A stretch of 44,794 nt of DNA, taken from Minisyncoccota bacterium. Its GTDB lineage: Bacteria > Patescibacteriota > Minisyncoccia > Phycocordibacterales > UBA9973. Positions 1 to 44,794 of this stretch are shown piece after piece (the first letter of the stretch is position 1; each line of letters starts with the position of its first letter). The stretch lies in NCBI GenBank assembly GCA_018062505.1, contig JAGOSA010000003.1, positions 1 to 44,794 of the forward strand, read 5' to 3'. The notes beneath the pieces are model-generated. The model did no database searches, had not been told where the DNA came from, and saw only the letters and a list, made by a program, of their open reading frames with translations. A program made the position numbers and the translations under genes.

Positions 1-250
1 CACATTCTATATTCGTTTTTAACGGAGAATAGCATTGATCTGGTCGGTATTCTGTGCCTCAATTGAGCACAGAAGGTTTTGGCAGAGTACCAAACTGCAT
101 GACTCAGGAGAAAGAACCTGTGTATGGTGTTAAGAACACTATTGAACGGAACAAAAGAGCATATCTTTTGTGTCTGGTTTACAAAAACATTTCGCACAAA
201 CTATTTTCATATTTCAACCATATTTGAGGATACTCAAGTAAGAATAAAAG

Positions 251-296
251 CCGCTCGGGCCAGATCTCAAGATCTCGCTCGGCGGTTTTTGTTTTT
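251..296 (+). terminator. Rho-independent terminator
   Basis: About 15-bp imperfect hairpin (ccgc-cgggc-agatc / tcaa loop / gatct-gctcg-gcgg) followed by TTTTTGTTTTT. The only upstream coding candidates are a 42-codon ORF (99..227) and an open frame running in from the window edge (1..66). Confidence 0.55.
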
Positions 297-379
297 GCCG
301 GTATTTGTTATCCCCGTTTTGTGAAGGTTTATCTAAGTTGTCTGAGTATAATTAGCCCATATTAGTTTAACTATTTTTC

Positions 380-1816
380 ATGGAATATTCTCACAAACAT
401 TCTAAATTCGTTTTGCTCGTAATGGCTGGGATTGCAGTGATCACTTTGTTTGCAGCAAGTTATACCATGTTTTCTGGCCGCAATATTAAAAATGCAGCCC
501 AAGACAACACGGGTGCAGTAATCGATTCAAAATCGCTGGCTGTTGATAAAAAAACTAATTCTGAGGTATTGCTATCATCGCAGGAGAAAGTTTTTGTAGC
601 AGGTGGAAGCGGCGCGTCTGTTTCGTACGATGGATTTTCATGGAAACAGCTAACAAGCACACTGTTCCCAACCAGGATTAACCACGAAACAGTTTTCTTT
701 AACGGGAAATTATACGCACTAGCTGGATATTCATATCAATCAAGTTCTTCTGTAAATGAGGTAATAGAATCTACCGACGGCATTACTTGGAGGACCGTAG
801 TTGCTAATGGCAGTGCCCCATGGCCAGCTAGTCAATTCATGGGGATAGCCGTTTTTAAGGGTAAGCTTTGGATCCTAGGAGGCGGTTATGGAACTACTCC
901 TACGGTTTGGTCATCTACTGATGCAATTTCTTGGACTCAAGTGACGACAGGTCATAATTCGGGGCCTTACGGAGTAATTAATAACGTGGCTGTATACGAT
1001 AATGCTATGTGGGTAAAAGGGAGTATGACTTTGTGGAAATCTACCGACGGCATTAATTGGACAGACCTATCTCAACATTTGCCAACACCAATAATATCTA
1101 TACCAAGCGGGAATTGGTCGACAAGTCGCAAATTATTATCATTTAATAATAAACTGTGGCTTATTGGCGGAGACGCCTACTCGACTACTGATGGTGTTAC
1201 TTGGAGCCATACCTATAGTGGTTCCGATCTGCCCCAAAGCAATCATCTGGTATACACTCTAAATAATATGATGTATGCTCTGGGGTCTAGTACAATTAAT
1301 CCGCACTCTACCCCTACTGTTTTTTACTCAGGGGATGGGATAACATGGCGATCCAGGACCCTAACATCTCCTCCTGACATTGGGGCGATGGCATATACTG
1401 ACGCTGTTCTTGTTCCTCGTACTTTTGGGGTTCCCGACCTTACTATTAGTTCACTCACTTTCGATCAGACAACAACTCACCAGAGCCTTACTAGTCCTCA
1501 GGTATTTTTTACATTTAACGTAAGAAATAACAGCAATATGTCCAGCACTTTGCCTGCTGGAACATACTTTACTTTGTATTATTCAACCAATGGCGGAGCG
1601 ACATATATTCCTATCAGCAATTACGCACTGTCCGCTCCTGTCCCTTTTCCAGCGCAGCAAAGCATAAGCTTGGCTTCTGAAACCTTTGTTTCTCCCAATA
1701 TGCGAGCCTCACTTGGGACCTATCAAGTAAAGATGACCGCTGATGTGACAGGGCTTGTTCAAGAAATGAATGAAAATAATAACGATTTTTTGGGCACATT
1801 AACTATTGTCCAATAG
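380..1816 (+). CDS. Membrane-anchored/secreted Kelch-like beta-propeller protein with C-terminal CARDB-like domain
   Basis: N-terminal TM helix (FVLLVMAGIAVITLFAA). Repeated blades of the type GKLYALAG / GKLWILGG / NKLWLIGG, each followed by STDGITW / STDAISW / STDGINW / TTDGVTW / SGDGITW. The C-terminal Ig-like part ends in EMNENNNDF, the typical CARDB ending. Confidence 0.7.
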   Translation: MEYSHKHSKFVLLVMAGIAVITLFAASYTMFSGRNIKNAAQDNTGAVIDSKSLAVDKKTNSEVLLSSQEKVFVAGGSGASVSYDGFSWKQLTSTLFPTRINHETVFFNGKLYALAGYSYQSSSSVNEVIESTDGITWRTVVANGSAPWPASQFMGIAVFKGKLWILGGGYGTTPTVWSSTDAISWTQVTTGHNSGPYGVINNVAVYDNAMWVKGSMTLWKSTDGINWTDLSQHLPTPIISIPSGNWSTSRKLLSFNNKLWLIGGDAYSTTDGVTWSHTYSGSDLPQSNHLVYTLNNMMYALGSSTINPHSTPTVFYSGDGITWRSRTLTSPPDIGAMAYTDAVLVPRTFGVPDLTISSLTFDQTTTHQSLTSPQVFFTFNVRNNSNMSSTLPAGTYFTLYYSTNGGATYIPISNYALSAPVPFPAQQSISLASETFVSPNMRASLGTYQVKMTADVTGLVQEMNENNNDFLGTLTIVQ

Positions 1817-1868
1817 CGAAAATCGCTGTGTTTTATTTAACATGTAGTAGTTAATTGGATATTTGTCT

Positions 1869-2390
1869 ATGGAAACAATTACCCCAGCAAAAATCAGGAG
1901 AGGAATATTTTTGGCGCTCTTTGTGCTCATTTTGCTGAGCGGTTTATACTCTTTTGCCGAAAAGCAAAATACAAATAAAGATATTGGGAGCCAAGGAAAC
2001 AGTATTGGCAGTAGCGAAATCAAAACACTTACCATCCGCGGTGCTGCTTACGAAGTTGAAGTCGAAAAAGACGAAGCAGACTTATCCAAAGGCCTCGGTG
2101 GCAGGGAAATGCTCGCGCAAAATGCCGGCATGCTCTTTGTTTTTGATACGCCTAGTGAGTATGGCTTCTGGATGAAGGATACGCTCATCCCACTCGACAT
2201 GATTTGGATTTCAGAGGGCAAAAAGATCGTCCATATAGAGAAAAATGTACAACCTAGCTCGTATCCAACTGTTTATTCTAATGAACTGAATGCAGAAGAT
2301 GGCTCTGATGCTGCGCTCTATGTGCTTGAACTTAATGCAGGCGAGAGTGAAGCAAACCAATTTGCAGTTGGCGACGAAGTTTCATTTTAA
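1869..2390 (+). CDS. DUF192 family protein (N-terminal TM anchor)
   Basis: Motif GLGGRE..AGMLFVFD....FWMKDTLIPLDMIWI matches the DUF192/COG1430 signature. ATG at 1869 is preferred over the TTG at 1863. Confidence 0.75.
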   Translation: METITPAKIRRGIFLALFVLILLSGLYSFAEKQNTNKDIGSQGNSIGSSEIKTLTIRGAAYEVEVEKDEADLSKGLGGREMLAQNAGMLFVFDTPSEYGFWMKDTLIPLDMIWISEGKKIVHIEKNVQPSSYPTVYSNELNAEDGSDAALYVLELNAGESEANQFAVGDEVSF

Positions 2391-2565
2391 AAATGCTGTA
2401 GCGCGCTAGTTTCAAAGGCGATTCTAAGTGTGCTTCTTTACATCCGAACGCATATGTTTCTTGAAGCTAATTTTTGAGTAATCCACATAGTTCGACACAG
2501 CTTATTTAGTTAAAATATATTTACCTCAAGTGGGGAATTATAAGCTAGTTTTTTCTATTTTTGCT

Positions 2566-5337
2566 ATGACTATTGAATTTGTTAAGAAGCGCAGCGGGGA
2601 CGTCATGCCGTTTGACATCCAACGCATACAGAAGGCCGTTGCCTCAGCCTATACAGCCTGTGGTATCGAAGCTACCGACGACCTTTTCTCTGAAATTGCC
2701 CTTGCAGTTTCAGCTGAGCTCGAATCGACGATGCCGGACAACACTCCGCACGTCGAACAAATTCAAAACCTTGTAGAAAAACTGATTGCTGACAAAGGCC
2801 ACTTTGAAGTCTCTCGCGCGTACATCTTGTATCGCGCTGAACGAAGCCGCATGCGCGCCGAAAAGGAAAAAGAGCGCATGGAAAAGATCTCAAAGAACGA
2901 GATTACGATCGAAAAGCGCAATGGCGAGCTTTCAACACTCAATGTTGAAGAAATCCGAAAGGCCGTTGCTTTCCATTCAAAAGGATATGAAGCATTTATC
3001 GACGTTGAAGACATTGTTACGCTTACAAAGCGCAACCTCTACGACGGTATTTCAACACCTGAGATCAATAAGGCTGTCATCATGGCGCTCAAGTCTCGCA
3101 TCGAGCGCGATCACGCTTACTCTCTTGTTGCTGCGCGATTTTTGATCAATGAAAACTACCACGAAGTTCTTGGCGTCAGTGAAATGAGCCCAGAATTCGA
3201 AAGTAAGTACCGTTCAGAGTTCGAAGTGCAGATCAAGCGCGGCATCGAAGACAAGCGCCTTGATACTCGCATGGCTAACTTTGATTTCAAGCAGCTTTCG
3301 GCTGCCCTCACACCAGAAGACGACAAACTTTTTACATTCCTCGGTGCGCAGACTCTCTATGATCGCTACTTCCTCCGCGACCATGAACAGAAATTCCTCG
3401 AAACTCCTCAGTACTTCTGGATGCGTATTGCCATGGGTCTCGCTTTGCTTGAAAAAGATCCAACAGCTGTCGCTATCGAATTTTACGCAGCGATGTCGAA
3501 GATTCTCTATATCCCTTCGACTCCAACGCTTCTTCACTCTGGAACAACACATCCTCAGATGTCTTCTTGCTACCTTACGACTGTCGAAGACGACCTTCAC
3601 CACATCTTTAAGTGTATTGGCGACAATGCGCAGCTTGCAAAGTGGTCAGGCGGTATTGCAAACGACTGGACAAACATCCGCGCGACAAATGCTCAGATCA
3701 AATCAATCAACACAGGCAGCCAGGGCGTTATTCCTTTCCTCAAGATTGTTGATGCAACAACTGCGTCAATCAATCGTTCAGGCAAGCGCCGCGGTGCTAC
3801 TGTCGTTTACCTCGAAACATGGCACGCTGACATCGAAGAATTCCTAGATCTCCGCAAAAACACTGGTGACGATCGCCGCCGCACACATGACATCAACACT
3901 GCTCACTGGATTCCAGACCTTTTCATGAAGCGTGTCGAGCAAGATGAATATTGGACACTCTTCTCTCCAGAAGAAGTTCCTGAGCTTCACCACATCTACG
4001 GCAAGGCTTTTGAGGAAAAGTACACACACTATGAAAAGATGGCTGACGAAGGCAAAATTGCCATGTTCAAGCGCATTCCAGCGGCTCAGATGTGGAGAAA
4101 GATGATTACGATGCTTTTCGAAACTGGCCACCCTTGGATTACTTTCAAGGATCCATCAAACATTCGCTCTCCGCAGGATCACGTTGGCGTCATTCACTCT
4201 TCAAACCTCTGCACAGAAATCATGCTCAATACTTCTGCTGAAGAAACAGCTGTTTGTAACCTCGGCTCAGTCAACTTGCCAATGCACATCGTAGACGGCA
4301 AGCTCGACAAAGAAAAAATGGCTCACACTATTGCTGTCGGTATGCGCATGCTTGATGCTGTTATTGATATCAACTTCTACCCAACACCAGAAGGCCAAGT
4401 TTCAAACTTCCGCCATCGCCCAGTTGGCCTCGATATCATCGGTTTCCAAGATGTTCTCTATAAAGTCGGCCTTAGCTTTGATACACAGGAAGCTGTCGAA
4501 TACTCTGACGAGCTCATGGAATTCGTTTCGTACCATGCAATCTTGAACTCTTCTATTCTTGCCAAGGAAAAGGGCGCTTACCCAAGCTATAAGGGTTCGA
4601 AGTGGGATCGCAATTTGTTCCCAATCGACACACTTGATCTTCTTGAAGCAGAACGCGGCGTACCGATCGAAATCGATCGTACTGTGCGCATGGATTGGGC
4701 TCCTGTTCGCGAACATGTCAAAAAGTACGGCATGCGCAATTCGAACACTATGGCTATTGCTCCGACAGCAACTCGCTCCAACATCTCTGGCTGCTTGCCA
4801 TCGATCGAGCCGATCTACAAGAACCTCTACGTTAAGTCTAACTTCTCTGGCGAATTCACAATCGTGAACCACCACTTGATCGAAGAGCTCCGACCTCTCG
4901 GCCTTTGGAACAATTCTGTCATCCAGAAGCTCAAGCACTTTGACGGTTCGCTCAAGAACATCCACGAAATCCCTGAGCACATCCGCAACAAGTACAAGGA
5001 AGTCTTCGAAATCGATGCGCTCTGGATCATCAAGCACGCTGCAAAGCGCGGCAAGTGGATTGACCAGTCTCAGTCGATCAACATCTTTACAAGCTCACAG
5101 TCAGGCAAGCTCATCGGCGACGTCTACATGGCGGCTTGGAACATGGGCCTCAAGACGACATACTACCTCCGAACGCTTGGCGCGACATCTGTCGAGAAGT
5201 CGACTATGGACATCAACAAGGACTACAGCATTCCTGAAGCTTCTCCTGAGCTGATCATTCCATCGACAGCAGACATGTCTGCCTCAAAGCCTGAAGTATT
5301 TGTCTTTGAAGGGGAGATTTGCGAGTCTTGTACATAG
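2566..5337 (+). CDS. nrdA: Ribonucleotide-diphosphate reductase alpha subunit (class I, with N-terminal ATP-cone)
   Basis: ATP-cone (VKKRSGDVMPFDIQRIQKAV). Catalytic core motifs SSCYL, NLCTEI, AIAPTAT. C-terminal Cys pair (CESCT). Start set at ATG 2566 (MTIEFVKKRSG) rather than GTG 2530. Confidence 0.95.
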   Translation: MTIEFVKKRSGDVMPFDIQRIQKAVASAYTACGIEATDDLFSEIALAVSAELESTMPDNTPHVEQIQNLVEKLIADKGHFEVSRAYILYRAERSRMRAEKEKERMEKISKNEITIEKRNGELSTLNVEEIRKAVAFHSKGYEAFIDVEDIVTLTKRNLYDGISTPEINKAVIMALKSRIERDHAYSLVAARFLINENYHEVLGVSEMSPEFESKYRSEFEVQIKRGIEDKRLDTRMANFDFKQLSAALTPEDDKLFTFLGAQTLYDRYFLRDHEQKFLETPQYFWMRIAMGLALLEKDPTAVAIEFYAAMSKILYIPSTPTLLHSGTTHPQMSSCYLTTVEDDLHHIFKCIGDNAQLAKWSGGIANDWTNIRATNAQIKSINTGSQGVIPFLKIVDATTASINRSGKRRGATVVYLETWHADIEEFLDLRKNTGDDRRRTHDINTAHWIPDLFMKRVEQDEYWTLFSPEEVPELHHIYGKAFEEKYTHYEKMADEGKIAMFKRIPAAQMWRKMITMLFETGHPWITFKDPSNIRSPQDHVGVIHSSNLCTEIMLNTSAEETAVCNLGSVNLPMHIVDGKLDKEKMAHTIAVGMRMLDAVIDINFYPTPEGQVSNFRHRPVGLDIIGFQDVLYKVGLSFDTQEAVEYSDELMEFVSYHAILNSSILAKEKGAYPSYKGSKWDRNLFPIDTLDLLEAERGVPIEIDRTVRMDWAPVREHVKKYGMRNSNTMAIAPTATRSNISGCLPSIEPIYKNLYVKSNFSGEFTIVNHHLIEELRPLGLWNNSVIQKLKHFDGSLKNIHEIPEHIRNKYKEVFEIDALWIIKHAAKRGKWIDQSQSINIFTSSQSGKLIGDVYMAAWNMGLKTTYYLRTLGATSVEKSTMDINKDYSIPEASPELIIPSTADMSASKPEVFVFEGEICESCT

Positions 5338-5360
5338 TAGTTTTTAACGAATTTTTAGAC

Positions 5361-5387
5361 AAAAAAGCACCGATTTGGTGCTTTTTT
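5361..5387 (+). terminator. Rho-independent terminator between nrdA and nrdB
   Basis: aaaaaAGCACCgatttGGTGCTttttt. The stem is flanked by an A-run and a T-run. Confidence 0.7.
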
Positions 5388-5446
5388 GTTAATCAGTCCT
5401 CGTGCTATACTGTCACTATTATCACTCAATATTAAAATAATTTTCC

Positions 5447-6454
5447 ATGGCTCAAGACCCAAAAACAATTCTCAATAACAGCTCAACTGACCCAAACAAG
5501 ATCCTTCCGATGAAGTACAAGTGGGCGCGCACGCACTACAAAAACGGCGTGGCGAACAACTGGACTCCTGAAGAGGTGAATATGCAGAAAGACTTTGAGA
5601 CTTGGAAAAATCCGGCTGGACTTACTGATGACGAGCGCCGCTTGATCATGTGGAACATGGGCTTTTTCTCGACTGCAGAATCTCTCACAGCGAACAACAT
5701 CGTCCTCTCGATTTACCGCCACATCACAAACCCTGAGTGCCGCCAGTATTTGCTCCGACAAGCATACGAAGAAGCTGTGCACACTGATACATTCATCTAC
5801 TGCTGCGATACTCTTTCGCTCGATCCGGACGAAGTCTACACAATGTACACAAAGATCCCTTCGATCTCAGCCAAAGACGAATTTGTCGTCAATATGACAA
5901 AGTCGATTTTCGACAGCAACTTCAAGACTGATTCGACAGAGAACATCCAGAAGTTCGTCCATGACCTTGTCGGCTACTACATCATCATGGAAGGAATCTT
6001 CTTCTACGCAGGTTTCGTCATGATGCTTTCATTCCTTCGCCAGAATAAAATGGTTGGTATCGGCGAGCAGTTCCAATTCATTCTCCGCGACGAATCTGTT
6101 CACCTCGCTTTCGGCGCAGATTTGATCAATGAAATCAAAAAGGAAAACCCAGAAATCTGGACAGACGCTTTCAAGAAAGATATTTCTGACAAGATTAAAG
6201 AAGCTGTCGTTCTCGAAAATGCTTACGCAGACGACTGTTTGCCGCGCGGCATCCTCGGCTTGAACGCTGCAACTGTAAAAGACTACGTCGAATACATCGC
6301 TGACCGCCGGCTCGAACGCATTGGCCTTCCGAAAGTTTACGGCAAGGAAAATCCATTCCCGTGGATGTCTGAAATCATGGACCTCAAGAAAGAAAAGAAC
6401 TTCTTTGAAACTCGCGTTACTGAGTACAAGACAGGGGAGCTCAATTGGGACTAG
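5447..6454 (+). CDS. nrdB: Ribonucleotide reductase beta subunit, class Ic-type (R2c-like)
   Basis: Ferritin-like R2 fold with EEAVH and RDESVH metal motifs. Phe stands at the radical-Tyr position (EEAVHTDTF). The first ligand is Glu rather than Asp (FFSTAESL). Long stretches match my recollection of Chlamydia trachomatis R2c (GYYIIMEGIFFY.GFVM.LSF.RQNKM.GIGEQ, CLPRGILGL, NPFPWMSE, KEKNFFETRV). Confidence 0.93.
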   Translation: MAQDPKTILNNSSTDPNKILPMKYKWARTHYKNGVANNWTPEEVNMQKDFETWKNPAGLTDDERRLIMWNMGFFSTAESLTANNIVLSIYRHITNPECRQYLLRQAYEEAVHTDTFIYCCDTLSLDPDEVYTMYTKIPSISAKDEFVVNMTKSIFDSNFKTDSTENIQKFVHDLVGYYIIMEGIFFYAGFVMMLSFLRQNKMVGIGEQFQFILRDESVHLAFGADLINEIKKENPEIWTDAFKKDISDKIKEAVVLENAYADDCLPRGILGLNAATVKDYVEYIADRRLERIGLPKVYGKENPFPWMSEIMDLKKEKNFFETRVTEYKTGELNWD

Positions 6455-6502
6455 TGCCGATTGCAATCCCCATATATAGATAGTCTTAAGCGGTTATTCG
6501 AC

Positions 6503-6508
6503 TATAAT
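6503..6508 (+). promoter_or_regulatory. -10 box (TATAAT) 9 nt upstream of ATG 6518
   Basis: acTATAATtgattcattATG. No Shine-Dalgarno motif. Part of a recurrent pattern in this window. Confidence 0.4.
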
Positions 6509-6517
6509 TGATTCATT

Positions 6518-7240
6518 ATGAAACATAAATCACTTCTTATCGTCGCTGCTGTGCTTGGTCTTGTCGCCATTGTTTTTGTTTTTGCATCTGGTTCATCTGC
6601 ACTTAATAATGCTCAAGTGCAGACAGGCCCAGACACTGCTGCAGTGGCTCAGGCAACAATTCCTGATTCAATAAATGTTAATACAAAAACTCCACAAGCA
6701 GCTGCTCCAGACAGCAAGCTTGTTAAAAGAGCTAGTGCTGCCTGCGGTTCAGTGCTGGTTGCATTTACACAGCTCCCAGTAACAGCTTCAATGGTTGATA
6801 ATTACCCAGTTGGAGCACCATTCCCAGCAGATCAGACTCCGATGCGCATTAAAATTACAAACAATAGCACATGTACAGAGACTGTTTCCTATATTGATTT
6901 CCCAGTTGTCTCACGAACTGGTGGTGTTAACTTCGGTGGTGGATTGCTAACAGATGCAAATTCAGGAGCAATTTACAGTCAATTGTTCTCCAGAGCGTTC
7001 TGGGATATTGATTCAGTCTATGCACCTATGGACACAGTAGGTGCACCGATTGTCCTTGCTCCAAATGCGACTGTCGAGATTGATGTTAAACTTCAAAACA
7101 TTCATCAGGTTAATCTTCAAAATACAGGATTTTACGATTACTTTGCGGTTGGCCTTGGAACGATATATACAACAGATGGATCAAGCCAAATGTTTCGCAA
7201 TGATTTCAATTATTTCAGCAAGATCATGGAGGTTCAATAG
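6518..7240 (+). CDS. Secreted/anchored hypothetical protein
   Basis: N-terminal hydrophobic helix (SLLIVAAVLGLVAIVFVFA). No recognised domain. Followed by a strong terminator. Confidence 0.6.
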   Translation: MKHKSLLIVAAVLGLVAIVFVFASGSSALNNAQVQTGPDTAAVAQATIPDSINVNTKTPQAAAPDSKLVKRASAACGSVLVAFTQLPVTASMVDNYPVGAPFPADQTPMRIKITNNSTCTETVSYIDFPVVSRTGGVNFGGGLLTDANSGAIYSQLFSRAFWDIDSVYAPMDTVGAPIVLAPNATVEIDVKLQNIHQVNLQNTGFYDYFAVGLGTIYTTDGSSQMFRNDFNYFSKIMEVQ

Positions 7241-7255
7241 AAAACTAACTAGCAA

Positions 7256-7290
7256 AATAAAAAATCCCCATACGGGGATTTTTTATTTTA
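7256..7290. terminator. Bidirectional rho-independent terminator
   Basis: aaaaaAATCCCCatacGGGGATTttttatttt, lying between convergent genes 6518..7240 (+) and 7302..9938 (-). Confidence 0.8.
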
Positions 7291-7301
7291 AGTAATAAGT
7301 A

Positions 7302-9938
7302 TTAGTTAGTCGGCCATCGGCTTGGCGGCATTGGAGCCGCTACAGCTGTTTCGCGTCGGCGGTTGTTGCTGAAAGCAAGGACACCGAGGAGGATGACGAG
7401 GACTGCGATGAGGAACCAAATGAGGCCACCACCGAATCCTGAGCCGAACACACCAGCGAGAAGGCCGTTTCCGCCAACACCTGTCATGAGTTCTGCAGTA
7501 ACTGTTTCGCGTTCGCCTGTCTTCGTATTGAGGTAGCTTGCATCAGCGTGAAGCACGAAGCTTGTTGATGATGTCTTGCTTGCAACACGAGCAGTAACTG
7601 TGATCGTCTTCGCATCGCCAACTGCAAGAGTTGGGAATGAAAGTGTAATCGTATTTGTTGCGAATGAAAGTTCACCGAGGCTTGCCGATGAAAGGGCAAG
7701 ATCCATAGGAGCTGACACATGCATGACGACGTTCTTGAGAGAGCGTGAGCTTTCGTTCGTGAGCGTAATCGAATACGTGATCAAATCGTCGCGTGCTACA
7801 TCTCGCTTTGAAGCATTGATCTTCAAGCTTGCGAGCGTACTCGTGCCGACACTGTAATCATATCCACCATTGTTGGTGTAGATGATGATCGGTGGCTGCT
7901 GAGGGTACTGCGGATTCGTTGGGTTATAAGGCGGATAATAAGGCGGCTGCACTGGCACATAGGCATTTGTGTTGGTGATGAATGAGAGAACATTTCCGCA
8001 GTTCTGGCCGTACTGGTTTGAAGCACAAGTCTGGAATGAGTAGACAGTATTTGGCTGCAAATTCGAGAGGAATGCTGTGACTGACTGTGATCCTGAAATT
8101 GTCGGCTGTGCTGACAGAGAAGTAAGGTTGAGGTTGCCGTTCATTCCGTAGTTGAACCAAACCTGTGCATTTGATGCACCGTTTGAGTTTACGAAACCGA
8201 AGAGAGAGGCTGTCGTGTCAGTAACATTGCTTGCAGAAGAAGTGTTAGCGATTGGCGCATTGCCTGTGCTGCCACCTCCGCAGTTGTAAGTACAACCGGC
8301 TGAAAGCGTTGTGAATGACAATGTGCTGCCACAGTTCTGTCCGTATGCATTAGATGCACAGAGACGGTATGAGTAGACAGTATTTGCCTGCAAGCTACCG
8401 AGAGCCTGTGTGACATTGCCGCTGCCGATACCGAATGACATCTGGCTTGTTGAATTGCTGAAGCTGCCGTTTGGACCGTACTCAAACCAGTAGTAAGAGT
8501 ATGAATTGTTAGCATTGATTGTACCTGTGAGAGTAACATCGTTTGCAGTGACATTGTTTGCTGAAACAGTTGTTGCTGTTGGAGCATGTCCAGATGGCTG
8601 GGCAGTATATTCGTTGTTATCTGTTGCTGATGAACAGCCAGGATCAGAAGGGAAGTCGGAGTATCCGTTTCCATCATTGTCCTGTCCATCATTACATTCG
8701 TAAAGTGTTGGTGCTGTGTTGTATTCAGTATTGTCTGTTGGTGATGTACAACCTGGATCAGATGGGAAGTCGGCAAGGCCGTCTGCATCGTTATCGAAGC
8801 CGTCATTACACTGGTAGGAAGTTGGCTGAGCTGTGTATTCGTTGTTGTCAGTTGCTGATGAACAGCCAGGATCAGAAGGGAAGTCGGAGTATCCGTTTCC
8901 ATCATTGTCCTGTCCGTCATTACACTCGTATGTTACCGGAGTAACGATATTGAGTGTTGTGAACTGAAGCGTTGTGTTTCCAGCAACTGGAGAAATGTTT
9001 CCATTGCCAGCATATGCTTTGAAGTAATAAGTCGTGTTTGGAGTAAGACCAGTAAGCGTACCTGTGAATGCACCTGATATTGTCTGTGTTCCAGAAACTG
9101 TAAGTGTCGAATTGAGGTTGCTTGCTGATGTACCGTATTTGAAGTAACGAGTTGTTACTGTTGTGTTAGCGATAATGACATGAGCATTAAGAGTTGCTGA
9201 TGTTGTTGTAACGTTAGACTGTCCAACAGTTGTAACGACGATGCTAGCTACTGGGGCTGCTGGAGTTGTAAAGACGAGAGTAGGAGTTGAAGATACAACT
9301 TGTGTACCAGCTTGTGATCCAATTGCTTGGAAATAGTACGTAGTGCTTGCCTGCAAACCGCTTATATTTGCAGAAAAGTTATTTGATCCGACGACAACTG
9401 ATTGACCAGTTGTAACGCGGTTGAGGCTGTTTGCAGCTGTTCCGTATCGAAACCAAACAACAGGTGATGTCATTGTTGCGCTGTAGTGACCGTTGAGGGT
9501 TGCAACAGAAGAAGTGACGTTTGTCTGTGGAAGTGTCGAAAGGGAAAGAGTTGCAGTCTGCGCGGCTGTTGTCGTAAACGAAACAGTCGTAAGACCAAGC
9601 GTCTGGCCATAGAAGTTAGAACCCGCTGCTTTGAAGTAGTAGGTTGTATTTGGCGTAAGACCAGTGATTGTCTGGCTGAACTGGCCTGAGCCTGTTCCGC
9701 GATTGACGATTGCACTGTTTGAGTTCAAGTTGCTAGCACTAGTGCCGTACTTGAAATACGTCGATGTTGGTGCACCGTTCGCATTGAAGAAGCCACTAAG
9801 TGTAGCAGTTGTCGCTGTTGTTGCAGATGCAGTCAAAGTGTTGATTGCAGGTACGCCTGAAGCGAAGCTAGTAATTGGGAAAGCGGCCAACATGAAGAGG
9901 GCAACAATTCCACTGATTGTTTTGATGATTTTTTGCAT
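7302..9938 (-). CDS. Large surface protein: Fn3-like repeats, 3x Cys/Asp-rich (CNDGxDND..DFPSDPGC) repeats, Pro-rich spacer, DUF11-like domain, C-terminal TM anchor
   Basis: Signal peptide. At least six repeats ending in GL.PNTTYYFKA / ASTTYYFQA / ANTVYSYR. Three metal-binding-like Cys/Asp repeats. PPYYPPYNPTNPQYPQQPP spacer. DUF11-like segment (ITYSITLTNESSRSLKNVVMHVSAP). C-terminal helix LIWFLIAVLVILLGVLAF followed by NNRRRE. Confidence 0.85.
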   Translation of the reverse strand: MQKIIKTISGIVALFMLAAFPITSFASGVPAINTLTASATTATTATLSGFFNANGAPTSTYFKYGTSASNLNSNSAIVNRGTGSGQFSQTITGLTPNTTYYFKAAGSNFYGQTLGLTTVSFTTTAAQTATLSLSTLPQTNVTSSVATLNGHYSATMTSPVVWFRYGTAANSLNRVTTGQSVVVGSNNFSANISGLQASTTYYFQAIGSQAGTQVVSSTPTLVFTTPAAPVASIVVTTVGQSNVTTTSATLNAHVIIANTTVTTRYFKYGTSASNLNSTLTVSGTQTISGAFTGTLTGLTPNTTYYFKAYAGNGNISPVAGNTTLQFTTLNIVTPVTYECNDGQDNDGNGYSDFPSDPGCSSATDNNEYTAQPTSYQCNDGFDNDADGLADFPSDPGCTSPTDNTEYNTAPTLYECNDGQDNDGNGYSDFPSDPGCSSATDNNEYTAQPSGHAPTATTVSANNVTANDVTLTGTINANNSYSYYWFEYGPNGSFSNSTSQMSFGIGSGNVTQALGSLQANTVYSYRLCASNAYGQNCGSTLSFTTLSAGCTYNCGGGSTGNAPIANTSSASNVTDTTASLFGFVNSNGASNAQVWFNYGMNGNLNLTSLSAQPTISGSQSVTAFLSNLQPNTVYSFQTCASNQYGQNCGNVLSFITNTNAYVPVQPPYYPPYNPTNPQYPQQPPIIIYTNNGGYDYSVGTSTLASLKINASKRDVARDDLITYSITLTNESSRSLKNVVMHVSAPMDLALSSASLGELSFATNTITLSFPTLAVGDAKTITVTARVASKTSSTSFVLHADASYLNTKTGERETVTAELMTGVGGNGLLAGVFGSGFGGGLIWFLIAVLVILLGVLAFSNNRRRETAVAAPMPPSRWPTN
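8600..8930 (-). repeat. Three tandem ~33-codon Cys/Asp-rich repeats inside the 7302..9938 CDS
   Basis: YECNDGQDNDGNGYSDFPSDPGCSSATDNNEYTAQP occurs twice with identical protein sequence and only a few synonymous DNA differences. The two copies flank a diverged copy, YQCNDGFDNDADGLADFPSDPGCTSPTDNTEY. Confidence 0.85.
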
Positions 9939-10034
9939 AAATAATGCTGTATCTATTGATAATTAAGCGATAATAATTCTGGCTATATCTTATCACAGCC
10001 AAACACTTCTGTCAAGGGGTAGGCCAATCTCTGC

Positions 10035-10063
10035 TTGACAATATGTCTATAATCTGCTATTAT
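10035..10063 (+). promoter_or_regulatory. Sigma70-like promoter (TTGACA-17-TGcTATTAT)
   Basis: ttgaca atatgtctataatctgc tattat, about 65 nt upstream of ATG 10130. Confidence 0.5.
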
Positions 10064-10129
10064 ATACGCAAGGAAATCACCTTAAAAACTATCTATAAAT
10101 CACTCAAAAACCCTCTAAAAAAGACGTCA

Positions 10130-11674
10130 ATGAAAAGACTACTTCTCAGCTTGATGCTACTTGCATCTACTACCTTTGCTAATGCTCAGGTTACTATTAC
10201 CGACTTTTGGTTGGATTATGAAAATGGAACCAGCGACAGCGCTGTCGTCACGTGGACCTGCTCCGACTCAGTCGAAGTATTTGCCCACTGGGATACGCTT
10301 GCCGGTTTCCCGAATGCTTGGAATGCACTTGATGCAGTTCAGTTCGGTCCCGGACCTCATACGTTCGGTTTCGTAACTGACTCACTGTTTCCTGATATGG
10401 AAAATTTCATGCGGGTAACAGTACGCAGTTGGAACAGTACAGCAACTCGTCCGATTTCAATTCAGACGACATCGATCGCTCAGATCGGCAACTTGCGAGG
10501 CGAAGTGCTTTCGCAAACATCTGTTCGACTTCTGTGCGACTTCATGGATCATGGTTTCGAAACCGCAATCATGTTCTTTGATGAGAATGATATGTACCTT
10601 GGGACTCGTACACAATTGCGAGCACCATATATAGGCACAACTTCTCTCACTGTCCCTCAATTGGCAAATGACACCATGGAATACTATGCTGTTTGCGCCA
10701 ATGTTATGAATCCGGTGACGTTCGATACAACATGGATTATTTTTCCTGTAGTAACGCCTCCGTACTTTTCAGAAGCACCTAGTGTCGACAGTGTCACAAA
10801 CATTGTCGTAACGAGCTCAAGCATTGATGGAGTTGTTCATGTGAGCAGTGATTCGCTTCCAGCAACAGTTTTCATGCTGAACTCAGCTGATAACTTTGCA
10901 ACGAGCCAATCAATTACACCAGCATTTATCCCAGCCGGATATACTGGTATTGCATTTACGATGCCGCATACATATGCGCCATCAACAAATGTCACGCTAC
11001 GTTTTGTCATCCAGAATGCATTTGGTCCAAATAATCTTTGGTACGATACGCTCGATGTTGTCGTTACGACACCCGGGCCGACATTGCCGACAGAAAATTT
11101 GGTTCCGCAAACTGATTACATAAACTACACTGGTGCATATGCTGACATGAGCGTTCATCCGTTCTACTTAGTAAATGCACCAACAGGCACGCTCGCTATG
11201 CTTGCTGCCGAAAGCAATGACACAAGTCTTGCGCTTTCAAGCAGCTGGACAGTAACGTCAGCTCCTGGAGATACAATGAGAACGAATACATTCTATGCAA
11301 ACGTAAATGAATGCTGGATGTTCCAAACATTGCTATCTGATGGAACAGAGTTGCGTCAAACCCATTTCTCTCAACGCGAAGTTTGCTTTACAGTAACAAG
11401 CGTTGACGACGCTCCTGTTGCAGGCTGGCCTGGAAGTACTACTAAGTTCAATTTCCAAAAAGATTTTGCAACTGGTTACGCTTGGCCAATAGTATCCGTC
11501 ACTGATCTGTCGGGTCGCGATGTGATGATTGCTTCTCCTGGTGTTAGAGTTTCTAACACTGAAGAGCTCAATAACATTGTTCCTCCAAATCAGATTGTTC
11601 TTGTAACAACGATGCCGGATAAGAAGAGTGGAATAGTTAAGACAGGAAAGTATCTGTTCGTGAAAATTGAATAA
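10130..11674 (+). CDS. Secreted hypothetical protein (Ig-like repeats by eye) with T9SS-CTD-like C-terminus
   Basis: Start moved to ATG 10130, giving a classical signal peptide MKRLLLSLMLLASTTFANAQ. The C-terminal ~70 aa (VSVTDLSGRDVM....KTGKYLFVKIE) resemble por-secretion sorting domains. Followed by a terminator. Confidence 0.75.
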   Translation: MKRLLLSLMLLASTTFANAQVTITDFWLDYENGTSDSAVVTWTCSDSVEVFAHWDTLAGFPNAWNALDAVQFGPGPHTFGFVTDSLFPDMENFMRVTVRSWNSTATRPISIQTTSIAQIGNLRGEVLSQTSVRLLCDFMDHGFETAIMFFDENDMYLGTRTQLRAPYIGTTSLTVPQLANDTMEYYAVCANVMNPVTFDTTWIIFPVVTPPYFSEAPSVDSVTNIVVTSSSIDGVVHVSSDSLPATVFMLNSADNFATSQSITPAFIPAGYTGIAFTMPHTYAPSTNVTLRFVIQNAFGPNNLWYDTLDVVVTTPGPTLPTENLVPQTDYINYTGAYADMSVHPFYLVNAPTGTLAMLAAESNDTSLALSSSWTVTSAPGDTMRTNTFYANVNECWMFQTLLSDGTELRQTHFSQREVCFTVTSVDDAPVAGWPGSTTKFNFQKDFATGYAWPIVSVTDLSGRDVMIASPGVRVSNTEELNNIVPPNQIVLVTTMPDKKSGIVKTGKYLFVKIE

Positions 11675-11717
11675 AGAGTAATTTTAACGTGTTAATGGTT
11701 TAGCACGGTAAATGTTG

Positions 11718-11750
11718 AAAGCCGCAGCAAAGTTTCGCTGCGGTTTTTTT
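11718..11750 (+). terminator. Rho-independent terminator
   Basis: CCGCAGCaaagtttcGCTGCGGttttttt. Confidence 0.75.
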
Positions 11751-11805
11751 ATTGCCATTTTTATTTTTCTTTCATATATTCTTAATTTAGAAGTAGTAGG
11801 CAATA

Positions 11806-11834
11806 GAAAAAGCGCCCCTTTCGGAGCGCTTTTC
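11806..11834 (-). terminator. Rho-independent terminator downstream of rnpB
   Basis: On the minus strand: AAGCGCTCCgaaaGGGGCGCTTttt, immediately 3' of the RNase P RNA P1 stem. Confidence 0.65.
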
Positions 11835-11839
11835 CATTT

Positions 11840-12239
11840 TATGGCTTGTGCCTATAAGCCGAATTCTGTATCGCGCGATCTTTCGATCGTGTGACGACAA
11901 TCATTTATCTAGGCCTACGATTGCTCGCAGGCTCAAGCGACTCTCATGTTGTGCAAACTTTCGCTTACACAACTAGCACGGTCTTGCACAGAAGTAAGGG
12001 TTTAGCCGTTTCAATTCTGCCTTACGGCAGACATGTTCCTTTGCCATTTGCATGGCCGAGGAATCCTAGCCTTTCGGCATTTCGCTTGCGCGATTTTCGG
12101 CGTCTCTGCTCGCACCTCATGGGTTGCCCCAGACGGGAATTACCCGCTACTTGCTCCTTTGCCATTGCTGGCAAAGGCTGTGTTCGGACTTTCCTCACTC
12201 AAAGCCGAAGCCTCGAGCGCGATTGTCCAGCACAAGCCG
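11840..12239 (-). ncRNA. rnpB: RNase P RNA (bacterial type A)
   Basis: The reverse complement contains GAGGAAAGUCCGAACAC (CR-I), GCGGGUAAUUCCCGU, GCUUGAGCC....GGCCUAGAUAAAUGAUUGUCG and ACAGAAUUCGGCUUAUAG (CR-V). These are collinear with the E. coli M1 RNA 3' region as I recall it. P1 pairs GGCUUGUGC (5') with GCACAAGCC (3'). It has its own promoter and terminator. Confidence 0.92.
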
Positions 12240-12244
12240 AGCTG

Positions 12245-12273
12245 AATATACCTTTTTTACACTGCTTTGGCAA
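12245..12273 (-). promoter_or_regulatory. Promoter of rnpB (TTGCCA-17-TATATT)
   Basis: Minus strand: ttgcca aagcagtgtaaaaaagg tatatt, 6-7 nt upstream of the predicted RNA 5' end. Confidence 0.55.
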
Positions 12274-12291
12274 TGAAATCGCTCCAAGGTT

Positions 12292-12300
12292 TGCTATACT
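12292..12300 (+). promoter_or_regulatory. Extended -10 (TGcTATACT) 7 nt upstream of ATG 12308
   Basis: tTGcTATACTgcttggaATG. This suggests a leaderless mRNA. Confidence 0.45.
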
Positions 12301-12307
12301 GCTTGGA

Positions 12308-12772
12308 ATGAAACAAGCCGAAAAAAATCCGCAGAGGAAAAATATCTTCAAGCGCACTTACACGTTCTTCGATAAGTTCGAAGACCACACTCGCGAATAC
12401 CTTTCGCGCCGACCAATCCTCTATACATTTATAGGTGGCGTCGCCATTGTCCTTTTCTGGCGCGGCATTTGGCATACGGCTGACCTCTTTCCGTGGCTCA
12501 CTGGTCCCGTTTCAATAGTCATTTCAGTTGTCATCTTGCTTGCCACTGGACTTTTTGTTTCGTACTTTGTCGGCGACATGATTATCATTTCTGGCCTCAA
12601 CAAAGACAAAAAGACGACTGAGAAAAACGAAGCTGAAATCCACGATGACCTCGCTCGCGAAGAGCACATAATCGATCGCTTAGAAGACAAAATCGACAAC
12701 CTTACTGACAAGATTGAAGCACTTGAAGAAAAAGTAGAAGAAAACAACGAAGAACCTTTAGGTTTTAGATAG
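12308..12772 (+). CDS. Small membrane protein (2 TM) with acidic coiled-coil C-terminus
   Basis: In-frame ATG downstream of rnpB. TM segments ILYTFIGGVAIVLFW and VSIVISVVILLATGLFVSYFV. C-terminal heptad-like EDKIDNLTDKIEALEEKVEE. The upstream 139 codons of ORF 11891..12772 are antisense to rnpB and are rejected. Confidence 0.65.
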   Translation: MKQAEKNPQRKNIFKRTYTFFDKFEDHTREYLSRRPILYTFIGGVAIVLFWRGIWHTADLFPWLTGPVSIVISVVILLATGLFVSYFVGDMIIISGLNKDKKTTEKNEAEIHDDLAREEHIIDRLEDKIDNLTDKIEALEEKVEENNEEPLGFR

Positions 12773-12778
12773 TAGTTT

Positions 12779-13765
12779 CTACTGTGCCGAAGCGCGAGCA
12801 GCTAAAACCTGTTCGCGTTTTTGCTGTTCCTTCTGAATTGTTTCGAGATTGTCGTTGACTAGCTTTTCTATTTCGGTCTGCGTAATAGTTGTGGCTTTTG
12901 GATCAGTTGCGAGCGCTTTCCATGGAGCTGTTTTGCCGAAAGCGTAGTTGCCGAAAATAATGACAGGCATGCCGTTCGCAAGTTTTGTCTGGCCATCTGA
13001 ATCGAGCACCCATTGATCGCCCCAATTGTAGAGGAATTCTGCATCAGGTTCGTAGAAGCGGACACATGAATGGCTAGCAGGGTAGCCGGGCATAGCGTAG
13101 TGGTGGAGGCCGATGCCTTCGAAGTTTGCGACATTGAAATTCCACTTGAGAATCCATTCGTCGCTAAATGTACTGACAACTTCTTTGCCTTTCCAGTTTG
13201 CAAAGTAAAGTCTGTTTGGCGTTGGTGTCGATTGCTTGCCAGAGCTGACTGGTCCGCTGCGGACGAGTTTGCCGAATTCATAAAATCCGAAAGCTTGGAC
13301 GCGCTGAGAAACGATAGCAAGTTTAGGAATTGTAGAAGCGGCTTCTATTGTTTCAGGCAAAAAAGCTGCTGCAACATCGAGCGCTGCTTCGTCTCCGATA
13401 GTTGCTGGGATTGATATAGTAATGCCTGTGTAGAGATGCTTGTCGTCGATGCGGTTGAGGGCAAGAATTGTAGCGACATTTGCGCGGCCGACAGCAGCAG
13501 TCAGCTCAGCTCCCGGCTTGTCTGTCGTGAGGGTAATGAGCTTGAAAGCGCCAGCAGAAACTTCTGGTGGATCGACTGGTTCAAGCGGAGGCTTTGGCGT
13601 TGGTTCGCTCGGAGTAGTTGGCTCAGTTGGGTTTGGCTCGTTTGGCTGGTTGGGTTCTGCGGGCTGGTTTGGATCAGCAACATACTGCGTCGTTGAAAAA
13701 GCTCTCCATATAAATGCACCAGCAACGAGAACGAGTATGATAATTGGGATTAAGTATTTCTTCAT
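12779..13765 (-). CDS. L,D-transpeptidase (YkuD domain) with Pro-rich linker and LysM-like segment
   Basis: Signal/TM helix. PNQPAEPNQPNEPNPTEPTTPSEPTPKPP linker. YkuD catalytic signature GLHHYAMPGYPASHSCVRF (H...SH.C.R). Confidence 0.85.
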   Translation of the reverse strand: MKKYLIPIIILVLVAGAFIWRAFSTTQYVADPNQPAEPNQPNEPNPTEPTTPSEPTPKPPLEPVDPPEVSAGAFKLITLTTDKPGAELTAAVGRANVATILALNRIDDKHLYTGITISIPATIGDEAALDVAAAFLPETIEAASTIPKLAIVSQRVQAFGFYEFGKLVRSGPVSSGKQSTPTPNRLYFANWKGKEVVSTFSDEWILKWNFNVANFEGIGLHHYAMPGYPASHSCVRFYEPDAEFLYNWGDQWVLDSDGQTKLANGMPVIIFGNYAFGKTAPWKALATDPKATTITQTEIEKLVNDNLETIQKEQQKREQVLAARASAQ

Positions 13766-13819
13766 ATTTTTTGTATTTTATATCTATATCGTAGCATTTA
13801 TAATCATAATAATCTCAGG

Positions 13820-13848
13820 TTGACTTTATGGATTCAATCTGATATACT
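13820..13848 (+). promoter_or_regulatory. Near-consensus promoter (TTGACT-17-TATACT)
   Basis: ttgact ttatggattcaatctga tatact. It drives the non-coding region 13855..14216. Confidence 0.6.
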
Positions 13849-13854
13849 CTCTCC

Positions 13855-14216
13855 GTGAGTGTTTGTAGTAACTTGTTTATTCAAACACACAAATGCCGCA
13901 CAAGGCCCGTCGCAAGACGGGTTTTGTGTTATCTGGGCAAACCTCGTCGTTTCGACTGGTCCCAGAAGCCGTGCATACTCTATATATAGATAGACGGACA
14001 GGGCAGGGATATATTGCAAGAGTAAGGCATATTGCAAACCGCTCATGGCCGTGTATACTTCTTACGTACATATATATGTACGGTCTATTGTCGCTAGTAA
14101 TGGTCATCGGCTGCGCTCACCTAGGCATTTGTGTGGAGTTAGTACCCGGTGACCTTTAGTGGCGAGAATACACAATGGAAATAGAAACCTCTAGCTTCTG
14201 CTAGGGGTTTTTATTT
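13855..14216 (+). ncRNA. Unclassified structured RNA (~360 nt), promoter- and terminator-bracketed
   Basis: 12-bp perfect long-range helix (13886-13897 with 14124-14135). 14-bp hairpin with GCAA tetraloop (13898-13929). Extended hairpin 13933-13965. Perfect AT-rich palindrome cgtacatatatatgtacg (14065-14082). Terminator CCTCTAGCttctGCTAGGGGttttt at 14188-14216. No SRP, tmRNA, 6S or riboswitch signature recognised. Confidence 0.5.
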
Positions 14217-14233
14217 TTTTATTTATCATGTTA

Positions 14234-14341
14234 TTGCAATTAGTTTTGAGAATCTCAGGTACGAAATTTTTTTGCTAAAAAATTTCTCCTTCTCGCGCCA
14301 GTCGCGCTCGAAAGACCTTCGCTTCTCAAAACTAATTGCAA
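14234..14341. repeat. Hairpin element copy A (19-bp perfect outer stem enclosing a conserved ~65-nt core)
   Basis: Outer stem ttgcaattagttttgagaa / ttctcaaaactaattgcaa. Inner hairpin GAAATTTTT..AAAAATTTC, followed by TCGCGCCAGTCGCGCT. The same core is found at 40085..40139. Confidence 0.6.
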
Positions 14342-14631
14342 AAAATAGAGTAATAAAAAATAAAACAGACTAAGAAGTTACATATTAAAGTAAATAAAAT
14401 ATTATTTTAAAAGTTTTTTGCAAATTATTTTCAGAAATAAAAAAAACATAAATAAAAAATAAAAATAGTTTTCCACAGTTTTGATGAAAAAAATATTGTA
14501 ATAGATTTTTTTTGTATCATAATAGATGAGAAGGCGCGATGAAATTTAAAAAACAAAAACTTTTTTACAATGGAATGTTTTTGTTTGGTCGTGATTCGCG
14601 CATCAGTTACCAATAACTTCGCAATAATATT

Positions 14632-14706
14632 ATGGCAAAGAAAAAAGCAAAGAAGGCTGCAAAGAAGACTTCTAAGAAAAAGGCTACAAAGAAGAAGCGC
14701 GCATAG
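14632..14706 (+). CDS. Candidate 24-aa lysine-rich micro-protein (MAKKKAKKAAKKTSKKKATKKKRA)
   Basis: ATG-initiated ORF followed 20 nt later by a clean terminator. Below the 60-aa cutoff of the ORF track. No SD motif, as for most genes here. Composition resembles histone H1 tails or tiny basic ribosomal proteins. Confidence 0.35.
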   Translation: MAKKKAKKAAKKTSKKKATKKKRA

Positions 14707-14726
14707 TCCTTCTTTTCCCACTTAAG

Positions 14727-14756
14727 AAAAAATCTCTCCAACTGAGAGGTTTTTTC
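14727..14756 (+). terminator. Rho-independent terminator
   Basis: aaaaaATCTCTCcaactGAGAGGTtttttc. Confidence 0.65.
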
Positions 14757-14914
14757 TTTGGTGTATTCTTTTGTTTCGATCTATGCTATTTTTTGAATGA
14801 GACGTGTTCTTGCGAGCTATAGTGCTTCTTATTAGTGCCGAGCGAACAGAAGTCTAGGTTGCGGTGTGAACGAGACACATCCAGCTCTTTTGCTCCTATT
14901 CGGAACACCATTTG

Positions 14915-14946
14915 CCCAGCCTGTCATTCGACAGCTGGGTTTTTTC
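14915..14946 (+). terminator. Rho-independent terminator just upstream of the secA promoter
   Basis: CCCAGC(c)TGTCattcGACAGCTGGGtttttt. Confidence 0.7.
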
Positions 14947-14972
14947 TTTGGCTCGAAAAAAGCCGCCGAATG

Positions 14973-14981
14973 TGGTAAAAT
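14973..14981 (+). promoter_or_regulatory. Extended -10 (TGgTAAAAT) 9 nt upstream of secA ATG
   Basis: aatgTGgTAAAATgacgcatctATG. Confidence 0.45.
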
Positions 14982-14990
14982 GACGCATCT

Positions 14991-17486
14991 ATGGCTATAA
15001 CCGATACAATTAAAGGGCTTTTTACTTCGTCGCCGTTGCCGAAGTACCAATCTACCCTCAAAAAGATCAATGACCTCGAAGAGTCGTTTAAGGCTCTTTC
15101 TGATGCTGATTTTCCTGCTAAAACGATTGAGTTCAAGAAAATGCTCGCTGCTGAAGGATCTGCTAAGAAAACACTAGACGATATTTTGCCTGAAGCATTC
15201 GCTCTTGTTCGCGAAGCATCTCGACGCATGCTTGGTCAGCGTCACTATGATGTGCAATTGCTTGGATCAATGGTTCTTCACTCAGGAAACATTGCTGAAA
15301 TGAGAACTGGTGAAGGTAAGACGCTCGTTGCAACTCTTTCAACATATCTCAATGCACTCGAAGGCAAAGGCGTTCACGTTGTTACGGTCAACGACTACCT
15401 CGCGCGCCGCGACGCTGCTTGGATGGGACAGATTCACAATTTCCTCGGCCTCACTGTTGGTATCATCAACTCGCAAAACATTTCTTATCTATATGATCCT
15501 GCTCACAAAGATGCAGAAGACGACAAAGAACGCGATACACTCGGTTCATTTAAAGTTGAGTACGAATTTTTGAAACCTTGTTCTCGCAAAGAAGCTTATG
15601 CTGCAGACGTCACATACGGCACAAACAATGAATACGGCTTCGACTACTTGCGAGATAACCTTGCGCAGAAGCGAGAAGATCTCGTTCAGCGCGGTCACCA
15701 TTATGCAGTCGTTGACGAAATAGACTCGATCTTGATCGACGAATCACGCACGCCGCTCATCATTGCCGGCAAAGCAGGGGACAGCGAAAATCTTTACGGC
15801 ACATTTGCTAAAATAGCTCGCCAGCTCGCGCGCGACACAGATTACACTGTAGATGAAAAGCATCGCGCTGTTCAGCTTACTGATGCGGGTATTACTCGCG
15901 CAGAAAGTTTGCTCGGCATTCAGAACATTTATACAGAAAAGGGAATCAAGTACGTTCACCATCTCGAAACGGCAGTTCGCGCCGAAGCGCTCTTCAGCAA
16001 AGATAAAGAGTATGTCGTCAAAGACAATGCAATTATTATTGTTGATACATTTACTGGACGCTTGCAGCCAGGCCGCCGCTGGAATGAAGGCTTACACCAA
16101 GCTATTGAAGCTAAAGAAGGCGTGAAGATCGAGCAAGAAACTCGAGCTGTCGCTTCTATTACATACCAAAACTACTTCCGCTTCTACAAAAAGCTTTCCG
16201 GCATGACTGGTACTGCTAAAACGTCTGAAGAAGAATTCCTCAAGGTTTACGGACTTTCTGTTATTCAAGTTCCAACACATCGCGTACCTCAGCGCATCGA
16301 TCACACTGATCTCATTTTCCAAACAGAGAAAGGCAAGATTCAGGCAATGGTCCGCAAAATCAAAGAGCTCAATCAAAAGGGACAACCAGTGCTCATCGGT
16401 ACAGCATCGATCGAAAAAAACGAACTCCTCCACGAATATCTCACGGCTTCTGGTGTTCCGCACGAAGTCTTGAATGCCAAGAACCACGAACGCGAAGGCG
16501 AAATCATTGCGCAAGCTGGACGAAAAGCTGCTGTCACTATTGCCACAAACATGGCGGGCCGCGGCGTCGACATTATTCTCGGTGGTGTTCCTTATGTTGA
16601 ATCAGCTCACACTGAAGTAAAATCGCTTGGCGGTCTGTACGTTATAGGTACTGAGCGACACGAAGCGCGCCGCATCGACAACCAGCTCCGCGGACGATCT
16701 GGCCGACAAGGCGATCCAGGCGAAACGCAATTCTACCTTTCATTTGAAGATGACCTCATGCGCGTCTTTGCGACTGAATCCCTCAAGAACATGATGGGCC
16801 GCTTCGGTATTCCCGAAGACGAGCCAGTCGTCAATCGCTTCGTTTCTCGCGCTATCGAAAATGCTCAGGCAAAAATCGAAGGCATTAACTTTGATTCGAG
16901 AAAGCATACGCTCGACTACGACATGGTTCTCAACACGCAGCGTGAATCTATTTACTCTCGCCGACGCAAAATGCTAGTTGCTTCTGATGAAGAAGTCATG
17001 GCATACGGCAAAGAAACATTTGGCAATGACGAAAATGTCTGGAAAACGATCGAAGAAAAGAGAGAGAAAGTCGGCGACGTCGCTTTTGCTGATGTCTTCC
17101 GACGCATCGTTCTCTATGTGACAGATTCTCTTTGGACTGACCACATCGAAACGATGGACTACATGCGTTCGTCTGTTAACTTGCGCGCCTACGGCCAGCG
17201 CGAGCCTATTGTCGAATACAAGAAAGAAGGCTTGCGAATGTTTAAGGAAATGGAGGCAACTTTCTACAACAATGTTGTGACGCTTATCGGTACAATTGAA
17301 AAATCAGGGGAGAATAGTAATGGCGGCCAATCTGCCGGCAATAACAATACAGTTGAAGTTGAGGGCGGCGTGCCAGCAAATTCTCTTTCTGAAGGCGACA
17401 ATCCATACAAAAATCAAAAAATCGGCAGAAACGACGCTTGTCCATGCGGTAGCGGGAAAAAGTATAAGCAGTGTCATGGAAAGTAG
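14991..17486 (+). CDS. secA: Preprotein translocase ATPase SecA
   Basis: Walker A MRTGEGKT. DEAD-like VDEIDSILIDE. GRQGDPGE motif. C-terminal zinc finger CPCGSGKKYKQCHG. Confidence 0.96.
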   Translation: MAITDTIKGLFTSSPLPKYQSTLKKINDLEESFKALSDADFPAKTIEFKKMLAAEGSAKKTLDDILPEAFALVREASRRMLGQRHYDVQLLGSMVLHSGNIAEMRTGEGKTLVATLSTYLNALEGKGVHVVTVNDYLARRDAAWMGQIHNFLGLTVGIINSQNISYLYDPAHKDAEDDKERDTLGSFKVEYEFLKPCSRKEAYAADVTYGTNNEYGFDYLRDNLAQKREDLVQRGHHYAVVDEIDSILIDESRTPLIIAGKAGDSENLYGTFAKIARQLARDTDYTVDEKHRAVQLTDAGITRAESLLGIQNIYTEKGIKYVHHLETAVRAEALFSKDKEYVVKDNAIIIVDTFTGRLQPGRRWNEGLHQAIEAKEGVKIEQETRAVASITYQNYFRFYKKLSGMTGTAKTSEEEFLKVYGLSVIQVPTHRVPQRIDHTDLIFQTEKGKIQAMVRKIKELNQKGQPVLIGTASIEKNELLHEYLTASGVPHEVLNAKNHEREGEIIAQAGRKAAVTIATNMAGRGVDIILGGVPYVESAHTEVKSLGGLYVIGTERHEARRIDNQLRGRSGRQGDPGETQFYLSFEDDLMRVFATESLKNMMGRFGIPEDEPVVNRFVSRAIENAQAKIEGINFDSRKHTLDYDMVLNTQRESIYSRRRKMLVASDEEVMAYGKETFGNDENVWKTIEEKREKVGDVAFADVFRRIVLYVTDSLWTDHIETMDYMRSSVNLRAYGQREPIVEYKKEGLRMFKEMEATFYNNVVTLIGTIEKSGENSNGGQSAGNNNTVEVEGGVPANSLSEGDNPYKNQKIGRNDACPCGSGKKYKQCHGK

Positions 17487-17583
17487 GTAACTTGCTATAT
17501 ATTGATAGCAATTAACCATATATAAGTAATTAGTCGGATACATAATGAAGCACTAGCACTTTGGGATAACCCTATATTGTTCG

Positions 17584-17592
17584 TGATATACT
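17584..17592 (+). promoter_or_regulatory. Extended -10 (TGaTATACT) 7 nt upstream of ATG 17600
   Basis: cgTGaTATACTtttgctaATG. Confidence 0.45.
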
Positions 17593-17599
17593 TTTGCTA

Positions 17600-19312
17600 A
17601 TGCATTTTCCATGGCGGAAAAAATCAACACCCGAGGGACAGTCGGTAGACGGTATTGTTCCGAATAGCAAAAAACTCATTCTTTCTTTGCGGGAAAAAGT
17701 CTGGAAGCTTGAAATTAGCCCTGCTAGAATCAGGGAATTTTGGCAGCGGAATAGAATATTCGTCTCTAGTTTTGTGGTTATTCTCTTTGTGCTTGTTTCA
17801 GGACTCGTCTCTCAATTAGGCAAAGCGGGGATTGCTAATTTTTATGCTGCTCAGTGTCTGGGTGGTTGGGAAAATCCCGCTAATGCTTCCGGTGAGCCTA
17901 CTCTTGATGATGATGCTCAAGGCTCTACTTTTAATATTAATAATTCGGCGGTTCTCAATAATACACAAGGAGATCTTTATTGTGGGGGATTTACAGGAGA
18001 ATTACCTGAAAACACTGACCCAGAAAGAATTAGTCTTAAAATTCACTGGACAGTTGATGATGGGGAAGTCTTGCACGACGTAGAGCCTCTTTCAGATTTT
18101 ATTGATTCACCATCAGGAGAAACTATACAAACGCCAGAAGAACAATTAGATACTCCTGTTGAGGTTCCTGAAACAAATGACGAACCGCAAGTGCTTCTGC
18201 CAATAATTATTATTCCAGAAAGCGAAGCCCCAACTGAAACGGAAACTTCACAAGATGCACCGCAGCAAACTCCAGAATCTACTCCCGCTCCGCAAAGCGA
18301 ATCATCTGACGGTGCTTTTAATTTCCATTTATTTAAAACAGCTCACGCACAAGAAGCGGATCCTGAGCAAGAAGTTGTTGTAGAACAGGTTGATGCCGAG
18401 CCGGCAGAAGTCACGATTGACGCACCAGTCGAGGGTGAACCTGAGGTTTCGCACTTTATGTCAGTTGAATACTCGGTTGATGGTTCCACGTGGATACCAT
18501 TTACAAAAATTAGCCGCGCTGATTGGAAGAATAGCGAATATGTTTTTCCGGACAATGCATTTTCGTGGAGCGAGGTAGCTAAATTGCAAGTCAGACTTAC
18601 GTCTTTGGCTTCTATTGATAGTCCGAAAGCAATATATGTCGATGCAGTCTGGCTGGATGTTGCCTACCAAACAATAGAACCAGATCCATTGCCCCAGCCT
18701 GATTTTGCAAAAGATAAAGTCATTTCTTATACCGAAAATAATAACGTACTAGCTGTTCTTGTGGAGCGAGAAGGAGAGAGGATGCTGTGGTATACAAAAA
18801 CAGAAGAAGGCAAATACTCTCTCAAAGAATTGTTAGAAAAAAAACAGAATGCAATGATTGTCATCGATGAGCCAATTACAATTGAGAATGAAACTATTAC
18901 TGCAGAAACAGTACTTGATGAAGAAGTGGTAACAGAAGAACAGGTTGCTGTAGTCGAAGATGAAAAGAATACTACTAAGATAGAAGAGGTAAAGCCCAAA
19001 GTGCCAACAAACCAAGACGCACTTCAGCTATACTCTGAAGCTTTTCCGATTATTTGGACACTTATTGATACGAGCGGGTCACTTCATGAAACAACCATCC
19101 TTTCCAGTTTTGAATCAACGTTGCTTTGGATTTCCCCAGCCCTACACGTTTTTTACGGATACAATACTAATACGAACGGCATATTTTCGCAGTCTATTGA
19201 TGAAGAGTCAAATGCTGGCGAGCTTTTATTTACTAGTGATGCTGGTGAACAATATCGCGCAATGTTTGTGCCAGTAGACCGTTCTATTCAGTTTAAACAA
19301 GCTCAGGAATAA
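17600..19312 (+). CDS. N-in membrane-anchored acidic surface protein (first gene of the surface locus)
   Basis: Basic cytoplasmic N-terminus. TM helix IFVSSFVVILFVLVSGLVSQL. Long Glu/Pro/Thr-rich acidic linkers. Beta-rich domain ending in AIYVDAVWLDVAY. The stop abuts the ATG of the next gene (taaATG). Confidence 0.7.
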   Translation: MHFPWRKKSTPEGQSVDGIVPNSKKLILSLREKVWKLEISPARIREFWQRNRIFVSSFVVILFVLVSGLVSQLGKAGIANFYAAQCLGGWENPANASGEPTLDDDAQGSTFNINNSAVLNNTQGDLYCGGFTGELPENTDPERISLKIHWTVDDGEVLHDVEPLSDFIDSPSGETIQTPEEQLDTPVEVPETNDEPQVLLPIIIIPESEAPTETETSQDAPQQTPESTPAPQSESSDGAFNFHLFKTAHAQEADPEQEVVVEQVDAEPAEVTIDAPVEGEPEVSHFMSVEYSVDGSTWIPFTKISRADWKNSEYVFPDNAFSWSEVAKLQVRLTSLASIDSPKAIYVDAVWLDVAYQTIEPDPLPQPDFAKDKVISYTENNNVLAVLVEREGERMLWYTKTEEGKYSLKELLEKKQNAMIVIDEPITIENETITAETVLDEEVVTEEQVAVVEDEKNTTKIEEVKPKVPTNQDALQLYSEAFPIIWTLIDTSGSLHETTILSSFESTLLWISPALHVFYGYNTNTNGIFSQSIDEESNAGELLFTSDAGEQYRAMFVPVDRSIQFKQAQE

Positions 19313-22300
19313 ATGAAAGCTATATTACGCCACCTCAGTAAAAATACTCTACTAAGAATTCTCTCTTTGCTATTGATTCTTTTTACAATTTTGGCGCCTG
19401 TGTACAGTAGTTTTACTGTGCGCGACGGCAAGCCCACTATTTCAGTAAATAAAAAAAAGGCAGATGCATCGTATCAATTTTTTCCAATCGCGGGCAATCT
19501 TGTTACGGGAACACAGCAAACAGTTACTGCTGCTTCAGTTGGTGCGGGTGAAGGCGTCAACCTAGGTTCATGGCAGGCGACACTAACGAGCGATTCTTAT
19601 CACTGGGTTGTCGCTGGCACTGCATCGGGCGTTGACGCACAGATTACTCTTGGAGGAGTCGAACTCAATGGCGCCAATACTCTGATGGTTACGACAACAT
19701 TTGACCTCGACGCTACTGTTCTTGCGACCGTCGTCCAAATCTGCGACTGGACTTCCACCACAAGTGTGGACAATGCTGCAGATGCGGAGTGTACCGGCGG
19801 CGGATGGCGAACGCTGAACAACCGCGATGTTGCAGTAACTGGCACAACAGTGAAGGGCTATCATTGGCAAATATACGACGGATACTGGTCTAATGGATCT
19901 AATACTGCGATCTCGACGCCACTTTCGAATTTTGTTGATGGTTCAAATAATACATTAGTAAGGTTTTACTCAACGACTAATACTTCGACCACAATCGCAA
20001 TTGATATGGTCCGCGTCTCCGCCGTCATTAACCCTATATACACCCCATCTGGCTTTGTTGAAATTAACGCTGCCAATACCCAGTCCGGCGACTACACCAA
20101 CACCACGGTTATTACGCAAGGTGCTTCAGACAACACATACCTCACGAACACTGGTACTGCCGGAGTTATTTCCGACTTCTACTTTCCATTCACCAACGTG
20201 AAAACATACACTGGCATGAACACGATTCTCGTCCGTGCCGAATACGGCTGCTCCACGACCGGTATTAACATTAAGCCGAAAATATACAACTTTGACTCGG
20301 CTGCTTGGGAAGACCTGACGTCCACCACCATTGCCTGTTCGGCGACAGATGCCACCAACATGTTTTCGAAGAACAATGTGACGATATCCGACTACATTTC
20401 TGGCGGTGAGATCCGTGTTGGCTTCTACGGCTCTGCGGTGAGTGCCACCGTTGGTCTGCGTGTTGACCAAATCTACATCATGGTTGGCACGACGAATACG
20501 AGCACTGCAGCCGCCGACTGCTTCATCTCCTTCGGTTCAGTGAGTGCCGGCGACTGCAGCAACACGCGGAATATTGATACCACTGCTGCGACTTCGAGCT
20601 GGAACATTGCGACAGAGGATGAGTCTGCGACGTTTGGGCATGATTATTTGCCGGGAGATAACGACGCAGATGCTGTGGTGGAGGAGGCTGCCGGAGCAAG
20701 TATTAAATTTACCGTAGCTAAGCCTGTTAATAGCGCTGTTACGGCTGAATTTTTTGCGACTCGCTTTGCAGCTGGAGTGTCGGGTACGACAGGAACAGTT
20801 GGTATGAACCTTGTTGATTATTCGGGATTCAATACCGCAGCAACTTTTGGCATGACTGCCGTGGGTGCGTCATCTGCTAACAGTACTCTTGTTTATACAG
20901 ACAACGTAACAGTGGCATCTGCTGCGAGTACTGGTTACGTAGGAATGAACCAAAATCCCGAAGACTATATTGATGCTAATAATAATCAGATGTGGATGCG
21001 ACTCCGAACATCAGCATCGGGTGCAACAGCCAACAACTCTGTGCGAGTAATTGATTTTGCCTTCGTCTCTATTCAGTGGATTGAGACAACTGTTGATCTC
21101 AGTACTCAGTATCAGTTTATGACAACAGACGGCAATCTTGTTACCGGAACGCAGCAAACTATTACTTCCGCAACAGCGCCAATAACAGAAGGTATAAACA
21201 TCGGATCATGGAAGGGTACTATGACTAATGATAACTTCCACTGGGCTGTTGCCAGTACTGCAAGTGGTGTAAATGCGCAATTGTCATTTGAAGGAGTAGA
21301 GCTGAATGGTGCCAATACTATAATGATAGAAAGTGAATTTGATCTGGATGCGACACTGCCATCTACCGTCGTCCAAATCTGCGACTGGACTTCTACCACA
21401 AGTGTGGATCATGCTGCAGATGCGGAGTGTACCGGCGGCGGATGGCGAACGCTCAACAACAGAAAAGTCGCAATTTCTACTGCGACTCCTTCTGTCTACC
21501 ATTGGCAAATATACGACGGATACTGGTCTAATGGATCTAATACACCAATTTCGACTCCCTTGAGTAATTTCGTCGATGCGACCGCTGGCACGCTCATCAG
21601 ATTTTATTCAACTACTAACACTGTTTCTGTTGTTTCCATTGATTACGTCCGCGTCTCCGCCGTCATTAACCCTATATACACCCCATCTGGCTTTGTTGAA
21701 ATTAACGCTGCCAATACCCAGTCCGGCGACTACACCAACACCACGGTTATTACGCAAGGTGCTTCAGACAACACATACCTCACGAACACTGGTACTGCCG
21801 GAGTTATTTCCGACTTCTACTTTCCATTCACCAACGTGAAAACATACACTGGCATGAACACGATTCTCGTCCGTGCCGAATACGGCTGCTCCACGACCGG
21901 TATTAACATTAAGCCGAAAATATACAACTTTGACTCGGCTGCTTGGGAAGACCTGACGTCCACCACCATTGCCTGTTCGGCGACAGATGCCACCAACATG
22001 TTTTCGAAGAACAATGTGACGATATCCGACTACATTTCTGGCGGTGAGATCCGTGTTGGCTTCTACGGCTCTGCGGTGAGTGCCACCGTTGGTCTGCGTG
22101 TTGACCAAATCTACATCATGGTTGGCACGACGAATACGAGCACTGCAGCCGCCGACTGCTTCATCTCCTTCGGTTCAGTGAGTGCCGGCGACTGCAGCAA
22201 CACGCGGAATATTGATACCACTGCTGCGACTTCGAGCTGGAACATTGCGACAGAGGATGAGTCTGCGACGTTTGGGCATGATTATTTTGCTTATGACAAT

Positions 22301-23215
22301 GACATCGACGCCGTAGTAGAAGAAGCCGCAGCTTCACATGTAAAGTTTTCAGTCACAAAAAATGATGCTACAGCCATTACAGGGGTAATGTTTGCTGAAA
22401 GAATAATGTCAGGTGCAGCCGGAACAGTTGCTGGCGGTATTGCTGATTATTCAGGATTCAATTTTCCAACCAATGGTTCTTTTGCGGTTATTGGCAGTGC
22501 CGCAACTTCGGGACTTGTCTATAGCGATCCAATTACAATAGGAGGCGTTGTGAGTGGTGGACCAATGGGAATAAACCAAAACCCCGAAGATCTCATAGAT
22601 ACAGTGGGCAACGAAGCATGGATTCGAGTAAGGACATCTTCGGCAGGAGCAACGGCGAGCAACTCTGTGAATCAAGTTGATTTTTTGATGATTTCCTATC
22701 AGTGGATTGAAGTTACTCCTGAAACGACAAATTATAGTATTTCATTCTCGCTTTCAGATAACACTATCGGCTTCGGAGCATTAACATCTGCCGCTGCACG
22801 TTTTGCAACAGGGGATACGATTGGTTCCAGTAGTGAAGTTGAGGCGCACACTTTAACAGCTCAAACAGATGTGCCTGATGGCTACACAATCTATGTTCAA
22901 GGCGATACGCTGTCGAACGGAGTAGATACTATCGATGCAATGGGGGCCACGAATGCAGGATCGTCTGTCGGGACCAATCAGTTTGGCTTGCGAATGACAG
23001 CAACTGGCGGCTCCGGTACAGTTTTAAGTCCTTATGCCGCAAGCGGATATGCATACGATGCGACAATAAGTAATCAGAGTGCGGTTGCGTCCTCTCCGAA
23101 TGGAGACAATGTTGCAACAGCATTTTCGGTGCGATACATAGGTAATATTTCAGATACTACTCCAGCGGGCGAATATACTACCCAGCTAACGTATACAATT
23201 ACAGCAACCTACTGA
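19313..23215 (+). CDS. 1300-aa secreted protein: two tandem 546-aa units plus a 162-aa C-terminal WxL/SCPU-like module
   Basis: Signal/TM helix LLRILSLLLILFTILAPVYS. Internal duplication with a period of exactly 1638 nt. The C-terminal module is shared with the product of 23324..24382. Confidence 0.85.
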   Translation: MKAILRHLSKNTLLRILSLLLILFTILAPVYSSFTVRDGKPTISVNKKKADASYQFFPIAGNLVTGTQQTVTAASVGAGEGVNLGSWQATLTSDSYHWVVAGTASGVDAQITLGGVELNGANTLMVTTTFDLDATVLATVVQICDWTSTTSVDNAADAECTGGGWRTLNNRDVAVTGTTVKGYHWQIYDGYWSNGSNTAISTPLSNFVDGSNNTLVRFYSTTNTSTTIAIDMVRVSAVINPIYTPSGFVEINAANTQSGDYTNTTVITQGASDNTYLTNTGTAGVISDFYFPFTNVKTYTGMNTILVRAEYGCSTTGINIKPKIYNFDSAAWEDLTSTTIACSATDATNMFSKNNVTISDYISGGEIRVGFYGSAVSATVGLRVDQIYIMVGTTNTSTAAADCFISFGSVSAGDCSNTRNIDTTAATSSWNIATEDESATFGHDYLPGDNDADAVVEEAAGASIKFTVAKPVNSAVTAEFFATRFAAGVSGTTGTVGMNLVDYSGFNTAATFGMTAVGASSANSTLVYTDNVTVASAASTGYVGMNQNPEDYIDANNNQMWMRLRTSASGATANNSVRVIDFAFVSIQWIETTVDLSTQYQFMTTDGNLVTGTQQTITSATAPITEGINIGSWKGTMTNDNFHWAVASTASGVNAQLSFEGVELNGANTIMIESEFDLDATLPSTVVQICDWTSTTSVDHAADAECTGGGWRTLNNRKVAISTATPSVYHWQIYDGYWSNGSNTPISTPLSNFVDATAGTLIRFYSTTNTVSVVSIDYVRVSAVINPIYTPSGFVEINAANTQSGDYTNTTVITQGASDNTYLTNTGTAGVISDFYFPFTNVKTYTGMNTILVRAEYGCSTTGINIKPKIYNFDSAAWEDLTSTTIACSATDATNMFSKNNVTISDYISGGEIRVGFYGSAVSATVGLRVDQIYIMVGTTNTSTAAADCFISFGSVSAGDCSNTRNIDTTAATSSWNIATEDESATFGHDYFAYDNDIDAVVEEAAASHVKFSVTKNDATAITGVMFAERIMSGAAGTVAGGIADYSGFNFPTNGSFAVIGSAATSGLVYSDPITIGGVVSGGPMGINQNPEDLIDTVGNEAWIRVRTSSAGATASNSVNQVDFLMISYQWIEVTPETTNYSISFSLSDNTIGFGALTSAAARFATGDTIGSSSEVEAHTLTAQTDVPDGYTIYVQGDTLSNGVDTIDAMGATNAGSSVGTNQFGLRMTATGGSGTVLSPYAASGYAYDATISNQSAVASSPNGDNVATAFSVRYIGNISDTTPAGEYTTQLTYTITATY
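20009..20649 (+). repeat. Identical core copy 1 (641 nt)
   Basis: Appears base-for-base identical to 21647..22287. Spot-checked by eye. Off-frame ORFs 20126..20470 and 21764..22108 translate identically. Confidence 0.85.
21647..22287 (+). repeat. Identical core copy 2 (641 nt)
   Basis: See 20009..20649. Offset is exactly 1638 nt. Confidence 0.85.
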
Positions 23216-23309
23216 TTTTTCGGTATTAGGGTATGCACAGGATATCCCCACGGTTGACTTTCCGGTTATGTTATAATACCAAGCATAAATTGTCGGGTTG
23301 TTTATTAAA

Positions 23310-23315
23310 TATAAT
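23310..23315 (+). promoter_or_regulatory. -10 box within the shared motif TATAATGGCTGCATA, 8 nt upstream of ATG 23324
   Basis: aaaTATAATggctgcatATG. The same 15-mer recurs at 25465. Confidence 0.45.
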
Positions 23316-23323
23316 GGCTGCAT

Positions 23324-24382
23324 ATGATATATAAAAAGTTTTTACCGCTAGTAACTGTGCTCTCGCTCGTTTTAGGCATGATTGCTCCTGTTTTCCCTCA
23401 GCGAGCAATGGCTGCATCTCTCACTGCGCTTTCTGACACACAGTCAACAATCAAAGCGGCAACAGCTTCAAACCACGATATTTCTTTCACGACACCAACT
23501 GGTATTACATCCGGTCAAACTGTTGTACTTACTTGGAACAACAGCACTTCAGTCAATGCTTCACTCGATTTTACTGATATCGACGTTTTGGATGATGGTG
23601 TTAACGTTACTCTAGCTGCTTCGCCATCAGGTGCGACGTGGGGTGCAGTTCGAACTTCTGGTACAGTTATCACTCTTACTAACGGTAACGTTGCTGTCGC
23701 AGGTGGCAGCGTCGTCCGCATCAAGATTGGTACGAATGCGACAAACCAATCTACAGGTGTACGACAGATAACAAATGGTTCTGCCGGAACAACAACACTC
23801 ACAATTGCTGGCGGTACTTTTGCTGACAGTGGAACTATTTCAACACCAATCATTGCAGATGACGTAGTCAACGTTACTGCCACAGTCAACCAGACAATTA
23901 GCTTTTCTGTTTCAGATACAACAATCGGTTTTGGTACGCTTGCAACAGCAAACGCAAGGTATGCAACAGGCGATACTCTCGGTACGACATCTGATACAGC
24001 AGCGCACACTGTTGCGGTTGCAACAAACGCTGCAAATGGCTACACAGTCAATCTTCAGGGAGCAACACTAACTTCAGGAGCTAATACAATTGATGCGATA
24101 GGAGCAACAAGCGCTGCTTCATCAGCAGGAAACGAACAATTCGGTGTGTATGCGACAAAATCAGGTGGTGTTAACGGCACAATTACCACACGTTATAACG
24201 ACAATGCGACACCTGGGTTTGCATACAATGCGACTGGTTCTACTGCAGACACACTTGCAACAGGATCTAGTGCAACCAACACAGAAACATACTCAATTCA
24301 CTACATAGCAAACATCTCAGCTATTACCGAAGCTGGATCATATGCGACAAACATTACTTATGTCGGTACAGGTAACTTCTAG
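23324..24382 (+). CDS. Secreted protein: N-terminal beta-rich domain plus C-terminal WxL/SCPU-like module (candidate fibre subunit)
   Basis: Signal peptide (LVTVLSLVLGMIAPVFPQRAMA). C-terminal 164 aa (23888..24379) are ~55% identical by eye to 22727..23212 (ISFSVSDTTIGFGTL.., GYTV.LQG.TL.SG..TIDA.GAT, ..GSYATNITYVGTGNF). Confidence 0.8.
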   Translation: MIYKKFLPLVTVLSLVLGMIAPVFPQRAMAASLTALSDTQSTIKAATASNHDISFTTPTGITSGQTVVLTWNNSTSVNASLDFTDIDVLDDGVNVTLAASPSGATWGAVRTSGTVITLTNGNVAVAGGSVVRIKIGTNATNQSTGVRQITNGSAGTTTLTIAGGTFADSGTISTPIIADDVVNVTATVNQTISFSVSDTTIGFGTLATANARYATGDTLGTTSDTAAHTVAVATNAANGYTVNLQGATLTSGANTIDAIGATSAASSAGNEQFGVYATKSGGVNGTITTRYNDNATPGFAYNATGSTADTLATGSSATNTETYSIHYIANISAITEAGSYATNITYVGTGNF

Positions 24383-24383
24383 T

Positions 24384-25469
24384 ATGAAACAATTATTCAA
24401 AAACCCAGTTGTTTGGTTTTTGGCTTTTGTTCTCTTGTTTACTCCGCTGATTAGCGCACATGCGCTGACAGTTTCTCCAGCACGACTTGAGATAGACGGT
24501 AATCCTGGATCTCAGCTCAAAATAGACATGGTTCTCATGAATGATAAAGACGAGAATCAAGTTTTTTATTCTTCGTATGCAAATTTCGAAGCTCAAGGTG
24601 AATCTGGTACGCCTAACTTTGTTGATCCAAAAGAAGGTCTAGGTACATGGATGAAAGTCCCTGAATCTGTCACTCTGTCTCCATTTGAAACAAAAACTGT
24701 TCCAGTTGTTATTAGTATTCCAAACACTGCCGATGCGGGCGGACATTTTGCCTCTGTATTTTGGAGCACTGTTCCATCTCAGGGTTCACAGCCGGGTCAG
24801 GTTGCTATTGGTGCAAAGCTTGGCGTGCTTGTTCTCCTTCGAGTTAATGGGGACATAACTGAGAATGGATCTATTGTCGATTTCACAACTAAGGATGGTA
24901 TTAAAAAGTTCTCAGCATTACCAGTTACATTTACATATCGATTCAATAATGCCGGAGATGACCGCGTAAAGCCGGTCGGCACTTTAACGATTAAAAATAT
25001 TTTGGGAATGAAGCGTACTGTTATTGATGGCAACCCAAGCCAAGGCAACGTACTGCCAAAAAGCACTAGAAAATTTGAGCTAGCATGGAATAAGAAAAAC
25101 GCAGTAAATGAGGTTTATGTTGCTCCAGTCGGTTTTTGGGATAATGTTTCATACCAGTGGAAGCATTTCGCATTTGGCAGATATACTGCGAATCTTTCTC
25201 TTGTATACACAAGTAAGAATATCGCTGATTCTGCAACTACAACTTTCTATGTATTTCCATGGCAGCTTCTCATAGTCATAATTATCGCTGCGATTATTGC
25301 GTATCTCTTGCTTAAGAGAATTATGCGATCGTACAACAGAATGCTGATTGCTCAGGTGCGCGAGAAAATTGAAGAAGAAGTTGAAGAGAGACTAGAAGCC
25401 AAACAAGAACAAGAAGAAGAGGAAAAAGTAATTCGCAAGCCTAAATCTCACCACAGACCTAGGGTATAA
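24384..25469 (+). CDS. DUF916/DUF3324-like (PapD-like Ig fold) protein with C-terminal TM anchor and charged tail
   Basis: Start at ATG 24384, 1 nt after the upstream stop. Signal peptide. LTVSPARLEIDGNPG...MVLMND. NTADAGGHFASVFW. Second Ig-like domain. TM helix LLIVIIIAAIIAYLLL, then a KR- and E-rich tail. The architecture matches Firmicute CscA-type proteins as I recall them. Confidence 0.75.
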   Translation: MKQLFKNPVVWFLAFVLLFTPLISAHALTVSPARLEIDGNPGSQLKIDMVLMNDKDENQVFYSSYANFEAQGESGTPNFVDPKEGLGTWMKVPESVTLSPFETKTVPVVISIPNTADAGGHFASVFWSTVPSQGSQPGQVAIGAKLGVLVLLRVNGDITENGSIVDFTTKDGIKKFSALPVTFTYRFNNAGDDRVKPVGTLTIKNILGMKRTVIDGNPSQGNVLPKSTRKFELAWNKKNAVNEVYVAPVGFWDNVSYQWKHFAFGRYTANLSLVYTSKNIADSATTTFYVFPWQLLIVIIIAAIIAYLLLKRIMRSYNRMLIAQVREKIEEEVEERLEAKQEQEEEEKVIRKPKSHHRPRV

Positions 25470-25470
25470 T
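25465..25470 (+). promoter_or_regulatory. -10 box within the shared motif TATAATGGCTGCATA, 9 nt upstream of ATG 25480
   Basis: gggTATAATggctgcataATG. It overlaps the stop codon of the upstream gene. Confidence 0.45.
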
Positions 25471-25479
25471 GGCTGCATA

Positions 25480-26370
25480 ATGAGCAATACGCCTGTCCAT
25501 CTTGTATTTATAAAAATTGTACTTATTGCCACTCTGTTTTGTTCAGGCAGTTTCGTTCTTGCTGATGAAGTAGTCAATATATCTGCAACTGTTCCGGGAA
25601 TTATTCCGGGTGGCCCAGGCGGAGGTGGTGGTGGATTCGGAGGACTCACAGCTCCGACTGCTGTTTCTTTTTCTGGTCGCGCATATCCGCTTTCGCGCGT
25701 CACTATTTTGCGCGATAACGTTATTGCAATTACAACAATTGCTGGACCAGATGCACGCTTTAATGTAACGCTTGACGCGCTCAGTCAGGGAAACTACTCG
25801 TTCTCAGTTTATTCTGAAGACGCTGGCGGAAGAAAATCAGATTTATTTTCATTCCCGCTATATATCACAGAAGGCGCAACAACGACTATTTCAGGAATAT
25901 TTATTTCTCCAACAGTCGATGTTGATAAAATGACGGTTAAGCAAGGGGATAACATTACTATTTTTGGATCGAGCGCCCCAAATGCTTCAATTACTATCTC
26001 AGTCCATTCGCCAGTTGAGCATTTTGTTCAAGCTAGCACAGACCAGACAGGAGCTTATGTATATACATTCGACACTTCAATTCTTGAGCTAGGAAGCCAT
26101 CTTGCAAAGTCTAAAGCAGTGCTGGGTAGTGCTGCGACTGAGTTCGGCAAGGCAATTTCATTTTCCGTCGGTGATAAAACAATACCAAAAGATAAAGGCT
26201 GCAATGCCAAGGGGGACCTAGACGCCAATTGCCGCGTAAACCTGATAGATTTTTCAATAATGGCATATTGGTATAAGCGACCTAATCCGCCGGCAAACGT
26301 AGACCTCAACGGAGACAATACAATTACTATTGTTGACTTCTCGATTTTGGCATATGGCTGGACAGGTTAA
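25480..26370 (+). CDS. Secreted protein with Gly-run, two Ig-like repeats and C-terminal dockerin domain
   Basis: Signal peptide. GGPGGGGGGFGG. Two ~85-aa beta-sandwich-like repeats. The C-terminus carries duplicated Ca-binding dockerin segments, DLDANCRVNLIDFSIMAYWY and DLNGDNTITIVDFSILAYGW. Confidence 0.8.
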   Translation: MSNTPVHLVFIKIVLIATLFCSGSFVLADEVVNISATVPGIIPGGPGGGGGGFGGLTAPTAVSFSGRAYPLSRVTILRDNVIAITTIAGPDARFNVTLDALSQGNYSFSVYSEDAGGRKSDLFSFPLYITEGATTTISGIFISPTVDVDKMTVKQGDNITIFGSSAPNASITISVHSPVEHFVQASTDQTGAYVYTFDTSILELGSHLAKSKAVLGSAATEFGKAISFSVGDKTIPKDKGCNAKGDLDANCRVNLIDFSIMAYWYKRPNPPANVDLNGDNTITIVDFSILAYGWTG

Positions 26371-26386
26371 TCGAAAAAACAGAAAA

Positions 26387-27286
26387 ATGAAACCATTCTA
26401 TATTACAATCGCATTTATATTTTCATTCTTGTTTGCACAAGCTGTTTCTGCTCAGTCGATCAGTACGCCGATTGCTGCCGCGACTTACCATAAAGAATCA
26501 ACTTTCACAGTTCCTGTTTTATTGGCAAGTCCTGATCAGGCAATAAATGCATTTGAAGTAACGGTTACATATCCTGACAATCTCGTTTTTGTCGGTAGCG
26601 ATGAAGGCGGATCGATTATTAGTTTTTGGATTGATAAACCTTCTAGTGAAAACGCCAGCTCAAAAAACACTCCAAACTCTATCGTATTTTCGGGAGCAAT
26701 GCCTTCAGGTTTTACTGAGGTCTACAACCCACTCAACAAGAAAAAAAGCCCTGGCCTACTGACGAAGCTTATATTTAAGGCAAAGCAAGAGGGAAGTGGA
26801 ACGATTGCTGCAACTTCGGCCTTGTATGCCAACGATGGGTTTGGTACAGCTGTTCCAGCAACAGGATTTAGCGTTTCCATTGCCGTAGATGAAACCACAG
26901 AAGCAACTGACTATGTATGGTCGGATGTCGTTCCTCCTGAACTTTTTGTGCCGTCAGTCTCAAAAGATGATTCAATCTATGGCGGCAAGTATGCGCTTTA
27001 TTTCAATGCAATCGATAAGGATTCAGGCATAGCAGGCTATGAAGTTCGCGAAGGAGAAAGAAAATGGAAAGCAGCAACAAGTCCGTACTTGCTGCAAGAT
27101 CAGCAACTGCATTCGGCAATCACAGTTCGTGCTACAGACAAAGCTGGCAATGCAATCATTGCAACTCTTGAAGCCCCAGCCGGCGCCGCAAATCATTTCG
27201 CACAGTCACTCATGGTGTACTTGCTCATCTTTATTCTTCTTTCCCTTGTTTTTGTGTTTCGAAAAAGAATTTTCAAGGTACAATAA
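26387..27286 (+). CDS. Cohesin-domain protein with Ig-like domain and C-terminal TM anchor
   Basis: Start moved to ATG 26387 (signal peptide MKPFYITIAFIFSFLFAQAVSAQS). Cohesin-like module (FTVPVLLASPDQAINAFEVTVTYPDNLVFVG...LLTKLIFKAKQEGSGTI...). DKDSGIAGYEV..W....VRATDKAGN Ig-like domain. TM helix MVYLLIFILLSLVFVF. Confidence 0.75.
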   Translation: MKPFYITIAFIFSFLFAQAVSAQSISTPIAAATYHKESTFTVPVLLASPDQAINAFEVTVTYPDNLVFVGSDEGGSIISFWIDKPSSENASSKNTPNSIVFSGAMPSGFTEVYNPLNKKKSPGLLTKLIFKAKQEGSGTIAATSALYANDGFGTAVPATGFSVSIAVDETTEATDYVWSDVVPPELFVPSVSKDDSIYGGKYALYFNAIDKDSGIAGYEVREGERKWKAATSPYLLQDQQLHSAITVRATDKAGNAIIATLEAPAGAANHFAQSLMVYLLIFILLSLVFVFRKRIFKVQ

Positions 27287-27290
27287 TCCT

Positions 27291-28436
27291 ATGCGTTCTC
27301 TTGCTAAAGCAATTTTTGTTGCAGCTTCTATATTCGGATTTGCTCATGCGTCATTCGCTGCGAACTATGTCATTTCGCCTTCATCAAAAGCCATTGAAGT
27401 TGGTGATGCAGTAACGGTAACTGTGTACGCAAGCAGTATTGCTCAGGCAATCAATGTCGTATCTGGATCAGTGACCTTTGATCCAGCGCTCCTTCGGGTT
27501 AAAAGCGTTAGTACGTCTGGATCTGTCGTGAAATTTTGGATTACCGAGCCATCCACTCCGAAAAGCTCTGCCTCTTCGTTCAAATTCGAAGGCGTCATTC
27601 TCAATCCGGGGTACACAGGAGCATCCGGCAAGGTTTTTTCTATAACATTTACTGCACAGAATGAAGGCACTGCAACGATCGGCATATCGAGTGCTGCAAT
27701 CTTGGCAAACGATGGCGCTGGAACAAATGTCACAAATGCCACTGCTCCACTGTCGCTTTCTATCTCTAAACCAAGTCGTCCATCCGAAGTAATCCCAGTT
27801 CCTTCGGCTCCCGACACGTCGCCAGTTCCGCCCGCGACAAGTACAGATAGTGCACAACCTTCTGCAAGTCCAATTCTTAAAATTACCGAAATACCCGAAA
27901 AGGTTCGACTAGGGGAATCGTTTAGACTTGCCGGTTTAAGTTCACAAGGCGATGTTAGCGTCTTTGCGGTCAAAACAGGCCATATCGGAGCGCTCGACCG
28001 AACAGTGCTCTATACGAATCTTACGGAAGGAGGCTACTATCTCAAGGAGGACGCAAAAGTTACCGATAGGCGTTTTGAAGCCGAGTTCAAAAACCTCGAA
28101 GCTGGCCGATACGCTTTCTATGCGAGAGATGCCGAAGGCAATGTGACGAGCATAGTCTTTGTTGAAGTTGTCGCTTCGTTTAGGGAAGTGGCTAGGGACT
28201 TTGCCCTGACTTGGTGGTGGATTCCAATGCTTGCCCTCCTCATCATGGCGCTCATATACCTCTTTTGGCACCTAGCTCAAGTCCGAGCACTTCACCACCA
28301 GAGGCTCCTTTCCGATTCTTTATCCAAAAAGTACGACGTCTACGACCGGATGATCCAAAAGCTCGATCTCGGTATCACTTTGACAGCAGAAGAGCATGCT
28401 TTGCTCGAAAAACTACGCGGAAATTACAAAAAATAG
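27291..28436 (+). CDS. Cohesin-domain protein with Pro/Ser linker, beta domain and C-terminal TM anchor
   Basis: Start moved to ATG 27291 (signal peptide MRSLAKAIFVAASIFGFAHASFA). Cohesin-like module (AIEVGDAVTVTVYASSIAQAINVVSGSVTFDPALLRVKSV...KVFSITFTAQNEGTATI). PSRPSEVIPVPSAPDTSPVPPATS linker. TM helix WWWIPMLALLIMALIYLFW. Confidence 0.75.
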   Translation: MRSLAKAIFVAASIFGFAHASFAANYVISPSSKAIEVGDAVTVTVYASSIAQAINVVSGSVTFDPALLRVKSVSTSGSVVKFWITEPSTPKSSASSFKFEGVILNPGYTGASGKVFSITFTAQNEGTATIGISSAAILANDGAGTNVTNATAPLSLSISKPSRPSEVIPVPSAPDTSPVPPATSTDSAQPSASPILKITEIPEKVRLGESFRLAGLSSQGDVSVFAVKTGHIGALDRTVLYTNLTEGGYYLKEDAKVTDRRFEAEFKNLEAGRYAFYARDAEGNVTSIVFVEVVASFREVARDFALTWWWIPMLALLIMALIYLFWHLAQVRALHHQRLLSDSLSKKYDVYDRMIQKLDLGITLTAEEHALLEKLRGNYKK

Positions 28437-28453
28437 TCAAGGCTTGACCAATA

Positions 28454-28480
28454 GAAAACCCTTATTTTATAAGGGTTTTC
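28454..28480 (+). terminator. Rho-independent terminator ending the surface locus
   Basis: GAAAACCCTTAttttaTAAGGGTTTTC. Confidence 0.75.
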
Positions 28481-28515
28481 TGCGTTTGACACTAGCAAAA
28501 AACATGGCATAACTA

Positions 28516-28544
28516 TTGACTTTAGTCTCATATAATGCTATTAT
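28516..28544 (+). promoter_or_regulatory. Promoter (TTGACT-17-TGcTATTAT)
   Basis: ttgact ttagtctcatataatgc tattat. A second candidate (TTGACA-17-ATAACT) lies at 28486..28514. Implies an ~85-nt leader before ATG 28634. Confidence 0.45.
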
Positions 28545-28633
28545 GTCGATGTACCTTTGTATTCAGGCGAATCGCCTTGATATATAAGGGTTTTTTCTTT
28601 CTCTGACGAGTTTTGCGGAGCACAACCGCTTAT

Positions 28634-29287
28634 ATGACCAAGAATTTTACGAAGTACATTCATTCGTTTATCGCCATACCAATTCTGGCTTTCTCCCTCC
28701 CTTCGGCTTCACTGCCAAGCGGGATAACGTTGAATCTTACTTCCCAATTTAATACGAGTACGGCAGTTGTGGAGGACAACACTCCAGATCTGACCGAGTA
28801 CCGAGCTGAGCTTATTGACTCTTACTATGCAGAAAAAAAGCTCCCTATGGCTGGCTACGGCAAGCTTATGGTGGAGGCTGCTGACAAGTATGATCTCGAC
28901 TGGCGCCTTCTTCCGGCTCTCGCTATCCGCGAGTCTACTGGCGGAAAGCAAGCTTGTGGAGGAAAGCTCTCTGCTGAGTGGAACCCTTGGGGTTGGAACT
29001 CATGTAAAGGCAATGGATTCGTATCGATGGAGGAATCTATTGATACTATTGCCAAGCACTTGAGCGGAAACCACGAGCGTACTGCACGCTACTACAAGAA
29101 GAAGCAGGGCGATTTGAAGGGTCTCCTTCAGGTCTATAACCCGCCTTCAGTAGTGCCGACATACGCCCAAGAAGTCATGAAAATCATGTCGAAGATCTCT
29201 TCGACTGAAGATGTGACTGTGGCAGCTACTGCTGCACATATGCTTGCAAACGAAACTGCAAAAGTTGAAGTCGCTCTCGTTAAATAA
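28634..29287 (+). CDS. Secreted lysozyme-like / transglycosylase-like protein (tentative)
   Basis: N-terminal hydrophobic helix. Segment DWRLLPALAIRESTGGK...NPWGW resembles the catalytic Glu region of SLT/lysozyme-like folds. Function call is weak. Confidence 0.6.
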   Translation: MTKNFTKYIHSFIAIPILAFSLPSASLPSGITLNLTSQFNTSTAVVEDNTPDLTEYRAELIDSYYAEKKLPMAGYGKLMVEAADKYDLDWRLLPALAIRESTGGKQACGGKLSAEWNPWGWNSCKGNGFVSMEESIDTIAKHLSGNHERTARYYKKKQGDLKGLLQVYNPPSVVPTYAQEVMKIMSKISSTEDVTVAATAAHMLANETAKVEVALVK

Positions 29288-29295
29288 TATTAAAA

Positions 29296-29329
29296 GAAAA
29301 ATGCCCCACATAACAAGTGGGGCATTTTC
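29296..29329. terminator. Bidirectional rho-independent terminator
   Basis: aaaaATGCCCCACataacaaGTGGGGCATtttc, between convergent genes. Confidence 0.8.
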
Positions 29330-29346
29330 GTAGTTGCATTTGGCAA

Positions 29347-29664
29347 CTACAGAGCTAAAGATAATTGGGAGATTGTCCTGCTTGCTGCAGACATTTTTGC
29401 AAGCCTTTTTTGATTGTTTGCTTGCTTTTGCAGCTTTTTGTCGACCTCAACATAGTTAATGAGCGACTTCACTAGATATTTGAACCAAGCAAAATTGAAG
29501 TTGTTTTGAAGCGCTTGAACGCTGTAAAATACTTGATGTATTGCTGATTCAAATGCAGTGTAGTGGTCAGTTGTTTTGGCCACTTCAATTTTGTAAATCT
29601 CCTCAATCCGAGAGAGGTGTTTCCGGACCTCACTCTTATCCTTTACATGTTTATTTTTTGCCAT
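29347..29664 (-). CDS. Hypothetical 105-aa protein downstream of dnaE
   Basis: ORF on the same strand as dnaE and 77 nt downstream of it. Helical, basic composition. No recognised domain. Confidence 0.55.
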   Translation of the reverse strand: MAKNKHVKDKSEVRKHLSRIEEIYKIEVAKTTDHYTAFESAIHQVFYSVQALQNNFNFAWFKYLVKSLINYVEVDKKLQKQANNQKRLAKMSAASRTISQLSLAL

Positions 29665-29741
29665 GATAAAGAAGTTTTGTTCGTTTTTATTCTACGCCGA
29701 TACTAGAAAATGGCAAGGGAAGATGCGATTTTGCAATTAAG

Positions 29742-32700
29742 CTAAATCTCCTTCAGTTTTTCGATAACAATACTTTTCTCGCCATTTCGCACAGTGACCT
29801 TGCCTTCAAAGGCAATTGTTTTGTCTTGGATGATGATTGCGCTTAGTTCAGTAAAGGTTTTCGGGAAGACGACAGCTTCAATTGCGCCTGAGAAGTCGGC
29901 GATACGGATGAAAGCCATTCGGTCGTTTTTCTTGGTAAAAACTGGACGAACTGTTTCGATGATGCCGGCCAAAACGACAGACATGCCATTGCCGACACCC
30001 TCGTGGACTTTTTTGATGTTAAGCGCGCGGCCGAGGAGCTTATCCTTGATCTTATCGAGCGGATGGCCAGAAACGTAGAGGCCGAGCAATTCCTTTTCCC
30101 AAACGAGAATTTCAGAAATGTTAATCGGCGGCATAGCTTGGAGATTGAAAGTCGGACCAGCATCAGGCAAATCGCCGAAGAGGGAAATCATGCCGGCATT
30201 TTTCTTGCCTTCGCGATTGTATTCGAGCATGTTTTCGATATTGCCGAAAAGCGTTGCGCGCTCGCCGAATGCATCCATTGCTCCAGTCTTGATGAGCGCT
30301 TCGAGCGATTTCTTATTTAAATTTTTGTGGTGGACGCGATCGAGGAAGTCGCCGATTGAGAGAAATGGTCCGCGATCTTTTCTTTCTTCGATGATTGCAT
30401 CTGAAATATCGGTGCCGAGGTTTTTGATTGTGTAGAGACCAAAGCGAATGATGCCGCCTGTGCCGTTGTTGTCGCCAGAGTTGATGACTGTAAAGCCGCC
30501 GAAGCATTCGTTGACGTCTGGCGGGAGAACAGTAATGTTCATGTTTTTACATTCAGCAATAATGTCGGCAACTTTTTCGACGTCGCCTGATTCAGCAGTC
30601 ATAATCGCTGTCATGTACTCAACAGGGTAGTTGGCTTTCATGTATGCAGTTTGATACGAAACGCGGCCGTAACTTGCAGCGTGCGCTTTGTTGAAACCGT
30701 ATGCGGCAAATGGTTCGATCAAGAGCCAAAGTTCATTGGCTTTTTCTTTTGAAAGGCCGTTTGCGACGAAGCCTTTGAGAAGCTTATCTTTCTGGGCTTC
30801 CATTTCTGCTGGAATTTTTTTACCCATGGCTTTACGCAGTTTGTCGGCTTCAATCCATGTGTATCCAGCGAGCTTAATCGCAAGCATCATGACATCGTCC
30901 TGATACGTAATGACGCCAAAAGACGTATCGAGAATTTCTTTCATGCGCGGATCTAGGTAGCGAACGAGCGATGGATTGTGTTTTCGCTTAATGTATTCGG
31001 GAATAGCTTCCATCGGACCCGGACGATAGAGCGCAACCATGGCGTTGATGTCGTGAATAGTCGAAGGCTTGAGTTCTTTGAGGTAGCGCGTCATACCAGA
31101 ACCGTTGAGCTGGAAGAGTCCTTCAGTTTGTCCGCGAGCAAGGAGGGCAAATGTTCTTGGGTCGTTGAGCGGAATGTTTTCGAGGTCGATGATGACGCCA
31201 TGGCGCTGCTCAACGAGCTGAACCGCCTCCGCGAGAATCGACAAGTTTCGGATACCGAGGAAGTCGAACTTTGTCAGGCCGACGCCGTCTTCGCCGACAG
31301 TGTACATGTCGTACTGCGTGATGAGTTTACCGCCTTTCGGGTCGAACTGTAGAGGAACGTATTCAACAAGCGGGCGAGGCGAAATGACGACGCCAGCCGC
31401 ATGCACGGAGATGTGCCTGACGCCGCCTTCGATTTTTTTGGCGAGATCGATAATGCGTCTTGTATCTCCTTCGGTGTCATATGCTTTTTTGAGTTCTGGT
31501 TCGAGCTCCATCGCATGGTCGATTGTCATCGGCATGCCTTGCGAGCCCATTGGAATCATTTTGGAAAGGCGATCGCCCATATCATACGGATAGCCGAGCG
31601 CGCGCGCGACGTCGCGGACGGCGCCGCGCGCCATCATCGTACCGAACGTTCCGATCTGTGCGACTTTGTCGGCGCCGTACTTTCTTTTGGCATATTCAAT
31701 AACCTCGTCGCGTCGGTCGTCGGCAAAGTCCATATCGATATCGGGAGCAGATGGACGATCAGGATTGAGGAAACGTTCGAACGGTAATTTGTATTCGAGC
31801 GGATTGACTGATGTAATACCAAGTACATATGTCGTCATCGATCCAGCGACCGATCCTCGAATGTTCGTCAGGATTTTATTTTCATGAGCGTAGCGAATGA
31901 GATCTTCCACGACGAGAAAGTAGGCTGCATAGCCTTTCATTGCAATGACAGAAAGTTCGTAGTCGAGGCGCTCAATGGATTTGGCATCGCCGGCAATGCC
32001 GCGCCGTTCGAGGCCGGCGTAGGCAAGTTCTTTGAGTGCAGCGTCTGTCGTCACGCCTTCAGGCAATGCGAATTCAGGAAAGACGAATTTGCCGAGAACG
32101 AGATCGAGTTCGCACATTTCGGCGACCATTGAAGTGTTTTCGACTGCGCCCGGAATGCCTTCAAAAAGTTTTATTGCTTCTTCTGTATTGATGAGGTGGT
32201 AGTCGCCATCTTTCATCGACATACCTTTGCTGCCATCTTTGCCATCGGCTCCAGTGTTGATGCGAAGGAGAGCTTCATGCGCGTCTTGGTCATCATGCAT
32301 CAAGTAGTGTGAGTCGTGCGTGCCGACGATCGGAATGCCGAATTCTTCATGCAGTTTGATGATGCCGTTTTTCCAATTTTCCCAACCGGGCACTTCTTGG
32401 TGCGCCATGATTTCGAGGAAATAATTGTCTTTGCCAAAGATTTCTTGGTATTCGATGACGAGCTCGCGTGCGCGGTCCATATTGTTCTCGCGCAGTGCCA
32501 TTCCCATTTCCGAAGCTGGGCAACCAGACAAGCAAATGATGCCTTCACTGTACGCGCGGAGAATTTCTTTGTCCATGCGCGGCTTGTAGTAGAAGCCTTC
32601 GAGGTGAGCCATTGTTGTCAGACGCATGAGGTTTCTGTAGCCAGTTTCGTTTTTGGCAAAAAGCGTTATGTGATTGCGCCGGCTATCGAGTCCAGTTTCT

Positions 32701-32996
32701 TTGTCTTTTCTTCCGCGTGCAGCGAGGTAGCCTTCAACGCCGAGAATTGGCTTGAGTCCAGCTTTTTTTGCTTCCATATAAAAATCGATTGCGCCGTACA
32801 TTGCGCCGTGGTCAGTAAGCGCAAGCGCCGGCATGCCGTATTTGACTGCAGTTTTGACGAGGTCAGTAACTTTTGAAAGTCCATCGAGCAGGGAATAGTG
32901 CGAGTGCGTATGAAGATGCACGAACTTCATTTCATTAGCGCCGGATTTTTTTGTGATATCTTGCGCAGCTTTTTCTTTTGTGTCGGCAGTAGCCAT
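29742..32996 (-). CDS. dnaE: DNA polymerase III alpha subunit
   Basis: PHP domain VHLHTHSHYSLLDG. Polymerase core motifs (PDIDMDF, GLTKFDFLGIRNLS, FNKAHAASY). OB-fold C-terminus. ATG 32996 is supported by an upstream TGgTATAAT. An alternative ATG lies at 32930. Confidence 0.95.
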   Translation of the reverse strand: MATADTKEKAAQDITKKSGANEMKFVHLHTHSHYSLLDGLSKVTDLVKTAVKYGMPALALTDHGAMYGAIDFYMEAKKAGLKPILGVEGYLAARGRKDKETGLDSRRNHITLFAKNETGYRNLMRLTTMAHLEGFYYKPRMDKEILRAYSEGIICLSGCPASEMGMALRENNMDRARELVIEYQEIFGKDNYFLEIMAHQEVPGWENWKNGIIKLHEEFGIPIVGTHDSHYLMHDDQDAHEALLRINTGADGKDGSKGMSMKDGDYHLINTEEAIKLFEGIPGAVENTSMVAEMCELDLVLGKFVFPEFALPEGVTTDAALKELAYAGLERRGIAGDAKSIERLDYELSVIAMKGYAAYFLVVEDLIRYAHENKILTNIRGSVAGSMTTYVLGITSVNPLEYKLPFERFLNPDRPSAPDIDMDFADDRRDEVIEYAKRKYGADKVAQIGTFGTMMARGAVRDVARALGYPYDMGDRLSKMIPMGSQGMPMTIDHAMELEPELKKAYDTEGDTRRIIDLAKKIEGGVRHISVHAAGVVISPRPLVEYVPLQFDPKGGKLITQYDMYTVGEDGVGLTKFDFLGIRNLSILAEAVQLVEQRHGVIIDLENIPLNDPRTFALLARGQTEGLFQLNGSGMTRYLKELKPSTIHDINAMVALYRPGPMEAIPEYIKRKHNPSLVRYLDPRMKEILDTSFGVITYQDDVMMLAIKLAGYTWIEADKLRKAMGKKIPAEMEAQKDKLLKGFVANGLSKEKANELWLLIEPFAAYGFNKAHAASYGRVSYQTAYMKANYPVEYMTAIMTAESGDVEKVADIIAECKNMNITVLPPDVNECFGGFTVINSGDNNGTGGIIRFGLYTIKNLGTDISDAIIEERKDRGPFLSIGDFLDRVHHKNLNKKSLEALIKTGAMDAFGERATLFGNIENMLEYNREGKKNAGMISLFGDLPDAGPTFNLQAMPPINISEILVWEKELLGLYVSGHPLDKIKDKLLGRALNIKKVHEGVGNGMSVVLAGIIETVRPVFTKKNDRMAFIRIADFSGAIEAVVFPKTFTELSAIIIQDKTIAFEGKVTVRNGEKSIVIEKLKEI

Positions 32997-33005
32997 GAGT
33001 GACCT

Positions 33006-33014
33006 ATTATACCA
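33006..33014 (-). promoter_or_regulatory. Extended -10 (TGgTATAAT) 9 nt upstream of dnaE ATG
   Basis: Minus strand: cTGgTATAATaggtcactcATG. Confidence 0.5.
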
Positions 33015-33028
33015 GCGCGCCTAGCGCT

Positions 33029-33056
33029 TTGACAAAAAGACCTTTTGCTTTATAAT
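33029..33056 (+). promoter_or_regulatory. Promoter (TTGACA-16-TATAAT)
   Basis: ttgaca aaaagaccttttgctt tataat, divergent from dnaE, upstream of 33100..33447. Confidence 0.55.
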
Positions 33057-33099
33057 TAAGACAATTAACAAAATAGTTTCATAATTAAATAGCAGGACG

Positions 33100-33447
33100 A
33101 TGGCAGATAGAAAATCCAAGCACAACCCACATGGACAGTCGCCAAATGAAAGCATTCAATCTAAGCAGTACAACGTCAGAGGACGTGATACGCTAACAAA
33201 TCCAAGTCTTACCGACATGGACGAACTAGAAGGCAGCGAAATCTTCCAATTGCAGAAAATCAAAGTAAGTGACTTTGAGTCTTTCAAGAAAGAGAAAGAA
33301 ACGATCATCAGGAAAAAAATTCTGAATGAAGAAGATTACGAAAAAATTACAAACCGCTACAAAAAGCGGAAGAGAGATCAAAATGGAGAACAAGTTGGTG
33401 TTCGCAGTATGAGCGATGATTCCTACGCAGTTCGTCATTATTGCTGA
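33100..33447 (+). CDS. Hypothetical charged 115-aa protein
   Basis: ORF with its own promoter and terminator. Highly charged (KKEKETIIRKK, RYKKRKRDQ). No recognised domain. Confidence 0.55.
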   Translation: MADRKSKHNPHGQSPNESIQSKQYNVRGRDTLTNPSLTDMDELEGSEIFQLQKIKVSDFESFKKEKETIIRKKILNEEDYEKITNRYKKRKRDQNGEQVGVRSMSDDSYAVRHYC

Positions 33448-33491
33448 CATTGTTCAGCAAAAGACAACATAACCCGTGTTCCGTTTTGTAG

Positions 33492-33527
33492 AAGCCCGCA
33501 TGATCGCATTGATCTGCGGGCTTTTTT
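33492..33527 (+). terminator. Rho-independent terminator
   Basis: GCCCGCAtgatcgcattgatcTGCGGGCtttttt. Confidence 0.75.
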
Positions 33528-33547
33528 ATTCGCAAAAGCTAGGTTTT

Positions 33548-33556
33548 TGCTATGAT
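33548..33556 (+). promoter_or_regulatory. Extended -10 (TGcTATGAT) 6 nt upstream of rnhB ATG
   Basis: ttTGcTATGATaagcccATG. Confidence 0.45.
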
Positions 33557-33562
33557 AAGCCC

Positions 33563-34177
33563 ATGATTATCGGCATCGATGAAGTCGGGCGCGGTCCCAT
33601 TGCTGGGCCAGTTTGCGTTGCGGCTTTTCTTGTCTATCAGCCAGCGCGCTTTGCCCGTGCCGTCGAAAAGGCTAAGCGCGAAGGTAAATTGCCGATTAGG
33701 GATTCAAAAAAATTGACCAAAGAGCAGCGCGAAACTTGGAACTCTATTGTCCAAGCATGGAAAGCAGAAGGGAAATGCGATTTTGCTATTGCTATGATTC
33801 CTGCTGCAACAATCGATCGTATCGGCATTGCGCCTTCGATTCGCCGCGCGCTTTCGGCTTCGCTCAATAAAGTGTATGGGAAAAATATTGATGCAAATAA
33901 AAATTGCCTTATTCTGCTCGATGGAGGATTGCGCGCTCCAGCGGAATTCAAAAAACAGAAAACAATTATCAAGGGCGACGAAAAGGAGCTGGCTATATCA
34001 TTTGCTTCTATTGTTGCCAAAGTCCATCGTGACAGGTACATGGCGAAAACTGCCAAAAAACATGCTGCGTACGGATTTGATTCTCATGTAGGTTATGGGA
34101 CAAAAGCTCATTATGCTGCAATCAAAAAGCACGGACTCACGCCGCTGCACCGCCGTTCGTTCATTCATTTGACTTAA
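33563..34177 (+). CDS. rnhB: Ribonuclease HII
   Basis: IIGIDEVGRGPIAGPV, DSKKLT and ASIVAKVHRD motifs. Start set at ATG 33563, downstream of the terminator that sits inside the longer ORF. Confidence 0.9.
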   Translation: MIIGIDEVGRGPIAGPVCVAAFLVYQPARFARAVEKAKREGKLPIRDSKKLTKEQRETWNSIVQAWKAEGKCDFAIAMIPAATIDRIGIAPSIRRALSASLNKVYGKNIDANKNCLILLDGGLRAPAEFKKQKTIIKGDEKELAISFASIVAKVHRDRYMAKTAKKHAAYGFDSHVGYGTKAHYAAIKKHGLTPLHRRSFIHLT

Positions 34178-34256
34178 TGGGATATTGTGTGTTACAATAT
34201 TCCTCCACAACTCAGTGGAAAGTTCATTAAAAAACCAAAAAACAATTAAAGAAAGT

Positions 34257-34928
34257 ATGGCTAACGATCAAAGATTTAATGAAGTAACAGATGTTATGGA
34301 AGCATCTGCAAAATCTGGCGACACAAAACCAGAAGTAAAAAAAGCAGTACGACCAGTACCGGATTACATTTCAGCATTCGTCGGAAGGCAAAAGGGAATT
34401 CCGTTTCCAATTGACACCAATTACGATGTCGAGAAAGCAGCAAGCTTAATCGGCCACTTTAACTGGCAGTCAAATCATCCGCCAACACCTAAAATGCTGA
34501 TTGATCAGCATCTTAGCAGCGCACTGCATCGGTTCATGTTGCATCAGAGATCCCAAAAAGATCAGACATGCAATATCTATCCGATTGCTACTCCCTTCGG
34601 AGATCACAGTGCTTTTGAGCGGATATTGGATATCGAAATTGCTCAGCCAACCAGAAATGCTTGGTTTGTGCCACTCAGTACAGTTGCATTTCTCGATGTG
34701 CTAAGACGAGGCTTGCTCAAAGAAGTTGCTTCGCGGCGTAGTTCTGTATTGTGTTCGCACGATGCCCTGAACCTCAATTCTGAGCTTACTAAAAAGTCGA
34801 ATCTTTTCTATGAAAAGTCGATTTTTGGGCAAAGGCCAAAGATTCACGCCATGTTGCCGCCAACTGTTTACTTGCCAAAATTTGTGAAGGCAAAAAAATC
34901 AAACATTTTGGTTGTTTCGCCATTTTAA
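34257..34928 (+). CDS. Hypothetical protein (223 aa)
   Basis: ORF with ATG 34257 preceded by aaagaaag. No recognised domain. Terminator follows. Confidence 0.55.
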   Translation: MANDQRFNEVTDVMEASAKSGDTKPEVKKAVRPVPDYISAFVGRQKGIPFPIDTNYDVEKAASLIGHFNWQSNHPPTPKMLIDQHLSSALHRFMLHQRSQKDQTCNIYPIATPFGDHSAFERILDIEIAQPTRNAWFVPLSTVAFLDVLRRGLLKEVASRRSSVLCSHDALNLNSELTKKSNLFYEKSIFGQRPKIHAMLPPTVYLPKFVKAKKSNILVVSPF

Positions 34929-34969
34929 GCAAAAGTGCTGCCAATCCGTTTTTGGAAGCAAAAAAGTCA

Positions 34970-34998
34970 AAAAAGCCCTTGTTTTACAAGGGTTTTTT
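34970..34998 (+). terminator. Rho-independent terminator
   Basis: aaaaaGCCCTTGttttaCAAGGGtttttt. Confidence 0.8.
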
Positions 34999-35046
34999 CT
35001 ATGCCCGTTCTTGACGGCGGGGAAGTCGGCCAAAAGCCATATGCTA

Positions 35047-35074
35047 TTGACTATATTCTATATTTTGGTATAAT
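35047..35074 (+). promoter_or_regulatory. Promoter (TTGACT-16-TGgTATAAT)
   Basis: ttgact atattctatattttgg tataat. Confidence 0.6.
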
Positions 35075-35121
35075 ATAGCCAAATCAAACAAGTCACTAAC
35101 TATTTAAAAAATTCATAAGAA

Positions 35122-35943
35122 ATGAAGAAAATAAAGCATATTTTGCTGATATTGAGCGGAGCGCTCATATTTGTAGCCTGCGGGACGAAACCTCCTAGCG
35201 GTGCACCTGTTGCAGCCGGTTCCAGTGGCGGCGGAAAGAAAACTGGTCTTGTCGACTTTACGAGAGCGTATGTCGATGATCCGAAGTATCCTTGGAATTT
35301 ACAAGCTCGACGTGGATTTCAGTACTTTCTGAAAGGGAACATTATTCTGTATTACAGAGATACTGTTCCAGAACAGTTTATCGATGAAGAAGGTTCTCCA
35401 ACCATTAACGAAACTATTCAGCCACTAGAATTCAAAGTCAAAGATGGAACTGAGCTTACGCTTGATACTATCGTTGGCGACACATGGTGGTTTAAAGTTG
35501 ATGAAGGTGGAACGTGGAGATGGATATCATTTACGGAATTTACCGATGGATGGTATCACTTCTATTCCAATGCAATGACTGTAAATCTAGACGGTGCTCC
35601 ATACATGTGGATGCCGGCTAGCCAAGGCGCGAGAATTCAATTCAAGCCTAAGAAAAATGTTGACCGCAAAAAGCTCATCAAGTATGAAGCTCAAGGCAGT
35701 AAAGTGGTCGGCAGAATGGGTGATGGCAGTGCTTCTGGTGGCGGTAATGGCGGAGGAAAAACTGCTCCCAACTCAGTTGGCGCAGATCCTTTTGGCAGAT
35801 CTCAAAATCAGGTTCAGCCTCCGAATTTGCCTATGCCTCCAGCTCAGACGCAGCCACAGCAAACGCAGCCTCAGCAGACTCAGCCTCAACTGACGCAGCC
35901 GATTCCTGGCGACGGCGTAAGACAGCCTTTATTTCCGTTTTAA
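35122..35943 (+). CDS. Lipoprotein with Gln/Pro-rich C-terminal repeats
   Basis: Lipobox-like ALIFVAC. C-terminal PPAQTQPQQTQPQQTQPQLTQP. Confidence 0.75.
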   Translation: MKKIKHILLILSGALIFVACGTKPPSGAPVAAGSSGGGKKTGLVDFTRAYVDDPKYPWNLQARRGFQYFLKGNIILYYRDTVPEQFIDEEGSPTINETIQPLEFKVKDGTELTLDTIVGDTWWFKVDEGGTWRWISFTEFTDGWYHFYSNAMTVNLDGAPYMWMPASQGARIQFKPKKNVDRKKLIKYEAQGSKVVGRMGDGSASGGGNGGGKTAPNSVGADPFGRSQNQVQPPNLPMPPAQTQPQQTQPQQTQPQLTQPIPGDGVRQPLFPF

Positions 35944-35974
35944 GTCGTAGTATTGAAGAAGATCTATTGCATAA

Positions 35975-36002
35975 AAGCCCTCATCTCGGGGGCTTTTGTT
36001 TT
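35975..36002 (+). terminator. Rho-independent terminator
   Basis: aAGCCCTCatctcGGGGGCTtttgtttt. Confidence 0.7.
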
Positions 36003-36004
36003 GC

Positions 36005-36033
36005 TTGACTTTATTCAGAATAGAGTTTATAAT
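36005..36033 (+). promoter_or_regulatory. Consensus-like promoter (TTGACT-17-TATAAT) with no long ORF downstream
   Basis: ttgact ttattcagaatagagtt tataat. Confidence 0.6.
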
Positions 36034-36281
36034 GCTTCTAACTCGTAAATACATAAAAGATTTTTTGTGTGGTTTTTTGATAAGCGCAAAGAGACGAAAA
36101 ACGATTTAACATGGAAACCTGGTGCAGCAATTGTCACAATATGCGCCGAATGCCTCAATATGCAAATGACATAGTAAATAAATTACAGCCATAGTTTATA
36201 ATACGTGTAGCATACTTGATAGACAGGAAGCCTTATGTGGGTTACTAACCAGTTGTTAAAATCTTTCGCTCTCCCGAGCTG

Positions 36282-36313
36282 CCCTTCTTGTACTTGTACA
36301 GGAGGGGTTTTTT
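36282..36313 (+). terminator. Rho-independent terminator (plus-strand specific)
   Basis: CCCTTCTTGTacttgtACAGGAGGGGtttttt. The T-run is only on the + strand, so it ends the transcript started at 36005 and/or 36196. Confidence 0.7.
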
Positions 36314-36333
36314 ATTGGCCGATATTTGCCACG

Positions 36334-36948
36334 CTATTGGTTTGTCTGCAAGTTAGCTGCGTCTCGTTCGACTTTGTCGGCCTTGCGCAGCTTTTTGATG
36401 GCAGCAGGTGGAGCAATCTGCATGTGCGCTGAATCGTCGAGGTCAGCGCCAAGATCGTACAATTCTTCTTCATCAAAAAGCCAAGCATTGGCGTATGGCA
36501 AAAGCGAAAAAGGTTTTTTTGAATATGCTCGCAAAGTCTTTACTCCCGAATTAAGGAAATATTCATGAAAATATGATAATGCGATTTCACGCATGTTTTT
36601 GTAGATTGGATCGCGGTAGCGCAGCACAGAGTGGTTTGTCGCTGAGATCGCGCCCCATAATCCGTCTCGCTCAAACACGGCAACAACATGATCGACATCG
36701 TGCTTGTGGGTCTTGAGGTCGAGCAATAGCGGCGGCTGTCCATGATACCAAAGCACAGCCGCCGCAAAGAGCGCGCCTTCGAAGCAGTGAACTTGCTTGG
36801 CGGAGATGGAACGCCGAACAGAGCGGACTGTATCGCTGTTATTTGTTGGAAGTGCTGCAATGTAGTCTTGGATTTTTTCCGGCGTATTGAGTTTGGCAAA
36901 TAGTTTTTTCTCGGCTGGCGTCAGGAGCTCTTTCGGAAAGGTTTTCAT
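36334..36948 (-). CDS. Transglutaminase-like (Cys-His-Asp) fold protein, tentative
   Basis: Start set at MKTFPKELL (ATG 36948). Motif QVHCFEGALFAAAVLW followed by DVDHVVAVF and WGAIS resembles papain/transglutaminase-like cores. The upstream 74 codons of the ORF are antisense to the SET gene. Confidence 0.6.
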   Translation of the reverse strand: MKTFPKELLTPAEKKLFAKLNTPEKIQDYIAALPTNNSDTVRSVRRSISAKQVHCFEGALFAAAVLWYHGQPPLLLDLKTHKHDVDHVVAVFERDGLWGAISATNHSVLRYRDPIYKNMREIALSYFHEYFLNSGVKTLRAYSKKPFSLLPYANAWLFDEEELYDLGADLDDSAHMQIAPPAAIKKLRKADKVERDAANLQTNQ

Positions 36949-37423
36949 GAATGAATTATATGGTATTCTATACCGTATGCAAAAATTTACAGTAAAGCGG
37001 GGAGTCAATGGCCTCGGACTTTTTACAAATGTTGCCATGAAAAAAGGCGACAAGATCATTGAATATATTGGCGAAAAAATTACTCCTGAAGAAGCCGATC
37101 GCCGCGGCGGAAAATATTTGTTCGAAGTCGACAAGAAGCTGACACTTGACGGTAAGGCTCGCTCGAACATTGCGCGCTACATCAACCATTCGTGCGTGCC
37201 AAATGCCGAGGCAGAAGTCGATGGCAAGCAAGTTTTCATTTACGCCAAGAAAAAAATAGAACCTGGCGAAGAATTGCTCTACAACTACGGCAAAGAATAT
37301 TTCAACGAATACATCAAGCCGAAAGGCTGCGGTTGCCTCAAGTGCACGGGCCAGCTCGATAAGATGAAAAAGGTTGCCAAAAAACCATCAGCGAATAAAA
37401 AACCCGCTGCAAAAAAGAAGTAA
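36947..37423 (+). CDS. SET-domain protein lysine methyltransferase with Lys/Ala/Pro-rich C-terminal tail
   Basis: GLGLFT..IKKGDKIIEYIGE. ARYINHSCVPN. EELLYNYG. Post-SET Cys cluster CGCLKC. Tail KKVAKKPSANKKPAAKKK. ATG 36947 is preceded by GGAAAGG. An alternative ATG lies at 36977. Confidence 0.85.
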   Translation: MNELYGILYRMQKFTVKRGVNGLGLFTNVAMKKGDKIIEYIGEKITPEEADRRGGKYLFEVDKKLTLDGKARSNIARYINHSCVPNAEAEVDGKQVFIYAKKKIEPGEELLYNYGKEYFNEYIKPKGCGCLKCTGQLDKMKKVAKKPSANKKPAAKKK

Positions 37424-37432
37424 AAACCTCCG

Positions 37433-37461
37433 AAAAAACACTGCAATTGCAGTGTTTTTTT
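37433..37461 (+). terminator. Rho-independent terminator
   Basis: aaaaaaCACTGCaattGCAGTGttttttt. Confidence 0.8.
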
Positions 37462-37537
37462 GCCTATTGAATAATATGGATAGTGTGATATAATGCGGAG
37501 GAATATTCATCTCCAATCACATAATAATCAATACAAT

Positions 37538-38023
37538 ATGGCTACTAACACAGAAGGAAAGAACACCCAGCACGAACGACAATGGCGCAACCACTACGAC
37601 TATCTTGGGTCAGAAATTTTAGAGAACAACGATTTCTTTAATTATCGGCATTCAATTGAGAAAGCAGAGGAGTATGCAAAAATTGTTAACCATCGCGCAG
37701 TAGGCAGCATACTTGCTGATACGCTAAAAATTATTCACTACAATTTGCTTGTAGATGAAAATGTTTCTTCAGAGCAACGAAGACACAAGTTTGATCTTGC
37801 TAAAAAACACGGCATCAAAGATTTTCCGCTTACAGCAGACGAGAAAATATGCCCGGTCATGCTCAAGAAACTTCACATCTGCTCAATTGATGTGATTAAC
37901 CAATCAAAGCTTAAAAAACGCGAAGCAAAAAAGATTAAGGATTATGTAAATGCATTTTTTGTAGTTGCAGTAAAAAGAGCAAAAGTTGTTACACCAGAAA
38001 ATGTCCCTGAGATATTGAAATGA
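37538..38023 (+). CDS. Hypothetical protein (161 aa)
   Basis: ATG 37538 is preferred because TATAAT (37489..37494) overlaps the upstream ATG 37493. No recognised domain. Confidence 0.5.
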   Translation: MATNTEGKNTQHERQWRNHYDYLGSEILENNDFFNYRHSIEKAEEYAKIVNHRAVGSILADTLKIIHYNLLVDENVSSEQRRHKFDLAKKHGIKDFPLTADEKICPVMLKKLHICSIDVINQSKLKKREAKKIKDYVNAFFVVAVKRAKVVTPENVPEILK

Positions 38024-38034
38024 AGTAGAAGTCC

Positions 38035-38069
38035 AAAATCCCGCAATCACACGTTTGCGGGATTTTTTT
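38035..38069 (+). terminator. Rho-independent terminator
   Basis: AATCCCGCAAtcacacgtTTGCGGGATTttttt. Confidence 0.8.
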
Positions 38070-38097
38070 GTTGCATTTTTAAGCCATGCCTAGAAAG

Positions 38098-38106
38098 TGC
38101 TACACT
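38098..38106 (+). promoter_or_regulatory. Extended -10 (TGcTACACT) 6 nt upstream of ATG 38113
   Basis: agTGcTACACTgtatatATG. Confidence 0.45.
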
Positions 38107-38112
38107 GTATAT

Positions 38113-39468
38113 ATGGATAAAAACGACACATCATGGGAATCATCGCGCAGCATTCAGGCTTTTGCGAAGCTCGAAAAGAATATTGAAACTGATGTTGTCA
38201 TCGTCGGTGGCGGCATGGCGGGCCTTTTGACTGCCTACGTTCTCGCAAAGGCTGGCAAGAAGGTTGCTGTGCTCGAAAAGGAACGTCTGGCTTCCGGAGT
38301 TACTCTCAGGACAACTGCATTTTTGACGCAGATTATCGATACTGATGCTGAAGATGTTTGCCGCATGCTCGGCGTCAAAAAAGCCAAGACAATGTATGCG
38401 TCTCACATGTCAGGTTCGGCTTTGATTGAGCGCATTGCTCGCGAAGAAAAAATTGATTGCGATTTTAAACGCGTCAGCAATTACATTATTGCCAAAACAA
38501 AAGACGAAGCTGAAGGACTCGAAGACGAAGTCGGTGTGCTCAAGGCACTCGGCTTGTCTGTGGTTTTTGAGCGCAACAAGTCCGGCAATATTAAAAACAC
38601 TGCTGTGCTCGAAGTGAAGGATCAGGCAAAATTCAATCCGCTTTTGTTTCTCTCTGGGCTTGTTCCTATTCTCGTTTCGCTCGGTGTTTCTATTTACGAG
38701 AATACAGAAGTTGAATCACTCAATGCAGAAGATCTGGCTGCTGGGGGCGGTGGTAGTACTAGCGGTCTCGTAATTGCAAAAGCAGGCGAGCATGGCGTTC
38801 GCGCGAAGTGGAGCGTTACTGCTACCTACCAGCCATTCAACAATCCTGCGGGCGTCTTCCTCAAGAAAGGCATGTACATTTCATACGTCTATGAAATAGA
38901 AGTGCCAAAAGGAAATTATGCTGAAGGCACGTACGAAGACATGAAAAATCCGTACCATTATTTCCGCGTCGACTCAGCTAGCGACAATCAGCATGACAGA
39001 ATTATTGTCGGCGGCGAAGATCATCGAAAGGAAATTCCGATGGATAAAGAAAAAAACTGGCAAGCGCTCAGTGATTACTGTGATAAGACGTTTGGCAAAG
39101 ATACATACAAAATTATTCGCCGTTGGGATGGGCCTATGCTTGAGCCTTCAGACGGCTTTGCACTCATTGGAATACTTAAGAAAAATCAAATTATCGCTAC
39201 TGCGTTTTCTGGCAACGGCATGACGTACTCGGGTATCTCTGCAATCATGATCAAAGACATTATCGAAAAGGGGAAGTCAGATTGGGATATGCTCTACAAT
39301 CCAAAGCGCTATCCGACATTTACGATGCTCCGCATCAAGATCAGAGATTACACAGGCGAGTTTCTCCGCGGTGCGCTTCGCAATATGATCAAGTACAGCA
39401 AAATCGCTAAAGAAATTGTGAAAGAAAAAAATCGCAAGCGGAAAGAGAAAAAGCAGACGAAACAGTAA
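38113..39468 (+). CDS. FAD-dependent oxidoreductase (DAO-like) with basic C-terminal tail
   Basis: Rossmann dinucleotide motif DVVIVGGGMAGLLTAYVLAKAGKKVAVLEK. C-terminal KEKNRKRKEKKQTKQ. Start chosen at 38113 (MDKNDTSW) because of the adjacent -10 box. Confidence 0.8.
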   Translation: MDKNDTSWESSRSIQAFAKLEKNIETDVVIVGGGMAGLLTAYVLAKAGKKVAVLEKERLASGVTLRTTAFLTQIIDTDAEDVCRMLGVKKAKTMYASHMSGSALIERIAREEKIDCDFKRVSNYIIAKTKDEAEGLEDEVGVLKALGLSVVFERNKSGNIKNTAVLEVKDQAKFNPLLFLSGLVPILVSLGVSIYENTEVESLNAEDLAAGGGGSTSGLVIAKAGEHGVRAKWSVTATYQPFNNPAGVFLKKGMYISYVYEIEVPKGNYAEGTYEDMKNPYHYFRVDSASDNQHDRIIVGGEDHRKEIPMDKEKNWQALSDYCDKTFGKDTYKIIRRWDGPMLEPSDGFALIGILKKNQIIATAFSGNGMTYSGISAIMIKDIIEKGKSDWDMLYNPKRYPTFTMLRIKIRDYTGEFLRGALRNMIKYSKIAKEIVKEKNRKRKEKKQTKQ

Positions 39469-39525
39469 TTATCTGACCAAATAATTATTTGGTATAATTG
39501 CTCTATAACAGCTAATAATAATTTT

Positions 39526-40044
39526 ATGAATAAAACAACAACTGCAGTCATTGTTCTCATTATCCTCGGACTCATCGTTTGGTTTGTCGCAGCAAAAGAC
39601 AAGGACGCCATGGAAGATATGTCGGGCCAAGATCAGACATCGCTTTCAGGATCAGATGATTCGGCGAACATGGATACAGATTTCGGCAGCACTGACGACA
39701 CAAGTACAACAAATAATCCGCAAACAGGAGTGGACGTTTCAGCTGGTGGCGTAACGGTAACAACACCAAAGACACAGAACTTCACAATCGTCGCAGACAA
39801 TTACTCTTTCTCTCCGCAGACAATTTCAGTCAACAAGGGAGACACAGTCCGCATTACTCTCAAAAATACAAATGGCACGCACGACCTCAAGGTTGATGGC
39901 TATGACGTCAAAACTAAATTGCTCCAGTCTGGTGGCGAAGATACAATTGAATTCGTTGCTAATAAGTCTGGTTCGTTCGAATACTACTGCACATACGGCA
40001 ATCACAGAGCGATGGGCATGAAGGGGGCGATCACGGTTAAGTAA
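39526..40044 (+). CDS. Membrane-anchored cupredoxin (type 1 blue copper protein)
   Basis: N-terminal TM helix. Acidic linker. Cupredoxin domain with candidate ligands H (NGTHD) and C-x4-H-x4-M (YYCTYGNHRAMGM). Confidence 0.8.
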   Translation: MNKTTTAVIVLIILGLIVWFVAAKDKDAMEDMSGQDQTSLSGSDDSANMDTDFGSTDDTSTTNNPQTGVDVSAGGVTVTTPKTQNFTIVADNYSFSPQTISVNKGDTVRITLKNTNGTHDLKVDGYDVKTKLLQSGGEDTIEFVANKSGSFEYYCTYGNHRAMGMKGAITVK

Positions 40045-40059
40045 AAGAAATAATAAAAA

Positions 40060-40164
40060 CCGCACAAATAGTATTTTCTCGGGGTCGGAAATTTTCTGGT
40101 GAAAATTTCCTTCGCTTCGCGCCAGTCGCGCTGCAGAAACCCCTCGGAAACACTATTTGTGCGG
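40060..40164. repeat. Hairpin element copy B, doubling as a bidirectional terminator
   Basis: Outer stem ccgcacaaatagt...cgggg / cccc...actatttgtgcgg, flanked by an A-run and a T-run. The inner core GGAAATTTTctggtgAAAATTTCCttcgctTCGCGCCAGTCGCGCT matches 14263..14308. Confidence 0.6.
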
Positions 40165-40167
40165 TTT

Positions 40168-41040
40168 TTATATTTTATTCTTTAAGTAACCATATCGCTT
40201 AGAGTAGGTGAAGGTAAAGGCGGCGCCGAGGAAGAAGACCTGCGCCGAGAAGTAAACCCACAGCATGATACTGATGAGCGATCCAGCAGCGCCAAACGAT
40301 GAATCGTCGACGAAGTGGCCAAAGTAGTAGCCAATCAAAAGTTCTCCAATGAGGAAAACAACTGCAGTTACTGAAGCGCCAAAGGCGATTTCATTCAATG
40401 GCAATTTTGTCTTCGGCAGGAATCGGTAAATGGAGCCAAAGAAAAGCGCGACAAAAATAAATGAAACAATCGGCTCAATGGCTTGAATGAGTCCATAAGC
40501 ATCAGGGAAAATGATCCGAAGGTTATCACTCAAGAACTGCATGCTGATGCTAGAAAAAATGGAAGCCGCAAAAAGTGTCGTCAAAATAACGATGAGGATG
40601 AGACTTGGAATGTGATTTTTGAGGAATTGGAAAAGCTGCTTGATGCCCTTGATCCTGCGGATTTTTTTCTCAGGTTCAATTGACCACATTTTATTCATCG
40701 AATATGAAAGTTCCTTGAAGACGCCGGTTGCGCCAAATACTAAAACGAAAAAGCCAACCAATCCTGTAACAATGCTCGGTCCATGGCTGTTTGCGTTTTT
40801 GACAATAATGTCGCTGACATAGCCGGTTACATCGCTGCCGACCATGGCTGAAATCTGGTAGAGCAGTTTGCTCTCGACAACATCGGCGTTGACGAATATA
40901 CCGACAAGAGAAATAAGGATAATGAAAAGTGGCGCCATCGAGAAAATAGCATAGTAAGAAAGGGAAGCGCCCATGCGCGACGGGTTTTGGGCGCTCCAGT
41001 GCGCAAATGTTTCCTTGAGCGTTGTCTTAATGTGCTTCAC
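40168..41040 (-). CDS. YihY/BrkB family membrane protein
   Basis: GASLSYYAIFSMAPLFIILISL signature and six predicted TM helices. GTG start lies 6 nt downstream of a TATAAT box. Confidence 0.85.
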   Translation of the reverse strand: MKHIKTTLKETFAHWSAQNPSRMGASLSYYAIFSMAPLFIILISLVGIFVNADVVESKLLYQISAMVGSDVTGYVSDIIVKNANSHGPSIVTGLVGFFVLVFGATGVFKELSYSMNKMWSIEPEKKIRRIKGIKQLFQFLKNHIPSLILIVILTTLFAASIFSSISMQFLSDNLRIIFPDAYGLIQAIEPIVSFIFVALFFGSIYRFLPKTKLPLNEIAFGASVTAVVFLIGELLIGYYFGHFVDDSSFGAAGSLISIMLWVYFSAQVFFLGAAFTFTYSKRYGYLKNKI

Positions 41041-41046
41041 GAAAGC

Positions 41047-41052
41047 ATTATA
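41047..41052 (-). promoter_or_regulatory. -10 box (TATAAT) 6 nt upstream of GTG 41040
   Basis: Minus strand: ggtagTATAATgctttcGTG. It mirrors the divergent tagTATACT at 41074. Confidence 0.4.
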
Positions 41053-41073
41053 CTACCGAGTTTGGATTTGTAG

Positions 41074-41079
41074 TATACT
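41074..41079 (+). promoter_or_regulatory. -10 box (TATACT) 9 nt upstream of ATG 41089
   Basis: tgtagTATACTgtttccgttATG. Confidence 0.4.
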
Positions 41080-41088
41080 GTTTCCGTT

Positions 41089-41592
41089 ATGAAAAGATTC
41101 AATTTAGGTTTTGGCTTTTGGTTCGGGCTTGTGGTCATCGTCGTTTTTGGCGGCGTCCTCTGGTTCATGTTCCAACAGGAAGCTTCCAAGAGATCATTTC
41201 TCGAAACAGCTCCAACTCATGAAATAGCGCAAACATGTACGACTGATATGGCGACAACATTCCATATCCATCCGCATGTGACAATAATGGTAGACGGCAA
41301 AGAAGAAGCATTGCCAGCAAACATCGGCATCACGGACGGCTGCATGAATCCGCTTCACACTCACGAAACGGACGGCATTCTCCACGTCGAGTCTCCAGTC
41401 AAGCGTGACTTTACGCTCGGCGACTTCTTTACAGTCTGGAAGCAGCCTTTTTCAAAGACACAGTTTATGGACAAGACAGTTTCAGGTACAGGGTCATTCA
41501 AGATGACAATCGACGGCAAGGAAGTCGATACATTTGAGAATACTGTCCTCTTGGATAATCAGCAGATCGTTTTGATTTATAACTCTAAATAA
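41089..41592 (+). CDS. Membrane-anchored protein with HIHPH...HTHETDG..H motifs (possible metal-binding)
   Basis: N-terminal TM helix. Conserved-looking FHIHPHVTIMVDG..LPANIGI....PLHTHETDGILHVE. No named family known to me. Confidence 0.65.
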   Translation: MKRFNLGFGFWFGLVVIVVFGGVLWFMFQQEASKRSFLETAPTHEIAQTCTTDMATTFHIHPHVTIMVDGKEEALPANIGITDGCMNPLHTHETDGILHVESPVKRDFTLGDFFTVWKQPFSKTQFMDKTVSGTGSFKMTIDGKEVDTFENTVLLDNQQIVLIYNSK

Positions 41593-41600
41593 AAAATACT

Positions 41601-41957
41601 ATGGAAGGTGATCCAAATAAAAAGATGAACATCGTAGCGTTTGCCGATTATGGCAATGAATTTGTCGGAGCAGCAATGATGCTCAAGAGTGGAGTGCCAT
41701 TTTCTGATGTGCTTGAAATATTCAAAAAGCATCCAGCAAAAACTGTTGAAGAGTATCTTGATTTACAGGTCGAAAATGATACGGATGACTATAGGATACT
41801 TTTGCACGAGCATGCTGCAAATCCCAATGAAATGAAGCGCCTGAGCGATATCGCTAAAGCAATGAATAGTCTTGAAGCGCACGAAGAAGCAAGGTTTAAG
41901 GATCTTGTCGACGAGGCTTGGGGAATATTGCAGAATGGCAGAACGTACTTCGATTAG
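41601..41957 (+). CDS. Hypothetical cytoplasmic protein (118 aa)
   Basis: ORF 8 nt after the previous stop. No recognised domain. Confidence 0.5.
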   Translation: MEGDPNKKMNIVAFADYGNEFVGAAMMLKSGVPFSDVLEIFKKHPAKTVEEYLDLQVENDTDDYRILLHEHAANPNEMKRLSDIAKAMNSLEAHEEARFKDLVDEAWGILQNGRTYFD

Positions 41958-41985
41958 TTTTGTTCATATAAAAAAAATGTACAAA

Positions 41986-42014
41986 ATAAAAAATCCCCTT
42001 TCGGGGATTTTTTA
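41986..42014. terminator. Bidirectional rho-independent terminator
   Basis: aaaaaATCCCCtttcGGGGATttttt. Confidence 0.8.
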
Positions 42015-42029
42015 TTACTCTAGATAGGA

Positions 42030-42947
42030 TTAGAGATTTGTATTGCGAACGACTGTTGCGTCGATCGTATTGTCTGCATTGACTACGCCGTAGACACGAA
42101 CTGTGTTGTCGACAACAAAGTTTGTGAGTGAAGCCGAGAGCCAATTGTTCTTGAGGATAGATGTTGAAGCGCTAACGCGAACTGTGTAGTTCGTGTCGCC
42201 AGACTTGATGACGAAAGATGTTGGGGCTGTTGTTCCTGCAATAGAAACGAGCTTACCTTCTTTTGTCATTGCCTGCGGCTGGACAACAGTTGTCTTGACG
42301 GATACCTTCGACGCTTCGAGTGTGTGAGTAAGATTGTTGTAGAGTCCAGTTACTGCGACTTTGCCGTTTACTGCAATGTCAGCAAATGCGCCAGTTGAGC
42401 CATTTTTCATGTACTGAGTTCCAGCTACAGTTGAAACTGTGATATTGCCGTCTTTCTTTGTTGCGAGAACAAAGCTCGTTCCGGAAATGCTAGAAACTGT
42501 TCCTTCGAATGTTGCGTTCTTTTTCTGAACTGACCAATCTTTGATTGTTTTAGCGAGAACAGTCATTGGGCTTGCTGTGCCCGTGACGAGAGTTCCTTGG
42601 AAGCTAATAAAGTCGCCAACTGCTATTTCAGCCATTGCTGAGCTGCCGCCATATCTGCGGAGGAGCTTCGTGCTGCTGTCTGTCGTTACTGTCCAATTCA
42701 TTGCAACAGAACCCCATGTCGTTGTCGCTGTGATCGTGCTGCCAGAAACGCTTGCGACTTTTGCGCCGCGAACGAGGACTTTGCCGCTGTCAGTAATGTG
42801 AACTTCGAGCGATGATCCGACAAGGCGAGCTTCGCGTTCGTTGCGGTTGCTGTCATCATTGCGGTCATTGTCAGCGCGCGCTACTGATGCGCCGCCGATT
42901 GCAAGCGCGATAGCCAGAATGCCGATAAACAGTTTTTTGTGTGTCAT
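42030..42947 (-). CDS. Secreted protein with three DUF5666-like beta-barrel repeats
   Basis: Start moved to ATG 42947 (signal peptide MTHKKLFIGILAIALAIGGASVARA). Repeats of the type G.V.S(V/I)SG(S/T).F.(L/I)....(V/I).(V/T)...T......(L/I)..(G/N)..V.V.G. Confidence 0.7.
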   Translation of the reverse strand: MTHKKLFIGILAIALAIGGASVARADNDRNDDSNRNEREARLVGSSLEVHITDSGKVLVRGAKVASVSGSTITATTTWGSVAMNWTVTTDSSTKLLRRYGGSSAMAEIAVGDFISFQGTLVTGTASPMTVLAKTIKDWSVQKKNATFEGTVSSISGTSFVLATKKDGNITVSTVAGTQYMKNGSTGAFADIAVNGKVAVTGLYNNLTHTLEASKVSVKTTVVQPQAMTKEGKLVSIAGTTAPTSFVIKSGDTNYTVRVSASTSILKNNWLSASLTNFVVDNTVRVYGVVNADNTIDATVVRNTNL

Positions 42948-43210
42948 ATTCAATAATATAGATACTAAAATAATAAATACAGACGACCTGTACAGTATAG
43001 ATGACGTATGAACCGCGTGCGGGTGACAAAGTGTCAAACTTTTTTTGGAAAAAAAAGAGATGTGATCCGAAACAGGCCTGAGCGCATATGGTCAATAACA
43101 GGAGCTAATTGACAGTCCGTAAAGCCACTTGACTGAATTTGAGTAATCGCAAAAACAGCTGGTATGCTTAGTGTAGGTCGATACGATTACACCTAGTAAG
43201 TAACATCTAT

Positions 43211-43348
43211 ATGACCACAAACCAAAACAATCGCGGCAACAATACTGCCGGAGGAAACCAAAACAATCGCAATGATCAGAGTCGTACAGACAATGCCAAC
43301 CGCACAGAAAAGAATGAAAACGACACTGAAGAAACTTCTAATTCATAA
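43211..43348 (+). CDS. Candidate 45-aa Asn/Gln-rich hydrophilic micro-protein
   Basis: MTTNQNNRGNNTAGGNQNNRNDQSRTDNANRTEKNENDTEETSNS. TGgTATGCT box at 43160..43168. Clean terminator 15 nt after the stop. Below the ORF-track cutoff. Confidence 0.35.
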   Translation: MTTNQNNRGNNTAGGNQNNRNDQSRTDNANRTEKNENDTEETSNS

Positions 43349-43362
43349 TAAAGAGTATAGAT

Positions 43363-43398
43363 AAAAAGCCTTGCATTCATTTGAACGTAAGGCTTTTT
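43363..43398 (+). terminator. Rho-independent terminator
   Basis: aaaaaGCCTTGCattcatttgaacGTAAGGCttttt. Confidence 0.7.
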
Positions 43399-43487
43399 AT
43401 GTGGCCTGTCTGTGCCTAGACGACTCAAGCAATGTGTGTTAGATTTGACGAAACAAACAGCAATTCAAAAACTTAAAAAACACTGCC

Positions 43488-43880
43488 ATGAAGACACTTA
43501 CGCATAACCAAATTCTCGTGGCAATATACTCTTTATTTGCCATACTCATTGCCTGTTACCTGATTTGCGGCTACATAGGAAAGCGAGTGCGCATCAGCAA
43601 AGAACTCTACCGACCTCACGTATTTATGGCGTTACTAACGGTATTTACAGCCGGCGTGACATCATACATTGCAAGCTTGCTAGCAGGGCTTGATCCTGTC
43701 AGGCGCGAACCCAGTGTCGCCCTCCATGTTCACATTGTTTCGAGTATCCTCTTTTCGGTATCGATCATTGCTATGCTTGTCGTCAACGGCCGAGCTTTCC
43801 CGCGTATCCACAAGCGCTTAGTCCGTGCGACAGCAGTATTTCTCGCTCTGATGATTATCAGCAGTTTATTTTTTATTTAG
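43488..43880 (+). CDS. Integral membrane protein (4 TM)
   Basis: Four hydrophobic segments (ILVAIYSLFAILIACYLI, VFMALLTVFTAGVTSYIASLLA, IVSSILFSVSIIAMLVV, AVFLALMIISSLFFI). Confidence 0.65.
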   Translation: MKTLTHNQILVAIYSLFAILIACYLICGYIGKRVRISKELYRPHVFMALLTVFTAGVTSYIASLLAGLDPVRREPSVALHVHIVSSILFSVSIIAMLVVNGRAFPRIHKRLVRATAVFLALMIISSLFFI

Positions 43881-43907
43881 GCAACAGTGCGCGCAAGCGA
43901 ATATCTA

Positions 43908-43935
43908 CCCTTGGTCATATTGATCAAGGGTTTTT
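43908..43935 (+). terminator. Rho-independent terminator
   Basis: CCCTTGGTCAtatTGATCAAGGGttttt. Confidence 0.7.
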
Positions 43936-44096
43936 CTTTTGGTATCGTTTTGGGCAGAACTTTGATTTTTCGGCCTTTTTTTGATAGGATAACCCCGTCG
44001 GCCAATTTCGCTTTCGGGCGAGTGCTGGTCGCCAAAACGAAGAATATTCGGGAGTAGCTCAGCGGTAGAGCGACCGCCTGTGGGGATTTCCACCTT

Positions 44097-44105
44097 TGGT
44101 ATAAT
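44097..44105 (+). promoter_or_regulatory. Extended -10 (TGgTATAAT) inside the intron, 6 nt upstream of the HNH ATG
   Basis: ttTGgTATAATttacttATG. Confidence 0.4.
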
Positions 44106-44111
44106 TTACTT

Positions 44112-44420
44112 ATGCCAGATAACAGGAAATATGCCGATAGACGAGAAGCACTCATCAAAGCTGTTGCAAAACGACGCAGGAAGATAAAAGATCTTGCAGT
44201 TGAATACAAAGGTGGCAAATGCCAAATTTGTGGATACAAAAAATGTGTGGGTGCCTTAGAGCTTCACCATGTTAATCCAAAAGATAAACATTTCGGTGTA
44301 GGCGATAAAGGTTACACTCGTGCATGGAGCGTTGTGCAAAAGGAACTTGATAAGTGCGTACTGCTTTGTGCAAATTGTCACAGAGAAGTTGAGTCTGGCA
44401 TTACGCAGCTTTCTATCTAA
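44112..44420 (+). CDS. HNH homing endonuclease (102 aa)
   Basis: CQICGY....LELHHVNP......LLCANCHREVE, i.e. the HNH zinc-finger/nuclease signature. Located within the group I intron. Confidence 0.85.
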   Translation: MPDNRKYADRREALIKAVAKRRRKIKDLAVEYKGGKCQICGYKKCVGALELHHVNPKDKHFGVGDKGYTRAWSVVQKELDKCVLLCANCHREVESGITQLSI

Positions 44421-44709
44421 AGATAGATCGAAAATGAGGTGAATTCGGGGAAGCCCTAACTTGAACATTTGTTTACAGTGGGTAATCCCGAGCCAAGCTT
44501 CAATAGATATTTTAAATTTATTGTTGAAGGTGTAGAGACTATCTCGCAAGAGAGTAGTGTTCTGAAAAGTAAGATTTTCAGAATCCGAAGCGCCTCACTC
44601 CTACGTTTTGAGCAATCAAAATATGGAGATGATATAGTCCGTACCACTAGTAATAGTGGAGAAAACGTAAGCGGTTGGTCGTAGGTTCGATCCCTACCTC
44701 CCGAGCATC

Positions 44710-44741
44710 AAAAAATCACCTTATTTCCAAGGTGATTTTTT
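44710..44741 (+). terminator. Rho-independent terminator after the tRNA
   Basis: aaaaAATCACCTTatttccAAGGTGATTttttg. Confidence 0.8.
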
Positions 44742-44794
44742 GTTTCCACATAAGCAAAGCATTTGGTCATTGTTCCGGAGTACAATGAACACAT

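Follow-up and report, generated by a model that had tools for sequence, protein, structure and literature searches.

A candidate Pam-type pilus locus with predicted cohesin-dockerin anchoring in a Paceibacteria-like member of the CPR

The locus and its pilin-type proteins

The window analysed here is a stretch of 44,794 nucleotides from a Minisyncoccota bacterium, and the genes discussed below are listed in Table 1. Seven consecutive genes (g1 to g7) had been proposed on the + strand; all seven ORFs are present at the predicted positions, and the identical seven genes are called in a public contig containing the region (JAGNIC010000008.1, assembly GCA_018001375.1). From g1 to g7 the intergenic gaps are 0, 108, 1, 10, 16 and 4 nt, so that g3 to g7 are separated by 1–16 nt only. 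Relatives of the g4-type gene span 314 species-level genomes, from which the 80 best-matching loci were taken as the sample for synteny. The strict order g3-g4-g5-g6-g7 is found in 64 of these 80 loci and 8 further loci are truncated by contig ends, while g5, g6 and g7 are present in 77, 77 and 75 of the 80, respectively. The gene neighbourhood, whose conservation had been suggested as a check, is thus kept, and the fixed order extends to relatives with a g4 merely ~46% identical to that of the window. The syntenic loci are mostly labelled as Paceibacteria or Nomurabacteria. No match to an usher was found in Pfam or NCBIfam for the seven proteins or their neighbours. The gene following g7, g8, may code for a peptidoglycan hydrolase (22 bits against Pfam Glucosaminidase, under the cutoff of 30.2); it adjoins the locus in only the 7 closest relatives, and its membership of the pilus system is uncertain.

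Table 1. Genes and sequence features of the locus, in window coordinates.
Feature	Start	End	Strand	Description
g1	17600	19312	+	secreted or anchored acidic protein; free-standing N-terminal module of giant tip proteins
g2	19313	23215	+	candidate tip adhesin: signal peptide, two 546-aa tandem units, Pam-type acceptor domain
g2 tandem units	19424	22699	+	two x 1638 nt (546 aa); copy 2 from 21062
g2 C-terminal Pam-type pilin domain	22727	23212	+	predicted acceptor groove; aa 1139-1300
g3	23324	24382	+	candidate major (shaft) pilin: signal peptide, N-terminal beta-sandwich (aa 34-177), linker/donor strand, C-terminal domain
g3 linker/donor strand	23858	23887	+	DDVVNVTATV, aa 179-188; family consensus DDxVxVxATVxQ before the C-terminal domain
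g3 C-terminal Pam-type pilin domain	23894	24379	+	NF058581 match at aa 214-352
g4	24384	25469	+	candidate membrane-anchored pilin chaperone: two beta-sandwich domains, TM helix (nt 25266-25313), charged cytoplasmic helix
g5	25480	26370	+	candidate pilus terminator/adaptor: signal peptide, donor strand, Gly linker, two Ig-like domains, dockerin
g5 mature N-terminal strand	25564	25593	+	DEVVNISATV, aa 29-38; copy of the pilin donor strand
g5 Gly-rich linker	25594	25644	+	directly after the donor-type strand
g5 dockerin	26212	26367	+	two Ca-loop/helix repeats
g6	26387	27286	+	candidate membrane anchor 1: signal peptide, cohesin-like domain (nt 26477-26881), Ig/OmpL47-like domain, TM helix (nt 27209-27259)
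g7	27291	28436	+	candidate membrane anchor 2: signal peptide, cohesin-like domain (nt 27354-27785), Pro/Ser linker, Ig-like domain
g7 C-terminal TM helix	28212	28268	+	followed by a ~55-aa cytoplasmic tail
g8	28613	29287	+	possible peptidoglycan hydrolase, downstream of g7

As had been noticed from the sequence, g2 and g3 end in the same module (47% identity between g2 residues 1139–1300 and g3 over 173 aa, E = 9e-39). The WxL or SCPU identity originally suggested for this module is rejected: the 45 g3-family members searched have no Pfam match to WxL (E<=1), SCPU or Fimbrial, g2 has none to SCPU or Fimbrial, and the module contains no Trp in either protein, hence the two Trp-x-Leu motifs are missing. 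It is instead the C-terminal domain of the Pam pilin, one of the components for which NCBIfam holds models of the Pam system (NF058581 and NF058579). Against NF058581 (CPR_Pam_pilin_C, “Pam pilus system pilin subunit”; cutoff 55 bits), g3 scores 78 bits and g2 69 bits, and all of the 45 g3 family members tested match. The first description of Pam pili dates from as late as 2026 and comes from one cultivated Saccharimonadia parasite of the CPR, Candidatus Mycosynbacter amalyticus, where they are encoded by the operon pamC-B-R-D-E-A-T (bioRxiv 10.64898/2026.03.03.709456). According to the cryo-EM structure in the same preprint, the pilus is an usher-less donor-strand-exchange filament in which the linker strand of a pilin inserts into the C-terminal domain of the next subunit (bioRxiv 10.64898/2026.03.03.709456).

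The AF2 model of g3 (mean pLDDT 88.5) has the layout of the Pam pilin, with an N-terminal beta-sandwich (aa 34–177), a single linker strand (linker aa 178–191) and a C-terminal domain (aa 192–352); the pLDDT of the monomer model falls to 59 in the linker. Foldseek with the whole model returned no pilin, the matches all being generic adhesins of two domains with TM-scores under 0.3. The protein has 1162 homologues of ~350 aa at 52–65% identity. Throughout the 80 loci, the C-terminal pilin domain is always found at the C-terminus of the protein carrying it, and in g3-type pilins it is always preceded by DDxVxVxATV. The first-gene proteins of the relatives which carry this domain (313–2929 aa) are, on the other hand, all devoid of the donor strand, as is g2, where the domain is preceded by QWIEVTPETTNYSISF and the VxVxATV strand is absent.

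The g2 protein thus has the groove without the donor strand, as does a Pam tip. In contrast to PamT, which consists of a single domain, it carries large additional domains on the N-terminal side, and it does not pass the NCBIfam equivalog model for PamT (35 bits vs 240). Its predicted two-unit tandem repeat is real: the direct repeats have a period of 1638 nt at the DNA level, that is 546 aa, and the copies share 78% amino acid identity over 460 residues (80% at the DNA level), including a block of about 600 nt (~20024–20620) that is 100% identical to the second copy. This type of double unit was also found in five of the related loci. The preceding gene, g1, has no sequence match in Pfam, NCBIfam or the PDB. 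Its N-terminal ~370 aa align to the N-termini of ORFs of 2000–2900 aa which bear the C-terminal pilin domain, in more than five of the related loci (27–32% identity, E down to 1e-45). Of the N-in anchored acidic protein proposed for g1, the acidic composition and the hydrophobic segment stand; the anchor is doubtful, given that a small-x-small site, probably cleaved by signal peptidase, is conserved in the family after this segment (KA/G in the window, GHA/S or TKA/D in relatives) and is followed next by a conserved FYPxxCLGGWxNP. The segment resembles a long, cleavable signal peptide more closely than it does an anchor in the membrane. Should the giant tip proteins keep their g1-type N-terminus uncleaved as an anchor, the filament polarity proposed below would be put in question.

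The dockerin protein and its cohesin-type neighbours

The g5 protein matches Pfam Big_6 and Dockerin_1 and lacks the pilin acceptor domain. Its mature N-terminus, DEVVNISATV, copies the donor strand of the pilin; ADEVVNISATV in g5 and ADDVVNVTATV in g3 agree at 8 of 11 positions. The strand motif has a background frequency of 0.39 per 1000 aa, and lies after the signal peptide, ahead of the first Ig domain, in 72 of the 77 syntenic g5 homologues, with near-variants in the other 5. In a naturally occurring fusion protein (L054, also P0347), the N-terminal domain and strand of a pilin are attached to the Gly-Ig-dockerin part; the fusion aligns with g3 residues 30–188 and with g5 residues 6–296, through the strand. 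Judged from their sequences, three classes of proteins are clear: acceptor-only (g2 type), donor-plus-acceptor (g3) and donor-only (g5).

A dockerin had been predicted at the C-terminus of g5, and it is borne out by the Dockerin_1 score (23.6 bits for the whole protein and 27.4 bits for the module, with a Pfam cutoff of 22.9), by matches to the same family in 38/38 of the homologue C-termini tested (best E 9.9e-12) and by the type I dockerins of the PDB found with a profile of the g5 homologues (E 6e-7). The two Ca-loop motifs occur together in 60 of 78 sequences. The putative identity of the g6 and g7 domain as a divergent cohesin comes from their homologues. In the window itself, g6 and g7 remain below the Pfam Cohesin threshold, and the family profile finds solved cohesins in the PDB at E 0.3–0.7 only; Pfam Cohesin is matched by 11 of 38 g7 homologues, with up to 46 bits, and six homologues lie at or above the gathering threshold of 24.1 (24–46 bits over the aligned N-terminal domain, aa ~30–157). 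The g6 protein, in turn, matches the cohesin profile of the g7 family (hhalign probability 98.7%, E 2.5e-16), so that the two have a common N-terminal domain, and each of them ends in a hydrophobic helix. It is in this sense, by way of the homologues and the C-terminal helices, that the description of g6 and g7 as TM-anchored, putative cohesin-type proteins is supported. The OmpL47-type barrel of g6 scores 30.9 bits, under the NCBIfam cutoff.

Our reading of the locus, to which we assign a probability of about 0.6, is that it encodes a Pam-type pilus of Paceibacteria-like CPR, anchored through g5 and g6/g7 by cohesin and dockerin. The genes could also belong to two adjacent but independent systems, a Pam-type pilus (g1–g4) and a cohesin-dockerin display of an Ig-domain protein (g5–g7). 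The Gly-Ig-Ig-dockerin cassette is indeed found elsewhere under many unrelated N-terminal passenger domains (530 clusters at E<=1e-30), which fits a general anchoring role, and g6 and g7 could accordingly serve many clients as general scaffolds at the surface. We nevertheless consider independence unlikely, since adjacency and order are fixed in 64–72 of the 80 loci, the sole N-terminal element of the syntenic g5 subfamily is the pilin-type strand, and the L054 fusion places that strand, with the pilin domain it belongs to, directly on the cassette.

The two-domain membrane protein

The g4 protein had been described as a C-terminally anchored protein with two Ig domains, of the DUF916/DUF3324 architecture and PapD-like in fold. 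Its AF2 model (mean pLDDT 85) agrees with this, showing two beta-sandwich domains followed by the TM helix and a charged helix, and so do the Foldseek matches, which comprise WxLIP (9i1y, with E 5.5e-11, and 9i25), CfaA (6k73), CsuC (6fqa), DraB and RbmA. There are 762 homologues at 45–50% identity, and R34 and K145 are nearly invariant in the family. In Mycosynbacter, PamC and PamD are PapD/FimC-like chaperones with a C-terminal TM helix, and PamR is a TM tether of RbmA-like fold that bears a strand at its N-terminus, modelled as holding the filament on the cell, from which the pili detach easily (bioRxiv 10.64898/2026.03.03.709456). The g4 protein corresponds to the chaperones at the level of the fold only, and has no match to the NCBIfam Pam models at E<=1. 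With RbmA, the fold assigned to PamR, as its best Foldseek match by E-value, although at a poor TM-score, it may be a tether and not a chaperone.

The similarity to WxLIP brings in the WxL (Csc) clusters of Firmicutes, in which WxLIP (DUF916 + DUF3324 + TM) is encoded with two WxL proteins, one small and one large, and for which AF2 predicts a WxLIP strand inserting into WxL (PMC10599100). A WxLIP-like g4 could in the same manner keep g2 and g3 as membrane-held monomers by completing their C-terminal domain, with no polymer being formed. The protein has the architecture of WxLIP, which is a top structural match and is among the best-superposed structures (9i1y and 9i25, one of them WxL-bound). 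Weak DUF916 matches recur in 31 of 43 g4 family members (all under the Pfam cutoff, best E 2e-5), and the WxL clusters have the same combination of one two-Ig TM protein with two further proteins, of small and large size, that have a C-terminal domain in common. Such a display is, however, quite unlikely: the shared domain of the window passes the curated Pam pilin model and has homologues which are filaments in cryo-EM, it comes without the WxL motif or a Pfam WxL match, and the display would give no role to a donor strand which is kept in g3 and g5 and missing in the first-gene proteins. Cohesin-dockerin genes are absent from the WxL clusters.

It is very unlikely that the roles are reversed, with g4 as a PamR-like tether, self-assembling pilins without a chaperone, and g5 capping the distal end, its dockerin bound to cohesins of another or the same cell: RbmA gives the best Foldseek E for g4 (2.6e-11), chaperone-free donor-strand filaments exist (TasA, archaeal bundling pili), and there is a single g4-type gene per locus against PamC, PamD and PamR in Mycosynbacter, but the superposition on RbmA is poor (TM-scores 0.23/0.34, rmsd 15.6 A) compared with CfaA and WxLIP (0.47–0.58, normalised to the target), g4 and the pilin itself are equally conserved across the loci, and the strand at the mature N-terminus of g4 belongs to its own domain, as the first one, and is not a free strand of the pilin type.

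Proposed assembly and relation to known systems

The identities of the domains, the gene order and the distribution of the strand motif among the proteins are shown by the analysis, and the following assembly of a Pam-type pilus with cohesin-dockerin anchoring is proposed. The filament would be Sec-exported, usher-less and built via donor-strand exchange, with g4, held by its C-terminal helix, acting as the chaperone which caps the open C-terminal groove of the newly exported pilin. Because it has the groove and no donor strand, g2 would only be found at the distal end, where its two large repeat units are the probable adhesin; g1, as an N-terminal module that has split off from this class of adhesins, would be part of the tip with g2. 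The filament would grow at its base by the addition of g3 copies, the linker strand of each copy being donated to the groove of the subunit before it; both this polarity and polymerisation in the window organism are what we infer. Carrying the donor strand at its mature N-terminus and no groove, g5 would end growth by displacing the chaperone from the last groove. Its dockerin, on the flexible Gly linker and two Ig domains, would bind the cohesins of g6 and/or g7 and thereby tether the filament. Sequence patterns and synteny point to both the insertion of the g5 strand into g3 and the dockerin-cohesin binding. The three proteins would thus take over the job assigned to PamR in Mycosynbacter. 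The earlier ideas of donor-strand contacts and of a non-covalent surface fibre are both upheld, with polymerisation as an inferred step.

The likeness to the Mycosynbacter pilus includes the homologous pilin C-terminal domain, the identical pilin layout with an open C-terminal domain, a chaperone-like protein made up of two domains and a C-terminal TM helix, the absence of an usher, an acceptor-only tip and the Sec export of all parts. The tip gene is however the first of the window locus and the last in Mycosynbacter, and in the window it encodes a repeat protein of 1300 aa, with lengths of up to 2900 aa in relatives, as opposed to the single-domain PamT. One chaperone-type gene is found instead of PamC, PamD and PamR. 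No gene for a PamR-like RbmA-type TM tether is present at the locus, g4 being the only two-Ig TM protein and g5 having no TM helix; the locus has instead g5, with its donor strand and dockerin, and the two candidate TM cohesin proteins. The lineage also differs, the window belonging with Paceibacteria/Nomurabacteria-type records, and the locus does not lie next to ATP synthase genes. The original prediction knew of no described system of this kind, which does not stand for the core, as this is the CPR Pam pilus, and does stand for the combination with cohesin and dockerin: neither is mentioned in the preprint or its supplement (bioRxiv 10.64898/2026.03.03.709456), and no paper describing a Pam-type pilus with them was found in a literature search. 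What appears to be new is therefore the predicted cohesin-dockerin anchoring, so far undescribed for any pilus.

With the chaperone-usher pili (Pap/Fim, CFA/I, Csu), the system would share donor-strand complementation and exchange, a tip adhesin without the strand, a terminator which donates and cannot accept (cf. PapH) and the two-Ig chaperone fold (CfaA, CsuC, DraB). It differs from them in having no usher or outer membrane and a membrane-anchored chaperone, in a donor strand which is an inter-domain linker and not an N-terminal extension (g5 excepted), in a terminator without any pilin domain, and in the lack of Pfam PapD_N, Fimbrial and SCPU matches. The anchoring of cellulosomes is similar in the duplicated Ca-binding dockerin, here on g5, and in the predicted cohesin-family domains on cell-bound proteins encoded by neighbouring genes. 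Unlike in cellulosomes, enzymes, carbohydrate-binding modules and SLH domains are missing from the locus, the candidate cohesins are held by a C-terminal TM helix, and the cargo is apparently a pilus, attached via a beta-strand.

A wider interpretation, for and against which we see even odds, is that g5 is a pilin cut down to its bare donor strand, with a dockerin replacing the acceptor. The pilus would then be terminated and fastened by cohesin-dockerin, the first natural use of this pair as a pilus anchor, and would be one client of a wider CPR display system based on the Gly-Ig-Ig-dockerin cassette; the affinity of g4 to WxLIP would tie the Pam pili and the Firmicute WxL clusters to one ancestral monoderm system of strand complementation. 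A link between CPR Pam pili and WxL clusters is possible, and the data hint at cohesin-dockerin pairs as a general device for surface display in the CPR. The locus would represent a second, widely conserved design of the Pam pilus in another part of the CPR, and would offer a concrete answer to the question of how a pilus can be terminated and anchored without an usher, a sortase or an outer membrane. The split into acceptor-only, donor-plus-acceptor and donor-only proteins may be used for annotating such loci and for choosing host-binding tips. These tips, encoded by hypervariable first genes of 300–2900 aa, are likely to determine the host range of episymbionts.

Pilins and candidate chaperone of the locus

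The products of g2 and g3, the second and third of seven consecutive genes (g1 to g7), both match the NCBIfam model NF058581 (“Pam pilus system pilin subunit”), with 69 and 78 bits respectively against a cutoff of 55, as do all 45 g3 homologues tested. The core of the locus is a known system, the CPR Pam pilus. For Ca. Mycosynbacter amalyticus, a CPR parasite, cryo-EM of the filaments revealed PamA and PamB as the pilins; each open C-terminal domain is filled by the linker strand of an adjacent subunit (bioRxiv 10.64898/2026.03.03.709456). The system has no usher, and its operon, which by protein numbering consists of seven contiguous genes in the order pamC-B-R-D-E-A-T, encodes the chaperones PamC and PamD, which resemble PapD/FimC and carry a TM helix at the C-terminus, the tip pilin PamT, which has one domain and lacks the strand, and PamR, an RbmA-like TM tether whose N-terminus provides a strand (bioRxiv 10.64898/2026.03.03.709456). 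Our comparison is based on the text and supplement of this preprint, neither of which mentions cohesin or dockerin, and no natural pilus anchored by such a pair was found in the literature. The original prediction knew of no described system that joins such subunits to a cohesin-dockerin set; the core is described, and the cohesin-dockerin addition appears new.

The seven ORFs, the repeat in g2 and the module common to g2 and g3 had been described accurately, with respect to coordinates and repeat length. These genes are also called on GCA_018001375.1 JAGNIC010000008.1, the public contig carrying this stretch. The intergenic gaps from g1 to g7 are 0, 108, 1, 10, 16 and 4 nt, and a promoter and terminator scan, with counts at or below chance, gave no information on the three sub-units proposed for the locus. 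Its neighbours in the window are housekeeping genes, with no ATP synthase genes nearby.

Features of the window, with forward-strand coordinates
Feature	Position	Strand	Remarks
g1	17600-19312	+	ORF call
g2	19313-23215	+	ORF call
g3	23324-24382	+	ORF call
g4	24384-25469	+	ORF call
g5	25480-26370	+	ORF call
g6	26387-27286	+	ORF call
g7	27291-28436	+	ORF call
secA	14991-17486		Upstream flank of g1-g7
dnaE	29742-32996	-	Downstream flank of g1-g7
g8, secreted protein	28613-29287	+	Directly 3' of the locus; weak Glucosaminidase/SLT similarity (22 bits, below cutoff)
Separate 878-aa surface protein	7302-9938	-	Contains Pur_ac_phosph_N/fn3 and DUF11 repeats; no connection with the pilus genes seen
RNase P RNA	11839-12238	-	Bacterial class A, RF00010, 125 bits
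ORF	11891-12772	+	Probably spurious, since it overlaps the RNase P RNA
HNH-type ORF	44112-44420	+	Motif CQICG...HHVNP...CANCH; just upstream of and overlapping the intron; probably a homing endonuclease
Group I intron	44358-44660	+	RF00028, 63 bits; near the window end; no tRNA or rRNA host gene detected

The g3 pilin has 1162 homologues of about 350 aa (52-65% identity). In the AF2 model (mean pLDDT 88.5), residues 34-177 form an N-terminal sandwich and residues 192-352 a C-terminal domain; the linker joining them, where the pLDDT falls to 59, has the sequence DDVVNVTATV (family consensus DDxVxVxATV). Throughout this family, the pilin C-terminal domain runs to the very end of the protein and finishes with a conserved aromatic residue. 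A Foldseek search with the whole two-domain g3 model gave only generic two-domain adhesins and integrins (TM-scores <0.3). Neither g1 to g4 nor the family profiles of g3 and g4 found anything useful among the PDB sequences searched, where PamA and PamB were undetectable, and none of the seven proteins matched PHROGs, which leaves no “tail-fibre-like” link. The WxL/SCPU label first given to the C-terminal module of g2 and g3 fails at the sequence level. The resemblance of the g2/g3/g4 arrangement to Firmicute WxL clusters is real at the level of architecture: these contain one WxLIP together with two proteins, one small and one large, that have a C-terminal domain in common, and a WxLIP strand is predicted to insert into WxL (PMC10599100). 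The likeness may stem from a shared ancestor of the chaperone-like protein. A TasA or archaeal bundling pilus was set aside, given the lack of Pfam hits and the presence of a chaperone-type gene.

Candidate tip proteins are encoded by g1 and g2. The g2 protein consists of two tandem units (DNA period 1638 nt, or 546 aa) with 78% amino-acid identity over 460 residues, and a final stretch of 162 residues sharing 47% identity with the g3 C-terminal part (E 9e-39). About 600 nt (20024-20620 and 21662-22258) are 100% identical between the units while the flanks are 53-81% identical, which points to recent gene conversion or to assembly collapse. A dozen relatives encode giant proteins (2000-2900 aa) that end in the pilin C-terminal domain and whose N-termini share homology with residues ~1-370 of g1. 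Where a locus has a g2-type repeat protein, g1 stands upstream as a gene of its own; by its homology, g1 is a split-off module of the tip protein class. The hydrophobic segment of g1, with a conserved small-x-small site and then the motif FYPxxCLGGWxNP behind it, is read as a predicted long cleavable leader. Neither g1 nor the 546-aa unit of g2 has a match in Pfam, NCBIfam, PHROGs or PDB sequences.

The original reading of g4 as a DUF916/PapD-like protein is borne out at the level of fold. In its AF2 model (pLDDT 85), representing a family of 762 homologues (45-50% identity), two domains of beta-sandwich fold precede a TM helix and a long, charged helix. Foldseek matched this model to the Enterococcus faecium WxLIP (9i1y and the WxL-bound 9i25; E 5.5e-11, target-normalised TM-score 0.47) and to the chaperone-usher chaperones CfaA (TM-score 0.58), CsuC and DraB. 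Weak sub-threshold matches to DUF916/WxLIP_PGBD were found in 31 of 43 family members, and none of the 43 matched PapD_N. R34 and K145 are nearly invariant across the family, at positions which we take to correspond to Arg8 and Lys112 of PapD, the residues holding the pilin C-terminus. Alternatively, g4 could be a tether instead of a chaperone; RbmA gave the best E-value against the PDB (2.6e-11), but superposed poorly (TM-scores 0.23/0.34).

Distribution of donor strand and acceptor groove

The main new observation, made by sequence comparison, is how the donor strand (the linker strand given by one subunit) and the groove (the open C-terminal domain receiving it) are distributed among g2, g3 and g5. 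In g3-type pilins the strand always precedes the C-terminal domain. The loci of relatives encode, upstream of g3, one or more proteins of 313-2929 aa ending in a pilin C-terminal domain, and these first-gene proteins, including g2, never carry the strand (the sequences preceding the domain are, for example, QWIEVTPETTNYSISF, NSGNNDSCW and KVCASAAAAALSF). The g5 protein has no pilin C-terminal domain, and its syntenic homologues all carry a strand of the form [VI]x[VI][ST]AxV just after the signal peptide, followed by poly-Gly. In the window, g5 starts with ADEVVNISATV and the g3 linker reads ADDVVNVTATV. Of 77 g5 homologues, 72 have a degenerate form of this motif in the segment that separates the signal peptide from the first Ig domain, and five have near-variants; in 3375 other ORFs, the background is 0.39 per 1000 residues. 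The degenerate motif replaced a 14-column HMM of the g3 linker, which recovered three pilins missed by BLAST, but was too specific to close relatives and separated g5 weakly. In some syntenic g5 homologues (L024, L032, L045 and L080), the donor strand is separated from the Gly linker by a Cys-rich insert, GCGxDxIxxGExCDG....

Homology of the g3 and g5 strands is supported by a natural fusion in a related locus with three g3-type pilin paralogues (L054, 4991-6358; also protein cluster P0347), where a pilin N-terminal domain and strand lead straight into the Gly-Ig-dockerin part. The fusion can be aligned to residues 30-188 of g3 (E 2e-14) and to residues 6-296 of g5 (E 1.5e-68). From this distribution, the locus encodes acceptor-only, donor-plus-acceptor and donor-only proteins, the same logic as that of adhesin, shaft and terminator in chaperone-usher pili. 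As an idea, the donor-strand interfaces proposed in the original prediction stand.

Probable cohesin-dockerin set and conservation of gene order

Beyond its signal peptide, g5 comprises a Gly-rich stretch, Ig-like domains (Big_6) and, at the C-terminus, a dockerin. The last assignment is secure by profile comparison, with Pfam Dockerin_1 matched by all 38 homologue C-termini (best E 9.9e-12) and solved type I dockerins recovered by the profile of the homologues (E 6e-7). Both g6 and g7 end in a TM helix, and their N-terminal domains are probable cohesins. Only 39 homologues of g7 are detectable, and 11 of 38 scanned match Pfam Cohesin; scanned individually, six of eight did so at the gathering threshold, exactly in the N-terminal domain aligning with g7. 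The profile of this domain in turn matched g6 with a probability of 98.7%. Since g6 and g7 of the window themselves fall below the Pfam threshold, and the g7-family profile finds solved cohesins only at E 0.3-0.7, the assignment is probable, not proven. With the cohesins so graded, the set proposed for g5 to g7 stands. A cellulosome-like enzyme scaffold was ruled out, there being no enzyme or carbohydrate-binding domains.

Gene order is conserved. Of 185,579 species-level genomes searched with the g4 alignment, 314 have a relative; the best 80 loci, mostly labelled Nomurabacteria or Paceibacterota (a few automatic labels being doubtful), were compared. BLASTP of the window proteins against all their ORFs found g3, g5 and g6 in 77 loci each and g7 in 75. 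The order g3-g4-g5-g6-g7 is strict in 64 of the 80, and eight more end at contig edges. Two loci depart from the pattern: L070 (9965-14427) has no g5, yet keeps two cohesin-type TM proteins, and in L058 (3252-15084) a 2118-aa protein comes after two pilin-chaperone pairs, and g5-g7 are absent. Among the same 80, only the closest relatives share the flanks (secA in two loci, dnaE in six), and only the seven closest keep g8 at the locus end; g8 could be a wall hydrolase helping the pilus to cross the cell wall.

Proposed assembly and use of the dockerin cassette

Polymerisation by strand insertion is carried over by analogy from the homologous pilins of the preprint. The g4 protein would cap pilin grooves at the membrane, g2 would start the fibre and g3 extend it from the base, and g5 would terminate it, freeing the final groove from the chaperone. 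The dockerin of g5 would then bind g6 and/or g7, and these proteins together would take the place of PamR.

A full phmmer scan with g5 gave 530 representative clusters at E<=1e-30. Among the best 150, the match always spans the C-terminal Gly-Ig-Ig-dockerin part (the cassette), preceded in about 60 clusters only by a signal peptide and short strand and in about 80 by other N-terminal domains. These include fn3-like domains, Cys-rich domains (CGNGxxExGEQCDG) and, in P0280, the “NAHVG” domain, which forms the N-terminal part of small tip proteins. With so many partners, the cassette seems to be a general means of attaching cargo to a cohesin, which suggests a general cohesin-based surface display system. 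In the pilus loci, the cargo is a donor strand and hence, presumably, a whole filament.

Follow-up and report, generated by a model that had tools for sequence, protein, structure and literature searches.

The tRNA-Asn(GUU) gene of this Patescibacteria/CPR bacterium is, with a probability of about 0.9 as judged from its sequence, interrupted by a group I intron, mobile and self-splicing, that sits between U35 and U36 and carries the gene of a homing HNH endonuclease. The window, which is the whole stretch of 44,794 nucleotides that was analysed, contains all the elements involved, and the split of the gene between tRNA positions 35 and 36 by an HNH-encoding group I intron with a -10 box of its own is well supported. 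These elements are the following.

44048..44081, + strand: 5' exon of tRNA-Asn, tRNA positions 1-35, ending in C32 U33 G34 U35 (...CCUGU), located by in-silico splicing and ARAGORN
44668..44705, + strand: 3' exon of tRNA-Asn, from U36 to discriminator G73, starting with UAAGCGG; CCA is not encoded
44082..44667, + strand: group I intron of 586 nt, ending in G
44078..44082, + strand: 5' strand of P1 (exon CUGU and intron G+1), with the 5' splice site after U44081
44404..44408, + strand: internal guide sequence CGCAG (3' strand of P1), about 320 nt further downstream and within the terminal part of the ORF
44097..44105, + strand: extended -10 box TGGTATAAT, 6 nt upstream of the HNH ATG
44112..44420, + strand: HNH gene, 102 aa plus stop, in the P1 loop (320 nt), its last codons overlapping the internal guide and P2
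44710..44741, + strand: terminator-like hairpin followed by a T-run, directly 3' of the tRNA, read from the sequence

Exons, splice junction and P1 helix

A canonical 73-nt tRNA-Asn(GUU) is regained by ARAGORN once 44082-44667 is spliced out in silico, in agreement with the preliminary description, which had claimed that a cloverleaf forms only if the 586 nt between 44081 and 44668 are removed; in the raw window the tRNA is undetected by the same program, because the intron is too long. The concern that a different junction might yield a non-Asn anticodon was followed through 180 combinations with ARAGORN, among which 44081|44668 alone has U at -1 and G as the last intron base and also yields a normal tRNA of 73 nt. 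Every stem of the homologous tRNA exons (70 loci) contains compensatory changes, and the spliced tRNAs of relatives have U1-A72, G73 and the loop CUGUUAA. The boundaries of the intron are set by the tRNA cloverleaf together with the covariation of P1 and of P9.0. The hairpin at 44710-44741 is seen in weak Rfam alignments and is absent from the list of the consensus terminator scan.

In P1, U44081 (U35 of the tRNA) forms the canonical U·G wobble with G44405, and C44404 pairs with G44082 of the intron. Exon CUGU and guide GCAG are both invariant (71/71 introns), and intron position +1 covaries with the 5' neighbour of the guide, the pair being G-C in 54 introns, A-U in 11 (plus one among the ORF-less introns) and C-G in two ORF-less relatives (L043 and L078). 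Since the guide falls in the terminal part of the ORF, the ORF sits in the P1 loop. The guide proposed earlier, ACAGG at about 44119, which would give a U-A pair, lies in the 5' end of the ORF and is not conserved, and it has to give way to the covarying guide at 44404-44408 with its U·G pair. A hairpin at 44080-44093 (GUGG.../...CCAC) was rejected as P1, since only some of the relatives have it and it lacks consistent covariation; it is marked as terminator-like in the terminator scan. For P10, sequence inspection shows a weak pairing to the 3' exon (UAA with UUA, with a one-base offset).

The ribozyme core and its extra insert

The Rfam family RF00028 (Intron_gpI), suggested in advance as a check, matches 44358-44660, the 3' half of the intron, with 63.0 bits (gathering score 50, E = 9e-14) over the full model (1-253), and the motifs quoted in the preliminary description (CCGAGCCAAGC, GAAGGUGUAGAGACU, ACUAU/AUAGU and TGGTATAAT) are all present in the window. 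Across 55 introns, 94.1% of the cells in the core helices are paired and 29 of 47 pairs show double (compensatory) changes; none of 500 shuffles came up to the real alignment in covariation score or in the share of paired cells, and slid controls were 33-46% paired. The variable loops (P5 extension, P6a, P7.2, P8 extension and part of P9) could not be aligned by MAFFT, and for this reason they are omitted from, or under-counted in, this test. In the copy in the window, none of the 53 invariant ribozyme positions is changed and no core helix is lost.

44412..44427, + strand: P2 hairpin, 6 bp, compensatory changes in 6/6 pairs, 99% of cells paired
44435..44441 (5' strand) and 44591..44597 (3' strand), + strand: P3, 97% paired, double changes in 3 of its 7 bp
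44445..44491, + strand: P4-P5 domain (P4 44445-50/44486-91; P5 44453-56/44480-83), compensatory changes in 6/10 pairs
44459-66/44471-79, + strand: P5 extension, from a constrained fold
44492..44531, + strand: P6 (GCC/GGU, 44492-94/44529-31, invariant in 55/55) and P6a hairpin, the latter from a constrained fold
44537..44541, + strand: P7 5' strand GACUA, placed in P7 by the Rfam alignment; it pairs with 44635-44639 and is the same in 55/55
44542..44590, + strand: insertion of 49 nt between P7 and P3', annotated over 44542..44586, with two hairpins, P7.1-like and P7.2-like
44542-45/44550-53, + strand: P7.1-like hairpin with GCAA loop, double changes in 3/4 pairs, 98% paired
44559-68/44575-84, + strand: P7.2-like hairpin, from a fold
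44598..44628, + strand: P8 (44598-601/44625-28), compensatory changes in 4/4 pairs, with an extension hairpin from a fold
44635..44639, + strand: P7 3' strand UAGUC within GAUAUAGUCC, invariant
44641-42 (GU) with 44665-66 (AC), + strand: P9.0, enclosing P9, 2/2 pairs compensatory, 100% paired
44644-49/44654-59, + strand: P9 hairpin with GUAA loop; L9 is GNRA in 52/55
44667, + strand: omega-G, final intron base, directly 3' of P9.0; G in 71/71 delimited introns

P7 is part of the guanosine-binding helix. The covarying 2-bp P9.0, whose pairs are of the types AU/GC and UA/CG among relatives, directly precedes G44667 and in this way places the terminal G. The loop of P2 (L2) contains the stop codon TAA and is UAAA in the window, vs GNRA in 53/55 relatives, so that a tertiary contact could be weakened. 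The covariance-model score, the covarying P3-P9 core, the U·G wobble of P1 and the omega-G are all those of a group I intron.

The assignment to the IC3 subgroup made in the preliminary description holds for the sequence of the core, and fails for its architecture. The P3-P7 sequence is like that of the Azoarcus-type row, and the J3/4-P4, P4'-P6, J6/7-P7 and P7' strings match the row Aol6.Ile2.5Ug of Williams' seed alignment, whereas the 49-nt insert is foreign to the classical compact IC3 layout, in which P7 is almost directly joined to P3' and P7.1/P7.2 are lacking (that absence of the insert formally defines IC3 is our own judgement). The compact type-B relatives with the same HNH lack the insert and fit this layout. 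On sequence grounds, the core is thus IC3-like, with two additional hairpins inserted between P7 and P3'. The RF00028 threshold is not reached by the compact type-B introns and by some ORF-less ones (L025, L037, L043, L078 and L218), which were assigned by their splice logic, by motifs in common and by their resemblance to the Tyr.4Ug row of Williams.

Splicing would start in the pre-tRNA with the pairing of exon CUGU and intron G+1 to the guide CGCAG, where U35·G44405 would mark the 5' splice site. From the structure, an exogenous guanosine would be bound by the P3-P9 core (44435-44666) and attack after U44081; G44667, positioned by P9.0, would then enter the G site, and ligation of the exons would give the normal 73-nt tRNA-Asn.

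The HNH gene, its probable promoter and its proposed mobility

The 102-aa ORF had been described as an HNH endonuclease, and this identification is borne out by matches to Pfam HNH PF01844 (22.3 bits, cut-off 21.4) and to PHROG 2255 'HNH endonuclease' (E = 8e-29), and by about 2,950 homologs. In the motif CxxC...HH...CxxCH, residues C40, H52, H53, C86, N88, C89 and H90 never vary and C37 hardly does, which gives the beta-beta-alpha-metal motif with flanking CxxC pairs of the HNH superfamily. The ORF is unbroken in 69/71 introns (it is broken in L017 and L061), and selection on it is purifying, with a median dN/dS of 0.10 in these sequences. The ORF in the window stops two codons early through a G-to-T change, the same one that gives UAAA in L2; an identical protein is encoded on three further contigs from other samples, therefore with the same stop and the same L2, so the variant persists. 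The phage-intron HNH enzymes compared below are larger and have added DNA-binding modules. The protein in the window is very small and without a recognisable DNA-binding domain; a profile search of PDB sequences gave marginal matches and no close solved structure (the best, weak ones being to a group II intron maturase, in its HNH domain, with E = 0.011 and to McrA with E = 0.24), an NCBIfam profile search gave no match, and the AlphaFold2 model is unreliable (pLDDT 52, pTM 0.33). For these reasons its site specificity is deduced from genomic context only.

The claim that the gene has its own TGgTATAAT box is strengthened by the relatives, since TGnTATAAT is found in 31 of the 71 introns vs 0.2 expected, and exact TATAAT in 50 vs 3.9 expected. 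The spacing from the -10 box to the ATG peaks at 6-8 nt, an SD-like motif occurs in 2/71 introns, and the same layout of -10 box and ATG is seen at other genes of the window. From these sequence patterns the box is probably the promoter of a leaderless HNH mRNA, and transcription of the gene from it would follow the usual gene layout of the host.

The same architecture is present in 70 of the 80 best related loci, mostly from Patescibacteria, with introns of 498-647 nt, far more than chance would give, and in these 80 best genome loci the HNH gene is almost always inside an intron-bearing tRNA-Asn or within 60 nt of it. A relative of the HNH gene is present in at least 518 genomes. An identical anticodon arm of tRNA-Asn without intron is found in at least 120 related genomes, and no HNH homolog was found in those 120 intron-less loci; this sporadic presence, with empty-site alleles in close relatives, is that of a mobile intron. 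The intron is also widespread in a conserved form that lacks the ORF, and in three loci (L043, L064 and L078) a free-standing HNH homolog lies 31-58 nt from a tRNA-Asn with an ORF-less intron at the same site; in L268, likewise with an ORF-less intron, the HNH gene lies just outside the tRNA gene. Phage homologs were in tRNA clusters in 9/9 cases examined and directly beside tRNA-Asn in 4/9, and in phage Bastille the HNH ORF is followed by a 3' fragment of tRNA-Asn that begins at the anticodon stem-loop. The empty sites, the free-standing HNH genes beside ORF-less introns and the phage homologs in tRNA clusters support mobility. In the homing step, the HNH protein would cut intron-less tRNA-Asn genes in or near the DNA of the anticodon stem-loop, and repair from the intron-bearing copy would spread intron and ORF together; the carrier would be protected, its target site being split by the intron.

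That the interrupted gene is another G34-U35 tRNA (Tyr, His or Asp), spliced through a different 3' splice site, is highly improbable. ARAGORN does accept some alternative junctions with anticodons other than Asn, and in relatives the tRNA-Asp gene has ORF-less introns at the same CUGU| site, where alternative junctions also call tRNA-His or tRNA-Tyr. However, only 44667|44668 follows the terminal G positioned by the covarying P9.0, and on this position together with the junction scan the alternative junctions and anticodons are rejected; the 3' exon starts with UAA in 71/71 introns, the variable loop, of 5 nt, is not that of Tyr, and the tRNA body has U1-A72 and G73, features of bacterial tRNA-Asn.

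With the gene taken as tRNA-Asn, the copy in the window might still be a decaying relic that splices inefficiently, leaving a tRNA pseudogene whose work is done by another tRNA-Asn. The deviant L2, the shortening of the ORF by the same mutation and the broken ORFs of two relatives point this way, but the intact invariant positions and core helices, the intact catalytic residues of the HNH protein and the persistence of the variant in other samples make it unlikely, and CPR genomes are small and usually have one gene per tRNA. It is also quite improbable that the HNH protein is a host or defence nuclease ('McrA-like') or a splicing maturase resident in the intron, as could be suggested by the JGI label of several homologs ('5-methylcytosine-specific restriction endonuclease McrA') and by the weak structure matches. 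Against this stand the near-constant location of the gene in or beside intron-bearing tRNA-Asn and its absence from intron-less loci, the wide conservation of ORF-less introns, from which the ribozyme is independent of the protein, and the presence of phage homologs inside tRNA clusters, like the T4 tRNA-cluster homing endonuclease SegB (PMC2330249). A homing intron in tRNA-Asn is thus the preferred reading.

Significance and relation to known systems

Standard tRNA finders miss the split gene (ARAGORN finds none in the window), and therefore genomes of this group appear to be without tRNA-Asn unless intron-aware tools are used. The hundreds of species involved form a natural series in which ribozyme and endonuclease gene are unlinked, adjacent or fused. 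Where they are fused, one stretch of nucleotides has to serve the protein as coding sequence and the ribozyme as guide, and is constrained by both roles. If the DNA of the tRNA-Asn anticodon is truly recognised, the HNH protein, of ~104 aa, would rank with the smallest candidates for a homing nuclease with site specificity. A more tentative proposal, which we consider possible but hold with less than even confidence, is that a small HNH clade is specialised on the anticodon region of tRNA-Asn genes (and of neighbouring tRNA genes) and shuttles between three states: free in phage tRNA clusters, free beside an ORF-less tRNA-Asn intron of CPR bacteria, and within the P1 loop with its last codons recruited as guide. 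In that case, the CPR genomes (hundreds of species) would preserve all the intermediates of an endonuclease invading a protective intron, so far documented mainly in phages, and the intron would serve to make an essential tRNA gene, present in a single copy, immune to self- or phage-encoded nucleases.

The preliminary description had placed an Asn(GUU) host with insertion at 35/36 outside the known cases, which is outdated: in Williams 2020 (bioRxiv 10.1101/2020.01.27.920355) the bacterial tRNA types split by introns rise to 21 from the previous 4, and the seed alignment of that work holds the row Pam37.Asn.4Ug ("Asn.4Ug" class). The window intron has all the features of this class (a tRNA-Asn host, insertion behind the fourth nucleotide of the anticodon loop, U at -1 and G at omega). 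Pam37.Asn.4Ug shares with it the GUU host, the CUGU/UAA site, U-1, omega-G and similar core motifs, including the insertion between P7 and P3', although the catalogued representative is short and ORF-less. In the available text of Williams 2020, an HNH gene, the overlap of ORF and guide and a CPR-wide distribution are not described. The host tRNA and site are thus already known, while in the accessible parts of the open-access literature searched no description was found of an HNH gene in a tRNA-Asn intron or its P1 loop, of relatives with ORF-less introns and a free-standing HNH gene beside the tRNA, or of phage HNH homologs in tRNA clusters, often beside tRNA-Asn.

Classical IC3 introns (Azoarcus tRNA-Ile(CAU), cyanobacterial and plastid tRNA-Leu(UAA), tRNA-fMet and tRNA-Arg(CCU)) share with this family the location in the anticodon loop, the U·G pair at the 5' splice site and GNRA in L2 and L9, and the Azoarcus-type row is near-identical to the window in J3/4-P4, P4'-P6 and J6/7-P7 (AAUUCGGnGAAA, CCGAGCCAAG, GAAGGUGUAGAGACUA, AUAGUCC). 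The window differs from them in the tRNA and position, the P7.1/P7.2-like insertion of 49 nt and the gene-bearing P1 loop of 320 nt. I-Ssp6803I belongs to the PD-(D/E)XK family and not to HNH. It is encoded by the tRNA-fMet intron of Synechocystis (Bonocora & Shub 2001, cited in PMC3984707), in a different tRNA and phylum, and the target specificity of the window enzyme is deduced. The phage enzymes I-HmuI, I-BasI, I-TevIII and I-PfoP3I (PMC3428280, PMC3984707) are also HNH-family homing enzymes whose genes occupy peripheral loops of group I introns, but those introns interrupt phage protein-coding genes, and a 2014 review stated that no phage intron had yet been seen in a tRNA gene. In 'collaborative homing' a free-standing endonuclease lies beside an ORF-less intron, as F-CphI at cyanophage psbA (PMC6083498) and mobE/I-TevIII (PMC2790892); L043, L064, L078 and L268 share this layout, with the HNH gene just outside an ORF-less tRNA-Asn intron, and the phage homologs lie in tRNA clusters as SegB of T4 does. 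In the window, in contrast, the two are fused and the ORF lies within the intron, and the relatives are cellular CPR genomes, not phages.

The split tRNA-Asn gene and its relatives

In the raw 44.8-kb window ARAGORN calls no tRNA gene. Every combination of 12 upstream with 15 downstream junctions was spliced in silico, and 44081|44668 alone gave a tRNA of 73 nt whose anticodon loop has 7 nt, with the 5' exon ending in U and the intron in G; this tRNA is tRNA-Asn(GUU). The Rfam group I intron model spans 44358-44660 end to end (63.0 bits, against a gathering score of 50; E = 9e-14), and the intron ORF (102 aa) scores above the Pfam cut-off for HNH, with a further match at E = 8e-29 to PHROG 2255 ('HNH endonuclease'). 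A preliminary description, made from the sequence alone, had read this region as a tRNA-Asn gene completed only by removal of an intron encoding an HNH endonuclease, and had called for the Rfam search; the sequence agrees with it on these points and its main interpretation, an HNH-bearing group I intron in tRNA-Asn(GUU), stands. The element, a conserved group I intron bearing an HNH homing-endonuclease gene, is real and almost certainly functional and mobile.

Features of the element
44048-44705: tRNA-Asn(GUU) gene, split
44082-44667: group I intron, 586 nt
44112-44420: HNH endonuclease ORF
44404-44408, + strand: internal guide CGCAG
GU 44641-42 / AC 44665-66, + strand: P9.0, 2 bp; AU/GC to UA/CG switching, 100% paired

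Apart from the intron, Rfam finds one curated RNA in the window, a class-A bacterial RNase P RNA (11839-12238, - strand, 125 bits); a large stretch of the model, positions ~138-190 (P12-P14 area), is unaligned or replaced there, which suggests a reduced form.

At E <= 1e-3 the HNH protein has ~2,950 relatives, of which the first 120 are 70-93% identical; the few named matches come from 'Paceibacterota', 'Pacebacteria', 'Staskawiczbacteria' or plain 'bacterium' MAGs. With a single genome scanned per species, at least 518 genomes encode a relative. Nearly all of the best 80 loci belong to Patescibacteria/CPR and nearly all have a tRNA 5' half ending in CUGU 30-60 nt before the ATG. Brute-force splicing restored tRNA-Asn(GUU) in 70 of them, with introns of 498-647 nt at the identical position; of the other 10, 6 are interrupted by contig ends and 4 have a different layout, of the kind described below. 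All spliced tRNAs have the loop CUGUUAA, discriminator G73 and U1-A72, and their acceptor, anticodon and T stems show compensatory changes. The host gene is a genuine tRNA-Asn under selection.

Internal guide and ribozyme core

The last codons of the ORF are almost invariant in nucleotides among the compared loci (...A-C-G-C-A-G-C-U-U...), GCAG and the exon motif CUGU each being present in 71 of 71 introns. In the window they form the P1 pairs C44078-G44408, U44079-A44407, G44080-C44406 and U44081·G44405, the last of which provides the 5' splice site with its canonical wobble. Intron position +1 covaries with the base 5' of GCAG (G-C in 54, A-U in 11 and unpaired in 6 of the 71), and the same pair is C-G in two and A-U in one of three ORF-less relatives. 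Since the C to U change 5' of GCAG turns the Thr codon ACG into the Leu codon UUG, this conservation reflects RNA rather than protein constraint; in relatives with the HNH gene outside the intron, the protein C-terminus is no longer ...T-Q-L. The ORF thus fills the P1 loop, and its last codons run into both the guide and P2. The preliminary description had recognised no guide with a U·G pair; the candidate it offered, ACAGG at ~44119, is unsupported.

For 55 type-A introns, those with an insert between P7 and P3' like the window's, the ribozyme part from guide to 3' exon was aligned, and the window's helix model was mapped onto the alignment. Over 47 pairs, standard pairs occupy 94.1% of cells, against 33-46% when partners were slid by 1-3 columns as a control; 29 of the 47 show changes on both sides, and none of 500 shuffles was as high as the observed covariation score or percentage paired. 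P2, P3, P4, P5, P7.1, P8, P9.0 and P9 covary, while P6 and P7 are invariant. The covarying, fully paired P9.0 makes G44667 the omega-G, thus fixing the 3' splice site. A constrained fold adds a P5 extension, P6a, a 10-bp P7.2 and a P8 extension; P10 of the window's intron is weak. L2, a GNRA tetraloop in 53 of the 55 relatives, is UAAA in the window (44418-44421), and the G-to-T substitution behind it also creates the stop codon, so that the ORF ends two codons sooner than it does in relatives. This variant is not a one-off error, because the identical protein is found on three further contigs from other samples.

Expression signals and probable mobility of the HNH gene

The CxxC...HH...CxxCH residues are invariant, the ORF is intact in 69 of 71 introns and its median pairwise dN/dS is 0.10. 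The two broken ORFs, in the related loci L017 and L061 (14 and 45 codons before a stop), accompany a ribozyme part that looks intact, and may be early decay stages or assembly errors. In the stretch from the 5' splice site to the ATG, 50 of the 71 introns have an exact TATAAT (3.9 expected from shuffles) and 31 have TGnTATAAT (0.2 expected), at a box-to-ATG distance of 6-8 nt in most; a Shine-Dalgarno-like motif precedes the ATG in 2 of 71. The same layout of -10 box, N8-9 and ATG is found at other window genes, starting at 6518, 14991, 23324 and 25480:

6498-6520, 14971-14993, 23304-23326, 25460-25482: TATAAT/TAAAAT box 8-9 nt upstream of the ATG of ordinary window genes, no Shine-Dalgarno

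The layout suggests that mRNAs of the window's organism are often leaderless or nearly so. The conserved box, its fixed spacing, the rarity of Shine-Dalgarno motifs and the recurrence of the layout suggest a leaderless HNH mRNA, which would be transcribed from a promoter inside the intron.

At least 120 related Paceibacteria/Nomurabacteria genomes have an identical, uninterrupted tRNA-Asn anticodon arm, and no HNH homolog was found in those 120 intron-less loci. A free-standing HNH gene lies 31-34 nt upstream of tRNA-Asn in loci L043 and L064 and 58 nt downstream in L078, all three tRNA-Asn genes containing an ORF-less intron of 186-230 nt at the same site; L268 is another free-standing example. 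ORF-less introns at CUGU| are common, accounting for at least ~50 among the 120 matches listed, mostly in tRNA-Asn and some unambiguously in tRNA-Asp, from CPR and from MAGs labelled Acidobacteriota, Planctomycetes (Pirellulales, Planctomycetia), Elusimicrobia and Betaproteobacteria. Several were confirmed by Rfam (63-107 bits), and of 51 examined for a neighbouring HNH homolog, just 2 have one.

Exon CUGU and guide GCAG also occur in ORF-less introns of tRNA-Asp(GUC) (loci L212, L218, L239, L315 and others), and possibly in tRNA-His and tRNA-Tyr too; the loop start C32-U33-G34-U35 is common to the tRNA-Asn, tRNA-Asp, tRNA-His and tRNA-Tyr hosts or candidates. The 8-kb CPR locus L212 has a second group I match (3305-3505, + strand; Rfam 61.6 bits), apart from its tRNA-Asp candidate. 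Locus L081 (1586-11343), from another sample, has an HNH gene and tRNA identical to the window's and departs from it (compared with 44706-44794) right after ...CCCGAGCA, the tRNA 3' end. From there on it has a serine recombinase of 560 aa, a type I restriction-modification system and a Schlafen/AlbA-like gene, and this segment looks like an island inserted at the 3' end of tRNA-Asn. Many tRNA-Asn loci, with and without intron, are at contig ends.

HNH homologs are present in 364 phage records (identity up to 57-69%). All nine inspected lie within or adjoin tRNA genes, four of them directly adjoining tRNA-Asn (Bastille, BCU4, Muenster and fHe-Yen9-04). In the Bacillus phage Bastille (L205, 1162-1990), the free-standing homolog, a 147-aa protein whose N-terminal extension is Cys-rich, is 107 nt downstream of an intact tRNA-Asn, and immediately after its stop codon comes the 3' part of a tRNA-Asn gene, from the anticodon stem-loop onwards. 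Neither ARAGORN nor, at gathering score, the Rfam tRNA model detects the second 'tRNA-Asn' (68 nt) annotated in this phage. The intron sites, the free-standing HNH genes beside tRNA-Asn and the phage tRNA neighbours suggest that the DNA target of the family is the tRNA-Asn anticodon region. In Sinorhizobium phage phiM7 (L332), a 123-nt 'tRNA-Thr' (1120-1242) annotated on the opposite strand runs over the HNH homolog's 3' end; it is unusually long for a tRNA and may be interrupted or mis-annotated. Under the more interesting reading, if true, CPR bacteria and phages between them would show a tRNA-Asn-specific HNH lineage at every step of invading an intron; we propose it tentatively, the odds being against it.

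Comparison with known tRNA introns

Reviews name tRNA-Leu, fMet, Ile(CAU) and Arg(CCU) as bacterial hosts, and describe the endonuclease of the tRNA-fMet intron as specific for the anticodon region (PMC3984707). Lui et al. (2021) reported group I introns in some CPR tRNAs (PMC8172020). According to Williams (2020; bioRxiv 10.1101/2020.01.27.920355), 5,292 such introns were mapped, the types rising from 4 to 21, with a high frequency in metagenomic assemblies of unnamed phyla (0.49 per genome), and the seed alignment includes 'Pam37.Asn.4Ug' and rows with a P7-P3' insertion. Host, site and architecture are therefore already catalogued, and the novelty first attributed to the tRNA-Asn host and site is lost. 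No description of the HNH gene, guide overlap, free-standing variants or link to phage tRNA-cluster HNH genes was found in open-access text.

The IC3 core of the preliminary description holds in part. AAUUCGGGGAA, CCCGAGCCAAGC, GAAGGUGUAGAGACUA and GAUAUAGUCC of the window's intron match the Azoarcus-type tRNA-Ile row of Williams' alignment, and these shared core strings make 'IC3-like' a fair label; the classical tRNA introns, however, lack the 49-nt, two-hairpin stretch that the window's intron has between P7 and P3'. A type-A motif search matched 56 of 71 introns, and ~11 of the remainder are of the compact type B (AGACUAGAUACCG..., no insert), which falls under the Rfam group I threshold and is similar to Williams' Tyr.4Ug row. 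This row and Asp.4Ug have the same CUGU/GCAG pairing.
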